The position numbers and the translations under genes are program-made. The notes under the pieces were generated by a model. The model did not search any database and was not told where the DNA came from. It worked only from the letters and a program-made list of their open reading frames with translations. Positions 1-64,000 of a stretch of 64,000 nucleotides of DNA are shown here, piece by piece. The DNA comes from an uncultured Bacteroidales bacterium. GTDB lineage: Bacteria; Bacteroidota; Bacteroidia; Bacteroidales; VadinHA17. The first letter of the stretch is position 1. Each line of letters starts with the position of its first letter. The stretch is from positions 144,985 through 208,984 of the forward strand of contig CAVVRY010000019.1 of NCBI GenBank assembly GCA_963750735.1, written 5' to 3'.

Positions 1-34
1 AATAAAAAAAAGCAAAAAAGATTCCTTTTTTGCT
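1..34 (-). terminator. Rho-independent terminator for the 60..308 gene
   Basis: Perfect 10-bp inverted repeat agcaaaaaag (11-20) / cttttttgct (25-34) with a 4-nt loop. On the minus strand it is followed by a T-run (complement of 3-10). Confidence 0.65.
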
Positions 35-59
35 TTTATAAATAATTGTGTACTGGTAT

Positions 60-308
60 TTAATTTGATTCTGACATCTCTCTTGCAATATCTAGAATTG
101 TAGTATCATCAAGAATAACAATTCCACCATCAGGGCCTTGCTCAATATGGATCCCAACACTTTCACCTTTACTGTAATTAGAACCTCCAAAATAATTTCT
201 TACAGTTTCAACATTCAAATCAAGTTTTTCAGCTATCCTGTGCATACTCCCATCAGGCAATTGATCTTTAATTTTTCGCAACTCATTAAAAGTAATTGTT
301 TTAGTCAT
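60..308 (-). CDS. Small putative helix-turn-helix DNA-binding protein (82 aa), family not recognised
   Basis: ORF track. The segment MHRIAEKLDLNVETVRNYF looks like an HTH. The gene is followed by a strong terminator. Confidence 0.5.
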   Translation of the reverse strand: MTKTITFNELRKIKDQLPDGSMHRIAEKLDLNVETVRNYFGGSNYSKGESVGIHIEQGPDGGIVILDDTTILDIAREMSESN

Positions 309-611
309 ATCTTTCTATTTATTTGGATAAAATTAAACTGCCTTGTAAAGATAATGAATTTTAAGAAAAGAATAATCATAATTAAGTCATTTTGAGACAA
401 GATAAATCAATACCTGGAACAGTTTTACACTTTTCCAAACTGAAACCTTGGTTGCTAAATGCTTGCAAATAAGTATTATAATTATATTATTTTATTTATA
501 GAGGATTGTTTTCTTATAATTTGTGCCACAAAAGTTAAAAAGAGTTAAAAGCTGGTTATGTAAAATAGAAATTCATCAAATAATGTAATTATATTGAAAA
601 AGCCAGCATTT

Positions 612-2027
612 TTAAGTACTTTCATGACTAATCACATATACCTGCCCTGCTTCATCCCTGGTTACTTTAATTTCTTCACCCGAATTAATAAAACCTACCT
701 CTGAAATTGCATCAAATATTTCACCATCCACTTCAACTTTACCTGATGGCCTTAGAATTGTGATGGCCTTCCCAATCTTACCTATTTTCTTTTTTTGAGT
801 GGCTGCATCAACTCCAACAAATCCTAATTCTTTGTCCTGAATTGAATACAGGGCAAATTTTAAGCGCTTTGATCCAAATAACTGCTTGGTTAAAATTAAT
901 GAAATAGTTAGGGATAAAAATATAGACACCATTACTATGAATAGTGCTTTTACTGTAGCTTCTATAGCAAGTTTCATATCCAATTGAAAGACAATATTAT
1001 CAACCATACTTAATGTTAGTCCGGTAATCAAGAGAATGACCCCACTTATGCCCGCTACCCCAAACCCCGGAATAGCAAATATTTCTACAGCTATAAGGAT
1101 TAGGCCAACAAAAAATAAAATCAACTCCCAATTAGCAACAAGCCCTTCAACATAAAGTGGTGCAAAATATAAAACTGCAGCGAAGATTGCTGCCCCCAGT
1201 GGAAAACCAATTCCCGGGGATTGTAATTCGTAGTAAATTCCTCCAACAATAACCATTATAAGGAGTCCTGAAATTATCGGCGAAACCAAAAAGTGAATGA
1301 TCTTGTCAGTCGTTGAAGGGACATATTCTTTTAGCTCGTAACTTTCAATCCCAGCTAATTCAAGAACTTCTTGAATATTTTCTGCTTTTCCCTCACAATA
1401 GCCCACCGCAATTGCTTCATCAGCAGTCAAAGTCAATACTTTTCCAGTATCACTTAAATTTTCAATATAAACGGAGGGATCAACCATTGCTTCAGCAATT
1501 TTTGGATCACGATACCATTTATAAATTGTATCATTGCCCTGAATTAAGGTATCCTTGCCATGAGTTTCTGCTGTGGATCGCATAGTTGATCGCATAAATG
1601 ATTGGAATTTATCCGGAACTTGCTGACCAGATTGATTAACCACTGTAGCTGCTCCAATACTGGCACCGGGTCTCATATATATTCGGTCACACGCAATGGA
1701 TATCAATGCTCCGGCAGAAGCAGCGTTATTATCAACAAAAACATAGGTAGGTATATCACAATTTAGAATTCGAGTGCGAATAGAATCGGCAGAAGTAACA
1801 AGACCACCATAAGTATTCATATGTATTATTATATAGTCAGCTCCCAAAGAACTGGCCTCTTCCATACTTTTTTTTGTTATTCTCCATACAGGTTCCGCAA
1901 TTTCTTTTTTAATATCAAACTTGTATACCAAAACTTTCTCACTAGAACTACTGCCATCCTGGCCAAATAAGCTTAAAGGCAAAAGCGCTATGGCAATAAT
2001 TGAAATAAATTTTGAGAATTTTGACAT
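612..2027 (-). CDS. NfeD-family membrane-bound serine protease, long form (ClpP-like domain, TM block, C-terminal NfeD/OB domain)
   Basis: 471-aa ORF with a signal/TM N-terminus. ClpP-class stretches IIHMNTYGGLVTSADSIRTRI and NNAASAGALISIACDRIYM. Central block of hydrophobic helices. C-terminal GKAITILRPSGKVEVDGEIFDAISE. Confidence 0.8.
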   Translation of the reverse strand: MSKFSKFISIIAIALLPLSLFGQDGSSSSEKVLVYKFDIKKEIAEPVWRITKKSMEEASSLGADYIIIHMNTYGGLVTSADSIRTRILNCDIPTYVFVDNNAASAGALISIACDRIYMRPGASIGAATVVNQSGQQVPDKFQSFMRSTMRSTAETHGKDTLIQGNDTIYKWYRDPKIAEAMVDPSVYIENLSDTGKVLTLTADEAIAVGYCEGKAENIQEVLELAGIESYELKEYVPSTTDKIIHFLVSPIISGLLIMVIVGGIYYELQSPGIGFPLGAAIFAAVLYFAPLYVEGLVANWELILFFVGLILIAVEIFAIPGFGVAGISGVILLITGLTLSMVDNIVFQLDMKLAIEATVKALFIVMVSIFLSLTISLILTKQLFGSKRLKFALYSIQDKELGFVGVDAATQKKKIGKIGKAITILRPSGKVEVDGEIFDAISEVGFINSGEEIKVTRDEAGQVYVISHEST

Positions 2028-2033
2028 GGTTAT

Positions 2034-2792
2034 TTATTTTAAGTCATTAACTAAATTCAGAAACAGATCCAAACCCTTTCTTTTCTTGTCATCCAGTATA
2101 TAGCTTATATCATTTGACAAGTATTCAAATAATTCAGGTTTTTCGAGTGCAGAATTATCCGGAATTTCATTCACTGCCTTCATCATATTATTTACTCCGT
2201 ATTGCAACGCCTTGTTAAATTTACTCAAAAAATTAGATTCTATATGTTTATTTGATGTCCAAGTTGCAAAAACAAAAGGTAAACCGGTAAATAAATACCA
2301 TTGTTCCGATAGATCAAAACAATACTTATAATTTTTACTCATTCTGAAAGATCTGTCACCAATTACCACACCAGCTTGTTTTTCACTCAAAGGAGTTTTT
2401 TCATATCCGGGAGATGCATTTATCCAATTGACCTCAATATTCCAGTAATTTTTAGCCAATATTTTTGCCAGCAAAACGGAAGTTCTTGATTGATAATCAA
2501 GCATAATTGTATTTATCTGGTTTATCTTGGTATTACTGTATAAAATGACTGATTTTACTTTGCCAACCGACCCTATGCAAAAATCGGAAATAATGTTATT
2601 GTAGCCAATTTGTGGGAGAATTGCTACCGGAACGAGCCCAATATCAGCTTTATCTTTTATAAGTTTTTCTGCACAAACAGAAGGATTATCTAATGTAAGC
2701 TCTATTTGATCAAGTATCTCGTGGTTTTTAAGTCCATAAATAAATGGAATAGTGTTCAAATATGATACAGCGGATATTCTATATTTATTCAT
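2034..2792 (-). CDS. mqnA: MqnA/MqnD-family menaquinone (futalosine pathway) enzyme, probably chorismate dehydratase MqnA
   Basis: 252-aa ORF. The N-terminus RISAVSYLNTIPFIYGL and the overall length are typical of MqnA. It lies 6 nt upstream of nfeD. Confidence 0.7.
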   Translation of the reverse strand: MNKYRISAVSYLNTIPFIYGLKNHEILDQIELTLDNPSVCAEKLIKDKADIGLVPVAILPQIGYNNIISDFCIGSVGKVKSVILYSNTKINQINTIMLDYQSRTSVLLAKILAKNYWNIEVNWINASPGYEKTPLSEKQAGVVIGDRSFRMSKNYKYCFDLSEQWYLFTGLPFVFATWTSNKHIESNFLSKFNKALQYGVNNMMKAVNEIPDNSALEKPELFEYLSNDISYILDDKKRKGLDLFLNLVNDLK

Positions 2793-3049
2793 CTAATAAC
2801 TAGTGCCTTAATTTTATTAAAATTGATCAGCGTTTAGGTAGTGTATCCAAAAAGCCAATTGATTTGGTGGGTTGAAATTACAAAAAACATTAATTCTTCC
2901 CGGGTGTTTCACAAAATAATATATCAGAGGTCATAGGCTAATTCAATTTTATGAATAATTGATATTATATAACTTTCCTATTATGTAGCGATGATAAATT
3001 TTCATATTAAAATACATACCTTTGTATTCGCTGCAATAACGGGACAATT

Positions 3050-4411
3050 ATGGATACAAATTTTTTAAATGCCATTTCACCAGTGGATGGAAGGTATGCT
3101 GAAAAGGTAAAAAATCTATCTCCTTACTTTTCTGAAGCTTCATTATTTAAATACAGACTTCAAATTGAGGTTGAGTATTTCATTGCATTATGTACATTGC
3201 CATTGCCTCAATTGAGTGAATTTAAAAGAATTAACTTTATAAAATTGAGGGAGTTATATACAGATTTTCAATTGTCTTCAGCTAAGAGGATGAAGGATAT
3301 TGAAAAAACAACCAATCATGATGTTAAAGCCGTAGAATATTATCTGAAAGAGAAATTTGATGAACTTGGAATTTCTGATTATAAAGAATTTATTCATTTT
3401 GGGTTAACATCACAAGATATTAATAATACTGCTGTTCCGAAGTTGTTTTTTGATTCTCTTCACGAAATTTACATCCCACTGCTGGAAGATTTGATTTTAA
3501 AGATGAAGACACTTTCACGGGATTGGAAGTCCGTTTCAATGCTGGCTAGAACACATGGGCAACCAGCTTCTCCAACTACTTTAGGCAAAGAATTTTTGGT
3601 TTTTGTTGATCGCCTGGAAAACCAATTAGGCACTCTTCTTTTAATTCCCAAATCCTCAAAATTTGGAGGTGCTACAGGTAACTTTAATGCACATGTTGCA
3701 ACTTACCCTGATATTAACTGGATAGAATTCGCTGATAATTTTGTTAATGAAACCCTTGGCCTTTACCGTTCAAAAATCACAACTCAAATTGAACATTATG
3801 ATTTTTTGGCTTCTGCTTTTGATAACCTCAGGAGAATAAATACCATTTTAATTGATTTTGATCGGGATATCTGGACCTATATTTCAATGGACTACTTCAA
3901 GCAAAAAATAAAAAAAGGAGAAATCGGTTCATCTGCAATGCCACATAAAGTTAATCCTATTGATTTTGAGAATTCAGAAGGAAACCTTGGGATGGCAAAT
4001 GCGATATTTGACTTTCTAGCAAATAAGCTACCTATTTCACGTTTACAGAGAGATTTAACTGATTCAACTGTATTAAGAAATATTGGAGTACCAATTGCCC
4101 ATACAATTATTGCTTTCAAGTCTACGATAAAAGGCCTGAATAAACTCCTAATTAACCAGGAAAAAATATATGCTGACCTTGAAAATAACTGGAGTGTGGT
4201 TGCTGAAGCTATTCAAAATATTTTAAGACGGGAAGGATACCCTAATCCATATGAAACACTATTAACCCTAACAAGAAAGAATACTTTTGTAGATAAGGAG
4301 ACCATTACTAACTTTATAAAAGAACTTTCAGTATCTGAGAAAGTTAAAAAGGAGATGTTAAATATTACACCCTTGAATTATACTGGAATTACTGACTACG
4401 ACCCTCTCTAG
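3050..4411 (+). CDS. purB: Adenylosuccinate lyase
   Basis: 453 aa. N-terminus LNAISPVDGRYAEKV and fumarate-lyase signature GSSAMPHKVNPIDFENSEGN. Confidence 0.95.
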   Translation: MDTNFLNAISPVDGRYAEKVKNLSPYFSEASLFKYRLQIEVEYFIALCTLPLPQLSEFKRINFIKLRELYTDFQLSSAKRMKDIEKTTNHDVKAVEYYLKEKFDELGISDYKEFIHFGLTSQDINNTAVPKLFFDSLHEIYIPLLEDLILKMKTLSRDWKSVSMLARTHGQPASPTTLGKEFLVFVDRLENQLGTLLLIPKSSKFGGATGNFNAHVATYPDINWIEFADNFVNETLGLYRSKITTQIEHYDFLASAFDNLRRINTILIDFDRDIWTYISMDYFKQKIKKGEIGSSAMPHKVNPIDFENSEGNLGMANAIFDFLANKLPISRLQRDLTDSTVLRNIGVPIAHTIIAFKSTIKGLNKLLINQEKIYADLENNWSVVAEAIQNILRREGYPNPYETLLTLTRKNTFVDKETITNFIKELSVSEKVKKEMLNITPLNYTGITDYDPL

Positions 4412-4420
4412 GATATAATA

Positions 4421-6241
4421 ATGAAACAATTTCTCTCCGTACTATCTTATATTAAACCTTATTGGAAGCATGCATTTCTGAATGTTTTGTTTAATGTTTT
4501 AGCTGCAATTTTTGCCCTGTTTTCATTTTCTATGGCTATACCTTTTCTTGGAATTCTTTTCGAAACACAGAATCCTGCCATTGAGAAAGTACCTCTTGAA
4601 TTCTCTATGGAATCAATAATGGCAAATGTTAATTATTTTCTAACACAAATTATTGTAATTCATGGAAAAGCCACGGCTTTGTTATATGTAAGCATTGCAG
4701 TAATAATTGTTACCTTTTTGAAAACCGGCTCTGTATACCTGGCAAATTATTTCATTGTACCTGTAAGGACTGGAGTTGAAAAAGATATTAGAAATAAAAT
4801 TTTCCGAAAAATTTTAAAACTTCCACTAGCATATTATACTGAAGCCAGGAAAGGGGACATCATTTCAAGAATTTCAACAGATGTTAAGGAGGTTGAAATA
4901 TCGATTATGAGTTCTCTTGAAATGCTTTTTAGAGATCCTGCTACAATTATTATTTTCCTTATATCAATGTTTTTGATGAGTTATCAGCTCACGCTGTTGG
5001 TCCTGATCTTATTGCCCATCAGTGGGTTTTTTATTGGCCGTCTGGGTAAAAAATTAAAAACCACCTCATTTAAGGGACAAAAGAAGATGGGATTCTTATT
5101 ATCTGTTATTGAAGAGTCTCTTTCTGGATTGAGAATTATTAAAGCTTTTAATGCGGAGGATTACTTTATAACCAGGTTTCTAAAAACCAATGATACATAT
5201 ACCTGGTTGCAGAGAAAAATTCATAGGAGAAGGTATTTAGCCAGTCCTATGAGTGAATTTTCCGGAACCTTAATTATGATGATATTAATGTACTATGGAG
5301 GTCGGATTGTCCTGGTAGGAGATTCGAGTTTGCCACCGGAAGTATTTATCACATTTATTATTGTCTTTTCGCAAATAATTAACCCGGCGAAAAGCTTATC
5401 AGCTGCCTATTTCAATATTCAAAAAGGGCTGGCTTCAATAGATCGAATAAATGGAGTGCTAAATGCACAGGAAACTATAGTTGAGAAGAAGGATGCAATT
5501 TCTATTTCAGAATTCAAAGACAATATCAAATATGAAAATGTATATTTCAAATATAATACAGAGCCTGTTTTAAAAAATATTAACCTGGAAATAAAAAAAG
5601 GTCAAACAATTGCACTTGTTGGGCAATCAGGAGGAGGGAAATCAACCCTGGCAGATTTGCTTCCCAGATTTATTGATCCTGAATCAGGAAGCCTTCAGAT
5701 TGATGGAATAAATATCGATCAGTTTAAGGTAACTGATTTAAGGCATTTGATGGGAATTGTTACGCAGGAACCAATACTTTTTAATGATACTTTTTTTAAT
5801 AATATAGCATTTGGACTTTCTGATATTAGTGAAGAAATGGTTGTAAACGCAGCAAAGGTGGCAAATGCACATGATTTTATAATTGAAACACCAATGGGCT
5901 ATCAGGCCAACATTGGAGAGCGAGGGAGTAAGCTTTCGGGAGGACAAAGACAAAGAATAAGTATAGCTCGTGCCCTTCTTAAAAATCCCCCAATTCTAAT
6001 TCTTGATGAGGCTACTTCTTCACTTGATACTGAGTCTGAAAAATTAGTTCAGGATGCCATTATAAAATTAATGGAAAACCGGACTTCCATTATTATTGCA
6101 CACAGACTGTCAACCATTAAAAATGCAAATGAGATTTGTGTAATTCAGGATGGGGAAATTATTGAGAGAGGCCGGCATAAGGACCTAATTGCCAGAAAAG
6201 GACATTATTATATCTTACACAAACTTCAGGCATCGGATTAA
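4421..6241 (+). CDS. ABC exporter, fused permease/ATPase (MsbA-like)
   Basis: 606 aa with an N-terminal 6-TM domain. Walker A GQSGGGKST, signature LSGGQRQRISIARA, Walker B ILILDEATS. Starts 9 nt after purB. Confidence 0.9.
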   Translation: MKQFLSVLSYIKPYWKHAFLNVLFNVLAAIFALFSFSMAIPFLGILFETQNPAIEKVPLEFSMESIMANVNYFLTQIIVIHGKATALLYVSIAVIIVTFLKTGSVYLANYFIVPVRTGVEKDIRNKIFRKILKLPLAYYTEARKGDIISRISTDVKEVEISIMSSLEMLFRDPATIIIFLISMFLMSYQLTLLVLILLPISGFFIGRLGKKLKTTSFKGQKKMGFLLSVIEESLSGLRIIKAFNAEDYFITRFLKTNDTYTWLQRKIHRRRYLASPMSEFSGTLIMMILMYYGGRIVLVGDSSLPPEVFITFIIVFSQIINPAKSLSAAYFNIQKGLASIDRINGVLNAQETIVEKKDAISISEFKDNIKYENVYFKYNTEPVLKNINLEIKKGQTIALVGQSGGGKSTLADLLPRFIDPESGSLQIDGINIDQFKVTDLRHLMGIVTQEPILFNDTFFNNIAFGLSDISEEMVVNAAKVANAHDFIIETPMGYQANIGERGSKLSGGQRQRISIARALLKNPPILILDEATSSLDTESEKLVQDAIIKLMENRTSIIIAHRLSTIKNANEICVIQDGEIIERGRHKDLIARKGHYYILHKLQASD

Positions 6242-6504
6242 TGGTTAATCCTTGGCCCAAGGTCGTCATGGTTAAGATTTTCTGCTCAGATAAGGCATAT
6301 CAACAGCTCTCATTCCAAAAACAAAGGAGTTAAGAATAATTTGCACCAGAATCTTTAAACTCTTTTCTGGAAAGAGATATTATTTGACGATCCAATTAGG
6401 CAAGATACCTTGCAATCCAAATTAATCCCTTTTTAGTTGCTCTTATAAAGTTTTTCATATCATCTGTGCTTTCCCAGGCAAGTCTGACTCTACAATCTAA
6501 AAAC

Positions 6505-6529
6505 AAAAAACCCGCAGTTTGTCTGCGGG
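6505..6529 (-). terminator. Rho-independent terminator downstream of tRNA-Ser
   Basis: Stem cccgcag (6511-6517) / ctgcggg (6523-6529) with a 5-nt loop. On the minus strand it is followed by TTTTTT (complement of 6505-6510). Confidence 0.75.
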
Positions 6530-6543
6530 CTTAATTAGTTTTG

Positions 6544-6628
6544 CGGAGAAAGAGGGATTCGAACCCCCGGTACCTTGCGGTACAACGGTTTTCAAGACCG
6601 CCGCATTCGACCACTCTGCCATTTCTCC
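6544..6628 (-). tRNA. tRNA-Ser (anticodon UGA)
   Basis: The reverse complement reads GGAGAAATGGCAGAGTGG...GGTCTTGAAAACC...GTACCGCAAGGTAC...GGTTCGAATCC...TTTCTCCG. It has a 7-bp acceptor stem, anticodon loop CU-UGA-AA, a long variable arm (class II) and a TTCGAAT T-loop. CCA is not encoded. Confidence 0.9.
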
Positions 6629-6639
6629 AAAATCAGCTG

Positions 6640-6647
6640 CAAAAATA
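6640..6647 (-). promoter_or_regulatory. Bacteroidota-type -7 promoter box (TATTTTTG) for tRNA-Ser
   Basis: The minus strand reads TATTTTTG, matching TAnnTTTG, 11 nt upstream of the tRNA 5' end. Confidence 0.4.
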
Positions 6648-6837
6648 TGAAATATTTTGATTTTTTGTAGATTTCATAAGGTTTTTAACAATTTTTTTTC
6701 AAATGTTAAAAAAAAGTCAAAATCCACTATATTTAACCTAATGCACAATAAATGAGAATATTAGATGTTCTGTGATGTGTTTTTCTTCAAAATCGACCTT
6801 AAATCCCCCTTTTTTTTTAGGATTTTTTTTTGCAAAA

Positions 6838-6868
6838 TTTGCTAAAACCTAGAAATAGTCTATATTTG
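6838..6868 (+). promoter_or_regulatory. Bacteroidota-type promoter (-33 TTTG / -7 TATATTTG) for the HU gene
   Basis: TTTG at 6838-6841, a 19-nt spacer, then TATATTTG at 6861-6868. T-rich tracts lie upstream. Confidence 0.5.
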
Positions 6869-6922
6869 TAGAGGTTTGACAATCTAAAAAAATGAATTAC
6901 TAACCCAAAAGTTTTTATTATT

Positions 6923-7192
6923 ATGAACAAAGCTGAATTAATTAATGAGATTGCTGATCAGGCTAATTTATCAAAAGCTGATGCAAAAAGAGCTCTTGAC
7001 GCATTTGTAGGTGCAACAACTGGTGCACTTAAAAAAGGTGACCGTGTAGCTTTAGTTGGCTTTGGTTCTTTCTCCGTTTCAAAAAGGAATGAAAGAACTG
7101 GACGTAATCCTCAAACAGGTGCGCCTATCAAAATTAAGGCTAAGAATGTTGTTAAATTCAAAGCTGGAAGTGAACTATCTGACACAGTTTAG
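6923..7192 (+). CDS. hup: HU-family DNA-binding protein
   Basis: 89 aa: MNKAELINEIA...GDRVALVGFGSFSVSKRNERTGRNPQTGAPIKIKAKNVVKFKAG, a canonical HU/IHF fold sequence. Confidence 0.95.
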   Translation: MNKAELINEIADQANLSKADAKRALDAFVGATTGALKKGDRVALVGFGSFSVSKRNERTGRNPQTGAPIKIKAKNVVKFKAGSELSDTV

Positions 7193-7215
7193 TAAGAAAT
7201 TTCATTGAATTTATA

Positions 7216-7242
7216 GGGAGTGCTTTTGTGCTCCCTTTTTTT
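7216..7242 (+). terminator. Rho-independent terminator after hup
   Basis: Stem gggagtgc / gtgctccc (two G-U pairs) with loop tttt, followed by T7 (7236-7242). Confidence 0.7.
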
Positions 7243-7276
7243 ATTTCTTACATTTCAATTTGAAGTATTTTGCGAT

Positions 7277-7960
7277 ATGAAAAAGTCGTTAATTGACCAC
7301 CTTTCCAATTTTGTTACTGATAGGAGGATGAGCTTATTTGAGCAAATTTTGAATGATAGAACCAGGTATATAACGGTTGTACTTGAAGATATTTACCAGT
7401 CTCATAATGCCAGTGCTGTACTTAGAAGTTGTGATGTGTTTGGTATTCAGGATGTTCATATTATTGAAAATAAAAATAAGTATACTGTAAATCCTGATGT
7501 AACCTTGGGATCAGATAAATGGTTAAACATTACTAAATACAGTTCTGGTGAGGACAATACTGAAGAAGCTATAAACAAAATTAGATCCCAAGGCTATAGG
7601 ATCATAGCTGCAACACCTCATGATAAATCAGTCCCACTTAAGAATTTTGATTTGAAAAATGGTAAAGTTGCACTTGTTTTCGGTACAGAATTAAGAGGCC
7701 TTTCTGAAGAAGTACTTAAAAATTCTGATGAATTCGTTCATATCCCAATGTTTGGCTTTACTGAAAGTTTAAATATTTCTGTTTCGGTAGCAATAATTTT
7801 ACATTCTTTGTCTGAAGAATTGAGAAAACTAAATATCAATTGGCAATTAAGCCAAAAAGAGAAGGATTTAATTCTTAGAAACTGGTTAATGAGATCGATA
7901 AATAAATCTGAACTTATTGAAAAAAAATTCAATAGCGAAAACTTAAATGAAATTTTGTGA
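7277..7960 (+). CDS. trmH: SpoU-family tRNA 2'-O-methyltransferase (TrmH-like)
   Basis: The ORF track starts at 7220, but that extension overlaps the hup terminator, so the ATG at 7277 (MKKSLIDHL) is preferred. Motifs ITVVLEDIYQSHNASAVLRSCDVFG and GFTESLNISVSVAII (SpoU knot). Confidence 0.8.
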   Translation: MKKSLIDHLSNFVTDRRMSLFEQILNDRTRYITVVLEDIYQSHNASAVLRSCDVFGIQDVHIIENKNKYTVNPDVTLGSDKWLNITKYSSGEDNTEEAINKIRSQGYRIIAATPHDKSVPLKNFDLKNGKVALVFGTELRGLSEEVLKNSDEFVHIPMFGFTESLNISVSVAIILHSLSEELRKLNINWQLSQKEKDLILRNWLMRSINKSELIEKKFNSENLNEIL

Positions 7961-8081
7961 GAAAATTCTTTTATTTCGCTAGAGTTTTAATATTAAAGAA
8001 AAATGTATATATTTGATTAATATCAAATTTCCATTGATGAACAATGGAAACTTGGAAGTGAATACAGAAAATAATTAGGAA

Positions 8082-8789
8082 ATGAATTGCATAATTGTAG
8101 ACGACGATAAACTTTCAATCAAGGTGTTGGAGGAATATCTTATTAAAACCGAGGGTATTGACAACCTGGGTTCTTTTTGCAATGGAGTTGATGCTGCAAA
8201 TTTTTTATCAAAAAATGAGGAAGTAGATTTGGTTTTTCTTGATATTGAAATGCCTGAAATGAATGGTATTGATTTTTTGAGTAGCTTGGGAAGCCTTCCT
8301 CAGATAATAATTACCTCTTCAAAAGAAAAGTATGCTCTAAGTTCATATGATTTTGATGTAACCGATTACCTGTTAAAACCGATTAGCTATTCAAGGTTTT
8401 ATAAATCAATTGAAAAAGCTAAGAAACGCTTTTCACTTTCTGTGTTTAAGTTAGATGGTAAAGATGAAATATTTATTAAAAAGGGTTCCAATCTTATTAA
8501 GTTAAGGTTTAACGATATTTTGTGGATTGAAGCACTCGAAAACTATGTGATTTTAAATACTAGGAAAGATAAATACACCATACATTTCACAATGAAATCC
8601 ATTGAGAAAAAACTACCGAGTCCCATTTTTAGTAGAGTTCATAGGTCATTCATTGTAAATACCAAAAGTATTTCAATTATAAGGGATAATGCGCTTGAAA
8701 TTACCCATGGTCGCCACAATGAAACTATTCCGATTGGTAAATCATACAAAGAGAACCTTTTAAGGGATATAAATCTAATGACAAAGTAA
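8082..8789 (+). CDS. LytTR-family response regulator
   Basis: Receiver domain (IIVDDD, DLVFLDIEMPEMNG, DYLLKP) plus a LytTR DNA-binding domain (HRSFIVN). No histidine kinase is adjacent. Confidence 0.9.
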   Translation: MNCIIVDDDKLSIKVLEEYLIKTEGIDNLGSFCNGVDAANFLSKNEEVDLVFLDIEMPEMNGIDFLSSLGSLPQIIITSSKEKYALSSYDFDVTDYLLKPISYSRFYKSIEKAKKRFSLSVFKLDGKDEIFIKKGSNLIKLRFNDILWIEALENYVILNTRKDKYTIHFTMKSIEKKLPSPIFSRVHRSFIVNTKSISIIRDNALEITHGRHNETIPIGKSYKENLLRDINLMTK

Positions 8790-8823
8790 TCTCGAAATCT
8801 TTCGATTCTGCAAGTAAATTTGA

Positions 8824-10008
8824 ATGATCTCAGAACGTCAACTTTTCCTGAACCACGTTGCTCAAACATCTAGCTCTCCAATAATGCTCGAAATTGACCG
8901 AGCAGAAGGAGTTTATTTGATCTCAAGGGATGGAAAAAAATATATTGATCTGATTTCAGGTATTTCTGTTAGCAATCTAGGTCATAGTCATCCTGCAGTA
9001 ATTAAGGCTATAAATGACCAGGTGGCTAAACATATGCACTTAATGGTTTATGGTGAATATGTTCAAACTCCTCAGGTAAAATATGCCTCCCTCTTAACTC
9101 AACAATTACCTGACACACTTAATAATGTATATTTTGTGAATTCGGGTAGCGAAGCTATTGAAGGTGCTTTGAAGCTTGCGAAAAGATTTACAGGCAGGAG
9201 TGAAATTGTTTCATTCAAAAATGCATATCATGGAAGCACTCATGGAGCGTTAAGTGTGATGGGGAATGAGGAGTTTAAAAACTCATTCAGGCCATTGGTT
9301 CCAGGTGTTAAATTTCTAGAATTTAATAAAGTATCTGATATTGAGAGTATTACCAAAAGTACTGCATGTGTAATAATAGAGCCTGTCCAGGGAGAAGCTG
9401 GTATTGTGCTACCAATTGAAGGTTATCTACAAAAAATCAAGCAAAGATGTGATGAGGTAGGAGCTCTCCTGATATTTGATGAAATTCAGACAGGATTTGG
9501 ACGTACAGGTAAACTCTTTGCTTTTGAACAATATAATGTTGTACCCGATGTTTTTACCATTGCAAAAGCTATGGGGGGTGGGCTTCCCATTGGAGCATTT
9601 GTATCCTCTCAGGAGATAATGTCAGTATTTAAATCAAATCCGACCCTTGGGCATATTACCACTTTTGGTGGACATCCGGTTTCGTGTGCAGCTGCATTAG
9701 CTTCGCTAAGTACTTTGCTTGATAAAAAAATTATTGAATCGGTTCCCGTAAAAGAAAAACTACTCCGTTCGCTTTTAATCCATAAAAAAATTAAAGAAGT
9801 ACGAGGAAAAGGTTTGTTTTTTGCACTCGATCTTGGAGACGCTGATCTGGTTCAGAAACTAATCCAGGAGCTTCTGAGTGCTGGAATTGTGGTTGACTGG
9901 TTTTTATTTGATTCGAAATCCATTAGAATCGCACCTCCACTTATAATTTCTGAAGATCAGATTTACACCGCATGTAGTAAAATCCTAAAAGCGCTTGATT
10001 CAATCTAA
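8824..10008 (+). CDS. Class III PLP-dependent aminotransferase (acetylornithine/ornithine aminotransferase-like)
   Basis: 394 aa. Motifs [34 protein letters not shown] and TFGGHP. Confidence 0.85.
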
Positions 10009-10064
10009 TACCTTAGTTTATTTTGCATTTTGTAATTTTGAAAATCATATGCAAATAATTTACC

Positions 10065-10925
10065 ATGATTAATATGAGGAAAATATCTTTGAGGCTTTTT
10101 CTAATTTCCGGATTCTGTTTGTTTTTATTCGGAAATGTGAATGCTTTTCAAGATAAGGAAAAAAAGATTGCAGAGTTTGAAATGGAAATCTCATCATTCT
10201 TTGACCAATTGAGAAAAAGTCAGAATGATGCTGATAAGTTAGAAATCAATAAAAATGTGATAGATGTTTTTAAGAGAATGCTATCCATTGAAGGTTCTTT
10301 TGATTTTCCATTTGATTCACTTAAGTATTTAGGTAAAATTTATTCTCCTGATAAGCTTTTAAGGATATTTTCCTGGAATTTGCCAATGCTGGATGGAACT
10401 CATCGTTACTTTGGATATATACAACATAAATCATCTAAAAATGGGTCAATCAAATTATATTTTCTGGATGATTCAAAAAATTCCAGGCTTACCAATGATA
10501 GAATTTATACACACGATAATTGGTATGGGGCATTGTATTATGAGATTGTAAAAACAGAATGCAAGGGTAAAATCTTATACACAGTCCTAGGTTTTGCTTT
10601 TAACAACTATCTTACAAATTACAAAATTGTTGATGTTATAAGCTTTAATAGCGATGAGATTATTATTGGTTCACCAATTTTTAAGTTTGAAGAATCTTTG
10701 TATTTCCGGAAAATATTTGAATACTCAGCCAGAGTTTCAATGATATTGCGTTACGAGAAAGATAGATCATTGATAGTGTATGATCACCTTTCTCCCTCTC
10801 AGCCAGACTACGAAGGCCAATACCAATTCTATGGGCCGGATTCTTCATACGATGGGCTTGAATTTAGAAATTGTTTTTGGAACTTAATTGAAGATTTGAA
10901 TCTTAAAAATAAAGCTAGGAATTAG
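10065..10925 (+). CDS. Hypothetical secreted protein
   Basis: 286-aa ORF with a signal peptide (LFLISGFCLFLFGNVNA). No family recognised. Confidence 0.6.
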   Translation: MINMRKISLRLFLISGFCLFLFGNVNAFQDKEKKIAEFEMEISSFFDQLRKSQNDADKLEINKNVIDVFKRMLSIEGSFDFPFDSLKYLGKIYSPDKLLRIFSWNLPMLDGTHRYFGYIQHKSSKNGSIKLYFLDDSKNSRLTNDRIYTHDNWYGALYYEIVKTECKGKILYTVLGFAFNNYLTNYKIVDVISFNSDEIIIGSPIFKFEESLYFRKIFEYSARVSMILRYEKDRSLIVYDHLSPSQPDYEGQYQFYGPDSSYDGLEFRNCFWNLIEDLNLKNKARN

Positions 10926-11054
10926 GCAAATATTCAACTCCAATTACTCATCATCAAAATATATTTTATAATTTAACCACCAATTCATTTGAAGGGTTAG
11001 CAACGAATGGAATTTTGAGGGGTTAAAGAATCATTTCAGAACTAAGATTATAAT

Positions 11055-11588
11055 TTGATTGAACGCATGCTAAAACCGAGGAAGAGGAAAAGCTATATCT
11101 ATTTTGTTGATCGGCATCGGTCAATATTTGAAGGCATGTTAGCCAGATTTCGAAATGCTCTGAAATACTCATTGAAGAATTTTTCTGCCTTAGATGGTCT
11201 GATAAATGAATTGAATAGTACCACCCAGGTTATAAACAGGACTCGAGTAGCGATCCTGGTAATTGATCATAAGGAAAATATGGAGGTGATTGAAAATGAA
11301 ATCTCGGGATTTGTTACAACCATAAAAAAAATTGACTCTGAAATGAACCTGATTGTTGTAGCTGGAAAAAATGCTGCAGATACTGTTATTAATGTTAATC
11401 CGCCAGCATCGTATTCATTGGTTCAAAATAATGACAATGCCATTCTGAAAGTTACCAACCTAATTATGGGAATGATTAGCCGCGAAAGCCTTGAGCAGAA
11501 ATACATTTCCGCAAGACGATCTGTAATCCTCTTTAGTTTATTTGTTTTGGTTTCAGCTTTACTGGGTTTATTATTCTTCTTACTATAA
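11055..11588 (+). CDS. Hypothetical protein with a single C-terminal TM helix (tail-anchored topology)
   Basis: 177-aa ORF with a TTG start; an alternative ATG lies a few codons in. C-terminal VILFSLFVLVSALLGLLFFLL. No family recognised. Confidence 0.5.
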   Translation: MIERMLKPRKRKSYIYFVDRHRSIFEGMLARFRNALKYSLKNFSALDGLINELNSTTQVINRTRVAILVIDHKENMEVIENEISGFVTTIKKIDSEMNLIVVAGKNAADTVINVNPPASYSLVQNNDNAILKVTNLIMGMISRESLEQKYISARRSVILFSLFVLVSALLGLLFFLL

Positions 11589-11741
11589 AAATTCCTGCTG
11601 TTTTAAAACTTCTAATTACTGTTTTTGTCTGAATACCAGAAACACAGTAGTGACTATTTGTCAGTTTTATTGAATTGGCATATCCTTTGAAATATTCGTT
11701 TCTGAATTTATAGATGTTTAACTTGAAAATAATAATATAAA

Positions 11742-13787
11742 ATGCAGACAGGTAAAATTAATGTTACTACTGAGAATATTTTTCCGATTATAAAAAAGTT
11801 TCTTTATTCTGATCACGAGATTTTTTTAAGAGAACTGATTTCAAATGCTGTTGATGCAACGCAAAAACTTAAGACTATGCAATCAGTAGGTGATTTTAAA
11901 GGTGAGATAAAGGACCAGACCATTCGGGTTGAATTGGATAAAAAGAAGAAAACGCTTACAATTTCTGACAATGGTGTTGGAATGACAGGAGATGAAATTA
12001 AAAAGTATATCAACCAGATAGCTTTTTCAAGCGCTGAAGATTTTTTGGAGAAATATAAAGATAAAGCAAATGCTATTATTGGTCATTTCGGCCTGGGTTT
12101 CTATTCTGCTTTTATGGTTTCAAAGAAAGTGGAAATTCATACTAAATCGTATAAACCGAATACCAAAGCGGTTAAATGGTCATGTGATGGCAGCCCTGAA
12201 TTTACGTTGGAGGACATTGATAAAAAAGAAGTGGGTTCAGATATTGTTTTATACCTTGACAAAGACTCAAAAGAATTTCTTGAGGAGTCGAGGATCAATG
12301 AGTTGCTGAGGAAATATTCACGGTATTTACCAATTCCAATTGCCTTTGGTAAAGAGAAAGACTGGAAAGATGGTAAAGAGGTTGAAACAGGTAAAGACAA
12401 TATTATAAATATAACTTCCCCGGCCTGGGTTAAAAAACCAGCCGACCTAAAAGATGAAGATTATCTTGAATTTTACAAGGATCTTTATCCAATGCAGGAA
12501 GAACCTTTATTTAATATTCACTTAAATGTGGATTATCCATTTAAGCTCACGGGCATTTTGTACTTTCCAAGAATAAAAAATCAGATTGAAGTACAGAAGA
12601 ACAAAATCAATTTGTTTAGCAATCAGGTATATGTAACAGATTCAGTTGAAGGCATTGTCCCTGAATTTCTAACCCTTTTACATGGGGTATTAGATTCACC
12701 TGATATTCCTTTGAATGTTTCCAGAAGCTATTTACAAAGTGATAGCAATGTGAAAAAAATATCAAGTCATATAAATAAAAAAGTCTCTGATAGATTAAAT
12801 GATTTGTTTAAAAAAGATAGAAAAGAGTTTGAAAATAAGTGGGATGACCTAAGTATGTTTATCAGTTATGGTATGTTATCCGACGAGAAGTTTTATGAGA
12901 GAGCCCAGAAATTCGCCTTTCTTAAAAACACAGATAGCAAGTATTTTACTTTCGATGAGTATAAGAAACTCATCCAGGATAATCAGACAGATAAGAATAA
13001 ATCATTAATATACTTATATGCTACAAACATTGAAGATCAGTATTCATTTATTGAGTCTGCCAAGGCGAAAGGGTATGATGTTCTTTTGATGGAGGGTCAC
13101 CTTGATACGCATTTGGTTAGTCATCTTGAACAGAAATTTGAGAATTCCAGATTTGTACGCGTCGATTCTGATGTTGTTGATAAATTGATACTCAAAGAAG
13201 GTGCTCAGGAAACAAAATTGTCAACAGCAGAACAACTTGTTTTGAAGAATGTCCTTGTTGGCCCATTGCCAAATAAAGAAAACTTTGATGTAGATTTTGC
13301 CAGTATGAATGAAAATGATGTTCCACTGGTTATTACTCAGTCTGAATTTACCAGGCGCATGAAAGACATGTCAACTCTGGGCGGTGGGATGAATTTTTAT
13401 GGCAATTTGCCTGACCGTTTTAGTCTTGTTGTAAATAGTAATAATTCTTTAATTGCAAGGACCTTAGTAGATGTAACTAAGACACATGAGAAAGATCTGA
13501 AAGGATTTTCGGAGAAGCTGGATTCTCTTGAAGAACATAAGAAGGAGTTACAGAAAGCACAGGAAGGGAAAAAAGATGAAGAGATTAAGCAGGAGGAGAA
13601 GGATAAACTTAGTAATGTTGAAACAAAGATCAAAGAAATTGAAGATAAGAGGCAAACTATGCTTGAGGAGTATGGTAAAAAGAATAATTTGATATGTCAA
13701 TTGACAGATTTAGCCCTGCTTTCAAATAATATGTTAAAGGGTGAACATCTAACAAAATTCGTTAAAAGAAGTATAGATTTAATCTGA
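11742..13787 (+). CDS. htpG: Molecular chaperone HtpG (Hsp90)
   Basis: 681 aa. GHKL ATPase motifs FLRELISNAVDA and ISDNGVGMT, plus a charged linker near the C-terminus. Confidence 0.95.
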   Translation: MQTGKINVTTENIFPIIKKFLYSDHEIFLRELISNAVDATQKLKTMQSVGDFKGEIKDQTIRVELDKKKKTLTISDNGVGMTGDEIKKYINQIAFSSAEDFLEKYKDKANAIIGHFGLGFYSAFMVSKKVEIHTKSYKPNTKAVKWSCDGSPEFTLEDIDKKEVGSDIVLYLDKDSKEFLEESRINELLRKYSRYLPIPIAFGKEKDWKDGKEVETGKDNIINITSPAWVKKPADLKDEDYLEFYKDLYPMQEEPLFNIHLNVDYPFKLTGILYFPRIKNQIEVQKNKINLFSNQVYVTDSVEGIVPEFLTLLHGVLDSPDIPLNVSRSYLQSDSNVKKISSHINKKVSDRLNDLFKKDRKEFENKWDDLSMFISYGMLSDEKFYERAQKFAFLKNTDSKYFTFDEYKKLIQDNQTDKNKSLIYLYATNIEDQYSFIESAKAKGYDVLLMEGHLDTHLVSHLEQKFENSRFVRVDSDVVDKLILKEGAQETKLSTAEQLVLKNVLVGPLPNKENFDVDFASMNENDVPLVITQSEFTRRMKDMSTLGGGMNFYGNLPDRFSLVVNSNNSLIARTLVDVTKTHEKDLKGFSEKLDSLEEHKKELQKAQEGKKDEEIKQEEKDKLSNVETKIKEIEDKRQTMLEEYGKKNNLICQLTDLALLSNNMLKGEHLTKFVKRSIDLI

Positions 13788-13813
13788 TTTCAGATGTGAA
13801 AGTGAATGTCGTT

Positions 13814-13841
13814 AAAAAAGCTCCTGTGTGGGGCTTTTTTT
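13814..13841. terminator. Bidirectional terminator between htpG and the convergent 13840..14358 gene
   Basis: Stem aaaaagctcc / ggggcttttt with loop tgtgt. An A-run and a T-run flank it, so it can work on both strands. Confidence 0.65.
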
Positions 13842-14358
13842 ATATAAGCTTGTTTAGCTCTTCCTTTAAGAAACCAATAGCTATCTGAGTTGGATGTTTT
13901 TCAACTTCCATTATTCTTTCCAGTATCAAGCTACTAAGTTTTATTGAAGGTTCACCAGGTTTAACTCTGTCTGCTGAGGTATTAATTAGTTTAATGACAC
14001 CTGCTCTCGCATTTTTTACAAGTTCCCAGGCTTGAGAGCTAATGTAAAGTTGTTGAGAGAGGTTGTGCTCATATTCTGCACGGATGGTTCGTAAAATATC
14101 CTGATGTAACTGGGATGAAGTCATTCCAGGCTGGTTTGCCCGAATAATCAATGAATCCGGAGTGATTCTTTCAAGGAATAAAACCATACGCTCATAAGCC
14201 TGAAGTCGAATGGGCAAAGCTATTTTCTGATTTTGGACAATCAGCTCATATTTTCCTCTTTCCTGCTCTTTTTTAATCATCTGTTTTAAGATGAAAACAG
14301 CCGTAAGAAAAACAATTATCGCAGGAATAGTGTATTTAAGAATTTCCAAAATTTCCAT
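13840..14358 (-). CDS. Hypothetical membrane-anchored protein
   Basis: The ORF track gives 13840..14403. The internal ATG at 14358 (MEILEILKYTIPAIIVFLTAVFIL) places a TM helix at the N-terminus. No family recognised. Confidence 0.55.
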   Translation of the reverse strand: MEILEILKYTIPAIIVFLTAVFILKQMIKKEQERGKYELIVQNQKIALPIRLQAYERMVLFLERITPDSLIIRANQPGMTSSQLHQDILRTIRAEYEHNLSQQLYISSQAWELVKNARAGVIKLINTSADRVKPGEPSIKLSSLILERIMEVEKHPTQIAIGFLKEELNKLI

Positions 14359-14521
14359 TTTTTTAATTTTAGGGTAAAATGTTTTTAAAAATATGTTGTA
14401 CAATATTAATTATTTTTTAGAATTCATTTCAATTTTTATAACATTTGTATCCTTAACTGCGTAACTTCAGTTACCAATCCGTTCTTAATTAGATTTCTTT
14501 ATTTACTAAAAGGAGAATAAA

Positions 14522-15739
14522 ATGAGTATAAGCCTTATTGGAAGATCCATTGGGGAATCTGCTACGCTATTATTAAATGAAACTGCTTCGATTTTAAAGG
14601 CCAAAGGAGAACCTTTAATTCATTTGGGTGGTGGTGAACCTAAAAGTACCGCTCCCCTTGATGCTATTACAAATCTGGCTGGATTATTAAACTCCGGAGA
14701 GATTAGATATACTCCTGTAGATGGTACTATTGAGATGAAAAGAGCCATCATCCGGTATATGGAGGAATATTACGATAAGAAAGTAGAACCAGAAAATGTT
14801 ATAGCATCTAATGGTGCAAAGCAGGCAATTATGGTGGCTATGCAGACCATCATTAATCCGCAGGATGAGGTAATTTTCCCGGCACCATATTGGTGCAGCT
14901 ATCCGGAAATAATTAAACTATGTGGCGGTATACCTGTGCCAGTTCTGCCTGAGGATGGGTCTTTCCATCCAAGAATGCAGGATATAATCCAAAATGTTAC
15001 ATCCTATACAAAAGCAATTATCCTTAATTCACCAAATAATCCAACTGGGATTATGTATTCTGAGCAATTTATCTCTGATATTGTTCAGTTTTGCGAAAAA
15101 GAGGGACTGTATCTAATTATGGATGAAATTTACCACCGTTTGCTTTTTGATGGTAGGAAAAGAGTGAATTGCTATGATTATGCCTCTGATATAGATGATA
15201 ACTCCAAACTGATTGTTGTAAATGGCGTTTCAAAGCAATATGCTATGACCGGTTTTAGAATTGGCTGGGCTGTTGCAAGTAAAAAGCTAATTGAGGTAAT
15301 GTCAAATATTCAGGGTCATCAAACTGCCGGACCACCAGTATTAATGCAAAAGGCTGCAATAGGTGCTATTAACGGAGTTCAATCAGGTGTGGAAAGTTTA
15401 AGACTTACACTTGAGAATAACAGGAATGTAATGATGGATCGATTGAATGCATTTGAGGGAGTTAAGCCTACTAAACCAGATGGTACTTTTTATGTTTTTG
15501 CTGATTTTAGCGTTTATGATAAAGATTCCTGTAGACTTTCTAAGTTATTGCTTGATAAGGTAAGAGTTCTTACAATGCCAGGCATGGAATTTGGCCTCGA
15601 CGGTTACCTGCGATTATCTACATGTGGGTCGATAAAAGAAATTATTGAGGGAATTGAAAGAATAAAATGGGCTCTGGATCCGAATTCCCCAAACGAATTA
15701 TTTATTGGTGAACGAAAACTAGTAAGAGACTGGTTATGA
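14522..15739 (+). CDS. Class I/II PLP aminotransferase, aspartate-aminotransferase-like
   Basis: 405 aa. Motifs NSPNNPTG and SKQYAMTGFRIGW (PLP lysine). An AAGGAG-like SD lies upstream. The stop overlaps the next start (ATGA at 15736-15739). Confidence 0.85.
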   Translation: MSISLIGRSIGESATLLLNETASILKAKGEPLIHLGGGEPKSTAPLDAITNLAGLLNSGEIRYTPVDGTIEMKRAIIRYMEEYYDKKVEPENVIASNGAKQAIMVAMQTIINPQDEVIFPAPYWCSYPEIIKLCGGIPVPVLPEDGSFHPRMQDIIQNVTSYTKAIILNSPNNPTGIMYSEQFISDIVQFCEKEGLYLIMDEIYHRLLFDGRKRVNCYDYASDIDDNSKLIVVNGVSKQYAMTGFRIGWAVASKKLIEVMSNIQGHQTAGPPVLMQKAAIGAINGVQSGVESLRLTLENNRNVMMDRLNAFEGVKPTKPDGTFYVFADFSVYDKDSCRLSKLLLDKVRVLTMPGMEFGLDGYLRLSTCGSIKEIIEGIERIKWALDPNSPNELFIGERKLVRDWL

Positions 15740-17388
15740 CAAAATATTTAAAATTTGAAACTCCTGCATTGAAACATGCGGGAGAACTTTCAGCCGATTT
15801 TGGTATTGAAAATCATGGACTTGTCCATGTAGATCAGATTTTTTGGAATCTTCCTGAATCAGCTCTTTATGAGGAGGCAATTTTCAGGGGTGAAGGGAAA
15901 ATGGTCCAGGGTGGACCTTTTCTTGTTAATACTGGAAAATGGACTGCGAGAGCTGCAAATGACAAGTACTTCGTGCATGAACCTTCAACCCTGGAAAGCA
16001 TAAATTGGGGAGAATATAATCGCCCAATGAGTCAGGAGAAATTTAGTGGACTGTTTTCCAGATTGCAGGCATTTTTACAGGGGGAAGAACTTTTTGTGCA
16101 GGATGTTTATGCAGGTGCCGATCCGAGGTATAGAATTCCATTTAGGATTATAACCGATAAAGCCTGGCAGAGCTTGTTTGCAAGAAACATGTTCCATACC
16201 ATTTCAAACCGGGATGAATTGAAGAAATTCATTCCTGAATTTACTCTTATTGCCTCGCCCTCTTTTAAGCTAGATCCGCGTATTGATGGAACATTGAGCA
16301 AAACAGCAATTGTAATTGACTTCTCAAAACGCCTTGCTATTATAGCAAATAGTAGTTATGCTGGGGAAATTAAGAAAACGGCTTTTACAATTATGAACTA
16401 CTTGAAACCCCTTCAGGATGTTATGGCCATGCATTGCTCTGCAAACATTGGTAAAAAAGACGATGTTGCTCTCTTCTTTGGGTTGAGTGGTACAGGAAAA
16501 ACTACCCTCTCAGCTGATTCAAACCGCAAGCTTATAGGAGATGATGAGCATGGGTGGAGTGATTACGGTATATTTAATTTTGAAGCAGGATGTTATGCCA
16601 AAGTTATCCGGCTTTCTTCTGAAAATGAACCGGAAATATATAATTGCACCAAGAGATATGGAACAATTCTGGAGAATGTGATTTTTGATCCCGCAACACG
16701 AAGAATTGATTTGGATGATGAAACTCTTACTGAAAATACAAGAGCTTCATATCCATTGGATTTTATTCCGAATTCAATTCCTGAGAAAATGGTGGATAGT
16801 CACCCTAAAAATGTAATTTTTCTTACTGCTGATGCTCAGGGTGTATTACCACCAATAGCCCGTTTGAATATGGATCAGGCTATTTATCATTTTATAAGCG
16901 GTTATACCTCGAAAATTGCCGGTACAGAATTAGGATTAGGAATAGAGCCTGAAATCACATTTAGTGCCTGTTTTGGAGCTCCTTTCATGGTACATCATCC
17001 ATTCTTTTATGCTGATCTCCTCCGGAAGAAGGTCGAAAAACACGGAGCAAAAGTTTGGCTGGTTAATACAGGATGGGTTGGTGGAAAGTTTGGAATAGGA
17101 AAAAGGATAAGTATACGACATACACGTAATATGTTGAATGCAGTACTTGATGGAAAGTTGAATGATGTAAAATTCAGGAAAGACGAACTTTTTGGATTTG
17201 AGGTTCCACTTTCCTGTCCAAATGTTCCTGATGATGTTTTTGATCCTTCAAATGCCTGGGGAAATAAGGAAGAGTATTGGAAGAAGTATGATGCTCTGGC
17301 GGCTCGCTATATTGAAAATTTCAAATTATTTGCCAAAGGAGTACCTGATGAAGTAGTAGCTTCCGGGCCAAAAAGACTTGCGAAATAG
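15736..17388 (+). CDS. pckA: Phosphoenolpyruvate carboxykinase (ATP), divergent paralog
   Basis: 550 aa. Kinase-1a motif FFGLSGTGKTTLS, plus IGDDEHGW and WLVNTGW. The substrate-loop motif reads TARAANDKY instead of the usual TGRSPxDK. Confidence 0.85.
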   Translation: MTKYLKFETPALKHAGELSADFGIENHGLVHVDQIFWNLPESALYEEAIFRGEGKMVQGGPFLVNTGKWTARAANDKYFVHEPSTLESINWGEYNRPMSQEKFSGLFSRLQAFLQGEELFVQDVYAGADPRYRIPFRIITDKAWQSLFARNMFHTISNRDELKKFIPEFTLIASPSFKLDPRIDGTLSKTAIVIDFSKRLAIIANSSYAGEIKKTAFTIMNYLKPLQDVMAMHCSANIGKKDDVALFFGLSGTGKTTLSADSNRKLIGDDEHGWSDYGIFNFEAGCYAKVIRLSSENEPEIYNCTKRYGTILENVIFDPATRRIDLDDETLTENTRASYPLDFIPNSIPEKMVDSHPKNVIFLTADAQGVLPPIARLNMDQAIYHFISGYTSKIAGTELGLGIEPEITFSACFGAPFMVHHPFFYADLLRKKVEKHGAKVWLVNTGWVGGKFGIGKRISIRHTRNMLNAVLDGKLNDVKFRKDELFGFEVPLSCPNVPDDVFDPSNAWGNKEEYWKKYDALAARYIENFKLFAKGVPDEVVASGPKRLAK

Positions 17389-17431
17389 AATAATCTAGCT
17401 AGCAAGAGGATAATTGTTGAGAGTTTGTTGG

Positions 17432-18112
17432 TCATTCCAGACTTTTAATATCTGGAATATATATTTCTTTTCTTTTGAAATCCAGTAGTCCTTCATTTTT
17501 TAAATCATTGAAACTGGTTGTTACCGTTTGTCTTGAAGTGCCTATCAGATCTGCAATGTCTTTATGTGTATAAAAATGGCTAATCCTTATTCCATTATTT
17601 TCCTCTGTTCCATTATTTTCAGATAAATCTTTTATAAACTCAATCAATCGGGTTCTAACATCTTTAAATACCAATGAATCCAACCTCCGCTCTAATTTTC
17701 TTATTCGCAAGCCGATTAATTTGTTGATTGTTAGTGCAAACTTCTTATTTCCTAACATAAGACCCTCAAGTTCATCAATACTCATCTGACATACCTTGGT
17801 CTCGTTCTCTGTTGCCTGAGCAACATCTGTCCGCTTTTCCTCACCCAAAACAACCATCTCACCAAATAAGTCTCCTACGGTTAAAATTCCCTTTACAACT
17901 TCCTCTCCTTGCTCAGTATAATTTAGAACCTTTACTTTACCTTTAGAAATAAGGAAAATATTTTTGGCAGGGTCATCCGTAAAGTATATAAAATCATCTC
18001 TTTTATACGTTCGTACAACATGAGATTCTTCATAATTTCCAAACTTAGTAGGGCACAGGATCTTAAATAAATCTACATCTTCGATATACCAGATATTTTC
18101 CATTATTCTCAA
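17432..18112 (-). CDS. Crp/Fnr-family transcriptional regulator
   Basis: 226 aa with a cNMP-binding beta-barrel (GDLFGEMVVLG) and a C-terminal HTH (IADLIGTSRQTVTTSFNDLKNEG). Confidence 0.85.
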   Translation of the reverse strand: MRIMENIWYIEDVDLFKILCPTKFGNYEESHVVRTYKRDDFIYFTDDPAKNIFLISKGKVKVLNYTEQGEEVVKGILTVGDLFGEMVVLGEEKRTDVAQATENETKVCQMSIDELEGLMLGNKKFALTINKLIGLRIRKLERRLDSLVFKDVRTRLIEFIKDLSENNGTEENNGIRISHFYTHKDIADLIGTSRQTVTTSFNDLKNEGLLDFKRKEIYIPDIKSLE

Positions 18113-18213
18113 CCTTAATTGAATAATTTCGTATCTAAAAATAGAAAAAAATAATTAACTGTATTGAAATTATTATTTTTGTGGTTAGAACAATATAAGA
18201 TATTTTAACAAAA

Positions 18214-19254
18214 TTGAAATTTAAGATAAAAAGAACCCTTGCTTTAGCCTTTATAATTCTCGCTGTTATAGTTGGGTATTTTGGATATACTTCTTATGGG
18301 AAAGTATATGGAACTATTAAAATCCCGGACGATTCAGGTTATTATCTGTTTATTCCAACAGGAACCAACCTTGAGCAACTTACAGATATCCTATTCGAAA
18401 AAGGAATAATAGATGATTACGATGGTTTCCTTTGGTTAGCTAAGAAGAAAAACCTATCGAGTCATTTAAACCCAGGTCGGTATCATCTTAAACAGGGGTT
18501 TAGTAAAAATGATCTGGTAAACTTAATTCGCACTGGAAATCAATCATCAGTAAAGGTTGTATTTAATAACCTCAGGACACCAGATCAACTGGCAGGTGTA
18601 ATAGCCAAACAAATTGAAGTGGATTCCATATCTCTTCAAAATTTGTTTTCTGACGAGGAATATCTACAGGAGAGAAACTGGAATCAGCAAACATTACCCG
18701 CATTATTTATACCTAATACATATGAATTCTACTGGAATACTTCAGCTGAAGGTTTTTTTAACCGGATGATAAAAGAATACGATTCTTTTTGGACTGAGGA
18801 GAAATTGAATAAATCAAAAGCTCTTGGACTTAGCCCGGTAGAAGTGGTCACATTAGCTTCAATCGTTGATGAGGAATCATATCGAGACGATGAACTTCCT
18901 ATAATTGCAGATTTATATTTGAATAGACTTAAGTCACGATACAGACTACAGGCTGATCCAACCATTAAGTTTGCAAAAGGTGATTTTGCCATGACCAGAG
19001 TCTTAAAAAAAGATCTTAATATTGATTCACCCTATAATACATATAAATATTATGGCCTTCCACCCGGACCAATTTCAATACCTTCTATTAATGCTATAAA
19101 CGCAGTATTGAATCCTGAAAGAAATGGCTATTTGTATATGTGTGCAAAAGAAGATTTCTCGGGTTATCATAATTTTGCCAAGACCCTTCAGGAACATAAT
19201 CGCAATGCCAAGAAATATCAGAATGCTTTGAATAAGAGGAGAATATATAAGTAG
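18214..19254 (+). CDS. mltG: Endolytic murein transglycosylase MltG (YceG-like)
   Basis: 346 aa with an N-terminal TM helix and a YceG domain (ASIVDEES, LQADPTIKF, SPYNTYKYYGLPPGPISIP). TTG start. Confidence 0.85.
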   Translation: MKFKIKRTLALAFIILAVIVGYFGYTSYGKVYGTIKIPDDSGYYLFIPTGTNLEQLTDILFEKGIIDDYDGFLWLAKKKNLSSHLNPGRYHLKQGFSKNDLVNLIRTGNQSSVKVVFNNLRTPDQLAGVIAKQIEVDSISLQNLFSDEEYLQERNWNQQTLPALFIPNTYEFYWNTSAEGFFNRMIKEYDSFWTEEKLNKSKALGLSPVEVVTLASIVDEESYRDDELPIIADLYLNRLKSRYRLQADPTIKFAKGDFAMTRVLKKDLNIDSPYNTYKYYGLPPGPISIPSINAINAVLNPERNGYLYMCAKEDFSGYHNFAKTLQEHNRNAKKYQNALNKRRIYK

Positions 19255-19447
19255 AATAAGCAAATTTACCTTTTTCGTATGGAAGTATTTTTAAATCGTA
19301 CTTTTTTATCATAAGTTTTTTGGATACTGAAGTATGTAATACAATATTTAATAATATTAACTTTATATAGTAGCTTTGCTTACAAATTAGGCAACAACAA
19401 CACAACCATATTATTGAGTTTTTAATAAAAATTGACAAATACCGGGA

Positions 19448-20857
19448 ATGGAAAAAATCAAATTTGGTACCGATGGGTGGAGGGGAATAATTGCAAAAGA
19501 GTTCACAGTTGATAATGTTTCCAGAGTGGCTTTGGCCATATCTAACTGGTTGGCTTCAAAAGGTCAGAATATGTCCGTGGTTATTGGATTTGACTGCAGG
19601 TTTGGTGGTGAAATGTTTGCCAAGACTATTGTGAAGGTGCTTGCTCATAGAGGGAATAAAGTTTATATGGCTCCTGAATTTGTTTCTACCCCAATGGTTT
19701 CTCATGGCGTTCTAAAACTTAAAGCCGACCTGGGTATAGTAATTACTGCGAGCCATAATCCGCCCGATTATAATGGTATAAAATTGAAAGGGGCATACGG
19801 AGGTCCACTATTTGATTCTGACTTGAAAAATATTGAATACCTTATTCATGAGACGAATGAGGTAAATCTTGAATCGGTAAAATGGGAGAATCTGATTGAT
19901 CATAATCTCGTTGAATATATCGATCTTGAGGCGTTATATATAGAACAAGTAAACAAGAATTTTGACCTGAAACTTATAAAAGATTCTGGTCTAATGATGG
20001 CATTTGATGCCATGCATGGCTCAGGTCAGAGAGTAATAAGGAAGTTAATTCCAGGAATTAAGTGTTTTCATTGTACAAAAGATCCTTTCTTTGGAGGTGT
20101 CCCCCCGGAACCGGTATATCAGAATCTGCTAGATTTTTCTGAAAAAATAAAAAATGATTGGAAGGTTGACCTAGGTCTTGCTGTTGATGGAGATGCTGAT
20201 CGAATTGCTTTATTTGATAAAGATGGAAGTTACATCGATTCGCATCATGTAATTTTGTTATTGATTCATTATCTGGCAGGTTATAAAAAATTAAAAGGTA
20301 AGGTAGTTACCGGCTTTTCCTCTTCGGTAAAAATTGAAACATTGGCAGCTCATTATGGATTAAAGGTCCAAAGAGTAAAAATTGGGTTTAAGCAAATCTC
20401 CCAGATAATGCTCAAGGAGGATGTAATTGTTGGGGGTGAGGAATCAGGTGGAATATCTATCACCGGGAACATCCCTGAAAGAGATGGAATATGGATGGGC
20501 CTGGCTATCTTACAATTTATGGCCGAATCAGGGAAATCAATTAGAGAACTAATTGACGAGATTTATAGTATTACTGGAAGTTTCGTTTATCAACGGCAGG
20601 ATTTGAAAGTTCCACCTGAATTGAAAACAAGGATTGTTAAGAAATGCAGGGAAGAGGGATTTTCAAGTTTTGGAGAGTATAAGGTTATAAAAACTGAAGA
20701 TTTTGACGGTTGGAAGTTTTATTTCAATGAGAATGAGTGGTATATGATTAGGCCTTCTGGTACAGAACCACTACTAAGGACCTATGCTGAGGCTGAGAAC
20801 CAACAGAGAGTTACAGATATTCTTAGAGTTGGGTATGATACTATAATGCGGGGTTAA
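19448..20857 (+). CDS. Phosphoglucomutase/phosphomannomutase family protein
   Basis: 469 aa. Active-site loop ITASHNPPDYNGIK, metal loop AVDGDADR, and GGEESGG. Confidence 0.85.
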   Translation: MEKIKFGTDGWRGIIAKEFTVDNVSRVALAISNWLASKGQNMSVVIGFDCRFGGEMFAKTIVKVLAHRGNKVYMAPEFVSTPMVSHGVLKLKADLGIVITASHNPPDYNGIKLKGAYGGPLFDSDLKNIEYLIHETNEVNLESVKWENLIDHNLVEYIDLEALYIEQVNKNFDLKLIKDSGLMMAFDAMHGSGQRVIRKLIPGIKCFHCTKDPFFGGVPPEPVYQNLLDFSEKIKNDWKVDLGLAVDGDADRIALFDKDGSYIDSHHVILLLIHYLAGYKKLKGKVVTGFSSSVKIETLAAHYGLKVQRVKIGFKQISQIMLKEDVIVGGEESGGISITGNIPERDGIWMGLAILQFMAESGKSIRELIDEIYSITGSFVYQRQDLKVPPELKTRIVKKCREEGFSSFGEYKVIKTEDFDGWKFYFNENEWYMIRPSGTEPLLRTYAEAENQQRVTDILRVGYDTIMRG

Positions 20858-20871
20858 ATACCAGATCCTAA

Positions 20872-21699
20872 CTATTCAGTTTTACCTGATGGATTATAAT
20901 ATTTCATGGCCTCAGGCATCCATTCTTTTATTTCCCTAATTCGAGTCTCATCTGATGGATGAGTGCTAAGAAATTCGGGAGGTGATTGGCCTGATTTCAT
21001 CTTAGCCATTCTTTCCCAGAAAGCAACAGCAACATTTGGATCATATCCTGCTTTAGCCATAAATACCAGCCCTAAATGATCCGCTTCACTTTCATGCAGT
21101 CGGCTATAAGGCAATACAGCACCTAATTGGGCGCCCAATCCAAAAGCCATCATCCACAATTCCTGTGTTTCTTCGGGTTTTTGCTCAAGAGCAGCTGATA
21201 AAGCCATACCTCCCATTTGTGTAGCTAAGACATGACTCATTCTTTCATTCCCGTGTTTGGCAATTGCATGGGCAATTTCATGTCCCATAACCACTGCCAG
21301 TCCTGCTTCATCTCTGGTCACGTCCATTATACCTGTATAGACAACAACTTTCCCTCCAGGCATACACCATGCATTAAGTTCTTTGCTCTCAACAAGATTA
21401 AACTCCCATTGATAATCCTTAAGCTCAACTATCATATTGTTTTCCCTAAAATATGTTTCAACAACATTTTGGATTTTACTACCAACTGATTTTACCATTT
21501 CAGTTTTTGATTTACTCTTACTAAGCGCATTCGTTTCCAAAAATTCATTGTATTGTTGAAAGCTCATCGGAATCATAGTAGAATTAGGCACTAGATTTAA
21601 TTGCTGCCTGCCAGTCAGCGGAACAGTACTGCAGGAATTGACTATTAGCATACTTGAAACTATCAAATACACCAGGATAATATTATGCTTCACTTTCAT
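20872..21699 (-). CDS. M48-family zinc metalloprotease (lipoprotein/secreted)
   Basis: 275 aa with a signal peptide ending in ..VNSC. HExxH motif GHEIAHAIAKHG and downstream ESEADHLG. Confidence 0.85.
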   Translation of the reverse strand: MKVKHNIILVYLIVSSMLIVNSCSTVPLTGRQQLNLVPNSTMIPMSFQQYNEFLETNALSKSKSKTEMVKSVGSKIQNVVETYFRENNMIVELKDYQWEFNLVESKELNAWCMPGGKVVVYTGIMDVTRDEAGLAVVMGHEIAHAIAKHGNERMSHVLATQMGGMALSAALEQKPEETQELWMMAFGLGAQLGAVLPYSRLHESEADHLGLVFMAKAGYDPNVAVAFWERMAKMKSGQSPPEFLSTHPSDETRIREIKEWMPEAMKYYNPSGKTE

Positions 21700-21732
21700 A
21701 TTTCAAATTTTGTTCAAATATATTATAGGTTT

Positions 21733-22743
21733 TTAAATTACTAATACTTCTCTCTCTAATTGTAGCCCAAATTTCATATCCACTGATTGGCTAATTCTCT
21801 CAGAAAACTCAAAAATCTCCTTGCCGGTTGCATTACCATAATTGACGATAATTAATGCATGTTTTGGATAAATTCCAACATCACCTTCTCTTTTTCCCTT
21901 CCATCCGCATTGCTCAATTAACCAACCTGCAGAAATTTTCATTGATGATTTCTGATCTGGATATCCTGGAATATCTTTAAATTGAGATTTAAGTTGCTCA
22001 AACTCATCAACCGATACGATTGGATTCTTAAAGAAACTTCCTGCGCTTCCAATTTTATTTACTTCTGGCAATTTGCTATTCCTTATGGAAATAACTGTAT
22101 CTCGAATATTTCTCAGGTCGATATCTTCGGCCTGTTCAAGTTTTTCTTTTAGAAGACCATAATTTAGTATGGGATTGGGCTTTTTACTTAACTTGAATGA
22201 TATTGAGCTAACTATGAACTTGTTCTTTAAGGTAGTTTTAAATATACTAGATCTGTATCCAAACTCACATTCTTTATTTGTCAATTCCCAGTGGGCTTTG
22301 TCTGGAATGTAAATTCCCTCAACTTTTGTTATAACATCCTTTACTTCAGTTCCATAGGCTCCGATGTTTTGTATTGGAGCAGAACCAGCTGATCCAGGGA
22401 TGAGTGATAAATTTTCCACTCCCCAGTACCCATTATTTACGCACCATTCAACAAAAGTATCCCAATTTTCTCCTGAACCTACTTTGACTATTATATAATC
22501 AGTAGATTCTTCAACAGTTTTAATTCCCAACATCTCTGGTTTTATTATGATTCCAGAATAGTTGGTTGTAAAAAGTAGGTTGGAACCTTCACCAATTATA
22601 AAAAAAGGAATTTTATGAAAAATATCTGCATCAGTTATTTCAATAATATCAGCAATATTTTTTGGTGCTGCAAAGTAATTTGTATGCACGTTTAAAAGAA
22701 AGGTGTTATTGTCTTTGAGTGAATGGTTCTGTAATATTTTCAT
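21733..22743 (-). CDS. murB: UDP-N-acetylenolpyruvoylglucosamine reductase
   Basis: 336 aa with an FAD-binding domain (IGEGSNLLF) and a MurB C-terminal domain (SAGWLIEQCGWKG). Confidence 0.9.
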   Translation of the reverse strand: MKILQNHSLKDNNTFLLNVHTNYFAAPKNIADIIEITDADIFHKIPFFIIGEGSNLLFTTNYSGIIIKPEMLGIKTVEESTDYIIVKVGSGENWDTFVEWCVNNGYWGVENLSLIPGSAGSAPIQNIGAYGTEVKDVITKVEGIYIPDKAHWELTNKECEFGYRSSIFKTTLKNKFIVSSISFKLSKKPNPILNYGLLKEKLEQAEDIDLRNIRDTVISIRNSKLPEVNKIGSAGSFFKNPIVSVDEFEQLKSQFKDIPGYPDQKSSMKISAGWLIEQCGWKGKREGDVGIYPKHALIIVNYGNATGKEIFEFSERISQSVDMKFGLQLEREVLVI

Positions 22744-22864
22744 GAATAACAGATGGCTTTATACAATCGGAAAAAGGTAATATTATTATGTTTTTCCTAA
22801 ATTCGTAGATCTTAAGTATTGAACACTTCGTAGTTTAGGTTTCAAATATAGGAGAATCAGTGAT

Positions 22865-23983
22865 TTGAAAAAAATTATTATTTCAGTTACCAATGATATA
22901 ATTACCGATCAAAGGGTTTTTAGGATTGCAAATTCTCTTTCGAACAATGGATTTGAAGTATTTATTATAGGAAGAAAGACAAGAAACAGTCTGCCAATTG
23001 AAAATTTTCCTTTTAAATTTATAAGATTCAGACTAATTTTTGGAAGGGGACCATTCTTCTATGCTTGTTTTAACCTTCGTTTATTTTTGTACCTTCTTAT
23101 TAACAAAACTGATATGCTTCTTTCAAATGATCTGGATACTTTACTGCCAAATTACATTATATCCAGATTAAAAAGAATCCCTCTTGTTTATGATTCACAT
23201 GAATATTTTACAGAGGTCCCAGAACTTGTAAACCGGCAAGGAACTAAGAAAATATGGTTGCTGATTGAGAATTATATTCTTCCAAAACTCAACTACGCTT
23301 GTACTGTAAGTCAGTCAATTGCGGATGCTTATTTCGAGAAATATAATATTGATATGAAGGTTATTAGGAATCTTCCTGTTTTAGCAGAACCAACTAAAAA
23401 GAAAATCATTATTTCTGGCCTTAATGGGGAAAAAGTGATACTATACCAGGGAACGTTAAACCCAGGAAGAGGAATTGAAACTGCTATTGAAGCAATGAGA
23501 TATATCCCTGATGCCAAATTTGTAATAGTGGGAGAGGGGCCTGAGAGAAATAAGCTCGAAAAACTTAGTTATAAACTTAAGCTAACTGATAAAGTACTTT
23601 TTATGGGACGATACTTGCCTTCAGATCTTAAAAGCATTACTTCTCAGGCAGATGTTGGAATTTCTCTTGAAGAAAACATTGGACTCAGTTATAAATATTC
23701 GTTGCCAAATAAATTATTTGATTATATTCATGCTAATGTTCCAGTGCTGGTATCTCCACTTATAGAGATGAAGGGAATTGTGGAGGAATATGGTATTGGT
23801 GAAGTACTTGAAAAGCACAGTCCAGAATACCTGGCTGAAAAAATAAAAGATATGCTTGCGGATAAGGAGAAGATTTTAGAATGGAAGAAAAATCTATTAA
23901 TGGCCAGTAGAGATTTGTGTTGGGAAAATGAAGAGCAAGTTCTTTTTAAGCTGTTTAAACAGATTAAAAAAATTAAAAAATAA
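22865..23983 (+). CDS. Glycosyltransferase, GT-B fold (group 1/GT4-like)
   Basis: 372 aa, TTG start. The C-terminal half has the typical ..VGEGPERNKLE.. and E-x7-E-like region. Confidence 0.8.
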   Translation: MKKIIISVTNDIITDQRVFRIANSLSNNGFEVFIIGRKTRNSLPIENFPFKFIRFRLIFGRGPFFYACFNLRLFLYLLINKTDMLLSNDLDTLLPNYIISRLKRIPLVYDSHEYFTEVPELVNRQGTKKIWLLIENYILPKLNYACTVSQSIADAYFEKYNIDMKVIRNLPVLAEPTKKKIIISGLNGEKVILYQGTLNPGRGIETAIEAMRYIPDAKFVIVGEGPERNKLEKLSYKLKLTDKVLFMGRYLPSDLKSITSQADVGISLEENIGLSYKYSLPNKLFDYIHANVPVLVSPLIEMKGIVEEYGIGEVLEKHSPEYLAEKIKDMLADKEKILEWKKNLLMASRDLCWENEEQVLFKLFKQIKKIKK

Positions 23984-23989
23984 TATAAT

Positions 23990-24472
23990 ATGAAAAAAAT
24001 ATCAATTTTCCTGGCTTCTCTGGGAGTGGCTATTCTTACCTTTAATCATTTGGCTCGCATACAAGATTGGGTATTTGACTTTGGTTTTGAGAAATCAGAG
24101 GACCTTTTAGAGAAAGGAAGTAAAATTCCACTCGATTCAATTCATGGATTACCTGTACTGGGGTACTTAATTCTTGCCATTGCAGCTTTTTTCGGAAGCA
24201 TATCCTATAAGAAACCTGTATTTACCTGGACAGGAGTAGTCTTTCTTGTGATAATAGTTGGATATCTTTTTAAACTTTTGGGATGGCCTGGAGAAAATTT
24301 AGTTCTTACCGCCTCATATGGGTTCTTCATTATAATTATTATCCCATGGTTTACCTCTTTTCTTATGCTTTATCCTCAGGAAAAACCTAAAAATGAACCT
24401 GAATCAAAAGTAGAAAATCAGAATGAAAAGGTCATTGAAGAGAAAGTTGAGGAAAACGGGAGTTTTACATAA
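23990..24472 (+). CDS. Hypothetical polytopic membrane protein with an acidic C-terminal tail
   Basis: 160-aa ORF starting 6 nt after the glycosyltransferase. About four hydrophobic helices. No family recognised. Confidence 0.55.
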   Translation: MKKISIFLASLGVAILTFNHLARIQDWVFDFGFEKSEDLLEKGSKIPLDSIHGLPVLGYLILAIAAFFGSISYKKPVFTWTGVVFLVIIVGYLFKLLGWPGENLVLTASYGFFIIIIIPWFTSFLMLYPQEKPKNEPESKVENQNEKVIEEKVEENGSFT

Positions 24473-24489
24473 TTTATTCTTTTATTCAA

Positions 24490-24524
24490 ATTCAGATTCA
24501 TTTGAGGATTTCATGAATCTGAAT
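24490..24524. terminator. 12-bp perfect inverted repeat between convergent genes (possible terminator hairpin)
   Basis: attcagattcat (24490-24501) / atgaatctgaat (24513-24524) with an 11-nt loop. It overlaps the nitroreductase stop codon. There is no clear T-run. Confidence 0.35.
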
Positions 24525-25122
24525 ACTTATTGAATCGTATTATCTTTTCGATGCTTTTTCTCTTTTTTTCTCTCAACGCATCAGAAGAGTATCCAAGAGT
24601 AATGATTAGCAATGGCCTTTTATTCGTTGGAATGTTTAGCAATGATTTGACCTTTTTCTCATTGAACCATCCTATCATACAACTTCCCAACCCTTCAGAG
24701 GCAGCCTGCAAGCAAAAATGTTCTGCGGCAATTCCAATGTCAATAAGTGTGTAATCTTTGTCTTTAATAGCCCTACCAATTGACGAAGTTAGATTTGCAA
24801 ATTCCTGCACTATAACAATGTGCACTGGTGCCTGCTTTGTGAAATGATTTAAAGGTAACAAGCGATTTGATGTTGAATCCGCAATTTTATTTTTTAATTC
24901 TTTATCATTCACTACTACAAATGTCCAGGGTTGTGAATTGCACGCTGATGGAGCCAGCCTGGCAGCTTCGATACATCGGAGCAATTTATCCTCTTCAACT
25001 TGTTTGTCAAAGTAAGCTCTATCACTTTGCCTGCGTGAAACAAGGTTCAAAAAATCTAACACCTTGGCGGTAATATTCTTTTCATCCGTTTGATCCATAT
25101 TTTTCAAGCTGATCTGATTCAA
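24511..25122 (-). CDS. Nitroreductase-family protein
   Basis: 203 aa. Motifs RRQSDRAYFDK and APSACNSQPW are typical of the FMN nitroreductase fold. The start may instead be the ATG at 25098. Confidence 0.75.
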   Translation of the reverse strand: MNQISLKNMDQTDEKNITAKVLDFLNLVSRRQSDRAYFDKQVEEDKLLRCIEAARLAPSACNSQPWTFVVVNDKELKNKIADSTSNRLLPLNHFTKQAPVHIVIVQEFANLTSSIGRAIKDKDYTLIDIGIAAEHFCLQAASEGLGSCMIGWFNEKKVKSLLNIPTNKRPLLIITLGYSSDALREKKRKSIEKIIRFNKYSDS

Positions 25123-25744
25123 AAATTCTTCCTGAAATATTCTTCATTTGGATAATTATCATTGCTCGTGCAACTGTTTCAGCCTTAATGGCCCTGTATT
25201 TCTTAAAACGACCAAACAATAAAAAATTCGAAGGAATCATTACTAATTTACCTATTTCCTCAACAAATCTAAACTCTTTTCGGTTTCCCAATAACATCGA
25301 TGGCCTTACAATAGTTGTTTTTTTAAACCCCAGATTGAGAATGGCATTCTCCATTTCTCCTTTAGTTCGAAGATAAAAGTTAGAACCATTTGCATTTGCT
25401 CCAATGGATGAAACAACACATATAGCCGATACTTGATTTTCTAGGGCAATTTCCCCCATTAATACAGGTATTTCCAGGTCAACTCTTTTGAATGCTTCTT
25501 TGGATCCAGCTTTTTTAATAGTGGTTCCAAGACAGCAAAAAAGAATATCTCCTTTTATGTTAGTTTTTAGGAATTCAGGATCGTCAAGTGGCCCAATGTA
25601 TTGACTAAGTTTTGTGTGCTTAATACCACTGTCTCGTCTTGAAATTGAAATGACTTTCGTAAAATAAGGATCCTCCAGAAGCTGAGTTAATAAGGAATTT
25701 CCCACTAAACCTGTAGCTCCGGTAACAATTGCTATTTGACTCAT
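25082..25744 (-). CDS. NAD(P)-binding atypical SDR/epimerase-like oxidoreductase
   Basis: 220 aa with the N-terminal Rossmann motif IAIVTGATGLVGNSLL. Confidence 0.75.
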   Translation of the reverse strand: MSQIAIVTGATGLVGNSLLTQLLEDPYFTKVISISRRDSGIKHTKLSQYIGPLDDPEFLKTNIKGDILFCCLGTTIKKAGSKEAFKRVDLEIPVLMGEIALENQVSAICVVSSIGANANGSNFYLRTKGEMENAILNLGFKKTTIVRPSMLLGNRKEFRFVEEIGKLVMIPSNFLLFGRFKKYRAIKAETVARAMIIIQMKNISGRIFESDQLEKYGSNG

Positions 25745-25769
25745 TGGAAAAACGATTTAATTTGTAAGT

Positions 25770-27494
25770 TTAATATCCTGATGCCTGCCCATCTTTGCGG
25801 GATTCAGATGCACCATAGTACACTTTATTTTTCTCATCCCACATTATTGCCTGGTAGCCGCCATAACCGCCTATTGTCCAATCTATATTGTGACCCATCC
25901 TCATAAGGCTTTTAAGAATGTCATAATCAATGCCGGATTCAAGATACAATGTGCCTCCATTGGTCATTTTCTCCCCTGTAGGTTGTGATGAACCACTATG
26001 CCGAATTCTTGGTGCATCGCCGGCTTCCTGTAAATTCATGCCAAAATCGATAAGATTGACAACAATTTGAGTATGACCCTGAGGTTGCATGGCCCCACCC
26101 ATTAATCCAAAACTAATCCATGGATTGCCATCTTTTGTAATAAATGCTGGTATTATGGTATGAAAAGGTCTCTTGCCTGGTGCATAACAATTCATATGTC
26201 CTTCTTCAAGGCTGAACAATTCACCCCTATCCTGAAGTATAAAACCCAATCCTGGAGGGACCATTCCGGAACCCATTCCCCTGTAATTACTCTGAATTAA
26301 CGATACCATATTTCCCCATTTATCAGAAACAGTAAGGTAGATGGTATTGCCCTGCTCTAATTCACCGGCAGGATAAGATCGTGCAGCACGCTGTTCATTT
26401 ATTAATGATCTTCTTTCTTTTGCATACTTTTTTGATAATAACTGATCTAAAGGAATTTCATGGAAAGCAGGATCAGCATAGTATTTGGCTCTATCCTCAA
26501 ATGCGAGTTTCTTGGCTTCGGTAAAATAATGTATGTACTCAGCACTTCCAAATCCCATTGACTTTATATCATATCCTTCAAGTATATTGAGCATTTGAAG
26601 TGCGGCTGTACCCTGACCGTTGGGTGGTAGTTCCCAAACATCATATCCACGATAATTTGTAGAAATTGGTTCAACCCATTCTGATTTATGGCTGGCTAAA
26701 TCTTCATAGCTTAAGAAGCCTCCTTGCTCTTTCATAAATTTGCCAATTGTTTTAGCTATTTCTCCTTTGTAAAAAGCATCCCGACCACCTTTAGCAATTT
26801 GTTCAAGAGTGTTGGCCAGATATGGATTTTTAAAGACTTCACCTTTAGCAGGAGCTTTTCCTCCAGGCATAAAAATATCTTCGAAATTTGGATACCTTTT
26901 CAGCGATCGAGAATTCCCTTGCCAGTAATAGGCAATCAACTCTGTAAGAGGAAACCCATTTTTTGCATAGCTGATTGCAGGTTCAAGAATGTCATTCATT
27001 TTTAGACTTCCAAATTTACTATGTAGCTCAAACCATCCATCAACACAGCCAGGTACTGAAACTGGTAATGGGCCATGGGAAGGTATTTTTTCATACCCTT
27101 TATCTTTAAAATAATTCAGGCTAAGCGATTTGGGAGATCGACCACTGGCATTCAAACCATATAATTTTTTTGTTTCTGCATCCCAGACAATCGCAAATAG
27201 ATCACCCCCCATTCCATTTCCTGTTGGCTCAACCAGACCAAGAACTGCATTTGCTGCAATAGCTGCATCAATGGCATTGCCACCTTTTTTAAGGATGTCT
27301 AGGGCAACCTGGGTAGCCAAAGGCTGACTGGTACACGCCATTCCATGCTGAGCTATTACTTCAGATCTGGTGGCAAATGACAGGCCGGTAATTCTATCCT
27401 GACTCTTTGTAATTATGGCAATAGAACCAAGTAAGAAAATAGTTGCGATTGCCTTCTTAATGAAATTGGTTTTTAGTTGGATTTTTAAATTCAT
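25770..27494 (-). CDS. ggt: Gamma-glutamyltransferase
   Basis: 574 aa with a signal peptide. GMGGDLF motif, autoprocessing/nucleophile region GKRPFHTIIPAF, and GLMGGAMQPQGH. Confidence 0.9.
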   Translation of the reverse strand: MNLKIQLKTNFIKKAIATIFLLGSIAIITKSQDRITGLSFATRSEVIAQHGMACTSQPLATQVALDILKKGGNAIDAAIAANAVLGLVEPTGNGMGGDLFAIVWDAETKKLYGLNASGRSPKSLSLNYFKDKGYEKIPSHGPLPVSVPGCVDGWFELHSKFGSLKMNDILEPAISYAKNGFPLTELIAYYWQGNSRSLKRYPNFEDIFMPGGKAPAKGEVFKNPYLANTLEQIAKGGRDAFYKGEIAKTIGKFMKEQGGFLSYEDLASHKSEWVEPISTNYRGYDVWELPPNGQGTAALQMLNILEGYDIKSMGFGSAEYIHYFTEAKKLAFEDRAKYYADPAFHEIPLDQLLSKKYAKERRSLINEQRAARSYPAGELEQGNTIYLTVSDKWGNMVSLIQSNYRGMGSGMVPPGLGFILQDRGELFSLEEGHMNCYAPGKRPFHTIIPAFITKDGNPWISFGLMGGAMQPQGHTQIVVNLIDFGMNLQEAGDAPRIRHSGSSQPTGEKMTNGGTLYLESGIDYDILKSLMRMGHNIDWTIGGYGGYQAIMWDEKNKVYYGASESRKDGQASGY

Positions 27495-27581
27495 GATTAA
27501 ACTGAGTTTAACGAAAGGTTTTTACAATTGGGAATTTATAATGAATAGCTAATATAAAAATAATAGCCTTTCAATTGATGA

Positions 27582-28910
27582 CTATTTCTTATTAAATAGT
27601 TTTATCAAAGAGAAACTCATTCCCAATGTGCCAGTTTCGATGGTCTTCTGGTAATCCGGGGCGAAATATGGTGAATGAAGAGAAGGTAAAGTTGTTTCAT
27701 TTTCTAATTGATTTACTTTATTTTCATGAGATACGGTACCCAACATGAACATCATTATTGGGATTTCTTCTTCTGTTCTGCCATATCTCCCAAAATCTTC
27801 TCCAGCCATGAGTGGATCAGTAACAATTACGTTTTCCGTGCCGATTGCTTCTCTGAAATATCCTGTTATAGCCTTAGTTAATAATGGATCATTAATAACA
27901 GGAGGAGTGAAATCATCAGAAACAATAATTTTTGGAAATTTATCCGGAGATAAACCTGCCGATTCTCCAATTCCAGCAGTAATTCTATTTAGGGATCTAA
28001 GCATTTGCTCGTATACCTCATCCTTATAAAACCTGAGCGTTAATTGAAGGTCAACCTGATCCGGAATGATATTGTGTTTTGTTCCCCCATGAATAGATCC
28101 AACAGTAATAACGGCAGGATCAAGTGGGGAAATTTCACGACTTACTATGGTTTGGATATCAAGAATAGTGCGGGCGGCTAGTACAACAGGATCAATGGTT
28201 TTATGAGGTATGGCACCATGACCACCCTCACCATAAATTCTAATATCTACAGAGCTTACGCCCGCAAATGCTGGACCTGAGCAATATCCAATAGTGCCAG
28301 CTTCCAACTCCGGATCTACATGCAGAGCAAGCGCATAATTGGGTACAGGAAACTTTTGAAATAGTCCATTTTCAATCATAGCATTTGCACCACCACTCAT
28401 TTCTTCTGCTTGCTGAGCAATCATAATTAAAGTTCCATGCCAGGAATTCTTGAATTTTATCAAAGTTGATGCTGTTCCAGCCCAGACGCTCATGTGAATA
28501 TCATGGCCACAGGCATGCATAACACCAACCTTTTTTCCTTCTTTGGTTTGGAAAGTAATGTTACTGGCATAGGGAAGATTTGTTTTTTCAACCAGAGGAA
28601 GTGCATCCATATCGGTTCTGACCAATACCACAGGACCTTTCCCATTTTTATATACTCCAACAACATTATTTCCACCGAAATTCTGAGTGACTTCAAAGCC
28701 CAATCCTTTCAAAATGGTGGCCATTTTCTTTGAGGTCTCAATTTCATGAAAAGATAATTCAGGATTTTGATGGAGGTCCAGATAAAGATTCTCCAGATCT
28801 TTAAGGTTGTTAGATATGAAATTTCTTAAATCCATTGTTGAAACATCTTTTTGAGAAAAAGAAAACTGTGATATAGTAAAAAACAAGGTTGCAATTAAAT
28901 ATTTTCTCAT
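27582..28910 (-). CDS. M20-family amidohydrolase/peptidase (M20D-like), secreted
   Basis: 442 aa with a signal peptide. Motifs MHACGHD and GGHGA. Confidence 0.85.
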   Translation of the reverse strand: MRKYLIATLFFTISQFSFSQKDVSTMDLRNFISNNLKDLENLYLDLHQNPELSFHEIETSKKMATILKGLGFEVTQNFGGNNVVGVYKNGKGPVVLVRTDMDALPLVEKTNLPYASNITFQTKEGKKVGVMHACGHDIHMSVWAGTASTLIKFKNSWHGTLIMIAQQAEEMSGGANAMIENGLFQKFPVPNYALALHVDPELEAGTIGYCSGPAFAGVSSVDIRIYGEGGHGAIPHKTIDPVVLAARTILDIQTIVSREISPLDPAVITVGSIHGGTKHNIIPDQVDLQLTLRFYKDEVYEQMLRSLNRITAGIGESAGLSPDKFPKIIVSDDFTPPVINDPLLTKAITGYFREAIGTENVIVTDPLMAGEDFGRYGRTEEEIPIMMFMLGTVSHENKVNQLENETTLPSLHSPYFAPDYQKTIETGTLGMSFSLIKLFNKK

Positions 28911-29007
28911 GCTTTGTTTTACAAATTTACTTAGTTAGTTGAAAATGTATAGATAGCTCAAATCCTTTTATGGTTCGATTAAAGGACTGCTATTTCAAAG
29001 GGAATAA

Positions 29008-30258
29008 TTATAAATTCAGTAATCTTTTGTCAGGGTTTCCGGCACCTAACAACATTTGGATTGGATTCTCAATAAATTCCTTAATTGTTACCAGAAAACC
29101 TACTGAATCCTTTCCATCAATTATTCTATGATCATAAGATAATGCCAAATACATTATGGGTCTAATCTCAACATTCCCATTTATTGCCACCGGTCGTTCA
29201 ACAATATTGTGCATTCCTAAAATTGCAGCCTGTGGAGGATTTAAGATTGGGGTTGAAAGCATTGATCCGAATACACCACCGTTTGTAATTGTGAAAGTCC
29301 CTCCGACCATATCTTCAATGCTTATTCTGTTTATTCGTGCTTTGTTGGCAAGATCCATTATTCTTTGTTCAATATCAGCAAGACTCAAGGATTCCGCATT
29401 GCGAATTACCGGAACCATCAACCCCTTTTCTGTCTGCACAGCAATGCCAATGTCTGAATAATTAAACCGAATGAAGTTTTCACCATCCATCATTGAATTA
29501 ACCTGAGGATAGTTTTTTAAAGCTAAACTGGCAGCCTTTGTGAAAAATGACATAAAGCCTAATTTTACTTCATGTTTTTCTTGAAACTGTTTCTGATATG
29601 TTTTTCTTAAACGGATAATTTCGCTTACATCAACTTCATTAAAAGTAGTGAGCATGGCAGTTTCGTTCTTGACCGAAACCAATCGTTCACCGAGCTTTCT
29701 CCGGAGTTGAGACATCCTAACAGTTTCACTATCCCTGTTTGCTATGACTGTTATTCCACTTAAGTTTTCACCTGAAGATTCATTTAAACCCGAAACTGCC
29801 AGTTCAACATCAGTTTTGCTTATTCGTTTTAGGCCTTTAATAATATCCTCAATGGATAACCCTTTCTCATCCATCATTTTGGCTGCCAATGGTGAAATTT
29901 TTATATTATCATTTTTTGTATCCGGACTTTTTATTTCTGGCGTTTCAGCCTTTTTAATCTCAGCTGGTTTATCTGCAATCACTTTTTCTTTCTTTTCCGG
30001 CTGTGCTTTTTTCGTTCCTTTCTTAGATGTGTCAATTTTGCAGGCAACTGATCTTACCGGGATAGCTTCGGCAGTTGGAGCTAAGGAAAAAATTTTGCCA
30101 CTATCTTCTGCTAACAATGGGAGTGTGGCCTTTTCAGATTCAATTTCAGCAATTTCCTGGTCTTTTTCTACGAAATCTCCTTCATTGACAAACCAGGTAG
30201 CAATTTCAACTTCTGTTATTGATTCTCCCGGACTTGGTATCTTAATTTCAATGATCAT
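29008..30258 (-). CDS. sucB: 2-oxoglutarate dehydrogenase E2, dihydrolipoamide succinyltransferase
   Basis: 416 aa. Lipoyl domain ([10 protein letters not shown]), E3-binding domain, and catalytic motif [10 protein letters not shown]. Confidence 0.9.
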
Positions 30259-30315
30259 GGTTTAAATCTCAAATTTTATGTTTGTAGGATTCTGTTAGCC
30301 TTCCAATTGCATCTT

Positions 30316-33138
30316 TTATATTGTAAACTTCGCATCAAAATCAAGGTATTCATGAACTTTTAAAATTTCAGTGCGTGATTTTCCATCCACACACTGAAGC
30401 CCACAATATTTATTTTTTAATTCACAGTTGCAGTTCTTGAATACTTTATCTATAATTTCTTTCTGGCCAATTTCATGAAGCCCACTTAATCCGGTTGCCG
30501 GGCTCCCGCTTGCCAAACGAGTTACAGATATAAGATTCACTTCCTTAAATTCCTCTTTCACATATCGCCAGGCACCCATATTTTCCGGTTCCTCCTGAAC
30601 CCAAAGGTGAAGAATGGCATTTTTATATTTACTTAAAATAGTTTTAATCAATTCTGCAGGAAAAGGATACAATTGTTCTAAGCGAATTAGAGCTATATCA
30701 TTGGCCTTCAGTTCCATTTTCCTTTTTAGCAAATCATAGTATATCTTACCGGTGCAGAATACTACTCTTAGAACCTTTTCCACATCAACCTCTGTATCAT
30801 CAATTACCTCCTGAAAACGGTTTGTTGCCAGGTCTTCTATTGTAGAAACGCATAACGGATGTCGCAGCAGACTTTTAGGAGTAAAAATAATCAATGGGAT
30901 CATAAATTTACGGGTCAATTGCCTACGTAAAACATGGAAAAAGCTTGCTGGAGAAGTGGGTTGAACAATTTGCATATTATTCCTTGCAGCACTGGTCAGG
31001 AATCGTTCAATTCGGGCAGAGGAATGCTCTGGTCCCTGGCCTTCAAACCCATGTGGCAGTAACAGTACCAGACCATTCATAAGGCCCCATTTTTCCTCGG
31101 CCGAACTTATATATTGATCAATAATTACCTGAGCAACATTAAAAAAATCACCAAACTGTGCTTCCCAGATGGTTAAGTCCGTTGGTCTGGCAAGGGCATA
31201 CCCATATTCAAAGCCAAGGACACCATACTCAGATAAAGGTGAATTATAAATTGTAAAACTACTCTGGTCCGGAGTAAGATTATTTAGTGGAAAGAATTTT
31301 GCTCCTGTATCTTCTTCAATATATGTGGCATGACGATGTGAAAATGTACCTCTTTCAGAATCTTGTCCACTAATTCGAACGGCATGTCCTTCAGTTAATA
31401 ATGTGGCGTAAGCAAGTAATTCACCTAGTGCCCAGTCAAGTCGATCTTCCTTAATCATCAATTTTCGCTGGTCAATTAGTTTTATCAATTTTCTGAAGAA
31501 CTTTTTTTCTGACGGGAGATGGTTTATTTTATTTGCAAGATCAATTAATACTTCCTTTTTCACACTTGTCCTGGGACACTTCACCAGGTCATTGCGTTTG
31601 GGGTGTTTGAATCCTAGCCAGTCTTCAGCCAGAAACTGCTTAATAACTACTTCATCGGTTCCCTGAGATTTTTTCAATTTCTCTTCCAATATACTATCAA
31701 AGTCTTTTTGCGATTGTATGATATCTTCTTTGGAATAAATGCCTTCCTGGACCAGCTTCGTAGCATAAATATCTCTAGGAGATGGATGATTTGAAATGGC
31801 TTTATAAAGGAGAGGCTGTGTAAATCGAGGTTCATCACCCTCATTATGACCATATTTCCTGTAGCACAAAATGTCAATGAAAACATCAGATTTAAATTTC
31901 TGACGAAACTCCATGCTTAATAATATAGTGAAAATAAGAGCTTCAACATCATCACCATTTACATGGAAAATAGGTGCTTTTGTAACCTTGCCAATATCAG
32001 TACAATACGTACTTGATCTTGCCTCAAGGTAATTAGTAGTAAATCCCACCTGATTATTAATAACTAGGTGAATGGTTCCGCCAGTTTTATAACCTTTCAG
32101 AAGTGACATTTGGAGAACCTCATAAACCACTCCCTGTGATGCAATAGCAGCATCACCATGAATAAGGATTGGTGCCAGTTTTGAGGAATCACCGCCATAT
32201 TTTTTATCAATCTTGGCTCTTGCCAATCCTTCTACTACAGCATCAACTGCTTCAAGATGCGAAGGATTTGGAGCAAGATTAAGCTTCAATTTTTCACCTT
32301 TTGCGTTGGTTATTGTATTGCTATAACCCAAGTGATACTTTACATCTCCAAGTGAGATATTACTTTGATAAAATTTCCCATTAAATTCATTAAAAATATC
32401 CTCAAATGGTTTCTCAAGGATATTAGCAAGTACATTTAACCTGCCTCTATGCGACATTCCAATAATAAACTCCTCAATACCTAATCCTGCTCCTCTTTCA
32501 ATCACAGCACCTAAAGCGGGGATAAGCGCTTCAGCTCCTTCCAGAGAAAACCGTTTCTGCCCAACAAATTTTTTATGAATAAAATTTTCAAAGCCAACGG
32601 ATTGATTTAGGAGTAAGTAAATGTTTTTCTTTTCATCAATGCTAAAAGAAGGAGTGTTCTGTACCGGTTCCATTTTGCTTTGAAGCCATGAAATAACTTC
32701 AGGATTGCGCATAAAACCATATTCAGCACCTATGGAATTACAATATGTTCGCTCAAGGTGATCAACAATCTCAATAAGTGGGGCAGGACCAATTCCAATG
32801 TTTTTACCAGCCTGAAATACAGTATTTAGGTCTTTCTCCGAGAGACCGAAATTTTCCAGGTCAAGAGTGGGAGTATATTCTCTGCGTGCCCTAACTGGAT
32901 TTGTTTTAGTAAATAAGTGACCTCGACGTCTGTAGCCTTCAATGAGGTTAATTACTTTAAATTCGTTATCAAGGACTTTCTCACCTGGTTTGGTATTAAA
33001 GTTTTTCCTGGCGAAATCAAAACCTTCGAAAAAATTACTCCAACTTTCATCAATACTTTGAGGATCATTGAGATACTGATTGTAGAGACTCTCAAATGAT
33101 GAAGCATCTCCCTGTCCGAGAAAGTCGAATTTCTTCAT
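30316..33138 (-). CDS. sucA: 2-oxoglutarate dehydrogenase E1 component
   Basis: 940 aa. The N-terminus FLGQGDASSFESLYNQYLNDP and TPP-binding regions are typical of SucA. It lies directly upstream of sucB. Confidence 0.95.
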   Translation of the reverse strand: MKKFDFLGQGDASSFESLYNQYLNDPQSIDESWSNFFEGFDFARKNFNTKPGEKVLDNEFKVINLIEGYRRRGHLFTKTNPVRARREYTPTLDLENFGLSEKDLNTVFQAGKNIGIGPAPLIEIVDHLERTYCNSIGAEYGFMRNPEVISWLQSKMEPVQNTPSFSIDEKKNIYLLLNQSVGFENFIHKKFVGQKRFSLEGAEALIPALGAVIERGAGLGIEEFIIGMSHRGRLNVLANILEKPFEDIFNEFNGKFYQSNISLGDVKYHLGYSNTITNAKGEKLKLNLAPNPSHLEAVDAVVEGLARAKIDKKYGGDSSKLAPILIHGDAAIASQGVVYEVLQMSLLKGYKTGGTIHLVINNQVGFTTNYLEARSSTYCTDIGKVTKAPIFHVNGDDVEALIFTILLSMEFRQKFKSDVFIDILCYRKYGHNEGDEPRFTQPLLYKAISNHPSPRDIYATKLVQEGIYSKEDIIQSQKDFDSILEEKLKKSQGTDEVVIKQFLAEDWLGFKHPKRNDLVKCPRTSVKKEVLIDLANKINHLPSEKKFFRKLIKLIDQRKLMIKEDRLDWALGELLAYATLLTEGHAVRISGQDSERGTFSHRHATYIEEDTGAKFFPLNNLTPDQSSFTIYNSPLSEYGVLGFEYGYALARPTDLTIWEAQFGDFFNVAQVIIDQYISSAEEKWGLMNGLVLLLPHGFEGQGPEHSSARIERFLTSAARNNMQIVQPTSPASFFHVLRRQLTRKFMIPLIIFTPKSLLRHPLCVSTIEDLATNRFQEVIDDTEVDVEKVLRVVFCTGKIYYDLLKRKMELKANDIALIRLEQLYPFPAELIKTILSKYKNAILHLWVQEEPENMGAWRYVKEEFKEVNLISVTRLASGSPATGLSGLHEIGQKEIIDKVFKNCNCELKNKYCGLQCVDGKSRTEILKVHEYLDFDAKFTI

Positions 33139-33274
33139 GGGCCCTTAAATAATAAGGAAAAAGTTATTTATAATCGTTCAAAATTAAAAAACTTTTTGCA
33201 TTAACCGGCTGGAAAAGCAACAAAAAGCTGATTTAGAGAACTAATTTTTAAAATAGATAAGGCAATTATTGATT

Positions 33275-34274
33275 TTAACTTATTTCACTAAAGTATTTCA
33301 TGAATTGAAGTCGTTCATAAACCTCAGGATTACTAGCTTTATCCTGACTTAATTTACCTTTAAACTGGTCGATATAATTGAAGCCTTTTTTCTCCATCCA
33401 GGTGTGTATGGTATTTAGCATTTTGGGGAGGTAGTCGTTGCCATTTATGTATAAAGCAGAGGCCACCTGCACAGCTGATGCACCTGCCAGTATTTGTTTT
33501 ATTACCGCTTCCCCATCATGCACTCCTGTGGAGGCAGCAAGGTCAATATCTATCCTTTGTGAAAGCATGGCAATCCATCGCAAAGAATTATACATTTCAG
33601 CTGGTGTGCTAAAGACATCTGCCACTGTTATTTTGATATTATCAATATCAATATTAGGGCTGGAGAAACGGTTAAATAAAACTACTGCATCTGCTCCTTC
33701 AACCTCAAGGTTCATAACAACCTGGCCAAGGTTAGAGAAATACGGGCTGATCTTTACAGAGACAGGAATGGTTATTTCCTTTTTAATTTTACGCACAATT
33801 TCATAATACTTTTCCTGAATTTCATTGGCATTGTTTTCAAAATGGAAAGGCATTAGAAAAATATTTAATTCGAGAGCATCTGCACCTGCCTGTTGAATTT
33901 GCTTTGCAAAACCAGTCCATTCGGCTGATGATATACAGTTTATACTGGCAATTACAGGTATGTTTAAATCTCTTTTTACCTGGGCAATTAAATTCAGGTA
34001 ATTGCCCAATTCTCTTTCCTTAATGTGCAGATCAATATAATCAAGTGTTTCGGAATGTTCAGAGTATATAAAGGTGTTTTTGCGAGCTTTTTCAAGTTTA
34101 TGCTGAGCTTCCAGCATAATTTGTTCTTCAAACAACGATTTCAAGTACCACTGCTCCAGCTCCATTTCTATCGTGCTCCTGTATTTTTGAAAATGAATCA
34201 GTTAACCCTGAGCTGGCGACAATAATTGGATTTCTAAGGGTTAAACCCATATATTTTGTGCTTATTTCGGCCAT
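33275..34274 (-). pseudogene. Dihydroorotate-dehydrogenase-like FMN TIM-barrel protein, interrupted by a +1 frame change (or a sequencing error)
   Basis: My translation from the ATG at 34274 gives MAEISTKYMGLTLRNPIIVASSGLTDSFSKIQEHDRNGAGAVVL, then a stop at 34128-34130. The ORF-track frame (33275..34165) continues KSLFEEQIMLEA... The span is 1000 nt = 333 codons + 1 nt. The switch is around 34139-34145 (GTA CTT G AAA TCG). Confidence 0.75.
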
Positions 34275-34297
34275 AACAAAAGAGTTTAAGTTTATGA

Positions 34298-35785
34298 TTA
34301 ATTAGATTTAACTTTCTCTGAAATATATTTGTGTATACCTGCAGCCGCTCTTCTTCCATCACCCATAGCAAGAATGACTGTAGCTCCGCCTCTTACAATA
34401 TCCCCACCCGCAAATATATCAGGAATTGAGGATTGCATGGTCTCAGGATCCACTTCAATGGTGTGCCAGTCGCTCACCTTTAAATCAGGCAGGGCAGTTG
34501 GTATCAATGGATTTGGAGAAACTCCAACACTTACTATAACTGTATCTACATCAATATCAAATTCAGAATTTTCAATAACAATAGGTCTTCGGCGGCCTGA
34601 GGAATCAGGTTCACCCAATTTCATTTTCTGGACCCGCATTTTGTTTACACGACCCTCTTTATCTGCAAAATATTCTACTGGATTATGAAGATTCATGAAC
34701 TCAATACCTTCTTCAATGGCGTGCTTAACCTCTTCAACCCTTGCAGGCATCTCCTCCCTCGACCTTCTATAGATAATCATGGCCCTTTCCGCCCCAAGTC
34801 TTTTTGCCGTCCGAACTGAATCCATTGCAGTATTACCACCTCCAATTACAGCTACCTTATTGCCACTAAATACTGGTGTATCATACTTTTTATCAGAGGC
34901 ATTCATTAAATTGACACGGGTCAGATACTCATTTGATGAAAAGATATTGTTGTAGTTTTCACCTGGGATATTCATGAAATTTGGCAATCCTGCTCCACTT
35001 CCAACAAAGAAAGCTTGAAAACCCAATTCCTTTAGGTCATCTATTGAAACTGTTTTTCCAATAATGAAATTTTTCTTGAATTTAACACCCATCTTTTTCA
35101 TATTATCAATTTCAACATCGACAACACTATTGGGCAAACGGAACTCAGGTATACCGTATTTCAAAACCCCTCCAATTTCATGCAAAGCTTCAAAGACAGT
35201 AACGTCATATCCCCATTTTGCCAGGTCCCCTGCACATGCAAGTCCAGCTGGTCCAGATCCAATAATTGCCACTTTAGTTCCAATAGGTGCTGAAACCTCA
35301 GGAATAGACATTTTTCCACTTCCCTGTTCAAAATCTGCTGCAAATCTTTCCAGGTGTCCAATAGCAACCGGGTCCTTTTTAAGGGATATAGTATAGAAAC
35401 ATTTTTCCTCACATTGTTTTTCCTGAGGGCAAACTCGTCCACAAACTGCAGGTAGTGTATTTGTCTCTTTAAGAACTTTTGCAGCTTCAAGGAAATCTTC
35501 CTGCTCAATTCGTTTGATGAATTTGGGAATATTAATTCCGACGGGACAGCCAGATATACATGTAGGATTAGCACAATCAAGGCAACGGCTAGCCTCAATA
35601 ATTGCCTGTTCTGGAACTAATCCCTTATTTACTTCCTCGGAATTTTTATTTCTGAGATTAGGATCGGCCTCAGGCATTGTTACTCTCTGTTTTTGTGTCC
35701 GATCCTTCGCTTTTAAAGATTTTCGGAGCTCAACTCGCCATTCCTGGCTGCGTTCTTCTTTTAAATATGCAGTAATATCTTCCAT
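34298..35785 (-). CDS. GltD-like NADPH-dependent FAD/Fe-S oxidoreductase (NfnB / SudA / glutamate synthase small-chain family)
   Basis: Cys clusters CLDCANPTCISGCP and CGRVCPQEKQCEEKC. Dinucleotide motifs IIGSGPAGLACAG and VIGGGNTAMD. The preferred start is the ATG at 35785 (MEDITAY), 1 nt after the upstream stop. Confidence 0.8.
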   Translation of the reverse strand: MEDITAYLKEERSQEWRVELRKSLKAKDRTQKQRVTMPEADPNLRNKNSEEVNKGLVPEQAIIEASRCLDCANPTCISGCPVGINIPKFIKRIEQEDFLEAAKVLKETNTLPAVCGRVCPQEKQCEEKCFYTISLKKDPVAIGHLERFAADFEQGSGKMSIPEVSAPIGTKVAIIGSGPAGLACAGDLAKWGYDVTVFEALHEIGGVLKYGIPEFRLPNSVVDVEIDNMKKMGVKFKKNFIIGKTVSIDDLKELGFQAFFVGSGAGLPNFMNIPGENYNNIFSSNEYLTRVNLMNASDKKYDTPVFSGNKVAVIGGGNTAMDSVRTAKRLGAERAMIIYRRSREEMPARVEEVKHAIEEGIEFMNLHNPVEYFADKEGRVNKMRVQKMKLGEPDSSGRRRPIVIENSEFDIDVDTVIVSVGVSPNPLIPTALPDLKVSDWHTIEVDPETMQSSIPDIFAGGDIVRGGATVILAMGDGRRAAAGIHKYISEKVKSN

Positions 35786-35786
35786 A

Positions 35787-36614
35787 TTAAACCAAGGTTT
35801 TAGTATATTCCTCAAAAGCTTCTATTTCCTGATCCTTATAAGCACCAAGGCGTTGAAGCATTTGATCAAAATCAACTTTATGTGCATCGAATTCAGGACC
35901 GTCTACACATACAAAGCATGTTTTACCATCGACTGTTACACGACAGGCACCGCACATTCCTGTACCATCAACCATGATTGTATTTAAACTCGCTATAGTT
36001 GGGATATTGTATTTTTTTGTTGTCAGGGCTGCGAATTTCATCATGATAGCAGGTCCGATTACCACCGACATATCAACTTTTTCTCGTTTAATGACCTCTT
36101 CCATACCATGGGTTACAAGGCCTTTTTGACCATAGGACCCATCATCAGTCATTATTATTAGTTCATCTGAGTGTTCACGCATCTGATCTTCTAGGATTAT
36201 TAGATCCTTATTTCGAGCAGCCAGGACAGTTATAATTCTATTTCCAGCCTTTTTAAGTCCTTCCACAATTGGTAAAAGCGGCGCTACGCCCACTCCACCA
36301 CCAGCGCATAATACGGTCCCCACTTTTTCTATATGTGTGGGAAGACCCATAGGACCAGCAACATCTTCTAGAAAATCACCTACATTTAGTTCTGTAAGCT
36401 TGTAAGATGAAACGCCTACTCTTTGAATGATAAGTGTAATGGTTCCATTTATCTCATCTGCACCTGCGATTGTAAGTGGTATTCTTTCACCCTTTTCGTC
36501 AACCCTGATTATGACAAAATGCCCTGGTTTTCTTGATTTTGCAATTTCAGGAGCCTCCAATACCAATTTAATCACATTCTCTGAGAAAAATTCTTTTTCT
36601 ACAATTTTATTCAT
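35787..36614 (-). CDS. PyrK-like FAD/NAD(P)-binding [2Fe-2S] protein (NfnA / SudB family)
   Basis: 275 aa with a ferredoxin-reductase-type fold (PGHFVIIRV, RIPLTIA, CAGGGVGVAPL). C-terminal cluster motif GTGMCGACRVTVDGKTCFVCVDGP. Confidence 0.8.
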   Translation of the reverse strand: MNKIVEKEFFSENVIKLVLEAPEIAKSRKPGHFVIIRVDEKGERIPLTIAGADEINGTITLIIQRVGVSSYKLTELNVGDFLEDVAGPMGLPTHIEKVGTVLCAGGGVGVAPLLPIVEGLKKAGNRIITVLAARNKDLIILEDQMREHSDELIIMTDDGSYGQKGLVTHGMEEVIKREKVDMSVVIGPAIMMKFAALTTKKYNIPTIASLNTIMVDGTGMCGACRVTVDGKTCFVCVDGPEFDAHKVDFDQMLQRLGAYKDQEIEAFEEYTKTLV

Positions 36615-36863
36615 CTCATGAATGGTTTATAAGTGTTAAGGAAACAAAAATATAAATTTAAAAATACCATGTAAAAATTTTTGCACAATGCTGTTTAATA
36701 ACATATCAAAGGTATTAAAAGTAGAGTATACCTTCCCAGATAAAACCTTTTTTAAATAATTTAAGAATATTATTAACAAATTATCTGATTTTTGGGCAAT
36801 TCATAAATTGTATTTAGTTTTTTAGGTCTTAAATTACTTTCTTTGCAAAAAATATTTATTCAA

Positions 36864-37988
36864 ATGGTTATAGGAATATTAAGTGAAGCAAACGCTGATA
36901 ACAGGGTAGCATTGTTGCCTGAAAGTGTAAGTGTACTCATTAAAAAGAAGGTTAATGTCCTTGTAGAGAAAAATGCCGGGTTGAAGGCTTTTGCCTCTGA
37001 TAAGGATTATGAAGAAGCTGGTGCTAAGGTCGAATCTCGTGTTAAGATCCTTGAAGAGTCTGATCTTTTATTAAAGGTTAATCCTTTGGAAATAGTTGAG
37101 GCATCTAAATTGAAGGGTAAAAAGGTACTGATTTCTGTAATGAATCCATTTTTCAATACTGAGCTTATAAAGGTGTTTAAGGAAAACGGCGTAACCACCT
37201 TTGGAATGGATGTTATTCCCAGAACCTCAAGGGCTCAGGCTATGGATGTTCTATCATCGATGGCAACTGTGGCGGGGTATAAGGCAGTACTTGATGCTGC
37301 TGGTAAACTACCTAACTTTTTCCCAATGTTTATGTCGGCAGCTGGTACAATACGCCCTTCAAAGGTTTTGATATTGGGTGCAGGAGTAGCAGGACTGCAA
37401 GCTGTGGCAACATCACGTAAGTTGGGTGCAGTTGTTGAAGTTTTTGATGTAAGGGCAGCTGTAAAAGAAGAGGTGATGAGCCTTGGAGCTAAATTCGTTG
37501 AAGTTGAGGGTGCCGTTGATGAGGCATCTGCAGGTGGGTATGCTGTTGAGCAGACCGAGGAATTTAAAAAACGGCAGGCTCAGGCTATACATGATCATGC
37601 TTTAGGTTCAAATGTTGTTATCTGCACTGCTCAAATACCTGGAAGAAAAGCTCCTCTTTTAATTCACAAAGCTACCGTTGAAGAAATGAAACCGGGAACA
37701 GTAATAATTGACCTGGCGGCATCAACAGGTGGTAACTGTGAGCTGACAAAAAATGGAGAAGTTGTTGAGCACAATGGTGTTAGTATTGTTGGTAATTCGA
37801 ATTATCCTTCTGAAATGCCAAATGATGCAAGCCGCATGTTTGGTAAAAACTTAATGAATTTTCTGAATCTTTTAGTTGATGAAGAAGGAAATATGAATCT
37901 GAATTTTGAGGATGATATTGTGTTGGGAACTTGTATAACCCATAACAATGAAATCATTAATGAGAGAATTAAAGAATTTATTAAATAA
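36864..37988 (+). CDS. pntAA: NAD(P) transhydrogenase alpha subunit, part 1 (dI)
   Basis: Alanine-dehydrogenase/PNT fold with VLILGAGVAGLQA. The ATG at 36864 is preferred over the TTG at 36843. Confidence 0.9.
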   Translation: MVIGILSEANADNRVALLPESVSVLIKKKVNVLVEKNAGLKAFASDKDYEEAGAKVESRVKILEESDLLLKVNPLEIVEASKLKGKKVLISVMNPFFNTELIKVFKENGVTTFGMDVIPRTSRAQAMDVLSSMATVAGYKAVLDAAGKLPNFFPMFMSAAGTIRPSKVLILGAGVAGLQAVATSRKLGAVVEVFDVRAAVKEEVMSLGAKFVEVEGAVDEASAGGYAVEQTEEFKKRQAQAIHDHALGSNVVICTAQIPGRKAPLLIHKATVEEMKPGTVIIDLAASTGGNCELTKNGEVVEHNGVSIVGNSNYPSEMPNDASRMFGKNLMNFLNLLVDEEGNMNLNFEDDIVLGTCITHNNEIINERIKEFIK

Positions 37989-37999
37989 TAATAAAGATC

Positions 38000-38311
38000 A
38001 TGGAAACTGTTTTAAAGGCTTTTTATGAGAATAAGGATTTTATTTTCATTATAATTCTATCAATTTTTCTGGGTGTTGAGGTGATATCCAATGTGCCTGC
38101 GGTTTTGCATACCCCACTGATGTCAGGGGCTAATGCAATTAGCGGGGTTATAATAATTGGAGGTATAATACTTGTGGGCCATGCTGATCTGACTCAAATA
38201 TCAGTTAACCTGGTATTGGGAATTTTTGCAGTATTGTTTGGCACTCTTAATGTTGCGGGTGGTTTTGTTGTTACTGACAGAATGCTTGAGATGTTTAAAA
38301 AGAAGAAATAA
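38000..38311 (+). CDS. pntAB: NAD(P) transhydrogenase alpha subunit, part 2 (membrane)
   Basis: 103 aa with three hydrophobic helices, located between pntAA and pntB. Confidence 0.85.
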   Translation: METVLKAFYENKDFIFIIILSIFLGVEVISNVPAVLHTPLMSGANAISGVIIIGGIILVGHADLTQISVNLVLGIFAVLFGTLNVAGGFVVTDRMLEMFKKKK

Positions 38312-38397
38312 AACAATTACTCAAGGAAGGAATTGAATATTTCTACAGGTAAATGTTGAATAGAATTTTTTGCTGAAATAAATTAAAAGAAATAAAT

Positions 38398-39819
38398 ATG
38401 AATAATATAGTAGCGGGTTTAGGAGTATCATATGCAACTGTACTTCTTGAAATTAGTTATTTATTAGCCGCAGTCTTTTTTGTTGTTGGACTTAAATTTC
38501 AGAGCCATCCTCAATCTGCCCGAAAAGGTAATATCTGGGCAGCGAGTGGAATGGTTCTGGCTATGTTAACTACGCTGTTTTTGCACAAAAATGCACAGGG
38601 TGAGGGAATCTCCCTTGTCAATGGAATTGTAGTAGTATTAGCTATTGGTGTAGCTGCCGTTCTTGGTACAATAATAGCACGACGTGTTAAAATGACTGCA
38701 ATGCCTGAACTGGTTTCATTTTTTAATGCTACCGGTGGTGGGGCCTCTGCTCTAGTTGCATTAATTGAGTTTTCAAATCCTGGTAATTCTTCAACCCTTG
38801 TAACCCTGCTTGGCCTGGTAATCGGCTCTGTTGCCTTTAGTGGTAGTTTAATTGCCTATGGTAAGCTCGATGGTAAAGTTGGAGACATATTTGCTAAATG
38901 GACAACCTATTTGAACCTGTTTTTGCTTGCTGTAGTAATAGCATTTATTGTGTATATAATATTTGGTGGAGCAAGCTTTGAAATGCAAAAAACGCTGGTT
39001 CTTGTTTTGCTTGGAATATCTCTAATTTATGGTGTAATGTTTGTAATGCCAATCGGTGGAGCAGACATGCCTGTTGTAATCTCATTGTTAAATTCATTAA
39101 CAGGGATAGCAGCAGCAATGGGAGGTTTTATTTATCACAACATGGCAATGATTCTTGGAGGAATCCTTGTCGGTGCAGCTGGTACTATTTTGACATTTTT
39201 GATGTGTAAGGCAATGAACAGATCCTTGTTTAATGTAATTGTAGGTGCTTTTGGAGGAGGGGGAGCCAGTATTGATAGGGATCAGGGTACCATAAAGGAA
39301 ATTACATTAAGTGATGCAAGTATATTATTAAGTTATTCACAAAAAGTAGTTATCGTACCTGGATATGGGCTGGCTGTTGCTCAGGCACAGCATATTTGCC
39401 ATGAACTGGATACTCTTTTAGAAGAAAAGGGAGTGGAAGTTAAGTATGCTATTCATCCAGTAGCAGGTAGAATGCCAGGCCATATGAATGTGCTACTTGC
39501 AGAAGCCGACGTTCCGTATGAAAAACTAATTGAAATGGATGATATTAATCCATCCTTACCTAATACTGATGTGGTTATTGTAATCGGGGCGAATGATGTG
39601 GTCAATCCGGCAGCTCTGGATGATCCGTCAAGCCCTATTTATGGAATGCCAATTATTAAAACGCATGAAGCCAAAAATATTATTGTAATGAAAAGGGGAA
39701 TGGGCAAGGGATATGCAGGTATTGAGAATTTCTTGTTTTTCAATGATAAAACAAGAATGCTTTTTGGTAATGCGAAAGATTCATTACAGAAACTTGTAAC
39801 TGAAATTAATTCATTGTAA
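38398..39819 (+). CDS. pntB: NAD(P) transhydrogenase beta subunit
   Basis: 473 aa with an N-terminal polytopic domain and a C-terminal dIII domain (VPGYGLAVAQAQH, GANDVVNP). Confidence 0.9.
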   Translation: MNNIVAGLGVSYATVLLEISYLLAAVFFVVGLKFQSHPQSARKGNIWAASGMVLAMLTTLFLHKNAQGEGISLVNGIVVVLAIGVAAVLGTIIARRVKMTAMPELVSFFNATGGGASALVALIEFSNPGNSSTLVTLLGLVIGSVAFSGSLIAYGKLDGKVGDIFAKWTTYLNLFLLAVVIAFIVYIIFGGASFEMQKTLVLVLLGISLIYGVMFVMPIGGADMPVVISLLNSLTGIAAAMGGFIYHNMAMILGGILVGAAGTILTFLMCKAMNRSLFNVIVGAFGGGGASIDRDQGTIKEITLSDASILLSYSQKVVIVPGYGLAVAQAQHICHELDTLLEEKGVEVKYAIHPVAGRMPGHMNVLLAEADVPYEKLIEMDDINPSLPNTDVVIVIGANDVVNPAALDDPSSPIYGMPIIKTHEAKNIIVMKRGMGKGYAGIENFLFFNDKTRMLFGNAKDSLQKLVTEINSL

Positions 39820-39849
39820 TAGATTACATAATTTTTACCAATAGATTTT

Positions 39850-39879
39850 AGAGGTGCTTTTTGGGCACCTCTTTTTTTT
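39850..39879 (+). terminator. Rho-independent terminator after pntB
   Basis: Stem agaggtgc (39850-39857) / gcacctct (39865-39872), followed by T8. Confidence 0.8.
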
Positions 39880-39949
39880 ATCAAATTTTAGGGTTAAAAT
39901 CTTTCGATGAGAATAAAGAATATTATTTCGATAAGATGATCAGATATGC

Positions 39950-40624
39950 TTACAATTTTTCATCTACTATAATTGACATAGCTCCTTTATAAAAGAAGAA
40001 AGCGCTTATAGCCATTAAGCAATGACTGGTATCAAGATAATTAAACCAGGTATGTATGCTCCACTCATTCATGAAGATTAAGGCAGAAATAGCGGCGAAA
40101 AAAACGGCTATCAAAAAAAGCATACTTCCCCTGCTTTTGGTTTTATAATATATATAGGCACTAAAAGTGGCAACAAATAAAAGGAGTCCATAAGCAGAGT
40201 GGATTTCAACAAATAAAAAGTTAAGGGTTGAAAAGGTGAGTACCATAAAAGTCAGAAGTTCCACAATATTTAGTATTGCAAAGAACCTGGCAACTCGTGG
40301 CTTAATAAAATTTCTGGCATATTCTATTACTGCTCTTTCTATAAGGTTAATTGCCACCATACTGGTCCACCAACCTGGAAGCTTCCATCCAAATGAAAAT
40401 AGATAGAAGAAACCATGTCCAATAAGTCCACCTATGGCAGTAGCTGAGCCCATCATTAAGAAATAATACTTTAAATACTGATGTAGTGGTGTTTTCTTTG
40501 AGACTTTGTTTATTCTAAAAAATGCATAATAACAAACAGCTGTAACCAATAGGTCAGTTATAGTTGTTATCGGTTCATCAATTCTTAATCCTAAAATTTC
40601 TACGGAGGGTTGTGGTAGGACCAT
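39950..40624 (-). CDS. Hypothetical polytopic membrane protein (about 7 TM)
   Basis: 224-aa ORF, almost entirely hydrophobic helices. No family recognised. Confidence 0.55.
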   Translation of the reverse strand: MVLPQPSVEILGLRIDEPITTITDLLVTAVCYYAFFRINKVSKKTPLHQYLKYYFLMMGSATAIGGLIGHGFFYLFSFGWKLPGWWTSMVAINLIERAVIEYARNFIKPRVARFFAILNIVELLTFMVLTFSTLNFLFVEIHSAYGLLLFVATFSAYIYYKTKSRGSMLFLIAVFFAAISALIFMNEWSIHTWFNYLDTSHCLMAISAFFFYKGAMSIIVDEKL

Positions 40625-40769
40625 GAAGTGTTTTTGTACTATTTGTTAATGAATAAGGACTGCTTAATTAAAATTCAAATATATTTTTTTTTATTATTTT
40701 TAACTAATAAGATTAGTTCCACGCGGAATCTTTTAAATAAATATTACGAATTAATTCCAGGATGCTTTA

Positions 40770-41787
40770 ATGAAACGAATAAGCTTTATTCGAAATGGAA
40801 GTTTATTGTTAGCTTCTTTTTTTCTTCCCTCTTATTATAGGAGGCCGAAGTTAAAAATTTCTACAGTAAAAGGGTTCGTAGATGCAGGAAAAGTTGGAGT
40901 CTGTCTTGAACATGAGCATATTCTCGTTGATTTTATTGGTGCTGAGAAGTATGATCCAACCAGATGGGATAGGGCTCAGGTAGTTGAAAAAGTAATCCCT
41001 TACCTTATGGAATTGAAGAAAAATGGTTGTGCAACACTTATGGAATGTACACCTGAATATTTAGGAAGAGATGTGAATATTATTGCATGAATTGTCTGAG
41101 AAAACTGGATTGAATATTTTAACAAACACTGGCTATTATGGTGCAGGAAACAATAAGTACATTCCAGAAAAGGTCTTTAATATAAGTGCAAAACAGTTAG
41201 CTGAAATTTGGATAAAGGAATATGAAGAGGGGATACAGGGCACCTCCATTAAGCCCGGATTTATAAAGATTGGAGTGAATCCGGGGCCATTGAGTGATTT
41301 TCATGAGAAACTTGTTAGGTCAGCCGGTCTTACTCATTTAAGTACTGGATTAACAATAACTTCTCACACAGGCCCTGCAGTAACTGCATTTAGTGAAATT
41401 GATGTTTTAAAGAAAATAGGTGTTCATCCTTCCGCTTTTATTTGGATCCATGCCCAGAATGAAAATGAATGGGTGACATACGTTAAAGCAGCAAAAATGG
41501 GGGCGTGGATTAGTCTGGATGGTTTGAATGATGAAAATGTGAATGAATACATAGAACGCCTATTCTATATGAAAGACAATGGGCTTCTTGAAAAAACACT
41601 TGTTTCACATGATGCTGGTTGGTACGATCCTGGGAAGCCAGAAGGCGGCACTTTTAGGAACTTCAACACTTTATTTGAGAAATTAATTCCCCAATTAAAA
41701 AGTAAAGGATTTACTCAAGAAGAAATTAATCAAATAATGATTAGTAATCCTGTCAATGCTTTTTCTATTCGTGTTAGAAAGATCTGA
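40770..41787 (+). pseudogene. Phosphotriesterase-related (PTE/Php family, amidohydrolase superfamily) protein, interrupted by a +1 frame change
   Basis: ORF 40770..41090 carries a signal-like N-terminus and the H-x-H metal motif GVCLEHEHILVDF, and ends ..EYLGRDVNIIA*. ORF 41083..41787 continues (L)HELSEKTGLNILTNTGYYG... The frames differ by +1 and the span is 1018 nt = 339 codons + 1. The switch is near 41076-41082. Confidence 0.8.
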
Positions 41788-41803
41788 AAATAGCTACCCT
41801 CTT

Positions 41804-43163
41804 TTAAAAGGTGAGAATTTTTTCGACATTCCCGTTTCTAAGGAATCTTTTTACAATAGATTGAATATCTCGGTTATCCTTATAGGGTCTGATACAGTCG
41901 TGTATTACTTCTGTGCTAAATGAAGCTTCATCTCCATCAAAATAACCGAATCCTAAATATTTCCCATTTTCAATTTTTATAACTGATCTTTCATTCAATT
42001 CTCTGCCCTTGTCTATTATTAAGAAATTTTGATATTCGTATTCAAATACCTTTTTAGCAGAAGTTGCTCTTATATTATATGTTTCTGTTGATTCTTTCCC
42101 GACACAGGCTCCATGACAAATTCCTATTTGATGCTGGAAACATGCTCCTGAAGAGTCGTATAATCCAGCTAATTTCTGACATAAATTGTGATCACTAGAT
42201 ATCTGGGTCAGAAAGTCTTTGGCTTTTTCCAGTGGAAGAAAAACTGGCCATCGGTAATGTGTCTTTTACCTTGCCTATTCTGAAGCATAAGTAATCGTCA
42301 TCGTTGTAAAATGAAAAAATTCCAATGCAGGTAGTTTCTCTTCTTTGTGCGCGGTTATAGACTGGTTTGTTTTTTTTTATCTCATCCGACTCTAATAAAT
42401 ATGCTATAAGTTCACTCCCTGTAATTTCATAGCTTATTTCTGCAATTCGGTCCCGCATTTCAATTTTTTTTCTGGTAGACCTATTCGCAAAGTGATTTAA
42501 AACCCTATGTCTTATATTTTTACTTTTTCCAACATAAAGAAGTTCCTGATTCTCATCATAGAAATAATATACACCCGTGTCTTCCGGTAGATTTTTTACT
42601 TGCTGGCCGTCAAGATTGGGATGAAGGTCTGATAAAGCAGGGTTTACAAAGAGCTTATTATCCAATCCATGATCCAGCCCAAGAAGTATTTCAAATAATT
42701 TTACGGTAGCTAAGGCATCTCCAGCAGCTCTGTGTCTGTTGTTAATTTTAATATCTACTTCTTTACATAGCTTACCGAGGCTATAAGATCTAAGTCCTGG
42801 AATAAGTCTCCGGCTTAATTTGACTGTATCCAATACATCACGCTTATAAATATAACCCAGTCGCTTGAATTCTTCCCTGATGAAGTTGTAATCGAAATTA
42901 GCATTATGGGCAACAAATATTTGATCCTGAGTGATTTCTACAATTTTTTTAGCTACTTCGTAAAACCTTGGTGCATCCTCAACCATTTCATTACTAATAC
43001 CTGTTAACCCAGTAATAAAATAAGGAATAGACTTTTCAGGGTTAATCAGGGTAGAGTACTCATTAATAATTTTTACCCCATCATGGATGTATATTGCGAT
43101 TTCGGTAATTTTATCACTTTGTGGTCTTCCACCAGTTGTTTCTATGTCGATTATCGCATACAA
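41804..43163 (-). pseudogene. DnaQ-like 3'-5' exonuclease fused to a GIY-YIG nuclease domain, interrupted by a +1 frame change
   Basis: The N-terminal ORF (42195..43163) has exonuclease motifs IIDIETTGG and FVAHNANFDYNF, plus GIY-YIG (GVYYFYDENQELLYVGKSKNIRHRV). My translation of the +1 frame from about 42240 gives EKAKDFLTQISSDHNLCQKLAGLYDSSGACFQHQIGICHGACVGKE..., running into ORF 41804..41998. The span is 1360 nt = 453 codons + 1. Confidence 0.8.
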
Positions 43164-43259
43164 TTCAGAGATTTTTGGAATAGCAAAGATAATTTTTCAA
43201 TTTTATTAATTTTGACAAAGAATTGGCAAATCAAACTGCACTGACCAGAAAATTTTGCT

Positions 43260-44042
43260 ATGAGTGAATGTTTTAGAAAAGTATTTATACTCAACAACGA
43301 GGTATTGAATTGCGTTGAATTTAGTTCCGGGCTTATTTACTTCGGGGAATCAGTTTACGAAGTAATTAGAATATCAGGTGGAGTACCAATTTTTATAGAT
43401 GATCATCTTGGTCGATTATTCCAAACTGCTGAATTGCGGAAAAGAAAGTTATGGCTTGATAAAAAGGAAATAGAATCCAAAATTAACCAGGTCATTGAAT
43501 TGAATAATGAAGAACAGGGCAATATTAAACTGGTTTTTAATTATCCAGCGCCTGGCTTAAACACAGGTAATTTCCTCGTATATTTTATTGAACACCATTA
43601 TCCAACTAACGAACAGGAAGATACTGGGGTATCAACAATATTGTACTTTGCTGAAAGAGAATTTCCAGCTGCTAAAATTATTAATCAAGCCTTACGCTCG
43701 GTAATTTTTAAGAAATTAATCGATACGCATGCTTACGAGGCATTACTGGTTAATAATGATGGATATATAACTGAAGGGAGTAGGTCAAATGTGTTTTTTA
43801 CTAAAAAGGATATAATTTATACTGCTTCTAACGGCGAAGTTTTATCTGGGATTGCACGAAAATATATTTTAGAGATTTGTGAGAATATCGGAGTGAAAGT
43901 AAATTTTGAGAAAGTCCATTCAGAAAGGATATCCGATTACAATGGTGTGTTTCTTTCAGGTACATCGCCTGGAGTATTGCCAGTTTCCTGTATTAATGAT
44001 GTAAAATTTGATCCGCATTGTAATACCATACTTGAAAATTAG
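43260..44042 (+). CDS. Class IV aminotransferase-fold protein (aminodeoxychorismate lyase / branched-chain aminotransferase-like)
   Basis: 260 aa. Motifs VYEVIR, EGSRSNVFF and GIARKYILE are typical of fold-type IV PLP enzymes. Confidence 0.75.
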   Translation: MSECFRKVFILNNEVLNCVEFSSGLIYFGESVYEVIRISGGVPIFIDDHLGRLFQTAELRKRKLWLDKKEIESKINQVIELNNEEQGNIKLVFNYPAPGLNTGNFLVYFIEHHYPTNEQEDTGVSTILYFAEREFPAAKIINQALRSVIFKKLIDTHAYEALLVNNDGYITEGSRSNVFFTKKDIIYTASNGEVLSGIARKYILEICENIGVKVNFEKVHSERISDYNGVFLSGTSPGVLPVSCINDVKFDPHCNTILEN

Positions 44043-44046
44043 AGAT

Positions 44047-44057
44047 AGCTTTCGAAA
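44047..44057. promoter_or_regulatory. Copy 1 of the repeated AGCTTTCGAAA element (8-bp palindrome core TTTCGAAA)
   Basis: agctttcgaaa at 44047-44057, 5 nt after the upstream stop. The same 11-mer recurs at 44117-44127. Confidence 0.3.
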
Positions 44058-44108
44058 AGTGTCTGGCAGGTAAAAATCGCCTCAAAAAGATTAACCCCAA
44101 AACTTTTC

Positions 44109-44116
44109 TATATTTG
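44109..44116 (+). promoter_or_regulatory. Bacteroidota-type -7 box TATATTTG upstream of the ASST-like gene
   Basis: Exact TAnnTTTG match 41 nt upstream of the ATG at 44157. Confidence 0.4.
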
Positions 44117-44128
44117 AGCTTTCGAAAG
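44117..44128. promoter_or_regulatory. Copy 2 of the AGCTTTCGAAA element (perfect 10-bp palindrome CTTTCGAAAG at 44119-44128), candidate operator
   Basis: It directly abuts the -7 box, so it would cover the transcription start region. Confidence 0.3.
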
Positions 44129-44156
44129 AGTTCTTTTTTGGTAAGAAATTTCAAAC

Positions 44157-46209
44157 ATGAAAAAGTTATTGAATAAGTTTTATATCCTTTTTGTTTTTAG
44201 CTATATACTTGCTCTAGGATCTGGTTATTCCCAGGATTCCAATATTGGAAATTACTTTCCTGAAATTAATATTTTACATTCTAATGGACCTGCTCCTGGT
44301 TATTTTTTTCTGGCCTCCAAAGGTCTTACTGCGGAAGGTGCAAAGCATTACTTATGCCATAGTTGACAATAATGGCGTGCCTGTTTTTTTTAGATTAATG
44401 CCAAAACCATCTGGGTCATTTAGAGTATTTTCTGACGGACGGTTAGCATATATGCATGGGGTTCCCAGGAAGCTTTATTTCATGGATGAATTGCTGGAGG
44501 TTACAGATACCTTTTCCACTGTTGGCTATCAGATTGATGGTCATGACTATGCTGTTGATAATAGTGGGAATGTTGTATTAATGGCAAAAGTAAACCGACC
44601 TGTGGATATGAGTGCAATTGTTGAAGGAGGCGACCCAAATGCTACGGTTATAGATTTAATTGTTCAAGAATTTGATAGGGACAAAAACCTTTTGTTTACC
44701 TGGAATAGTGCTGATCATTTCAAAATTATGGATGCAAATGAAAATTCTCCGTTTGTTGATTTTACTGAACAGGAAATAGATTATGTACATCCAAACAGTA
44801 TTGCAATTGATTCTGATACAAGTATACTGGTTTCCTGCAGACACATGGATGAAATTACTAAAATTCATCGCAGAACTGGCGAAATTATTTGGCGACTTGG
44901 TGGAAAAAACAATGATTTTACCTTTCTGAATGATACTATTGGGTTTTCACATCAACATAGTATTAGTAGATTGGAAAATGGTAATATTCTTCTATTTGAC
45001 AATGGTAACCTCCATGATTCTTTGTTTTCAAGTGCAGTGGAATATACCCTGGATGAAGTTAACTATACTGCTACGCTTGTTAACAGGTTTCGTAGAGATC
45101 CGGATACATATTCAAATCATGGTGCCAATACTCAACGAATATTTAATGGAAATACTATTATAGGATGGGGGCCTTATTGGCCTTCTGCCACTGAGTTTCA
45201 TCCCGATGGTTCGGTAGCCATTGAGCTTGATTTTACAGAGCATAGTTTTAGCCCGAGGATTGAGAAATTTCAATGGAAAACTAATGTGTTTGAAACATCA
45301 TTGGATACAATTGACTTTGGCATGTGGGATGGAGGTAACTTGATTGAGAAGATTCTAACTGTAAATAATAACCTGGATTCTACAATTTATATAACCAGTG
45401 ATACCTCCTATAGTGGTTGTTTCAATGTTATAACGCCCATTCCCATTGAAATACCTGCTAATGGTGAGACAGAACTTACTATTCGTTTTGATCCATCTAA
45501 TTCAACTTTTGGATATATTGAAGATGTAATTACCTTAATTTCTGATAGTGAAACACAGCGAGTAGCAAGGCAGATCACCGTAAAAGGGGTGAAAGAAGAT
45601 TTTATTGCCCCAACAGTGTTAATTACACCAGATTCATCCAATGTGCCTTTAGATGCAATCGTTCATTTTAACTTCAGCAAACCTGTTCGGAATAAGGATG
45701 GAACGGAATTGAATTATGAATCCGTTGATGATTTATTGATCGTAAAAAAGGATAATGAATCAGGTGAGGATATAGATTTTAATGCAAATATCAATAGTAC
45801 AAAAGACCATATTGAAGTGAAATTTAGTAACGCTCTTGATCCTGGTCAAGAATATTATGTTTCATTCAAGGATGAATTTGAGGATTATTCTGGAAACAAA
45901 TTGGTGGTTACAAATGTTTCTTTTACCACTTGGTCGCCATTGCCTGTGAAGGAAATCTCAGACGAAATTCCTGTAAATATTTTCCCCAATCCAACATCTG
46001 GTTTTTTTATTCTTGAGGTAGATTATGAGGGTTTGAAAAACCTTGAAATATACTCTGCTACTGGAAAATTAATATTGACAAAAATTAATATTTGGGATAA
46101 GAGGATATTTGTTAATATGATAGACCAGAGAGCTGGACTTTATTTAGTAGTTTTAAGATCTGAAGATAACAGAATCCTTTCTTCACAAAAGTTATTTGTT
46201 AGCCATTAG
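44157..46209 (+). pseudogene. Arylsulfotransferase (ASST)-like beta-propeller protein with a T9SS C-terminal sorting domain, interrupted by a +1 frame change
   Basis: The 69-aa ORF 44157..44366 supplies the signal peptide (MKKLLNKFYILFVFSYILALGSGYS) and ..GPAPGYFFLAS.. ORF 44245..46209 supplies ..YAIVDNNGVPVFF.., FSHQHSISRLENGNILLFDNGN and the CTD IFPNPTSGFFILEV...LYLVVL. The span is 2053 nt = 684 codons + 1. The switch lies somewhere in 44300-44363. Confidence 0.75.
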
Positions 46210-46236
46210 TAAATTTAGTATCAAAGTATATAAACC

Positions 46237-46524
46237 ATGTCAAGTATAAAAAGTCTTAAAAAAGAGGTTGAAGGTATTACTTATGAAGTTGTATCAGATT
46301 GTTTTACGTTCATGTTGGTTAATGAGAAAAAGGAGAAAGAAAAGATACAGAAGTATATTGAAGAGGCAATTAGCCTAAGGAATGATCTTATTTTGCGCAT
46401 TAATAATTATGCAAAAGAGAAAGAAACAGGAAATCGAAAACAGTATTTTAATAAGATCAAAGAGGATCTTTATTCTGGTATGGACAAGACGCTTAAAAAC
46501 TTAAGCAATTTATCCCAAAAGTAA
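46237..46524 (+). CDS. Hypothetical small helical protein
   Basis: 95-aa ORF, lysine/glutamate rich. No family recognised. Confidence 0.5.
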   Translation: MSSIKSLKKEVEGITYEVVSDCFTFMLVNEKKEKEKIQKYIEEAISLRNDLILRINNYAKEKETGNRKQYFNKIKEDLYSGMDKTLKNLSNLSQK

Positions 46525-46561
46525 AATTCATTTATATTGCGTCTTGCTCAAAATCTGACTT

Positions 46562-46831
46562 ATGATCAAAAGTGTTCGGATCAAAGTGGTTGGGAAGGTT
46601 CAGCATGTAGGATTTAGATATTATACCACTCTTGAAGCCCGAAAGTTAAGGATAAAGGGCTTTGTGAAAAATGAATACGATGGTTCTGTACTGATTGAGG
46701 CAGAAGGTGAAGAGAGCAATGTTGATTTATTCAATATTGCAATTGAAAAAGGACCTGGATGGGCACGAGTAGATTCCATTCAGATTCAAAATATTCCGAA
46801 TCAGGAATACGAAAAATTCTCAGTGAAATAA
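46562..46831 (+). CDS. acyP: Acylphosphatase
   Basis: 89 aa: VRIKVVGKVQHVGFRYYT...GFVKNEYDGSVLIEAEGEE, the canonical acylphosphatase signature. Confidence 0.85.
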   Translation: MIKSVRIKVVGKVQHVGFRYYTTLEARKLRIKGFVKNEYDGSVLIEAEGEESNVDLFNIAIEKGPGWARVDSIQIQNIPNQEYEKFSVK

Positions 46832-46840
46832 ATTCCTGAC

Positions 46841-47869
46841 TCAAATATATTTTAGGATTTTATTTTTGCAGTGAATGCATTCTCCAGATCGATTCAATCC
46901 CGCAATATCAGTTGAATAGCCACTTCTTTCAATAACAATTTTGTCACATGAAGGGCAAATAGTATTTCTTCCTGCCGAATACGGACCAATATTTCCAATA
47001 TATACGTAATTAAGATATTCTCTGGCGATTTCTAAAAATCTTTCCAATTTATCGACCTCGGTGGGAGGTAGAGATTTATTAAAGTGAGGAAAATATCTTG
47101 ATATATGCAGTACTGTATTTCCCCCTGTTTCTCCGGCAATCCATTCGACCATATTCCTGAAAATATCGGGGTCGTCATTTAAGGTAGGGATTACAAGATT
47201 CGTTATTTCTAGATGTTTACCTCCCTTACTAATATTTAAAATTGTTTCTTTTACGTTCTTCAATGAAGAAAATGTCTGACTTTTATAAAACTCTTCGGTA
47301 AATCCCTTTAAATCGATGTTAAATGCATCCATTAGGCTGATAACATCTTTTCTTGGGGCTGGATTTATAAATCCATTTGAAATCATCACATTTTTTAATC
47401 CGAAAGTCTTAGCTGTTTCGGCAGCATCAAGAATATATTCAAACCATATTGTTGGCTCATTATACGTATATGCAATTCCAATATTGTCCCTTGTTAATTG
47501 AGCCTCATTTACAAGATCTTTAGGTGATTGAAATTTAAGAAATTCAGCCTCTTCAACACTAGTTTGTGAAATTTCACAATTTTGACAGAATTGGCATTTT
47601 AAATTACATCCGACAGTTCCAGCCGAAAGTATTTTTTGTCCGGGATAAAAGTGATACAATGGTTTCTTCTCAATAGGATCCAGGTGTTTTGCAGATAATA
47701 AACCATAGTTTTCTGCATACAAAGTTCCTTCAGAATTTTTTCTTACTCTGCAGATTCCCTCTTTTCCATCCCGAATCCTGCAATAATGGGGACAAAGCTG
47801 GCATTGAACAGTTAACTCCTTTTCTTTTATATAATATTTGGCCTCTTTTTTTAAATGATTCGTTAACAT
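46841..47869 (-). CDS. AmmeMemoRadiSam-system-type radical SAM enzyme
   Basis: 342 aa. N-terminal Cys motif VQCQLCPHYCRIRDGKEGICRVRKN, radical-SAM CX3CX2C (CNLKCQFCQNC), and a C-terminal Cys pair (CPSC..CIHC). Confidence 0.75.
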   Translation of the reverse strand: MLTNHLKKEAKYYIKEKELTVQCQLCPHYCRIRDGKEGICRVRKNSEGTLYAENYGLLSAKHLDPIEKKPLYHFYPGQKILSAGTVGCNLKCQFCQNCEISQTSVEEAEFLKFQSPKDLVNEAQLTRDNIGIAYTYNEPTIWFEYILDAAETAKTFGLKNVMISNGFINPAPRKDVISLMDAFNIDLKGFTEEFYKSQTFSSLKNVKETILNISKGGKHLEITNLVIPTLNDDPDIFRNMVEWIAGETGGNTVLHISRYFPHFNKSLPPTEVDKLERFLEIAREYLNYVYIGNIGPYSAGRNTICPSCDKIVIERSGYSTDIAGLNRSGECIHCKNKILKYI

Positions 47870-47879
47870 TTCAGCAAAT

Positions 47880-49802
47880 TTATTCGAAACGTAGCCTTAC
47901 TTTTTCTATACTTTCAACCGATCCAACAATTGTTAGAATATCACCCAGCCGCAAACGGGTGTATCCAGTTGAAATAATATTGTGACCCCTCCTCCTTGTT
48001 GCTATAATCAATACATCTGCTGGGAGATGCAGGTTTCTGAGTGCCATCCCATGAAGATCATGATTACCGATAATAATATCGGCTGTATCTTGATCTCCTT
48101 CCAAGCCAAGTAGTAATGATGTAGCAACAGGTGATCTTACAAAATGATCCATAAGACTAACAATGGCCGTGGAAGGTTCAACTATTAAAGCACCTAAATC
48201 ATGGAACTTCTTGAAATTCTCCCGATTATTTAATCGAACAACAATTTCCGGAGTGCCAAAATGTTCATAGGCTAATTCGCAGATTTTATAGTTTTCTTCA
48301 TCCGTTTTTAATGTGATAATAGCATCTGTTTCAGCAAGATTTAATTCCGTAAGTGAGGTGAGACTAATTGTATCCATATGAATTATCTCCACATTTTTTA
48401 TATCCAACTTGGGAATATCTAGTCTGCTTGTAGTAATAACCACATCTAACCCATGGTTTGAGAGCTGCCTGGCCAGAGCAACAGCCTGATGCTCATAACC
48501 AAAGATTATAGCCTTCTGGGGGCCTTTATGAGCAAGATGTTCACCCTTGCTGTGATCTTCTTTCACCAATTGAATTGCCCACTTCATTAATGGTGGCCCA
48601 ATAAACTGATTGAGAACAATTACAGCAATTATTACCGAGGCAAAATCAGGTCCCCAGCCAGGATATTCATTTGCAATAATTGTAACTAAACCAAGGCTTA
48701 TACCTGCTTGAGTAACAAATGGCATCCAGGCTATTCGATTATATTCTTTGGGGTCACCAGCCAGATTTCCTCCAACCCAACCCCCAACAATTAATGAAAT
48801 GATTCGGATAAAAAATAGGATTATCGCAAGCTCCCATGTTTGAATAACAACCTCAAGTGAAATTGTAGCACCCACTAAAGTAAAAAAGGCTACGTAAACA
48901 ATCGGAACAATATCGGTTATTATCTTTTGAAATTCTCGTCTGAATGGAGAATAGTTAGTGAGCAAAACACCAGTAATAATGCAAACTAATAATGGTTCAA
49001 CATAAAAATCAAATTCGAAATAATTCTCTGCAATGTGACTTAAAAATTCAGAAACAAAATATATACTCCACCCTCCGGCCAATACCAGAATTGATTTTAT
49101 AGAGGTGTTCAATCGAAGAGAAAGTATCCATTTCAGGATATAATAAAGTAAAAAACCAATTCCTGCTGAAACAACTAATTCTAATAATATTATCATTATC
49201 ATCCAACCCTTGAAATCCTGGCCAGTTAGTAATGTTCCAGAAATTGAAAAAGTTACTGCAAATAGAATAATAACCAGAAAATCCTTCAGGACTGTAACTC
49301 CCAGAACCATTGTAGTAAACGGACCTTTTGCTCGGAGTTCGTTTATTATTGCTATCGCTGAAACTGGCGAGCGGGCAACAAAAATGGTACCTGCCAATAT
49401 GGAAATAGCAATTCGCTCAACCAAACTCAAGGTGTAGCTGAAAAGTGGGTATCTTGTAGCTATGAAGACGCCCAGACTGCCGAGAATGAAAGTAATAACC
49501 AATTGTCCAAAGCTCATCCATTGAATGCTCTTTATTCTGCTTCGAAGTTCTGTAAGGTATAATTCAGAGCCTGCCGCAAAAGCAATAAATGCAAGTGCGA
49601 TATGATTTACAAAGTTTAATTTAATTATGGATTCGGATGGTAACATGTTCAGGAATTCTGGGCCAATAAGGATGCCCATAAGAAGAAGACCTGTGATTAT
49701 AGGGAGTTTAATTTTCGTAATGAAACCTCCAATTCTATTTGAAGCCACCAGGAGGATTATGAAGCCAACAATTATTATTATTATGTCAAGAACAGGCTGC
49801 AT
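47880..49802 (-). CDS. Monovalent cation:proton antiporter (Kef/CPA2-like) with C-terminal RCK/TrkA domains
   Basis: 640 aa. About 400 aa of TM helices are followed by two soluble RCK-like domains. It ends 10 nt upstream of the radical SAM gene. Confidence 0.8.
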   Translation of the reverse strand: MQPVLDIIIIIVGFIILLVASNRIGGFITKIKLPIITGLLLMGILIGPEFLNMLPSESIIKLNFVNHIALAFIAFAAGSELYLTELRSRIKSIQWMSFGQLVITFILGSLGVFIATRYPLFSYTLSLVERIAISILAGTIFVARSPVSAIAIINELRAKGPFTTMVLGVTVLKDFLVIILFAVTFSISGTLLTGQDFKGWMIMIILLELVVSAGIGFLLYYILKWILSLRLNTSIKSILVLAGGWSIYFVSEFLSHIAENYFEFDFYVEPLLVCIITGVLLTNYSPFRREFQKIITDIVPIVYVAFFTLVGATISLEVVIQTWELAIILFFIRIISLIVGGWVGGNLAGDPKEYNRIAWMPFVTQAGISLGLVTIIANEYPGWGPDFASVIIAVIVLNQFIGPPLMKWAIQLVKEDHSKGEHLAHKGPQKAIIFGYEHQAVALARQLSNHGLDVVITTSRLDIPKLDIKNVEIIHMDTISLTSLTELNLAETDAIITLKTDEENYKICELAYEHFGTPEIVVRLNNRENFKKFHDLGALIVEPSTAIVSLMDHFVRSPVATSLLLGLEGDQDTADIIIGNHDLHGMALRNLHLPADVLIIATRRRGHNIISTGYTRLRLGDILTIVGSVESIEKVRLRFE

Positions 49803-50034
49803 GTATATTAATTTCTTTATTAGAACTGCTGCACATTTATATGCAATCGCCTCTCAAATTAACTATCGAATATAAAACAGATAATGTTGATAAATTTCTT
49901 TTCATGGGTAAAATAATCAAAAAAAACTTATCAAACTTCCTAAAATCTCAAAAAAACGGCCTGATTAGTACATAAATAGGATCTGAATTATTTGATTTAT
50001 TAGAAATTTACTAATTTAGACACTTGATTATACC

Positions 50035-50079
50035 AACCCGCTGTACATGCTTCTATTCCGTATAAGCAGAAAGCGGGTT
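50035..50079 (+). other. Composite stem-loop in the long intergenic region upstream of the first DUF1080 gene
   Basis: Outer stem aacccgct (50035-50042) / agcgggtt (50072-50079) and inner stem tgctt (50048-50052) / aagca (50064-50068), followed by tatttag. Confidence 0.35.
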
Positions 50080-50158
50080 TATTTAGAAAGTGATGTTGAA
50101 TTTATGATAATAATTTAACTGCCATTTTTAATAAATTATTTGCTAAAACCATTTAACA

Positions 50159-50936
50159 ATGAAAGTCAGAAATCTTTTGGTCATTCTAACCACTCTTTTT
50201 TTTAGTTTCGCAATCCTGGTAGATTGTGCACATAAAAAGAATACCTCGGCTGGAAGTGATGAATCAAATTCAGATCCTGATCTCAATGCCCAGTGAGATT
50301 AATCAATTAACGAATGCTGAAAAGGAAGATGGTTGGGTATTGTTATTTGATGGTATGAGTTTAGATGGATGGCGAGATTTTAAAGGAGAAACGGTTGGAG
50401 ATGGTTGGACTGTTAAAGATGGGAATCTGATTGCGCTTGGCAAGGGTGGTGATCTAGGTGGAGACATAATATCTGTTGACCAGTATGAGAGTTTTATTTT
50501 GAAATTAGATTGGAAGATATCTGAGGGTGGAAACAGTGGTGTATTTTTTCATGTATTGGAGGAAGAGTATCCAACGGTATATGCAACCGGTCCTGAGTAT
50601 CAGCTTATTGACGATATTGGGTTTCCTGAAAAACTTGAAGATTGGCAGGTGAGTGGAGCAAATTATGCCATGCATCCTCCCGTAAATGTGAAGCTTAAAC
50701 CGGCCGGAGAATGGAATAGCACAGAAATAGTGGTTGATGGACCTCATGTAACACATTTTCTGAATGGAAATAAGGTAGTTGAGTATGAAATGTGGACAGA
50801 TGAATGGACTGAATTGGTAAATAGTGGGAAATGGGATGATTATCCCGATTACGGATTGGCTAAGAAAGGCCACCTTGGTTTGCAGGATCACGGAAACAAA
50901 ATCTGGTTTCGAAATATTAAAATAAAAGAATTGTAG
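50159..50936 (+). pseudogene. DUF1080 (3-keto-disaccharide hydrolase-like) exported protein, interrupted by a +1 frame change
   Basis: My translation from the ATG at 50159 gives MKVRNLLVILTTLFFSFAILVDCAHKKNTSAGSDESNSDPDLNAQ, then a stop at 50294-50296. The ORF-track frame (50226..50936) continues ..EINQLTNAEKEDGWVLLFDG..GGNSGVFFHV..GLQDHGNKIWFRNIKIKEL. The span is 778 nt = 259 codons + 1. Confidence 0.75.
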
Positions 50937-51031
50937 CACTTTCCCTTTCATAAGTGCTTTATTATTTAAGTTTTCCTCTCCATCGATGAATAAAATTTTC
51001 TTATTAGTTCTAACAAAATATTATTGAATTT

Positions 51032-51673
51032 ATGAAAAATAAATCTGGTTTTTTGGTATTGGCAGTATTTGTGGTTTCTCTGTTTTTGAGTTCATTTTCT
51101 GCGATTAATTATAATGGAATTCCTGCTGAAGGAGAAGAATGGATTTCGTTATTTAATGGTAAAGATCTCACAGGATGGAAGATACACGGAACAGAAAAAT
51201 GGTATGTTGATAAGGGGGAACTTGTTTGTGAAAGTGGTCCGGATAAGGAATATGGCTACCTCGCCACAGAAAAGAAATTCAAGGATTTTGAATTAAAACT
51301 GGAATTTAAACAAAGTGCAAATGGAAATAGTGGTGTATTCTTCAGGTCCTCATTGGATGGAACGAAAATCTCAGGTTGGCAGGTAGAGGTTGCCCCTCCA
51401 GGTCACGATACCGGAGGAATTTATGAATCCTATGGTAGGGGTTGGTTAGTTCAAATCCCTGATGAGATGGAAGATATACTTAAAATGGGTGAATGGAATA
51501 AGATGAAAATCCGGGTTGTTGGCGATCGGGTAATTACCTGGCTAAACGGAACTCAAATGGTTGATTTTTCTGACGAAAAAATTGGGGAAGCTTTTGGGGT
51601 TATAGCATTGCAAATCCATTCCGGAGGAGGAATAAAGGTTAATTGGAGAAATATAGTAGTCTCCGAGTTATAA
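51032..51673 (+). CDS. DUF1080 (3-keto-disaccharide hydrolase-like) secreted protein
   Basis: 213 aa with a signal peptide. Motifs WISLFNGKDLTGWK, NGNSGVFFRS, GEWNKMKIRV and ALQIHSGGGIKVNWRNIVVSEL. Confidence 0.8.
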   Translation: MKNKSGFLVLAVFVVSLFLSSFSAINYNGIPAEGEEWISLFNGKDLTGWKIHGTEKWYVDKGELVCESGPDKEYGYLATEKKFKDFELKLEFKQSANGNSGVFFRSSLDGTKISGWQVEVAPPGHDTGGIYESYGRGWLVQIPDEMEDILKMGEWNKMKIRVVGDRVITWLNGTQMVDFSDEKIGEAFGVIALQIHSGGGIKVNWRNIVVSEL

Positions 51674-51740
51674 GCTATATTATTATTTTGTTAATTTCTG
51701 GGTTCGGTCCGTATCTTCTTACCATAACTATGCCTAAATC

Positions 51741-54377
51741 ATGAGAAAAACTAGAATTTCATTGTTTTCAATCTTCATTTTTTCATTTGGACTATTTCTG
51801 TTCTCTTCAATTGCACAACAAACAGGTTTTACCACACCAGAAAAGTATTTCGGATTCAGACCAGGTGATGACAGGAAATTGTTCGATTATGAAGAGTTGA
51901 TTGCCTATTTACAAAAACTTGATGAGGAATCACCCAGATTAAAATTAGAGGAAATTGGGAAGTCCCCTATGGGGAAACCAATGTATATCGCATTTCTTTC
52001 AGCTGAGGAGAATATTGAAAACCTTGAGCAATTGCGAAAAATAAACCATGAATTGGCATTAAATCCTGATTTATCAAACACTGAAAGGGAGCAAATGTCA
52101 AATGAAGGACGTGTGTTTGTATTGGCAACCCTCTCAATGCACTCAGGTGAAGTAGGCCCCTCTCAATCAGCAGCACTTGTGGCACATGATTTGGCTTCAA
52201 CTGATGATCAGGAAAAAGTAGATTGGCTTAAAGATGTAGTGTATATGATGGTGCCCTGCCATAACCCTGATGGTATGGACATGATTGTTCATAATTATAG
52301 AAAACATGTGGGTACTAAGTATGAAGGTGCTTCATTGCCCCGGGTTTATCATAAATATGTTGGCCATGATAATAATCGCGATTTTGTCATCCTTTCTCAG
52401 GAAGATTCAAAGGCCATTGCAAAGGTTTATAATCAAACCTGGTTGCCACAGGTAATGGTTGAAAAACACCAGATGGGTTCTACCGGTACAAGGTATTTTG
52501 TACCACCAAATCACGATCCTATTGCTCAAAATATTGATGCAGGAATGTGGACCTGGGTAGGAATATTTGGACAAAATATGTTCAATGATATGACAAATGA
52601 GGGTTTGGCAGGTGTTTCACAACATTATATTTTTGATAATTATTGGCCTGGATCAACAGAAACCTGTTTATGGAACAATGTGATTTCTTTCTTAACGGAA
52701 TGTGCCAGTTCACGTGAGGCTACTCCCATTTACATTGAGTCTAATGAGTTGTCAGTGAGAGGTAAAGGTCTTTCGGAGTACAAAAAAAGCATAAATATGC
52801 CTTTGCCCTGGAAAGGCGGATGGTGGAGATTGGGAGATATTGTAAAATATGAGATTTCTTCCACAATGTCAATAATTAAAACAGCTTCCTTATACAAAGA
52901 GAAAATTCTCCTCTTTAGAAATGATATGTGTAGAAGGGAAATTGCAAAAGGCAATTCAGAACCTCCTTATTACTATATTATTCCAAGGAAACAGCATGAT
53001 GTAAGTGAATTGGTGAACCTTGTAAACCTAGTTAGAGATCATGGAATTCAAGTTTTTACACTTCAAAAAGATACTGAAATTGATCAACGAATGTTCAATG
53101 CAGGAGACTTTGTAATTCCGTTGGCTCAACCCTATCGGGCTCTTATAAAGGAAATTATGGAAGCTCAGGAATATCCTGAGCGACATTATACACCTGGCGG
53201 GGATTTGATAATGCCCTATGATATAACTACATGGTCCTTACCATTGCATAGGCAGGTAAGAAGTTTCGAGATTAATCTTAAGGAAAAAGCTTTAGATGCT
53301 AATCTTAAAAGTTTGGAGAATGATCTGGATTACTCATTACCAATGCCAGAAACCTTTTTTGCCGCTGTTTACAATGTTAATGACAATGAAAGTTTTAAGG
53401 CAGCTTTCATGGCTATGGAGAACGGAATGAAGGTTGACCGCTTAACAAAGGAATTGTTGGACGATGGGAAAATATTACCTAAAGGAAGTTTTGTAATTTA
53501 TAATAATAGAAAAGCCAAGGCTGGATGGGATAAAATATTAGAAGAAATTAAAATTAGCCCACTTATTATTAAAGAGGAGAGGCCATTGGAATCAGTTCTT
53601 CTTAAAACACCAAGGATTGCTCTGGTAGAAACATTTTTCCATGATATGGATGCTGGCTGGGCTCGTTATGTTTTCGATTATTACCATATCAATTTTACTA
53701 TACTTAATCCAGGAGATATTCCTAAAACTGACCTTAAAGAGAAGTTTGATATTGTAATTTTTGCAGATGATGGGAAATCTCAGTTAATGACAGGAAAGTC
53801 AGGATCAAGTGGTTCATACAATATGAGTAGCTATCATCCTGATTATACCGTAGGTATGGGTAAAGATGGGTTGGAAAAAATCTTGTTATTCATTGAGAAT
53901 GGAGGGCTAGTTCTTTCATGGGGCAGGTCCACAGAATTATTTGAAGGTTTACATAAAATTAAAAATGGTGATAAAGAGGAGGAGTTCCAATTGCCTTTTA
54001 GAAATATTTCAGGAAATCTTCAGAAAGAGGGGCTTCTGGTAGCAGGTTCTTTATTAAAGATCGAGCTGTTAAAAGATCATCCTCTTACACAGGGTCTACC
54101 TGAAGAGATAGGAATCTTTTCCAGGGGGCGTCCTGTATTTGCAACTTCTATACCGCGTTTTGACATGGATCGTAGGGTAATTGGTAAATATGTAGATAAG
54201 GATGTACTTATGAGTGGATATATTGCAAAACCTGAAAAAATTGCCGATAAAAGTGCGCTGGTTTGGATTAAAAAAGGAAAAGGGCAGTTAGTCCTTTATG
54301 GATTTAGTCCTCAATTCAGATCATCAACACAGGCCTCTTTCAAATTGTTGTTTAATGCTTTATTTTTGAACCAATAA
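51741..54377 (+). CDS. M14-family zinc carboxypeptidase-like protein with a large C-terminal extension, secreted
   Basis: 878 aa with a signal peptide. HxxE motif (SMHSGEVGPSQ), NNRDF, and a downstream His (VEKHQMG). Confidence 0.75.
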   Translation: MRKTRISLFSIFIFSFGLFLFSSIAQQTGFTTPEKYFGFRPGDDRKLFDYEELIAYLQKLDEESPRLKLEEIGKSPMGKPMYIAFLSAEENIENLEQLRKINHELALNPDLSNTEREQMSNEGRVFVLATLSMHSGEVGPSQSAALVAHDLASTDDQEKVDWLKDVVYMMVPCHNPDGMDMIVHNYRKHVGTKYEGASLPRVYHKYVGHDNNRDFVILSQEDSKAIAKVYNQTWLPQVMVEKHQMGSTGTRYFVPPNHDPIAQNIDAGMWTWVGIFGQNMFNDMTNEGLAGVSQHYIFDNYWPGSTETCLWNNVISFLTECASSREATPIYIESNELSVRGKGLSEYKKSINMPLPWKGGWWRLGDIVKYEISSTMSIIKTASLYKEKILLFRNDMCRREIAKGNSEPPYYYIIPRKQHDVSELVNLVNLVRDHGIQVFTLQKDTEIDQRMFNAGDFVIPLAQPYRALIKEIMEAQEYPERHYTPGGDLIMPYDITTWSLPLHRQVRSFEINLKEKALDANLKSLENDLDYSLPMPETFFAAVYNVNDNESFKAAFMAMENGMKVDRLTKELLDDGKILPKGSFVIYNNRKAKAGWDKILEEIKISPLIIKEERPLESVLLKTPRIALVETFFHDMDAGWARYVFDYYHINFTILNPGDIPKTDLKEKFDIVIFADDGKSQLMTGKSGSSGSYNMSSYHPDYTVGMGKDGLEKILLFIENGGLVLSWGRSTELFEGLHKIKNGDKEEEFQLPFRNISGNLQKEGLLVAGSLLKIELLKDHPLTQGLPEEIGIFSRGRPVFATSIPRFDMDRRVIGKYVDKDVLMSGYIAKPEKIADKSALVWIKKGKGQLVLYGFSPQFRSSTQASFKLLFNALFLNQ

Positions 54378-54414
54378 CAGTAAACATATAAATTGATAAA
54401 TAAGGAAAACTAAA

Positions 54415-54900
54415 ATGAAAAAAGTAGAATTAAATTATTCAAGATGCCAATTAACTCTTCTAGTAACTTTGAGAGTATTAATTGGCTGGCATTTTTTATA
54501 CGAAGGAGTGGCAAAATTGAGTAATCCTAATTGGTCATCTGTAGGATTTCTTCTTGATTCAAAATGGATTTTTTCTGGGTTATTTCAAAATATGGCAAGC
54601 AATCCTTCCGTTTTAAATACGGTTGATTTTTTGAATATGTGGGGCTTAGTGGCTATAGGTTTGGGACTATTACTTGGATTTTTAACAAGGCCGGCAATTA
54701 TTGGAGGTATAATACTTTTAACGTTTTATTACATATCACACCCTCCTTTTGTTGGTATTACCTATGCTATGCCTTCTGAAGGATCCTATTTATGGGTAAA
54801 TAAGAACCTGATTGAGTTATTTGCACTTGCGGTTTTATATGTTTTCCCAACCAGCCGCATAATAGGAATTGACAGATTTCTATTCAAGAAGTCAGATTGA
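54415..54900 (+). CDS. DoxX-family small membrane protein
   Basis: 161 aa with four predicted TM helices. N-terminal LRVLIGWHFLYEGVAKL resembles DoxX/DoxD-like proteins. Confidence 0.65.
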   Translation: MKKVELNYSRCQLTLLVTLRVLIGWHFLYEGVAKLSNPNWSSVGFLLDSKWIFSGLFQNMASNPSVLNTVDFLNMWGLVAIGLGLLLGFLTRPAIIGGIILLTFYYISHPPFVGITYAMPSEGSYLWVNKNLIELFALAVLYVFPTSRIIGIDRFLFKKSD

Positions 54901-54955
54901 TATTGATTGAATTTTATGAACTTTCAGAATTTAAAAAGGTCAAAAAAGGAAGAAA

Positions 54956-56527
54956 ATGGAAAACGAAAATAAAAAAGACGCAAAACAAGGCAAAACGACA
55001 AGAAGAGACGTTCTAAAGAGTCTGGCCACCGTTCCTGTAGTAGGTGCATTTGCTTATGGGTACTACAAGAAAAAGAAATATGATCAAATGCTAAATACCA
55101 GGATTGCTAAGGAACTTGGCATGGATACTGAGACTCCACCTGTTGCTGATCCTATATCGCCTGACTCAAAGCAGATAAGGTTAGGAATTATTGGTTTTGG
55201 CATTAGGGGAACTCAACTAATGAGAGCTGCAGGGTTCGTTCACCCAGAATGGATTGATAACGTAAGAGAAGCTGGTGAAAAAAATTCAGCAAATAAAAGA
55301 TACGTTGAATATTTGGCCCAGGAAAACCTGAATGTTGTTGTAAATGGAGTTTGTGATATATTTGATGTGTATGCTGAAAAAGCTCTTGCTGCGGCTGCCA
55401 ATATTGAAAGAAATGGAACTGATTCTAAACCACAGCATCAGGTTAAGAGGTATAGTAATTATAAGGAATTGATTGCCGCAGATGATATTGATGCTATAAT
55501 AATTGCATCACCTGATCATTGGCATGGACCTATGACAATTGAAGCTGCCAGGCATGGAAAACATGTGTACTGTGAAAAACCTATGACATGGACGGTTCCG
55601 GAAACCTATGTAGTACGAGAGGAAATCAAAAAGAATAATATAGTATTTCAGCTTGGGCACCAGGGGCGGCAGACTGAAAGTTACAATAAAGCAAAAGAAG
55701 CCATTCAAAAAAATCTGTTAGGAAAGATTTCATTAATTGAAGTTACTACAAACCGAAATACTCCAAATGGTGCATGGGTGTATCCTATTAATCCAAAAGC
55801 CAGTCCTCAGAATATTGACTGGGAACAGTTTATTGGCCAGGCGCCATGGCACGATTTTAGCCTTGAGAGATTCTTTAGGTGGAGATGTTGGTGGGATTAC
55901 AGCACTGGCTTATCTGGTGATTTGCTTACACATGAATTTGATGCTATGAACCAAATTCTGGATCTTGGAATTCCTAAATATGCAACTTCATCAGGCGGAG
56001 TGTATTTCTTTAAAGATGGTCGGACTGTACCAGATGTTCTGCAAACTACTTTTGAATATCCAAACCACGATCTGACTATGTTGTATAGTGCTTCACTGGC
56101 AAGTAGTAAGAACAGGGGTAAGGTAATAATGGGCCATGATGCTAGCATGGAAATTGGCCAGACTTTAACAATTATGCCCGATAGGGACTCCACCAGATAT
56201 GAAAAGAAGATTGAGGAGAAAATAATTGATCCTTCACGACCAATATATTCATATATACCAGGAAGGAAAAATGTTGATGCAGTAACCTCAGCCACAGAGC
56301 AATATTTTGCTGGCAGAGGCTTATTGTATACTTACCGAAATGGAAGAAGAGTTGATACAACTCACCTTCATATCAGAGAATGGTTGGAGGTAATAAGAAA
56401 TGGAGGTGAAACCAGTTGTAATATTGACCAGGGTTTTGAAGAGGCCATGACTGCACATATGGGTACGATTGCCTACAAAGAGGGTAGGAGAGTTGAATGG
56501 GATCCTGACAACGAGGAAATTATTTAA
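54956..56527 (+). CDS. Gfo/Idh/MocA-family oxidoreductase with a twin-arginine (TAT) signal
   Basis: 523 aa. TAT signal TRRDVLKSLATVPVVGAFA, Rossmann motif LGIIGFGIRG, and the EKP motif YCEKPM. Confidence 0.85.
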   Translation: MENENKKDAKQGKTTRRDVLKSLATVPVVGAFAYGYYKKKKYDQMLNTRIAKELGMDTETPPVADPISPDSKQIRLGIIGFGIRGTQLMRAAGFVHPEWIDNVREAGEKNSANKRYVEYLAQENLNVVVNGVCDIFDVYAEKALAAAANIERNGTDSKPQHQVKRYSNYKELIAADDIDAIIIASPDHWHGPMTIEAARHGKHVYCEKPMTWTVPETYVVREEIKKNNIVFQLGHQGRQTESYNKAKEAIQKNLLGKISLIEVTTNRNTPNGAWVYPINPKASPQNIDWEQFIGQAPWHDFSLERFFRWRCWWDYSTGLSGDLLTHEFDAMNQILDLGIPKYATSSGGVYFFKDGRTVPDVLQTTFEYPNHDLTMLYSASLASSKNRGKVIMGHDASMEIGQTLTIMPDRDSTRYEKKIEEKIIDPSRPIYSYIPGRKNVDAVTSATEQYFAGRGLLYTYRNGRRVDTTHLHIREWLEVIRNGGETSCNIDQGFEEAMTAHMGTIAYKEGRRVEWDPDNEEII

Positions 56528-56533
56528 GAAAAT

Positions 56534-56562
56534 AAAAACGGCAGGTTAACCTGCCGTTTTTT
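56534..56562. terminator. Bidirectional rho-independent terminator between the Gfo/Idh/MocA gene and the convergent pckA
   Basis: Perfect 12-bp stem aaaaacggcagg / cctgccgttttt with loop ttaa. The A- and T-runs are built into the stem ends. Confidence 0.8.
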
Positions 56563-56601
56563 ATTTCGCTAATTTTTACTTCAAAGGGTTATTGATGGGT
56601 A

Positions 56602-58230
56602 TTAAACAATAGGGCCAGCACCCAATATTCCTTTTGTAACAAATTCCTTATATTGTTGAAAATTTTCAGTAAACATTTTGGCAAGTTCTTTGGCTTTCTT
56701 GTCATAATCCGACTTATCCTTCCACGTATCTCTTGGCATCAAGATTTCTGTAGGTACATCAGGGCATGATTTCGGTACCTGAAGTCCGAAAATTGGATCT
56801 GTTTCAAATTCAATATCATCCAGTTTACCATCCAGTGCAGCATTTAGTAAAGCACGGGTATACTTAATTGAAATTCTTTCGCCAACACCATAAGGCCCTC
56901 CGGTCCAGCCGGTATTTACAAGCCAGACTTCGGTATTATGCTCCTCTAGTTTTTTACCAAGGAGTTTTGCATAAACACTTGGATGCTGAGGCATAAATGG
57001 AGCCCCAAAACAGGTGCTAAAAGTAGCCTGTGGTTCAGTAATCCCACGCTCCGTACCTGCAACCTTTGCTGTGTATCCCAAAAGGAAATGGTACATTGCC
57101 TGATCAGGAGTTAATTTTGATAAAGGTGGCAATACTCCAAAAGCATCGGCGGTAAGGAAAATTACATTATTCGGATGACCACCATGACCTTCTTTTACTA
57201 TATTATCTAAATGAGTAATAGGATAGGAGGCTCTTGTGTTCTCAGTAAAAGAAGCATCGTTAAGATTAGGCTTCCTGGAGTATGAATCTATTGCAACATT
57301 TTCCAGAATTGTGCCAAACCTTCTTGTGGTTGCATAAATAGCCGGTTCAGCTTCTTCTGAGAGCCTTATTACTTTAGCATAACAGCCTCCTTCAAAATTA
57401 AAAACACCTTCACTTGCCCATCCGTGTTCATCATCTCCAATAAGTGATCTTTCAGAATCAGCAGAAAGAGTAGTTTTTCCAGTACCAGATAGCCCGAAAA
57501 ATAATGCCGTATCACCCTTTTTACCAATGTTTGCAGAGCAATGCATAGGCAATATATTTTTATCCGGAAGCAAGAAATTCATAAGTGTAAATGCAGATTT
57601 CTTAATTTCTCCAGCATAACTTGTTCCTCCAATAAGAATTAATTTTTGAGAATAGTTAACTAGGATAAAAGCCTCAGAGTTGGTTCCATCAAGCTCAGGA
57701 ACTGCATGAAACTTAGGTAAATCAATAATAGTATATGCAGGAATATGATTTTTCAACTCTTCCTGGTCTGTAATTCTAACGAACATGTTCCTCACAAATA
57801 ATGAATGCCATGCATATTCGGTGATTACACGCAGAGGTAATCTGTTATTGGGATCAGTGCCAATATAAACATCTTGAACAAATACATCATCTCCTTGTAA
57901 ATATGCTTGCATTCTGTGCCAAAGACTGGCAAACCTAGATTCCTCAAAAGGTCTGTTAACAGAACCCCACCAGATCTTATCTTCTGAACTTTTTTCTTTA
58001 ACAATAAATTTGTCATTAGGTGATCTCCCTGTGTATGATCCAGTCCGAACCACAACTGGACCTAAATGAGATAATAATCCTTCTCTTCTTTGAATTATTT
58101 GCTCGTATAACCCAGCTGCTGTTAGGTTCCAGTAGATATTGTTCAGATTTTTCAATTTCAAATATTCAAGGCCGTACTGTCCCTCAAGAGCCCTGATCTG
58201 TCCTGGTCCTTGCTGTGTAAAATTTTCCAT
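56602..58230 (-). CDS. pckA: Phosphoenolpyruvate carboxykinase (ATP), canonical copy
   Basis: The ORF track starts at 58293. The ATG at 58230 (MENFTQQGPG) gives 542 aa, typical for PckA. Motifs TGSYTGRSPNDKF, FFGLSGTGKTTLS, IGDDEHGW and WLVNTGW. Confidence 0.9.
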   Translation of the reverse strand: MENFTQQGPGQIRALEGQYGLEYLKLKNLNNIYWNLTAAGLYEQIIQRREGLLSHLGPVVVRTGSYTGRSPNDKFIVKEKSSEDKIWWGSVNRPFEESRFASLWHRMQAYLQGDDVFVQDVYIGTDPNNRLPLRVITEYAWHSLFVRNMFVRITDQEELKNHIPAYTIIDLPKFHAVPELDGTNSEAFILVNYSQKLILIGGTSYAGEIKKSAFTLMNFLLPDKNILPMHCSANIGKKGDTALFFGLSGTGKTTLSADSERSLIGDDEHGWASEGVFNFEGGCYAKVIRLSEEAEPAIYATTRRFGTILENVAIDSYSRKPNLNDASFTENTRASYPITHLDNIVKEGHGGHPNNVIFLTADAFGVLPPLSKLTPDQAMYHFLLGYTAKVAGTERGITEPQATFSTCFGAPFMPQHPSVYAKLLGKKLEEHNTEVWLVNTGWTGGPYGVGERISIKYTRALLNAALDGKLDDIEFETDPIFGLQVPKSCPDVPTEILMPRDTWKDKSDYDKKAKELAKMFTENFQQYKEFVTKGILGAGPIV

Positions 58231-58575
58231 AATTAAGTTGTTATTTTTATTTAGATTATTTTTCGAAAATACTAAAAATATGTTTAAAAACATGTGGATT
58301 AATCTACTTTTTTAATAAAAGTAAGGATGGATTAGCAAGCTTCAAAAAGGTGAAAATATTATTAGGTAAATGATTATTGTTGCATTGGAAATGTTGTCTG
58401 GCAAACTAAGACTGATTCAGTTATAATCATTACATCAATTAGTTAATTATTTTTCGTTTTATATTTTGAACCATTGAATTTCTGAAAATCAACGATGTTT
58501 TTTATACATAATAGCTGAAAAATTCTTAATATTACAATTGTATTCCTTATAGTATAATTCAAATACAAAATCATT

Positions 58576-59418
58576 ATGACAAAGCGTAGAGATTTTATTA
58601 AAACTTCTTCAATTATGGCAGCTGGTAGTATGGTTCTTCCTTTGAGTTCATTTGCTGACTCGAAAAGTGCCCCTTATGGGTTAATTCTTTATACTGTTAG
58701 AGATGAGATGCAAAATGATCCGATGGGAACGCTGGAAAAAGTCGCATCCATTGGGTATGAGGTTGTGGAAGCTGCAGGCTATTCTAACAGGCAGTTTTAT
58801 GGTATGAAACCTGCAAAATTTAAGGAAGCAGTTGAATCTTTTGGAATGAAACTTTTGAGTAGTCATAATGGTGTTACAGAAGACAATGTAGAGGAAATAG
58901 CGGAAGATGCAGCCGAAGCTGGTCTAAAATATGTAATAAAACCCTCAATGGCACATGATAGCCTTGATGATTTCAAAAGAGGTGCAGAAGATTTTAACAA
59001 ATTTGGAGAAATATTCAACCAATCCGGGATTCGATTTGGTTATCATAATCATGCATTTGAATTTGAGAAAATCGATGATATGATTCCATATGATATTCTC
59101 CTGCAGGAAACAGATCCTACATTGGTTACCATGGAACTTGATTTGTATTGGATTACTAAAGGTGGACATGATCCATGGGAATACTTTGAGAAGTTTCCGG
59201 GCAGGTTTGAAATCTGGCATGTTAAAGACATGAAGGAAACCGGAAAGCAATACGAAACAGAGATTGGCAATGGTATTATTGATTTCAAAAAAATATTCTT
59301 CATGAAAAAATTAGCAGGGATGAAGAACTATTTTGTTGAGGAGGATAATTGCCGTGATTTCCCAACTTTTGAAAGTATTCAGATAAGTCTGGACTATATT
59401 AAGAAAATGAAGTTTTAG
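58576..59418 (+). CDS. Xylose-isomerase-like TIM-barrel protein (sugar phosphate isomerase/epimerase family) with a TAT signal
   Basis: 280 aa. TAT signal TKRRDFIKTSSIMAAGSMVLP. Motifs GYHNHAFEF, ELDLYW and WHVKD are typical of the AP-endonuclease-2/xylose-isomerase-like fold. Confidence 0.8.
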   Translation: MTKRRDFIKTSSIMAAGSMVLPLSSFADSKSAPYGLILYTVRDEMQNDPMGTLEKVASIGYEVVEAAGYSNRQFYGMKPAKFKEAVESFGMKLLSSHNGVTEDNVEEIAEDAAEAGLKYVIKPSMAHDSLDDFKRGAEDFNKFGEIFNQSGIRFGYHNHAFEFEKIDDMIPYDILLQETDPTLVTMELDLYWITKGGHDPWEYFEKFPGRFEIWHVKDMKETGKQYETEIGNGIIDFKKIFFMKKLAGMKNYFVEEDNCRDFPTFESIQISLDYIKKMKF

Positions 59419-59481
59419 AAGCTTAAGATATTTTTTGCCTCTGCTATCTTCTTGCTGCTTTTAATAAAACTGCCTAACAGG

Positions 59482-59979
59482 TTAACGACCAGATTTTCTG
59501 GTTACTATTTGAATTGGTAAATCCAGTTTTTGACTGAAATTTTCAGCTTCCTGCTTAGCGATTTCTATTGTTTCGCAATGCATAATTGGAATATCTTTCT
59601 TTTTGGTCTGTCCTGCCAGGCTGATCCTATATCCTTTCTTTTTTATGTCAGTTTGGCGATTGCTTCTACTGAAAGTTGAATAGCTAATATTTGATTTAAA
59701 AAGTTTAATTGCTGAAAAATTATCCAGTGCAACCCATTTTCCTGATTCGAATAATCCGAAATGGCTGAAGTAGTGCTTGACTTTTTTCTCTTCCGTATCA
59801 ATTCTGGTTCCTGAAGAAGAAAATGCTGTATAAGCCCCAATAATTATTAGAAAGATAGCCTCAAGGTAAAAAAATGAGCTAATTACACCAACTGCAATTA
59901 AAACATAACCGGAAAAGACACCTGAGGGGCCAAATATTTTATCAATTTTATTGTTAATTATCATGTTCTTTTTTCGCAA
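59482..59979 (-). CDS. Hypothetical membrane protein (two N-terminal TM helices and a soluble C-terminal domain)
   Basis: 165-aa ORF with a TTG start; an alternative ATG is at 59964. No family recognised. Confidence 0.5.
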   Translation of the reverse strand: MRKKNMIINNKIDKIFGPSGVFSGYVLIAVGVISSFFYLEAIFLIIIGAYTAFSSSGTRIDTEEKKVKHYFSHFGLFESGKWVALDNFSAIKLFKSNISYSTFSRSNRQTDIKKKGYRISLAGQTKKKDIPIMHCETIEIAKQEAENFSQKLDLPIQIVTRKSGR

Positions 59980-60259
59980 AAGAGTTAATTTCTTAATTCA
60001 TCTAAATTACAGTCAATAATGCTATATTTTCCTGATATTCATCATTTATAATAATTTAGGGCAATAATAAATCAATATATGATAGGTCCTTTAACTTTTG
60101 CAAGTTTTCAATAATCTGAAAGAATTGCTTGGCGGGGGGAGTAGGATATTAATAATTGTGAAAATATCAATTTTTAAAAATAAAAAATTAACTATATTAG
60201 AAGTCCCATTTTTAATGGAAAATTATTCAGAACCAAACATATCTTAAATTCAAACTATT

Positions 60260-61744
60260 ATGAGTAAAGAAAAAGAATCAAAATCTATTTCACGCAGGAA
60301 TTTTGTTGGAAGAAGTGCTGCTGCTGCTGCAGGTTTTACAGTCCTTCCATCATTTGTAGTTAGTGGGTTAGGACACAAAGCTCCAAGTGACAAACTCAAT
60401 ATTGCGGGTATTGGAATCGGTGGTATGGGGTTTTCTAACCTCCAAAAAATGGAATCAGAGAACATCGTTGCTCTTTGCGATGTTGACTGGAATTATTCCG
60501 ATAGGGTATTTAAAAAGTATTCTAAAGCAAAAAAATACAAAGATTTCAGGAAAATGTATGAGGAGATGGGCAAATCAATCGATGCAGTTGTGGTCGCTAC
60601 CGCTGACCATACTCATGCTATTGTTGCTGCTCAGGCCATGGCAATGGGCAAGCATGCTTATGTTCAGAAGCCTCTGACACATACTGTTTATGAATCACGC
60701 TTGTTAACCCATCTTGCTAAAAAGCATAAGTTAGCCACCTCAATGGGTAACCAGGGTTCATCCGGAGAAGGTGTGAATTTAACTACAGAATGGTTAGCCA
60801 ATGGTGAAATAGGCGAAATAACAAAAGTTGAAGCATTTACTGACAGACCAATATGGCCACAAGGCTTAAATAAGCCTTCAGAGGTTGAAAAAGTACCTGA
60901 TACTCTTGATTGGGATCTTTTTATTGGTCCAGCCAATCCAAGACCCTATAATTCAGTATATCACCCATGGGCATGGCGTGGTTGGTGGGACTTTGGTACA
61001 GGAGCATTGGGTGATATGGCTTGCCATATTCTTCATCCAGTTTTTGTTGGTCTTAATTTAGGTTATCCGATCAAAGCTCAGGGAAGTTCAACATTGTTAC
61101 TTACCGATTGCGCTCCAACAGCGCAAATGGTAGATTTGACATTCCCAAAGCGAGAGAAAACAAAAAATATGAAAATTGATCTTCCTGAAGTTAAGGTTAC
61201 CTGGTACGATGGTGGTTTACAGCCCAAAAAGCCAGATGGATGGCCAGCAGGAAAAAATATGAATGATGCAGGTGGTGGAGTTATTTTCCATGGAACAAAA
61301 GATAAACTTATCTGTGGATGTTATGGAGTAAACCCATGGTTGCTGTCAGGTCGAGAGCCCAATGCACCAAAATTCAGACGTCGGGTTGAAAAATCACACG
61401 AGCAGGATTGGATCAGAGCATGTAAGGAAAGCCCTGAAAATAGGGTTGAAACTGCATCTCCATTTAGCGAAGCTGGCCCATTCAATGAAATGGTTGTAAT
61501 GGGTGTTTTGGCAGTTCGTCTCCAATCACTGAATAAGGAACTTGAGTGGGATGGCCCAAATATGAAATTCACTAACATAAAGGACAGTGATTCTTTCAAA
61601 ATTGTTGTTGAAGATGGCTATTCAATCCATAATGGACATCCAAGTTTCAAGAAGACAATGTCTGACAAGATCAATGCACAGGAATTTGCTGCAGAATTGA
61701 TCAAGCATAAATATAGAGATGGATATACTCTACCATCAATGTAA
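60260..61744 (+). CDS. Gfo/Idh/MocA-family oxidoreductase with a TAT signal
   Basis: 494 aa. TAT signal SRRNFVGRSAAAAAGFTVLP, Rossmann motif IAGIGIGGMG, and an EKP-like motif YVQKPL. Confidence 0.85.
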   Translation: MSKEKESKSISRRNFVGRSAAAAAGFTVLPSFVVSGLGHKAPSDKLNIAGIGIGGMGFSNLQKMESENIVALCDVDWNYSDRVFKKYSKAKKYKDFRKMYEEMGKSIDAVVVATADHTHAIVAAQAMAMGKHAYVQKPLTHTVYESRLLTHLAKKHKLATSMGNQGSSGEGVNLTTEWLANGEIGEITKVEAFTDRPIWPQGLNKPSEVEKVPDTLDWDLFIGPANPRPYNSVYHPWAWRGWWDFGTGALGDMACHILHPVFVGLNLGYPIKAQGSSTLLLTDCAPTAQMVDLTFPKREKTKNMKIDLPEVKVTWYDGGLQPKKPDGWPAGKNMNDAGGGVIFHGTKDKLICGCYGVNPWLLSGREPNAPKFRRRVEKSHEQDWIRACKESPENRVETASPFSEAGPFNEMVVMGVLAVRLQSLNKELEWDGPNMKFTNIKDSDSFKIVVEDGYSIHNGHPSFKKTMSDKINAQEFAAELIKHKYRDGYTLPSM

Positions 61745-61790
61745 AGTAGAAACCATATAATTTTAACTTAAAATTTATATTATTTTTATT

Positions 61791-62571
61791 ATGAGACTAA
61801 ATAAACTAATTGTTATATCAGGCTTTGCAGCTTTAGCCTTAGTTGCAGGCTGTGCATCTGATTCAAAGAAGTCAGGAGAAGGCAAAGAAGATACGTTGGA
61901 AGCCCTGGAAGCTGAAACGGCAGAAGCCTCCGATAGTTGGATTCTTTTATTTGATGGAAAAACCTCAGATGGTTGGCGTGGATATAGAAGTGAATCTTTT
62001 CCTTCCGCTTGGGAGATTGTTGATGGTACTCTTCATATTCAGGGTTCTGGACGTGGAGAAGCTGGCGCAGCTGAGGGAGGTGATATCCTTTATGATAAGA
62101 AATTCAGTAATTTTCATTTTACTTTTGAATGGAAAGTAGCTGAAGGAGGCAATTCCGGTGTTTTTTATCTAGGTCAGGAAAGTGATGAACTTGACCATAT
62201 TTGGAAAACAGCACCTGAATATCAGATTTTGGATAATGAGAGACATTTAGATGCAGAATTAGGTAAAGATGGAAATAGAAAATCAGCATCCTTGTATGAT
62301 ATTTACCCTGCCAAACCACAAAATCCAACCCGCTGGGGAGTGGAATACAGGTGAGATCATGGTCTACAACGGAACCGTAATTCATAAGCAAAATGGGGAA
62401 ACTGTGGTAGAGTATCATCTATGGACTCCAAAATGGTATGAAGATGTGGCTGCAAGCAAATTTCCTGAGTTGAATGAAACTTGGGCCGAAGTAGCTAATG
62501 AAGGTTATATTGGACTTCAGGATCATGGTGATGATGTATGGTTTAGGAATTTAAAAGTCAAGGAACTATAG
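61791..62571 (+). pseudogene. DUF1080 (3-keto-disaccharide hydrolase-like) lipoprotein, interrupted by a +1 frame change
   Basis: ORF 61791..62354 has a lipoprotein signal (ALALVAGC), WILLFDGKTSDGWRGY, GGNSGVFYLG and ..SASLYDIYPAKPQNP.. ORF 62269..62571 continues ..PAGEWNTGEIMV..GLQDHGDDVWFRNLKVKEL. The span is 781 nt = 260 codons + 1. The switch is within 62317-62334. Confidence 0.8.
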
Positions 62572-62602
62572 TTGGCCATATAAGGAATGATTTAATCTCA
62601 TT

Positions 62603-62641
62603 AATAATGGAAAGGCATTTTTAGTCTTTCCATTATTTTTT
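62603..62641 (+). terminator. Rho-independent terminator after the third DUF1080 gene
   Basis: Perfect 12-bp stem aataatggaaag (62603-62614) / ctttccattatt (62626-62637) with an 11-nt loop and a trailing T-run. Confidence 0.7.
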
Positions 62642-62796
62642 AACAAATAAATTATTGCTTGAAGAGGTAAGAGACTAGGTTTAGATATTAAATATTATAT
62701 GGCCTGAAGCATATCTGTATTATAATTAATATGGATCTTCTTTCTTATCATTTTTCGGTATAAAAACGCGTGGTTGGGTAAGCAAGATTAATATCT

Positions 62797-63624
62797 TCAT
62801 GTTTGCATAAATTCTATAAGAATAGCTTCCCAGATATCCTGTTCAATTTTTCTTCTCTGACGCGGATTCACCAGAAATCTTATGGTATGGAGAACACCAC
62901 TCGCTTTTACAGTTGTGTATACAATGGGACTAAGTTTACCATAAAATACCAAATATTTTTCTGCAGCTTTCCGAACCTGTTTTTCTGCATCCTTGGTTAA
63001 ATGAAGGGCATTTTCGTTGACTATCTTTTCAAGCAGCTCTTTCGTTTTCTGCCAATCACTTTCAAAGGTTATAAGTACCGGGATTTCATGCCAGATAAAT
63101 TCAAACCCAATATTATAATTGGCTAAAGGGTCTCGAAGAACCTTGCTGTTCGGAACATGTATTATCCTTCCTGAACTTTGATCGGCATCCACCCAGTTGC
63201 CAATCTCGATTAGACTGAATTGAAATATTCTTATATCAATAACATCACCGGCTGTTTCATTAATCTGAATTCGGTCTCCCACTTTGAATGGTTTTCTCCA
63301 GATAATAAAAAACCAACCAGTAATATTGGCAATGGTATCATGCATAGCGATGGCCAGACCGGCACTGGCAAGACCCAGGAAGGTGGATATAGACCCTATC
63401 CCCCTGATCCAGACAGGTACTATAAGTAATATCAAAATAACGGAGTAGGTATAAAGAACAGTTCTCCGGAAAAAATATGCTTGTTTCGGCTCAAAATCTT
63501 TACGCTTAATAAAATATATAGCAGAGAACCTCAAAGAACTTAGAACAATAAATATTATAGATGACAGAACAATTTTTTGAAGGAGTTCCGGTGATATATG
63601 TAGATACTCACTTAATGTGTTCAT
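62797..63624 (-). CDS. Small-conductance mechanosensitive channel (MscS family)
   Basis: 275 aa with three N-terminal TM helices and the MscS beta-domain PFKVGDRIQINETAGDVIDIRIFQFSLIEI. Confidence 0.85.
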   Translation of the reverse strand: MNTLSEYLHISPELLQKIVLSSIIFIVLSSLRFSAIYFIKRKDFEPKQAYFFRRTVLYTYSVILILLIVPVWIRGIGSISTFLGLASAGLAIAMHDTIANITGWFFIIWRKPFKVGDRIQINETAGDVIDIRIFQFSLIEIGNWVDADQSSGRIIHVPNSKVLRDPLANYNIGFEFIWHEIPVLITFESDWQKTKELLEKIVNENALHLTKDAEKQVRKAAEKYLVFYGKLSPIVYTTVKASGVLHTIRFLVNPRQRRKIEQDIWEAILIEFMQT

Positions 63625-63662
63625 ACCTGATGTTAATAGATGTTATTTTTATATTCTAATCT

Positions 63663-64000
63663 TTAATTTTCTTTAAAGTCACCAAACCACTCCTTCATTT
63701 TTTGGTCAGCTTTTGTCAGATGGCTTTCATTTATACTAACAAGAATTGAAGCCATTGCAGTTGCAATGGCCCCTGCATCATCAGCATAGCCAACAAAAGG
63801 TGTAAGGTCAGGAATTGCATCGAGCGGAAAAATCAAGTATCCAAGAGCTGCAACAACAACACCTTTCGCCCATTTTGGTGTTTTCGGATCAACTCCCACA
63901 TAATACAGGGTAAGAGCTTTTTGCACTGTAACCTGGCCTATTAGCAGGGTGTATTTACGTATTTTTTCCCAAAAGTTCTTTTCAGAATAATGTGTCGAAT
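63663..64000 (-). CDS. DUF1232/YkvA-family membrane protein, 5' end outside the window
   Basis: Contains LIFPLDAIPDLTPFVGYADDAGAI. The frame stays open upstream of the GTG at 63926 to the window edge (my translation: ..YSEKNFWEKIRKYTLLIGQVTVQKAL..). Confidence 0.7.
   Translation of the reverse strand, partial: STHYSEKNFWEKIRKYTLLIGQVTVQKALTLYYVGVDPKTPKWAKGVVVAALGYLIFPLDAIPDLTPFVGYADDAGAIATAMASILVSINESHLTKADQKMKEWFGDFKEN

Follow-up and report, generated by a model that had tools for sequence, protein, structure and literature searches.

An nfnAB operon with a third, dihydroorotate dehydrogenase-like gene in an uncultured Bacteroidales bacterium

In a 64,000-nucleotide stretch of the genome of an uncultured Bacteroidales bacterium (hereafter, the window), we identified a three-gene operon that encodes both subunits of NfnAB and a member of the NF005741/PRK07565 family of dihydroorotate dehydrogenase (DHOD)-like proteins, whose gene is frameshifted here. 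We somewhat favour the reading that this is a canonical nfnAB followed by a gene for an FMN module that partners GltD-type iron–sulfur flavoproteins. The original prediction had left open whether the operon encodes NfnAB with a co-transcribed partner or a three-component reductase, and the former fits the data best.

Operon layout and the identity of the first two genes

The three minus-strand genes that had been proposed, the motifs quoted for them and their spacings were all found in the sequence (Table 1). A single base (35786) lies between the nfnA stop codon and the nfnB ATG, and a search of the spacer between nfnB and the DHOD-like gene for a terminator-like site found none; in 57 relatives with both genes on the same strand, this second gap is 39 nt at the median (range −8 to 395). 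The nfnAB genes and the DHOD-like gene almost certainly form one transcript. The neighbouring pnt genes recur in L002, L003, L044, L054, L084 and other loci, and sucAB lies downstream of the DHOD-like gene in several relatives too.

Table 1. Features of the nfnAB/DHOD-like operon and its flanks (window positions)
Feature	Position	Strand	Description
nfnA	35787..36614	−	275 aa; contains DGTGMCGACRVTVDGKTCFVCVDGPEF
nfnB, large GltD-like subunit	34298..35785	−	495 aa from ATG at 35785
nfnB-to-DHOD-like spacer	34275..34297	−	23 nt, read directly; nfnB stop to ATG at 34274
DHOD-like gene, 5′ segment	34143..34274	−	codons 1–44 (MAEISTKYMGLTLRNPIIVASSGLT...GAGAVVL); aligns with residues 1–44 of intact relatives
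Extra base	34142..34142	−	a G in coding-strand sense, placed to within ±3 nt by DNA alignment with L001 and L002
DHOD-like gene, 3′ segment	33275..34141	−	codons 45–332 and stop; K45-S-L-F-E-E, ELNIFLMPF, VKISP, LFNRF and FMN-phosphate motifs
pntAA, pntAB, pntB, membrane NAD(P) transhydrogenase	36864..39819	+	divergent from nfnA; NF006942 388 bits, NF006974 432 bits
sucA, 2-oxoglutarate dehydrogenase E1	30316..33138	−	downstream, same strand; NF006914 1172 bits
sucB, 2-oxoglutarate dehydrogenase E2	29008..30258	−	downstream, same strand; NF004309 473 bits

The first two genes had been labelled PyrK-like and GltD-like. The fold families stand, but the specific identity does not, and by sequence comparison the proteins are true NfnA and NfnB rather than generic PyrK and GltD; across the operon's products, similarity is far above chance (E-values of 1e-91 to 1e-244). 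The nfnA product matches the small subunit of P. furiosus NfnI (5jca_S, E 9.1e-91) and T. maritima NfnA (4ylf_A, E 2.9e-83), whereas its match to PyrK (1ep1_B) reaches only E 1e-20, and it scores 397 bits on profile NF004862. A C-terminal cluster motif of PyrK type had also been reported for this protein. The motif is present (MVDGTGMCGACRV...CVDGPEF) and is the same in both Nfn structures, but its [2Fe-2S] cluster is ligated by three Cys and an Asp (D-G-T-G-M-C-G-A-C ... C-x-D-G-P), where PyrK has four Cys; the distinction between Asp and Cys ligands is set out in PMC12221290.

The nfnB product aligns over residues 29–490 with T. maritima NfnB (4ylf_B, E 1.9e-145) and the large subunit of P. 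furiosus NfnI (5jca_L, E 2.9e-144), and the cluster and dinucleotide motifs line up. It scores 561 bits on TIGR01316, covers positions 271–751 of the fused Nfn profile NF009414 and is matched by both Pfam Fer4_20 and Pyr_redox_2. The two Cys clusters and the FAD and NADPH dinucleotide motifs that had been proposed can be read directly (CLDCANPTCISGCPV and AVCGRVCPQEKQCEEKC, with two GxGxxG motifs), and the protein has the two [4Fe-4S] motifs, FAD site and NADPH site of an NfnAB large subunit. The nfnA and nfnB genes lie side by side on one strand, and adjacency is seen in about 60 related loci as well. Judged by sequence, NfnA and NfnB together carry every hallmark of flavin-based electron-bifurcating NADH-dependent ferredoxin:NADP+ oxidoreductase, the activity that we predict for them.

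Compared with characterised Nfn, the two proteins match both subunits along their entire length (E 1e-83 to 1e-145) and share the Asp and three-Cys [2Fe-2S] motif, the C..C and CPQE.QCE..C clusters, the FAD and NADPH motifs and the 1-nt gene coupling. Characterised Nfn enzymes, however, consist of two subunits or a fusion, whereas the window locus has a third gene; a review of Nfn describes no third, FMN-type subunit (PMC6405883). The window NfnB is also longer at its N terminus by about 30 residues, the counterpart of the linker in the fused Nfn of Bacteroidota.

The DHOD-like protein and its interrupted gene

The third gene contains both motifs originally read from it (GLTLRNPIIVASSGLT and ALELNIFLMPFHF), but no single open reading frame covers it: the motifs fall in two frames, a break that had been overlooked. 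A 48-codon frame runs from the ATG at 34274 to a stop at 34128, the remainder of the protein (33275..34165) is in a different frame, and the coding sequence is split into 44 and 288 codons; the window copy lacks the intact single frame of about 320–335 aa of NF005741 proteins. DNA alignment with L001 and L002 reveals one single 1-nt insertion at about 34142 (GTG GTA CTT [G] AAA TCG in the window, GTG GTC CTA AAA TCA in the relatives). Removal of the extra base yields a 332-aa protein that aligns with NF005741 along its whole length and shares 98% identity with the intact 332-aa protein P0001.

Either this insertion is an error of sequencing or assembly, or the gene was inactivated very recently. 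It is possible, though we think it the less probable outcome, that the third gene is a genuine recent pseudogene and that the operon works as plain nfnAB. The inserted base is outside any homopolymer run, and we found no other broken genes across the rest of the 64-kb window, in which open reading frames are dense and intact; this suggests that the assembly is not generally indel-prone. However, the codon changes on the window branch (26 synonymous and 4 nonsynonymous) indicate that the frameshift is very recent or an error, no second lesion was found in the 999 nt of the gene, relatives at 98% and 89% identity have it intact at 332 aa, and a single consensus error is just as possible.

Scored after removal of the extra base, the joined protein reaches 422 bits on NF005741 (curated cut-off, 303 bits), with protein residues 1–331 aligned to profile positions 1–329 of 335, and it carries the K-S-x-F-E-E, ELN and FNR signature; we assign it to NF005741/PRK07565 on this sequence evidence. 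A literature search for a functional study of the family found none. CDD includes a DHOD_like model (cd04739), described as possibly inactive. In the AF2 model of P0001 (pLDDT 90.6, pTM 0.88), the best fold matches are the FMN domain of dihydropyrimidine dehydrogenase (DPD; TM about 0.70) and DHOD 1A/1B (TM about 0.7), and by this model the third protein is an FMN-type TIM barrel with the class-1 DHOD/DPD fold.

Class 1 DHODs carry their catalytic Cys in an N-x-S-C-P-N loop (Cys130 in DHOD-A, Cys135 in DHOD-B). The original prediction held that this residue is missing, and alignment with PyrD and DPD bears it out: ELNIFLMPF aligns with ELNISCPNV, placing Leu140 opposite Cys135 of L. lactis DHOD-B PyrD (1ep1_A) and Cys671 of pig DPD, and Phe139 opposite the Ser that precedes the catalytic Cys. 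Across 135 family representatives the catalytic position is I, V, Y, L, F or R, and a check for an alternative Cys or Ser in the loop found none conserved. Invariant or nearly so in these representatives are P16, A41, S46, E49, E50, N137, F200/N201 and G250/G264, and the FMN-binding K45, K174 and G250/G264-A are conserved in the family. The protein keeps two of the Asn residues and has lost two further substrate-binding Asn; counterparts of Asn67 and Asn132 are absent, and Tyr79 occupies the position of DPD Asn609. The C-terminal ferredoxin domain is missing, as proposed, with the PreA profile matched at positions 1–321 of 422. Scores on the PreA profile (100 bits, cut-off 335), the PyrD equivalog NF005574 (120 bits, cut-off 269) and TIGR01037 (118 bits, cut-off 270) are low. 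With no catalytic Cys or Ser, two Asn lost and no Fe–S domain, the protein is therefore not a dihydroorotate or dihydropyrimidine dehydrogenase.

GltD-type neighbours in parts of the family

Linkage to nfnAB had been expected in relatives; it holds in one clade but is not general. The DHOD-like gene is adjoined by nfnAB in 60 loci, with DHOD-like identities from 46% to 98%, and these loci form essentially one Bacteroidota clade and a small second cluster. On a UPGMA tree, parsimony needs about three state changes to account for the linkage in these two groups. Among loci of the main clade with enough flanking sequence, nfnAB is adjacent in all except L031, and the flanking genes (pntAB, sucAB and others) vary around a constant trio. 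Four loci have nfnBA inverted but still adjacent and transcribed divergently; strict translational coupling of nfnB to the DHOD-like gene is absent, as shown by these loci and by gaps of up to 395 nt. Most other family members are solitary and occur in unrelated contexts, including all those of Bacteroides (DUF4494-yggS-DHOD-like), which suggests that the protein can function without an adjacent partner.

A second association involves a different protein of the GltD family. In L132 and L171–L174, an NF005741 member follows a gene for a protein of about 600 aa in which a NuoI-like 2×[4Fe-4S] domain is fused to a GltD-like domain (NuoI~GltD). In L171–L174, which include one Saprospiraceae genome, the gap between the two genes ranges from −4 to 125 nt, with one 4-nt overlap, and in all four the pair stands last in an Mbx/complex-I-like operon; for L132 the available upstream sequence is too short to judge this. 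Operons of this type with a GltD-like flavoprotein, either in place of NuoI or fused to it, have been described (Degli Esposti 2015, PMC4758237), with no mention of a DHOD-like gene. The Mbx-like system differs from the window locus in being membrane-bound and without NfnA, and no Mbx-like operon occurs within the window. Since members of one DHOD-like family come after a GltD-family subunit in both settings, a shared partner relationship is suggested, and the gene order in Mbx-like operons lends independent support to the idea of a GltD-like plus DHOD-like module.

A precedent exists in Propionibacterium, where PFOR shares a transcript with two further genes, one for a GltD-like protein that has an extra ferredoxin site and one called 'dihydroorotate dehydrogenase-like'; the authors postulate a bifurcating complex (PMC7650540). 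The likeness lies in the co-transcription of GltD-type and DHOD-like genes with a ferredoxin-producing enzyme; the comparison crosses phyla and goes by the 'DHOD-like' name.

Possible roles of the third protein

If the DHOD-like protein is a redox module for NfnAB, its FMN would most likely exchange electrons with the [4Fe-4S] chain of NfnB, by the same logic as transfer from GltD to FMN in DPD, PreTA and glutamate synthase, and from PyrK to PyrD in DHOD 1B. The electrons would go to an acceptor or come from a donor; the sequence itself points to no particular substrate. DHOD 1B (PyrK and PyrD, L. lactis 1EP1) likewise sets a PyrK-family subunit beside a PyrD-fold FMN barrel, and because the DHOD-like barrel has no Fe–S centre of its own, its FMN could draw electrons from a cluster outside it. 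Unlike in DHOD 1B, however, Cys135 is replaced by Leu, the orotate-binding Asn are partly lost, and the PyrK-like protein is NfnA (Asp ligand), which is already partnered by NfnB. DPD (pig 1H7W) and PreT/PreA similarly combine a GltD-like NADPH/FAD/2×[4Fe-4S] unit with a DHOD-like FMN barrel, but the 332-aa DHOD-like protein has neither an equivalent of Cys671 nor a C-terminal 2×[4Fe-4S] domain. Several points count against a partnership with NfnAB: most family members are solitary, the linkage is confined to one main and one small cluster and could in large part be inherited gene order, the gap after nfnB varies and four loci are divergent, and a genuine frameshift would mean that nfnAB persists in this strain with the third gene lost.

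More tentatively, the two settings may share a new DPD-like or bifurcating class of reductases, in which the DHOD-like family would provide a hitherto unrecognised FMN subunit that docks on GltD-type (NfnB-like) proteins. The window operon would then encode a three-subunit variant of Nfn, and other Bacteroidota would have an Mbx/complex-I-like membrane complex with NuoI~GltD and the DHOD-like protein as its input arm. The FMN would collect low-potential electrons from the [4Fe-4S] chain, or a substrate would supply them, and that substrate would be neither dihydroorotate nor a pyrimidine.

Slightly more doubtful is that the DHOD-like protein acts alone as an FMN oxidoreductase, is merely co-regulated with genes that balance NAD(P)H (nfnAB, pntAB and sucAB) and exchanges no electrons with NfnAB. 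It would then react by a ping-pong mechanism at a single flavin site, in the manner of DHOD 1A or dihydrouridine synthases, with, for example, NAD(P)H and a small acceptor. The solitary members in their varied contexts, the lack of an Fe–S domain, the variable gap after nfnB with its four divergent loci, and the cluster of pyridine-nucleotide enzymes around the window operon all agree with this. It leaves unexplained, however, why Mbx-like operons end with the DHOD-like gene directly after NuoI~GltD, in four out of four cases and once with a 4-nt overlap, and why adjacency to nfnAB has survived inversion and turnover of the flanks. That the adjacency is gene order inherited in one Bacteroidota lineage, with no functional meaning, we regard as improbable: the few state changes on the tree and the unlinked clade member L031 are in its favour, but the trio persists from 46% to 98% identity while its flanks change, even after inversion, and another clade links a different GltD-family partner. 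Least credible by far is a dihydroorotate or dihydropyrimidine dehydrogenase with its catalytic base elsewhere, for although the fold and FMN-binding residues are retained and JGI pipelines call homologues 'dihydroorotate dehydrogenase (fumarate)', the PyrD and PreA scores are far under the equivalog cut-offs, the loop has no conserved Cys or Ser, the counterparts of Asn67 and Asn132 are gone, and L128 encodes a canonical PyrD (EVNISCPN) and four-Cys PyrK 3.3 kb from its DHOD-like gene, which indicates that the latter is not the housekeeping DHOD.

NF005741/PRK07565 is a large, catalogued and uncharacterised family, widely mis-named 'dihydroorotate dehydrogenase (fumarate)'; a representative search returned 664 clusters at 50% identity below E 1e-30, a count unfiltered for family membership that may include true PyrD relatives. 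The missing DHOD/DPD catalytic residue, together with repeated GltD-type neighbours (NfnAB and NuoI~GltD), provides a concrete and testable lead. Should the partnership prove false, the value lies in corrected annotation: the first two genes are nfnAB, and the third encodes no DHOD and is frameshifted here. In Bacteroidota, the DHOD-like protein may serve as the FMN subunit, on the substrate or the acceptor side, of complexes that bifurcate electrons or convert energy; if true, this would give Nfn a third branch and Mbx-like complexes a defined input arm.

Three co-oriented genes and a broken reading frame

In the window, nfnAB is joined in its operon by a third gene, whose product is an FMN barrel incapable of dihydroorotate dehydrogenase (DHOD) or dihydropyrimidine dehydrogenase (DPD) chemistry. 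The three minus-strand genes lie as the original prediction described them, with 1 base read between the gene A stop and the gene B start, and all of the motifs that it quoted are found in the region. It had called the first two products PyrK-like and GltD-like; these fold families stand, and matches to solved structures show that the proteins are specifically NfnA and NfnB, rather than generic PyrK and GltD. Gene A aligns at E = 9e-91 with the P. furiosus NfnI small subunit (5jca_S) and at E = 3e-83 with its T. maritima Nfn counterpart (4ylf_A), as against only 1e-20 for PyrK, and shares the motif MVDGTGMCGACRV...CVDGPEF with both structures. Its first cluster ligand is Asp, where PyrK has Cys, a difference that separates Nfn from PyrK (PMC12221290). 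Gene B matches T. maritima NfnB (E = 2e-145) and the P. furiosus NfnI large subunit (E = 3e-144), with cluster, FAD and NADPH motifs aligned in both, and the fused-Nfn profile NF009414 is tiled contiguously by gene A (positions 1–270) and gene B (271–751). A scan of 32900–37000 for sigma-70 promoters and terminators, whose coverage does not extend to Bacteroidota promoters, returned the same counts as shuffled sequence and no terminator between the trio genes.

Coordinates of the trio, its flanks and related features (window positions unless a locus is named)
Feature	Position	Strand	Remarks
Gene A (nfnA)	35787..36614	-	275 aa
Gene B (nfnB)	34298..35785	-	495 aa from ATG at 35785
Spacer, gene B stop to gene C ATG at 34274		-	23 nt
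sucA-sucB	29008-33138	-	2-oxoglutarate dehydrogenase E1, E2; trio flank
pntAA-pntAB-pntB	36864-39819	+	membrane transhydrogenase; divergent from trio
ORF-free stretches	6242-6922, 18104-18765, 41091-42194, 49803-50258, 62355-62796		no ORF of at least 70 aa
NuoL/Mrp-to-DHOD-like operon, Bacteroidota	L171:1-7774, L172:1-7912, L173:1-6795, L174:1-5511

Gene C had been read as a single ORF, but its frame is broken: the ATG opens only 48 codons, which end in a stop at 34128, and the rest of the coding sequence (33275..34165) lies in a different frame. DNA alignment with two relatives, L001 (protein 98% identical) and L002 (a Bacteroidales MAG, 87–89% identity), shows the window to carry a single inserted base near position 34142 (GTG GTA CTT [G] AAA TCG, versus GTG GTC CTA AAA TCA in the relatives). 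Removal of this base yields a 332-aa protein, equal in length to its nearest database relatives, that matches the family profile end to end. Because the window branch has accumulated 26 synonymous versus 4 nonsynonymous codon changes in gene C since the L001 split, with no second lesion in comparison with L001, and because the remaining ORFs of the window are intact and densely packed, the extra base lies outside any homopolymer and features of programmed frameshifting are missing, the break reflects either an error in the consensus or a mutation that arose very recently. Programmed +1 frameshifting itself was rejected: the extra base is absent from the relatives, neither a slippery sequence nor a stop-codon context surrounds CTT G AAA, and a 0-frame stop 4 codons downstream also counts against it. 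Among related MAGs, tblastn matches to nfnA, sucA, sucB or pntB fall into overlapping pieces in L013, L036, L041 and L019, which suggests frameshifts in those assemblies and that single-base indels are not rare in such data.

Active site and fold of the DHOD-like family

Repaired gene C scores 422 bits (cut-off 303) on NF005741/PRK07565, ‘dihydroorotate dehydrogenase-like protein’, but its scores on the PyrD equivalog (120 bits) and on PreA (100 bits) fall far below the respective cut-offs of 269 and 335. Its alignment to the PreA profile ends at position 321 of 422, so gene C lacks the C-terminal ferredoxin domain, as had been proposed. The predicted absence of the catalytic Cys is likewise borne out by residue alignment, in which Leu140 faces Cys135 of L. 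lactis DHOD-B PyrD and Cys671 of pig DPD, Phe139 faces the Ser that precedes the catalytic Cys, and Tyr79 faces DPD Asn609. Across 135 family representatives the catalytic-Cys position is occupied by I, V, Y, L, F or R, whereas P16, A41, S46, F48, E49, E50, N137, K174, F200, N201, W233, G250, G264 and R321 are invariant or nearly so, and K-S-x-F-E-E forms a family signature. This combination of conserved residues and a variable Cys position indicates that the family has kept its FMN site and lost the acid–base chemistry of DHOD and DPD.

The AF2 model of P0001, a 98% identical protein, is a confident barrel (pLDDT 90.6, pTM 0.88) with a family-specific two-helix insert at residues 49–102 that is partly of lower confidence. 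Among solved structures it comes nearest in fold to the DPD FMN domain (TM 0.70) and to DHOD 1B/1A (TM about 0.7); sequence and fold searches of the PDB returned no solved family member, the best sequence match being DHOD-B (E = 5.5e-14). Only S74, T76 and H83, all in the helical insert, are specific to the Nfn-linked clade, which is too little from which to infer an interface.

One metagenomic contig, L128, encodes a canonical PyrD with PyrK (1655–3416; PyrD loop EVNISCPN, four Cys ligands in PyrK) 3.3 kb upstream of a DHOD-like gene (6001–6975), and the DHOD-like protein there is therefore additional to, and not itself, the pyrimidine enzyme. A Bacteroidota contig, L088, carries two DHOD-like paralogues: one (6001–6993) is Nfn-linked and 52% identical to the window protein, and the other (11560–12573) is solitary, 37% identical (NF005741, 372 bits) and adjoins a ComEC-like gene.

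Linkage to nfnAB within a clade

The linkage of the DHOD-like gene to nfnAB is real, persistent and confined to a clade. The single operon of the original prediction recurs in that clade, and the association is absent around most other family members. A genome scan seeded with P0001 (one genome per species) returned 80 loci; among those with at least 51% identity, nfnA-nfnB adjoin the DHOD-like gene in all except L031 and L053, contig-end remnants counted. The pair mostly precedes the DHOD-like gene in the same orientation, and the nfnB-to-DHOD-like gap has a median of 39 nt (range −8 to 395); in L038, L041, L045 and L050 the pair is inverted yet adjoining. Linked loci come from Bacteroidales, Rikenellaceae, Lentimicrobiaceae, Marinilabiliaceae, Draconibacterium and MAGs labelled Chlorobiota. 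In a UPGMA tree of 161 loci they fall into a main cluster of 56 and a small one of 5, with about three changes of state.

The flanks of the trio are variable. Only some loci, the window included, have adjoining pntAB and/or sucAB, and the pntAB / nfnAB–DHOD-like / sucAB block recurs in L002, L003, L044, L054 and L084. As a matter of speculation, PntAB and NfnAB could in principle jointly couple proton-motive force to ferredoxin reduction. Elsewhere in the otherwise densely coding window, stretches of 400–680 nt contain no ORF of at least 70 aa.

The Bacteroides clade (45–47% identity) has no nfnAB within 6 kb of the DHOD-like gene. Its context in L056–L081 is DUF4494-yggS-DHOD-like on the same strand (for example, L066:4825–6978). 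The DHOD-like gene there lies a median of 28 nt from yggS (PLP-homeostasis family), with a convergent PhoH/PIN gene downstream and no redox partner nearby. A metagenome scan with the family alignment found nfnAB adjoining in only 11 of 80 loci, and the contexts of the distant members P0181, P0164, P0289, P0269 and P0271, which lie on short contigs or among unrelated neighbours, revealed no partner gene.

A second GltD-type neighbour and a proposed model for electron transfer

A second, independent association was found in the metagenomic locus L132 (253–3285), in which an NF005741 member (413 bits) lies downstream of a 607-aa protein that fuses a NuoI-like 2×[4Fe–4S] domain to a GltD-like domain (NF010590, 882 bits; 32% identical to NfnB). 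In all four homologues of the fusion examined (71–85% identity; Draconibacterium and Saprospiraceae genomes among them), an NF005741-type gene follows directly, at distances of −4, 125, 32 and 2 nt. The pair ends a conserved operon that encodes NuoL/Mrp-like (1041–1042 aa in L171 and L172), NuoH, NuoB, NuoC, NuoD, the approximately 600-aa NuoI-like–GltD fusion and lastly the DHOD-like gene; beyond it, the genes differ in each locus. Mbx-like operons with a gltD-like flavoprotein in place of NuoI are known from a study that makes no mention of a DHOD-like gene (PMC4758237), and the literature searched contains this swap and no DHOD-like member of such an operon. A Propionibacterium pan-genome study reports that PFOR is co-transcribed with two genes, one GltD-like and bearing an additional ferredoxin site, the other called ‘DHOD-like’ by the authors, and postulates a bifurcating complex (PMC7650540).

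The barrel has no Fe–S centre, yet it stands repeatedly beside GltD-family proteins of two kinds. On the simplest model, electrons would pass between its FMN and the [4Fe–4S] chain of the GltD-type subunit. Such an exchange would have parallels in DPD, PreTA and glutamate synthase, where an FMN barrel is coupled with a GltD module, and in DHOD 1B, where PyrD is coupled with PyrK. Because the [2Fe–2S] face of NfnA is already taken by NfnB in Nfn structures, the ferredoxin-side distal cluster of NfnB would be the likelier contact. We lean towards functional redox coupling of the trio, possibly within a physical complex; the solitary position of most family members is the chief evidence against such coupling. 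That the DHOD-like protein is a self-sufficient enzyme, merely co-regulated with nfnAB, is possible although doubtful, and that the adjacency is historical synteny alone is improbable.

NfnAB is known, and a review of Nfn mentions neither dihydroorotate nor a third subunit (PMC6405883). The DHOD-like family is catalogued yet unstudied, and our literature search, which included Ehr or Mbx together with DHOD, found no functional study of it. Both the trio and the Mbx-like pair of NuoI–GltD fusion and DHOD-like protein look like undescribed variants of a design in which a GltD/PyrK module is joined to an FMN barrel.

Follow-up and report, generated by a model that had tools for sequence, protein, structure and literature searches.

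The locus considered here, positions 50159-62571 (12.4 kb) of a 64,000-nt stretch of DNA from an uncultured Bacteroidales bacterium (the window), had been proposed to encode a periplasmic, cofactor-dependent system that oxidises glycosides at C3 and then cleaves them by elimination, and it raises the question of which of its genes belong to such a pathway and whether that pathway is a known one. On the basis of homology and gene neighbourhood, the region probably represents two linked modules of a periplasmic 3-keto-glycoside pathway (oxidise, eliminate, hydrate, reduce), one (Module A) at 58576-62571 and the other (Module B) at 50159-56527, the latter consisting of DUF1080#1, DUF1080#2 and the DoxX-Gfo1 pair.

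Gene layout of the region

The Pfam search suggested with the original prediction detected all of the named families with significant HMM scores, and the features of the span are as follows.

50159-50936, plus strand: DUF1080#1, with a leader (50159-50296) and a domain ORF (50226-50936) in different frames
51032-51673, plus strand: DUF1080#2, a divergent paralogue with a Sec-type signal peptide
51741-54377, plus strand: M14-like secreted protein of 878 aa (PF00246)
54415-54900, plus strand: DoxX-family protein that spans the membrane with four transmembrane helices (PF07681, E 2e-8)
54956-56527, plus strand: Gfo1, a Gfo/Idh/MocA dehydrogenase with a Tat motif, distant paralogue of BT2158
56534-56561, no strand: hairpin with a 12-bp stem flanked by A and T runs, AAAAACGGCAGGTTAACCTGCCGTTTTT
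56602-58293, minus strand: PEPCK
58576-59418, plus strand: xylose-isomerase-like TIM barrel with an RR leader (AP_endonuc_2, PF01261, E 3.5e-13)
59482-59979, minus strand: hypothetical gene of 165 aa
60260-61744, plus strand: Gfo2, predicted Tat-exported glycoside 3-dehydrogenase, BT2158/AL3 equivalog
61791-62571, plus strand: DUF1080#3, lipoprotein (LVAGC), predicted BT2157/AL2 orthologue, split into 61791-62354 and 62269-62571

The families were thus correctly recognised, but they do not form one co-directional unit, because two genes within the span, PEPCK and the 165-aa gene, are encoded on the minus strand. The hairpin sits between the convergent Gfo1 and PEPCK genes and is likely a bidirectional terminator closing the unit from DUF1080#1 to Gfo1; terminator-like sites overall were no commoner than in shuffled sequence. 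PEPCK, the 165-aa gene and the M14-like gene are lineage-specific neighbours. PEPCK was found near DoxX-Gfo1 in 3 of 80 related species-level loci, and the M14-like gene, which had been counted as part of the gene set, is a co-directional neighbour whose position beside DoxX-Gfo1 is restricted to the closest lineages (L003, L010 and L045; 2 of the 80 loci). Its product matches Peptidase_M14 (E 4e-14) at profile positions 2-136 of 286 only, i.e. the N-terminal half, and gave no PDB sequence match.

Pfam scans of nearly all window ORFs of at least 120 aa found no SusC/SusD pair or GH gene, as had been stated, and no SusR-like gene; nor was a cytochrome, LacABC or ThuAB homologue seen in the window. 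The three twin-arginine leaders reported for the two Gfo proteins and the TIM barrel (RRDVLKSLA, SRRNFVGRSAAAAAG and KRRDFIKTSS) are present in the sequence, but the cut-off of the Tat model TIGR01409 (16.7 bits) is passed by Gfo2 alone (22.3 bits, against 16.1 for the TIM barrel and 15.6 for Gfo1).

Gfo2, the TIM barrel and DUF1080#3

A pathway of the proposed kind has been described for BT2156-BT2160 of Bacteroides thetaiotaomicron and AL1-AL5 of Alistipes sp. (Liou 2020; Liu 2021, PMC8121099; Nasseri et al. 2024 (Nasseri/Withers), bioRxiv 10.1101/2024.03.25.586180). Gfo2, which matches both the N and C domains of GFO_IDH_MocA in Pfam, scores 880 bits over its full length against NCBIfam NF058561 (BT_2158_fam, glycoside 3-dehydrogenase; equivalog cut-off 750 bits) and is matched over nearly its full length by 8TDF (E 2e-224) and 8TDH (3e-220). 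Its Gln165, Arg196, Trp199, Asp252, His256 and Tyr355 have the spacing of Gln161, Arg192, Trp195, Asp248, His252 and Tyr349 in AL3. The TIM barrel is matched by the 3-keto-β-glucoside lyases AL1/BT1 (8TCT, 1.3e-44; 8TCD, 6.5e-43; 8TCS, 8e-43), and all seven residues published as metal, substrate or catalytic positions have aligned counterparts in it (His97, His157, His159, Asp189, Trp192, His215 and Glu256); by these sequence criteria it is an orthologue-level relative of the AL1/BT2156 3-keto-β-glucoside 1,2-lyase. DUF1080#3, when its frame is repaired, matches the BT2157 structures 8TDA/3OSD at E 5e-78 and retains eight of eight conserved residues (E90, N121, E143, Q145, Y169, K224, Q244 and H246), which identifies it, as judged from homology, as the BT2157/AL2 orthologue, a predicted 3-keto-α-glucoside lyase and 2-hydroxy-3-keto-glucal hydratase. 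The published active-site residues were all found in these three proteins and, together with the matches, they make the core a new member of the known Bacteroides/Alistipes pathway. Module A is therefore very probably of the BT2156-BT2158/AL1-AL3 kind and was functional in an intact allele.

By orthology, Gfo2 would be exported folded via Tat with tightly bound NAD and, acting on a non-reducing-end sugar of gluco or manno configuration, would oxidise its C3-OH. The metal-dependent TIM-barrel lyase would then eliminate β-linked aglycones and the lipoprotein DUF1080#3 α-linked ones; DUF1080#3 would also hydrate 2-hydroxy-3-keto-glucal to 3-keto-glucose, which reduced Gfo2 would turn back to glucose. 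Comparison with the characterised enzymes thus upholds the predicted route of C3 oxidation and elimination, and the reading is correct; it is not new, because the pathway was published earlier. The hydrolase function assigned to DUF1080 has to be replaced by the published lyase and hydratase roles (bioRxiv 10.1101/2024.03.25.586180).

The window shares with the BT and AL clusters a Tat-exported Gfo 3-dehydrogenase, a 3-keto-β-glucoside lyase, a lipoprotein DUF1080 α-lyase/hydratase and the same Gfo-DUF1080 adjacency. It differs in that its gene order is split by the minus-strand genes, in having no cytoplasmic Gfo or reductase (BT2159-like or YdgJ-like) and no SusR/DUF6377 regulator, in carrying two extra DUF1080 paralogues (one divergent) and DoxX-Gfo1, and in its host, an environmental Bacteroidales bacterium of marine or sediment origin rather than a gut Bacteroides or Alistipes.

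Other oxidation-based routes use the same two folds: DgpA/DgpBC (C-glycosides) and LgdA/LgdB1/LgdB2/LgdC (levoglucosan) likewise combine Gfo-type C3 oxidation with a xylose-isomerase-like lyase. That the window encodes one of these, a myo-inositol route (IolG/IolE) or a GH109-type NAD glycosidase is nevertheless very improbable. The corresponding matches do exist (iolG 88 and 52 bits, iolE 48.5 bits, levoglucosan dehydrogenase 55 and 46 bits; in PDB, DgpA at 2e-8 to 3e-14 and GH109 6T2B at 4e-9), but they are weak, far under the curated cut-offs (355, 290 and 650 bits) and far under the BT2158/AL matches (880 bits, E 2e-224). The Dgp and Lgd systems show far lower sequence similarity than the BT/AL enzymes and have no DUF1080; they are cytoplasmic, as are the Iol enzymes, whereas the window proteins carry export signals. 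Moreover, AL1/BT1-type lyases are reported to be inert on 3-keto-C-glycosides, and levoglucosan is no substrate.

DUF1080 genes and interrupted reading frames

All three DUF1080 proteins match PF06439 (E 1e-50 for ORF 50226-50936 of DUF1080#1, 5e-43 for DUF1080#2 and 2e-28 for the 61791-62354 part of DUF1080#3), but the first and the third are not single ORFs as had been presented, each being frameshifted. The frames of these two genes had been joined in the earlier description without this being stated. The lipoprotein leader attributed to DUF1080#1 (MKVRNLLVILTTLFFSFAILVDC..., 50159-50296) is in another frame from the domain and stops at a TGA; compared with the intact 258-aa orthologue (L003:5169-5945), the gene has one extra nucleotide near 50294, an apparent +1 frameshift. 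DUF1080#3 lacks two nucleotides at ~62326 in comparison with L003, L095 and L096, of which the latter two (98.8% nucleotide identity to the window) encode an intact 260-aa protein; intact 254-aa genes are present in L003 and L094.

DUF1080#1 has 3U1X (3e-54) and 8TDA (1e-37) as top PDB matches and retains seven of eight conserved BT2157 residues, with the Glu103-equivalent loop missing; in 10 related loci, a DUF1080#2-type gene forms a tandem with it. DUF1080#2 is only 26-28% identical to the other two, among PDB entries it matches the N-terminal domain of 4JQT best (8e-28; 8TDA just 6e-11), and it retains four of the eight BT2157 catalytic-site residues (Asn, Tyr, Gln and His), lacking the E-x-Q motif and the Lys. 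The C-terminal motif described as common to all three is fitted loosely by its end, LQIHSGGGIKVNWRNIVVSEL.

The frameshifts may be read as signs of a decaying locus, in which two of the three DUF1080 genes have been inactivated, a second TIM barrel and the cytoplasmic reductase have been lost and the pathway is dead; a second AP_endonuc_2 gene is indeed carried by L003 and L094 and absent from the window, as is a cytoplasmic Gfo. We consider this quite improbable. Three unrelated genes in the preceding 10 kb are frameshifted too, and the +1 sense that these shifts share points towards a technical cause. In all, five unrelated genes are broken within ~22 kb. The two assemblies with an intact DUF1080#3 are independent, and SNPs are clustered around the indel; every other gene of the set has its full length and shares 80-91% identity with its L003 orthologue. 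Most likely, the frameshifts are assembly errors or strain-level lesions. With the leader of DUF1080#1 out of frame and DUF1080#3 truncated as given, this particular strain may lack the α-lyase/hydratase step.

The DoxX-Gfo1 pair

The co-localisation of the families was examined in 80 species-level loci found with a Gfo1 profile, and the grouping recurs more than expected by chance. In each of the 78 loci that could be assessed, the gene directly upstream of the Gfo1 orthologue is DoxX; the gap between the two matches, counted from the DoxX end to the Gfo1 start, has a median of 60 nt. When all neighbouring ORFs were clustered without bias, just five families recurred: DoxX (76 loci), DUF1080 (41), a second Gfo (35), the TIM barrel (27) and a YdgJ-like cytoplasmic Gfo (15); no other family was found in more than six loci. 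Among the 37 well-flanked loci (at least 5 kb on both sides), a BT2158-like gene and DUF1080 stand beside DoxX-Gfo1 in 21 and the TIM barrel in 14, and BT2158-like neighbours pass the equivalog cut-off (785 and 897 bits). Compact forms include DoxX-Gfo1-TIM-Gfo2-DUF1080 (L008) and DUF1080-DUF1080-DoxX-Gfo1-TIM-cytoplasmic Gfo-Gfo2-DUF1080 (L027).

A chance juxtaposition of functionally unrelated periplasmic families might be suspected, since Bacteroidota genomes carry many genes of the DUF1080, Gfo/Idh/MocA and xylose-isomerase-like types and minus-strand genes interrupt the locus. This hardly tenable explanation is refuted by synteny: the grouping is conserved in species-level representatives of several families, its carriers including Prolixibacteraceae, Rikenellaceae, Tannerellaceae, Dysgonomonas and Lentimicrobiaceae. 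Among the cultured bacteria that carry doxX-gfo1 are Parabacteroides goldsteinii DSM 19448, P. faecis JCM 18682 and Dysgonomonas sp. 521.

DoxX-Gfo1 is a strictly conserved, undescribed gene pair beside the pathway. We found no paper linking DoxX to a 3-keto-glycoside pathway, and the pair is unmentioned in the portions of the BT (BT2156-BT2160) and AL cluster descriptions available to us. Gfo1 matches both GFO_IDH_MocA domains, and over 7000 relatives of it are found in the database at E<=1e-20. It reaches just 133.7 bits against BT_2158_fam (cut-off 750), with 8TDF as its top PDB sequence match (7e-27, residues 162-349) and a probability of 99.9% at 26% identity in hhalign against the BT2158-like family. 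It retains the catalytic Lys208, Gln236, Arg267, Asp322 and His326, and the equivalent of Trp199 is Pro (AlphaFold pLDDT 78, pTM 0.80). By sequence, Gfo1 is a BT2158-related, predicted exported dehydrogenase with a different pocket, and its conserved N-terminal region may simply be a cleaved Tat signal (AFA-Y site).

Alternatively, DoxX-Gfo1 might act independently, as a membrane-linked periplasmic dehydrogenase of sugars or polyols (e.g. a respiratory aldose or inositol enzyme) that merely lies near exported sugar enzymes and plays no working part in the 3-keto-glycoside pathway. In 13 of the 37 loci the pair is surrounded only by housekeeping genes (e.g. tryptophan synthesis, FGAR amidotransferase of purine synthesis and efflux genes), so that it can function without other genes nearby; in L007 it adjoins galactose and arabinose genes; Gfo1 is under the BT2158 equivalog cut-off and has no counterpart of the Trp in the sugar pocket of AL3, and Foldseek places it among generic sugar dehydrogenases. 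We regard such independence as unlikely, because the only recurrent neighbours of the pair are the four 3-keto-pathway families (24 of the 37 loci, often in a tight co-directional run) and AL3/BT2158 is the closest characterised relative of Gfo1 by sequence. A functional link of DoxX-Gfo1 and Module B to the 3-keto-glycoside pathway is thus reasonably likely.

DoxX itself scores 35.1 bits against PF07681 (cut-off 23.6) and 19.7 bits against PF04173 DoxD, under the cut-off of 22.7. Its AlphaFold model has four long helices (pLDDT 76), its orthologues share invariant polar residues, and its fold matches were all non-significant (E 0.6-5), the best of these weak matches being NACHO and the vitamin-K-dependent carboxylase. 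The DoxD-like superfamily includes MauE, NACHO/TMEM35A and the HTTM domain of vitamin-K-dependent carboxylase. JGI labels the orthologues "thiosulfate dehydrogenase (quinone) large subunit". The window protein resembles the DoxDA thiosulfate:quinone oxidoreductase of Acidianus as a small multi-helix DoxX/DoxD membrane protein over the PF07681 cut-off; unlike DoxDA, it is under the DoxD cut-off and has no DoxA partner or sulfur-metabolism context, and its quinone binding is putative.

We tentatively propose that DoxX, as a member of the quinone-associated DoxD superfamily, couples Gfo1 to quinone: it would hold Gfo1 at the membrane and pass its reducing equivalents to menaquinone, and the window encodes a menaquinone-biosynthesis family protein. 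A flavin-free hydride transfer from bound NAD(P)H to quinone is an unusual reaction. GFOR of Zymomonas mobilis (1H6A/1OFG match Gfo1 at about 5e-10) is likewise a Tat-exported Gfo/Idh/MocA protein with a non-dissociating nicotinamide cofactor, working by a periplasmic ping-pong between two sugars; it is distant, however, needs no membrane partner and oxidises glucose C1, not glycoside C3. In Agrobacterium, Sinorhizobium and Caulobacter (ThuAB, LacABC, FAD glucoside 3-dehydrogenase with cytochrome c), periplasmic C3 oxidation also precedes cleavage and electrons exit to the respiratory chain, as proposed for DoxX-Gfo1, whereas the dehydrogenases are flavin/cytochrome enzymes unrelated to Gfo/Idh/MocA and the putative acceptor in the window is a DoxX protein.

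The authors who described the pathway state that, in vitro, the rate is held back more than 100-fold by the need to re-oxidise the bound cofactor, and they treat its re-oxidation in vivo by "specialized proteins" as an open question. Quinone coupling, if true, would give an oxidative entry to the pathway or a re-priming of the bound cofactor, and DoxX-Gfo1 may thereby tie the pathway to the membrane quinone pool.

The glycoside locus and the published 3-keto-glycoside pathway

The original prediction had read the genes at 50159-62571 as an exported oxidise-then-cleave set, and every family that it named (three DUF1080, two Gfo/Idh/MocA, a TIM barrel, DoxX and M14) was found in an ORF list of 44-64 kb combined with a Pfam scan. 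This reading is supported by the NCBIfam family NF058561, by PDB matches and by retained residues, and the pathway concerned has already been published. According to Nasseri et al. (bioRxiv 10.1101/2024.03.25.586180), who build on Liou 2020 and Liu 2021 (PMC8121099), the periplasmic system of Bacteroides thetaiotaomicron (BT2156-BT2160) and Alistipes (AL1-AL5) comprises the Tat-exported dehydrogenase AL3/BT2158, which has tightly bound NAD and carries out the C3 oxidation of glycosides; the metal-dependent 3-keto-β-glucoside 1,2-lyase AL1/BT2156; and the DUF1080 protein AL2/BT2157, which is both a 3-keto-α-glucoside lyase and a 2-hydroxy-3-keto-glucal hydratase. The dehydrogenase is re-oxidised by the 3-keto-glucose product.

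Gfo2 (60260-61744), one of the two dehydrogenases of the locus, scored 880 bits against NF058561 (BT_2158_fam, glycoside 3-dehydrogenase) over model positions 1-486 of 487, the curated equivalog cut-off being 750 bits. Its PDB matches were 8TDF (E 2e-224) and 8TDH (E 3e-220), which, like 8TCT/8TCD/8TCS and 8TDA/8TDE, we take to be structures of the Nasseri et al. preprint. Gln165, Arg196, Trp199, Asp252, His256 and Tyr355 of Gfo2 are identical in the 8TDF alignment, and their AL3 counterparts, under an inferred numbering offset, are Gln161, Arg192, Trp195, Asp248, His252 and Tyr349. By score, Tat signal, and pocket and catalytic residues, Gfo2 is thus assigned to the BT2158/AL3 family. Twin-arginine leaders had been proposed for both Gfo proteins and the TIM barrel; the RR motif is present in all three, but the cut-off of the Tat model TIGR01409 (16.7 bits) is passed at the N-terminus of Gfo2 (22.3 bits) and missed by Gfo1 (15.6 bits) and by the TIM barrel (16.1 bits), in which a KRRDFIK motif precedes a hydrophobic stretch.

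The TIM barrel (58576-59418) has a Pfam match to AP_endonuc_2 (E 3.5e-13) and matches 8TCT (1.3e-44), 8TCD (6.5e-43) and 8TCS (8e-43) over nearly its full length. The published AL1/BT2156 site consists of His, Asp and His as metal ligands, a catalytic Glu, and His, His and Trp in contact with the substrate (bioRxiv 10.1101/2024.03.25.586180); the barrel aligns identical residues at the published spacing, namely His157, Asp189, His215, Glu256, His97, His159 and Trp192. A second AP_endonuc_2 TIM-barrel gene (326-343 aa), to which no NCBIfam model gave a name, directly follows DUF1080#3 in the nearest relative, L003 (18305-19285), and in the related contig L094 (4273-5304). It is absent from the corresponding position of the window, 62572-62796, because only 226 nt lie there before a mechanosensitive-channel gene.

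The three DUF1080 paralogues (PF06439) are as follows.

50226-50936, + strand: DUF1080#1, domain (E 1e-50)
51032-51673, + strand: DUF1080#2, in an intact frame (E 5e-43)
61791-62354, + strand: DUF1080#3, N-terminal part (E 2e-28)

Eight conserved channel residues have been described for BT2157/AL2: Glu103, Asn134, Glu164, Gln166, Tyr190, Lys245, Gln273 and His275 (bioRxiv 10.1101/2024.03.25.586180). After frame repair DUF1080#3 has all eight (E90, N121, E143, Q145, Y169, K224, Q244 and H246), the last three of which lie 3' of its frameshift, while DUF1080#1 keeps seven and DUF1080#2 four. The repaired protein matches 8TDA/8TDE together with 3OSD, 8RR2 and 9FBE at 5e-78; the latter three, whose chains align over the same positions as 8TDA/8TDE, are presumably the same BT2157 protein. 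The C-terminal motif that the three paralogues had been thought to share is fitted only loosely by DUF1080#2.

Because of these family scores, PDB matches and retained published residues, Module A (the TIM barrel, Gfo2 and DUF1080#3; 58576-62571) is best read as a member of the known BT/AL system, and by orthology its periplasmic steps on gluco- or manno-configured glycosides would be oxidation, elimination, hydration and reduction. Other identities were tried and rejected: the myo-inositol enzymes IolG and IolE (iolG, 88 and 52 bits against a cut-off of 355; iolE, 48.5 against 290), and the levoglucosan, DgpA (C-glycoside) and GH109 readings, whose matches were far weaker and under the cut-offs. 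The BT2156-BT2160 cluster differs from the window in containing a cytoplasmic Gfo (BT2159/AL4) and a SusR/DUF6377-type regulator. Pfam scans of nearly all remaining window ORFs of at least 120 aa, which found housekeeping genes, gave no SusC/SusD, glycoside hydrolase or SusR-like regulator, bearing out the earlier statement that the window has no SusC/SusD pair or classical GH gene.

Frameshifts in and near the DUF1080 genes

All three DUF1080 proteins had been predicted to carry leaders; the domains are present, but DUF1080#1 and DUF1080#3 are each split between frames, which had been overlooked. The lipoprotein leader of DUF1080#1, starting at 50159, meets a TGA at 50294-50296, with the domain in another frame, and the N-terminal 187 codons of DUF1080#3 (61791-62354) and its C-terminal 100 codons (62269-62571) lie in different frames. 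In L003 (GCA_964472455.1) both orthologues are intact (258 and 254 aa, with about 78% nucleotide identity in these genes), and relative to it the window has one additional base near 50294 and lacks two bases near 62326. A short way upstream, three unrelated genes are broken as well, and their shifts are all in the same +1 sense.

40761-41787, + strand: phosphotriesterase-family gene, shift at about 41080, N-terminal part in the other frame up to about 41087
41807-43163, - strand: DnaQ-exonuclease/GIY-YIG gene, shift at about 42230, Cys-rich C-terminal part continuing in 41807-42265
44145-46209, + strand: arylsulfotransferase with T9SS sorting domain, shift at about 44300, signal peptide in the frame 44145-44363

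Counting both DUF1080 genes, there are five broken genes in about 22 kb; a scan of 1-40 kb of the window found none.

Searching for homologues of the repaired DUF1080#3 protein led to P0241 (260 aa, 99% identical), whose contigs L095 (ENA) and L096 (JGI) share 98.8% identity with the window across as much as 4.15 kb. Both have the two bases missing from the window, and the gene is intact there. At 62318-62337 the window differs from them by five SNPs in 20 nt around the 2-nt indel, a pattern expected where an assembler has merged strain variants. Selective decay of the DUF1080 genes appears less likely than an assembly error or a strain-level lesion, because L095 and L096 carry the missing bases, with the SNP cluster around the site. 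This comparison with intact alleles at 98.8% identity covers DUF1080#3, the shift of DUF1080#1 being compared with L003 only; six contigs with an identical DoxX end short of both frameshifts. Looking up three exact products (DUF1080#2, M14 and the 187-aa fragment from the N-terminus of DUF1080#3) gave no match, and one metagenome pattern scan found L094, 80% identical, as the only relative.

The DoxX-Gfo1 pair and its gene neighbourhood

Module B (50159-56527) holds DUF1080#1, DUF1080#2 and the pair DoxX-Gfo1. A profile scan with Gfo1, one genome per species, gave at least 357 loci with relatives, and the best 80 were then compared with the window proteins by tblastn; these best 80 come from Bacteroidales MAGs, Prolixibacteraceae, Marinilabiliaceae, Rikenellaceae, Tannerellaceae and Lentimicrobiaceae, and from cultured Parabacteroides faecis, P. 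goldsteinii and Dysgonomonas. DoxX directly precedes Gfo1 on the same strand in all 78 of these best 80 that have enough upstream sequence, including L023, a locus where the two genes overlap. Co-localisation in related genomes, which had been suggested as a check, was observed: of the 37 loci among the best 80 of at least 357 that have at least 5 kb on each side, 21 contain both a BT2158-like gene and DUF1080, 14 the TIM barrel, and 12 all three. BT2158-like neighbours of DoxX-Gfo1 exceed the equivalog cut-off (785 and 897 bits). Elsewhere in the same well-flanked set, DoxX-Gfo1 stands alone among unrelated genes (13 of 37); in the related locus L007 it has galactose and arabinose genes beside it. 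In an alternative reading the two would form a respiratory dehydrogenase independent of the pathway.

We also clustered the neighbouring ORFs of the best 80 of at least 357 loci without prior labels. Five families recurred, namely the Gfo cluster (79 loci, with 35 extra copies), DoxX (76), DUF1080 (41), TIM (27) and a cytoplasmic Gfo (15), and no other family was found in more than six of these loci. The DUF1080#1-DUF1080#2 tandem was found again in 10 related loci. The cytoplasmic Gfo/Idh/MocA protein (about 350 aa, YdgJ/PRK11579 type) is encoded inside the cluster in 15 related loci, with the TIM barrel and the BT2158-like gene on either side or, in L085, with Gfo1 and the TIM barrel on either side; the window has no such gene. 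Four such genes, each on a related contig, are listed here.

L027, 9408-10460: cytoplasmic YdgJ-like Gfo
L030, 8308-9363: cytoplasmic YdgJ-like Gfo
L020, 10542-11594: cytoplasmic YdgJ-like Gfo
L085, 11586-12659: cytoplasmic YdgJ-like Gfo

They score about 308-337 bits against PRK11579, three of the four tested reaching its 330-bit cut-off, and are analogues rather than orthologues of BT2159, because they reach only about 42 bits against BT_2159_fam.

The 12.4-kb locus had been presented as one gene set; in the window it is interrupted by two minus-strand genes, and it also holds the M14-like gene.

51741-54377: M14-like protein, 878 aa (PF00246, E 4e-14, 53.3 bits, cut-off 21.6)
56602-58293, - strand: ATP-dependent PEPCK, inside the glycoside locus and convergent with Gfo1
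59482-59979, - strand: membrane-like hypothetical protein of 165 aa, N-terminal half hydrophobic, between the TIM barrel and Gfo2

Neither M14 nor a close PEPCK occurs in any of the 37 well-flanked loci, and over the best 80 of at least 357 they occur in 2 and 3 loci, respectively. The proposal that M14 belongs to the set does not hold; M14 and PEPCK were rejected as pathway members on synteny and are bystanders. Compact orders are DoxX-Gfo1-TIM-Gfo2-DUF1080 in the related locus L008 and DUF1080-DUF1080-DoxX-Gfo1-TIM-cytoplasmic Gfo-Gfo2-DUF1080 in L027. Judged from this gene order, the window arrangement is such a compact set loosened by the insertions of M14, PEPCK and the 165-aa gene, which are lineage-specific and shared with L003, L010, L045 and L094.

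The PF00246 match of the M14-like protein covers only profile positions 2-136 of 286 (the N-terminal half); an H-S-G-E motif was seen by eye, and a comparison with PDB sequences gave no match. The place of PEPCK in the glycoside locus is conserved in the closest lineages only, and a second ATP-dependent PEPCK is encoded in the window at 15736-17388 (+), the two paralogues being 54.5% identical over 528 aa. The 165-aa protein, to which no Pfam or NCBIfam family could be assigned, is kept at the same position in L001, L003, L094 and L095, and a 37%-identical relative is found elsewhere in L063. Where the convergent Gfo1 and PEPCK genes meet, a perfect 12-bp hairpin (56534-56561) with A5 and T5 flanks separates their stop codons and is a probable bidirectional terminator. 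It was the only element worth noting in the window, where scans for sigma-70 promoters, terminators and the Bacteroidetes -7 motif TAnnTTTG did no better than on shuffled sequence.

A candidate quinone link and its meaning for Bacteroidales

Gfo1 (54956-56527) scored 133.7 bits against NF058561 (cut-off 750), over residues 161-370 only. Its best solved relative is AL3 (E 7e-27), and a profile-profile alignment of the Gfo1 and BT2158 families gave 99.9% probability at 26% identity. Gfo1 retains the catalytic Lys (EKP), Gln, Arg, Asp and His and has Pro at the position of the pocket residue Trp199. Because of the score under the cut-off and this replacement, Gfo1 is placed by its sequence in a family related to BT2158, not as a BT2158 equivalog. 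The family is large and well conserved: over 7000 relatives in the database reach E<=1e-20, and the top 120 are 64-90% identical. An alternative role for Gfo1 would be the handling of sugars rejected by AL3, e.g., galactosides. The AlphaFold model (pLDDT 78, pTM 0.80) has a standard Gfo fold after a long N-terminal helix (residues 27-54), and a Foldseek search of the PDB with it returned only generic Gfo/Idh/MocA sugar dehydrogenases (RgNanOx, DgpA, YjhC, levoglucosan dehydrogenase and GFOR), which did not separate the possible functions. Across 52 orthologues, residues 14-55 (window 54956-55120; SRRDxLKxLATVPVxGAFAYGxYKKxKY) are about as conserved as the mature enzyme, and in the model the Tat-leader region continues as one long helix to residue 54. 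This region may be an uncleaved membrane anchor and not a removed signal peptide, an AFA-Y cleavage site being also present.

DoxX (54415-54900; PF07681, E 2e-8, 35.1 bits) has four predicted transmembrane helices. Its invariant polar residues in the orthologue alignment are W40, D48, S49, H109-P111, E122, G123, Y125 and K130, and a topology derived from the alignment by the positive-inside rule would place them in loops facing the periplasm. A DsbB/VKOR-like thiol oxidase role is unlikely, because DoxX has no conserved cysteine. The JGI label on the orthologues is thiosulfate:quinone oxidoreductase large subunit; in contrast to the DoxD/DoxA enzyme of that name, the window DoxX is under the DoxD cut-off (19.7 against 22.7 bits), and no DoxA-like gene is among the recurrent neighbour families. 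No Foldseek match of the DoxX model was significant, NACHO/TMEM35A (E 0.6) and vitamin-K-dependent carboxylase (E 1.3-5) ranking highest; we take both to belong to the same Pfam clan as DoxX, and the modelled fold resemblance is a weak lead only. In the literature searched, with subscription coverage incomplete, no relevant paper joined DoxX with Gfo/MocA, 3-keto-glycoside or glycoside 3-dehydrogenase. New here are the invariant pairing of DoxX with Gfo1 and the frequency with which the two are built into 3-keto-glycoside clusters.

Turnover in the published pathway is held back more than 100-fold in vitro by the need to re-oxidise its non-exchangeable cofactor, and the authors left the in vivo solution open (bioRxiv 10.1101/2024.03.25.586180). 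It is possible, if on balance rather doubtful, that DoxX-Gfo1 is an unrecognised two-component, menaquinone-linked periplasmic glycoside or sugar dehydrogenase, in which the bound NAD(P) of a Tat-exported enzyme would be re-oxidised by DoxX and which would supply a 3-keto-sugar "primer" or an electron outlet. Judging from the neighbourhood, DoxX-Gfo1, probably with DUF1080#1 and DUF1080#2, would work with Module A; family knowledge alone suggests that DoxX might anchor Gfo1 and pass reducing equivalents to menaquinone. Thermodynamics favours the step from NAD(P)H to menaquinone, and a menaquinone-biosynthesis family protein is encoded in the window. Such quinone coupling would meet the re-oxidation bottleneck named by the pathway's authors. 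As a separate observation, the window encodes 2-oxoglutarate dehydrogenase E1 and E2 (29008-33138, -), the PntAB transhydrogenase (36843-39819, +) and the menaquinone-biosynthesis (VitK2_biosynth) protein (2034-2792, -), genes that hint at respiration, a setting in which a periplasmic dehydrogenase linked to quinone would be of use.

The non-Koshland 3-keto-glycoside pathway, characterised in Bacteroides and Alistipes of the gut, is kept almost residue by residue in environmental Bacteroidales, an ordinary finding that is useful for annotation: genes labelled DUF1080, "sugar phosphate isomerase" or "Gfo/Idh/MocA oxidoreductase" in such clusters can be named, and a locus without classical GH genes may still degrade glycosides. 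DoxX-Gfo1 could matter more, as a concrete and testable candidate for the question of cofactor re-oxidation, one that sits within these clusters in many species, some of them cultivable (Parabacteroides and Dysgonomonas). If the proposed menaquinone link is true, non-hydrolytic glycoside cleavage in Bacteroidales would be tied to respiration, the primer or electron outlet would be what the BT2158-type pathway is without in vitro, and a large DoxX subfamily would be given its first function.
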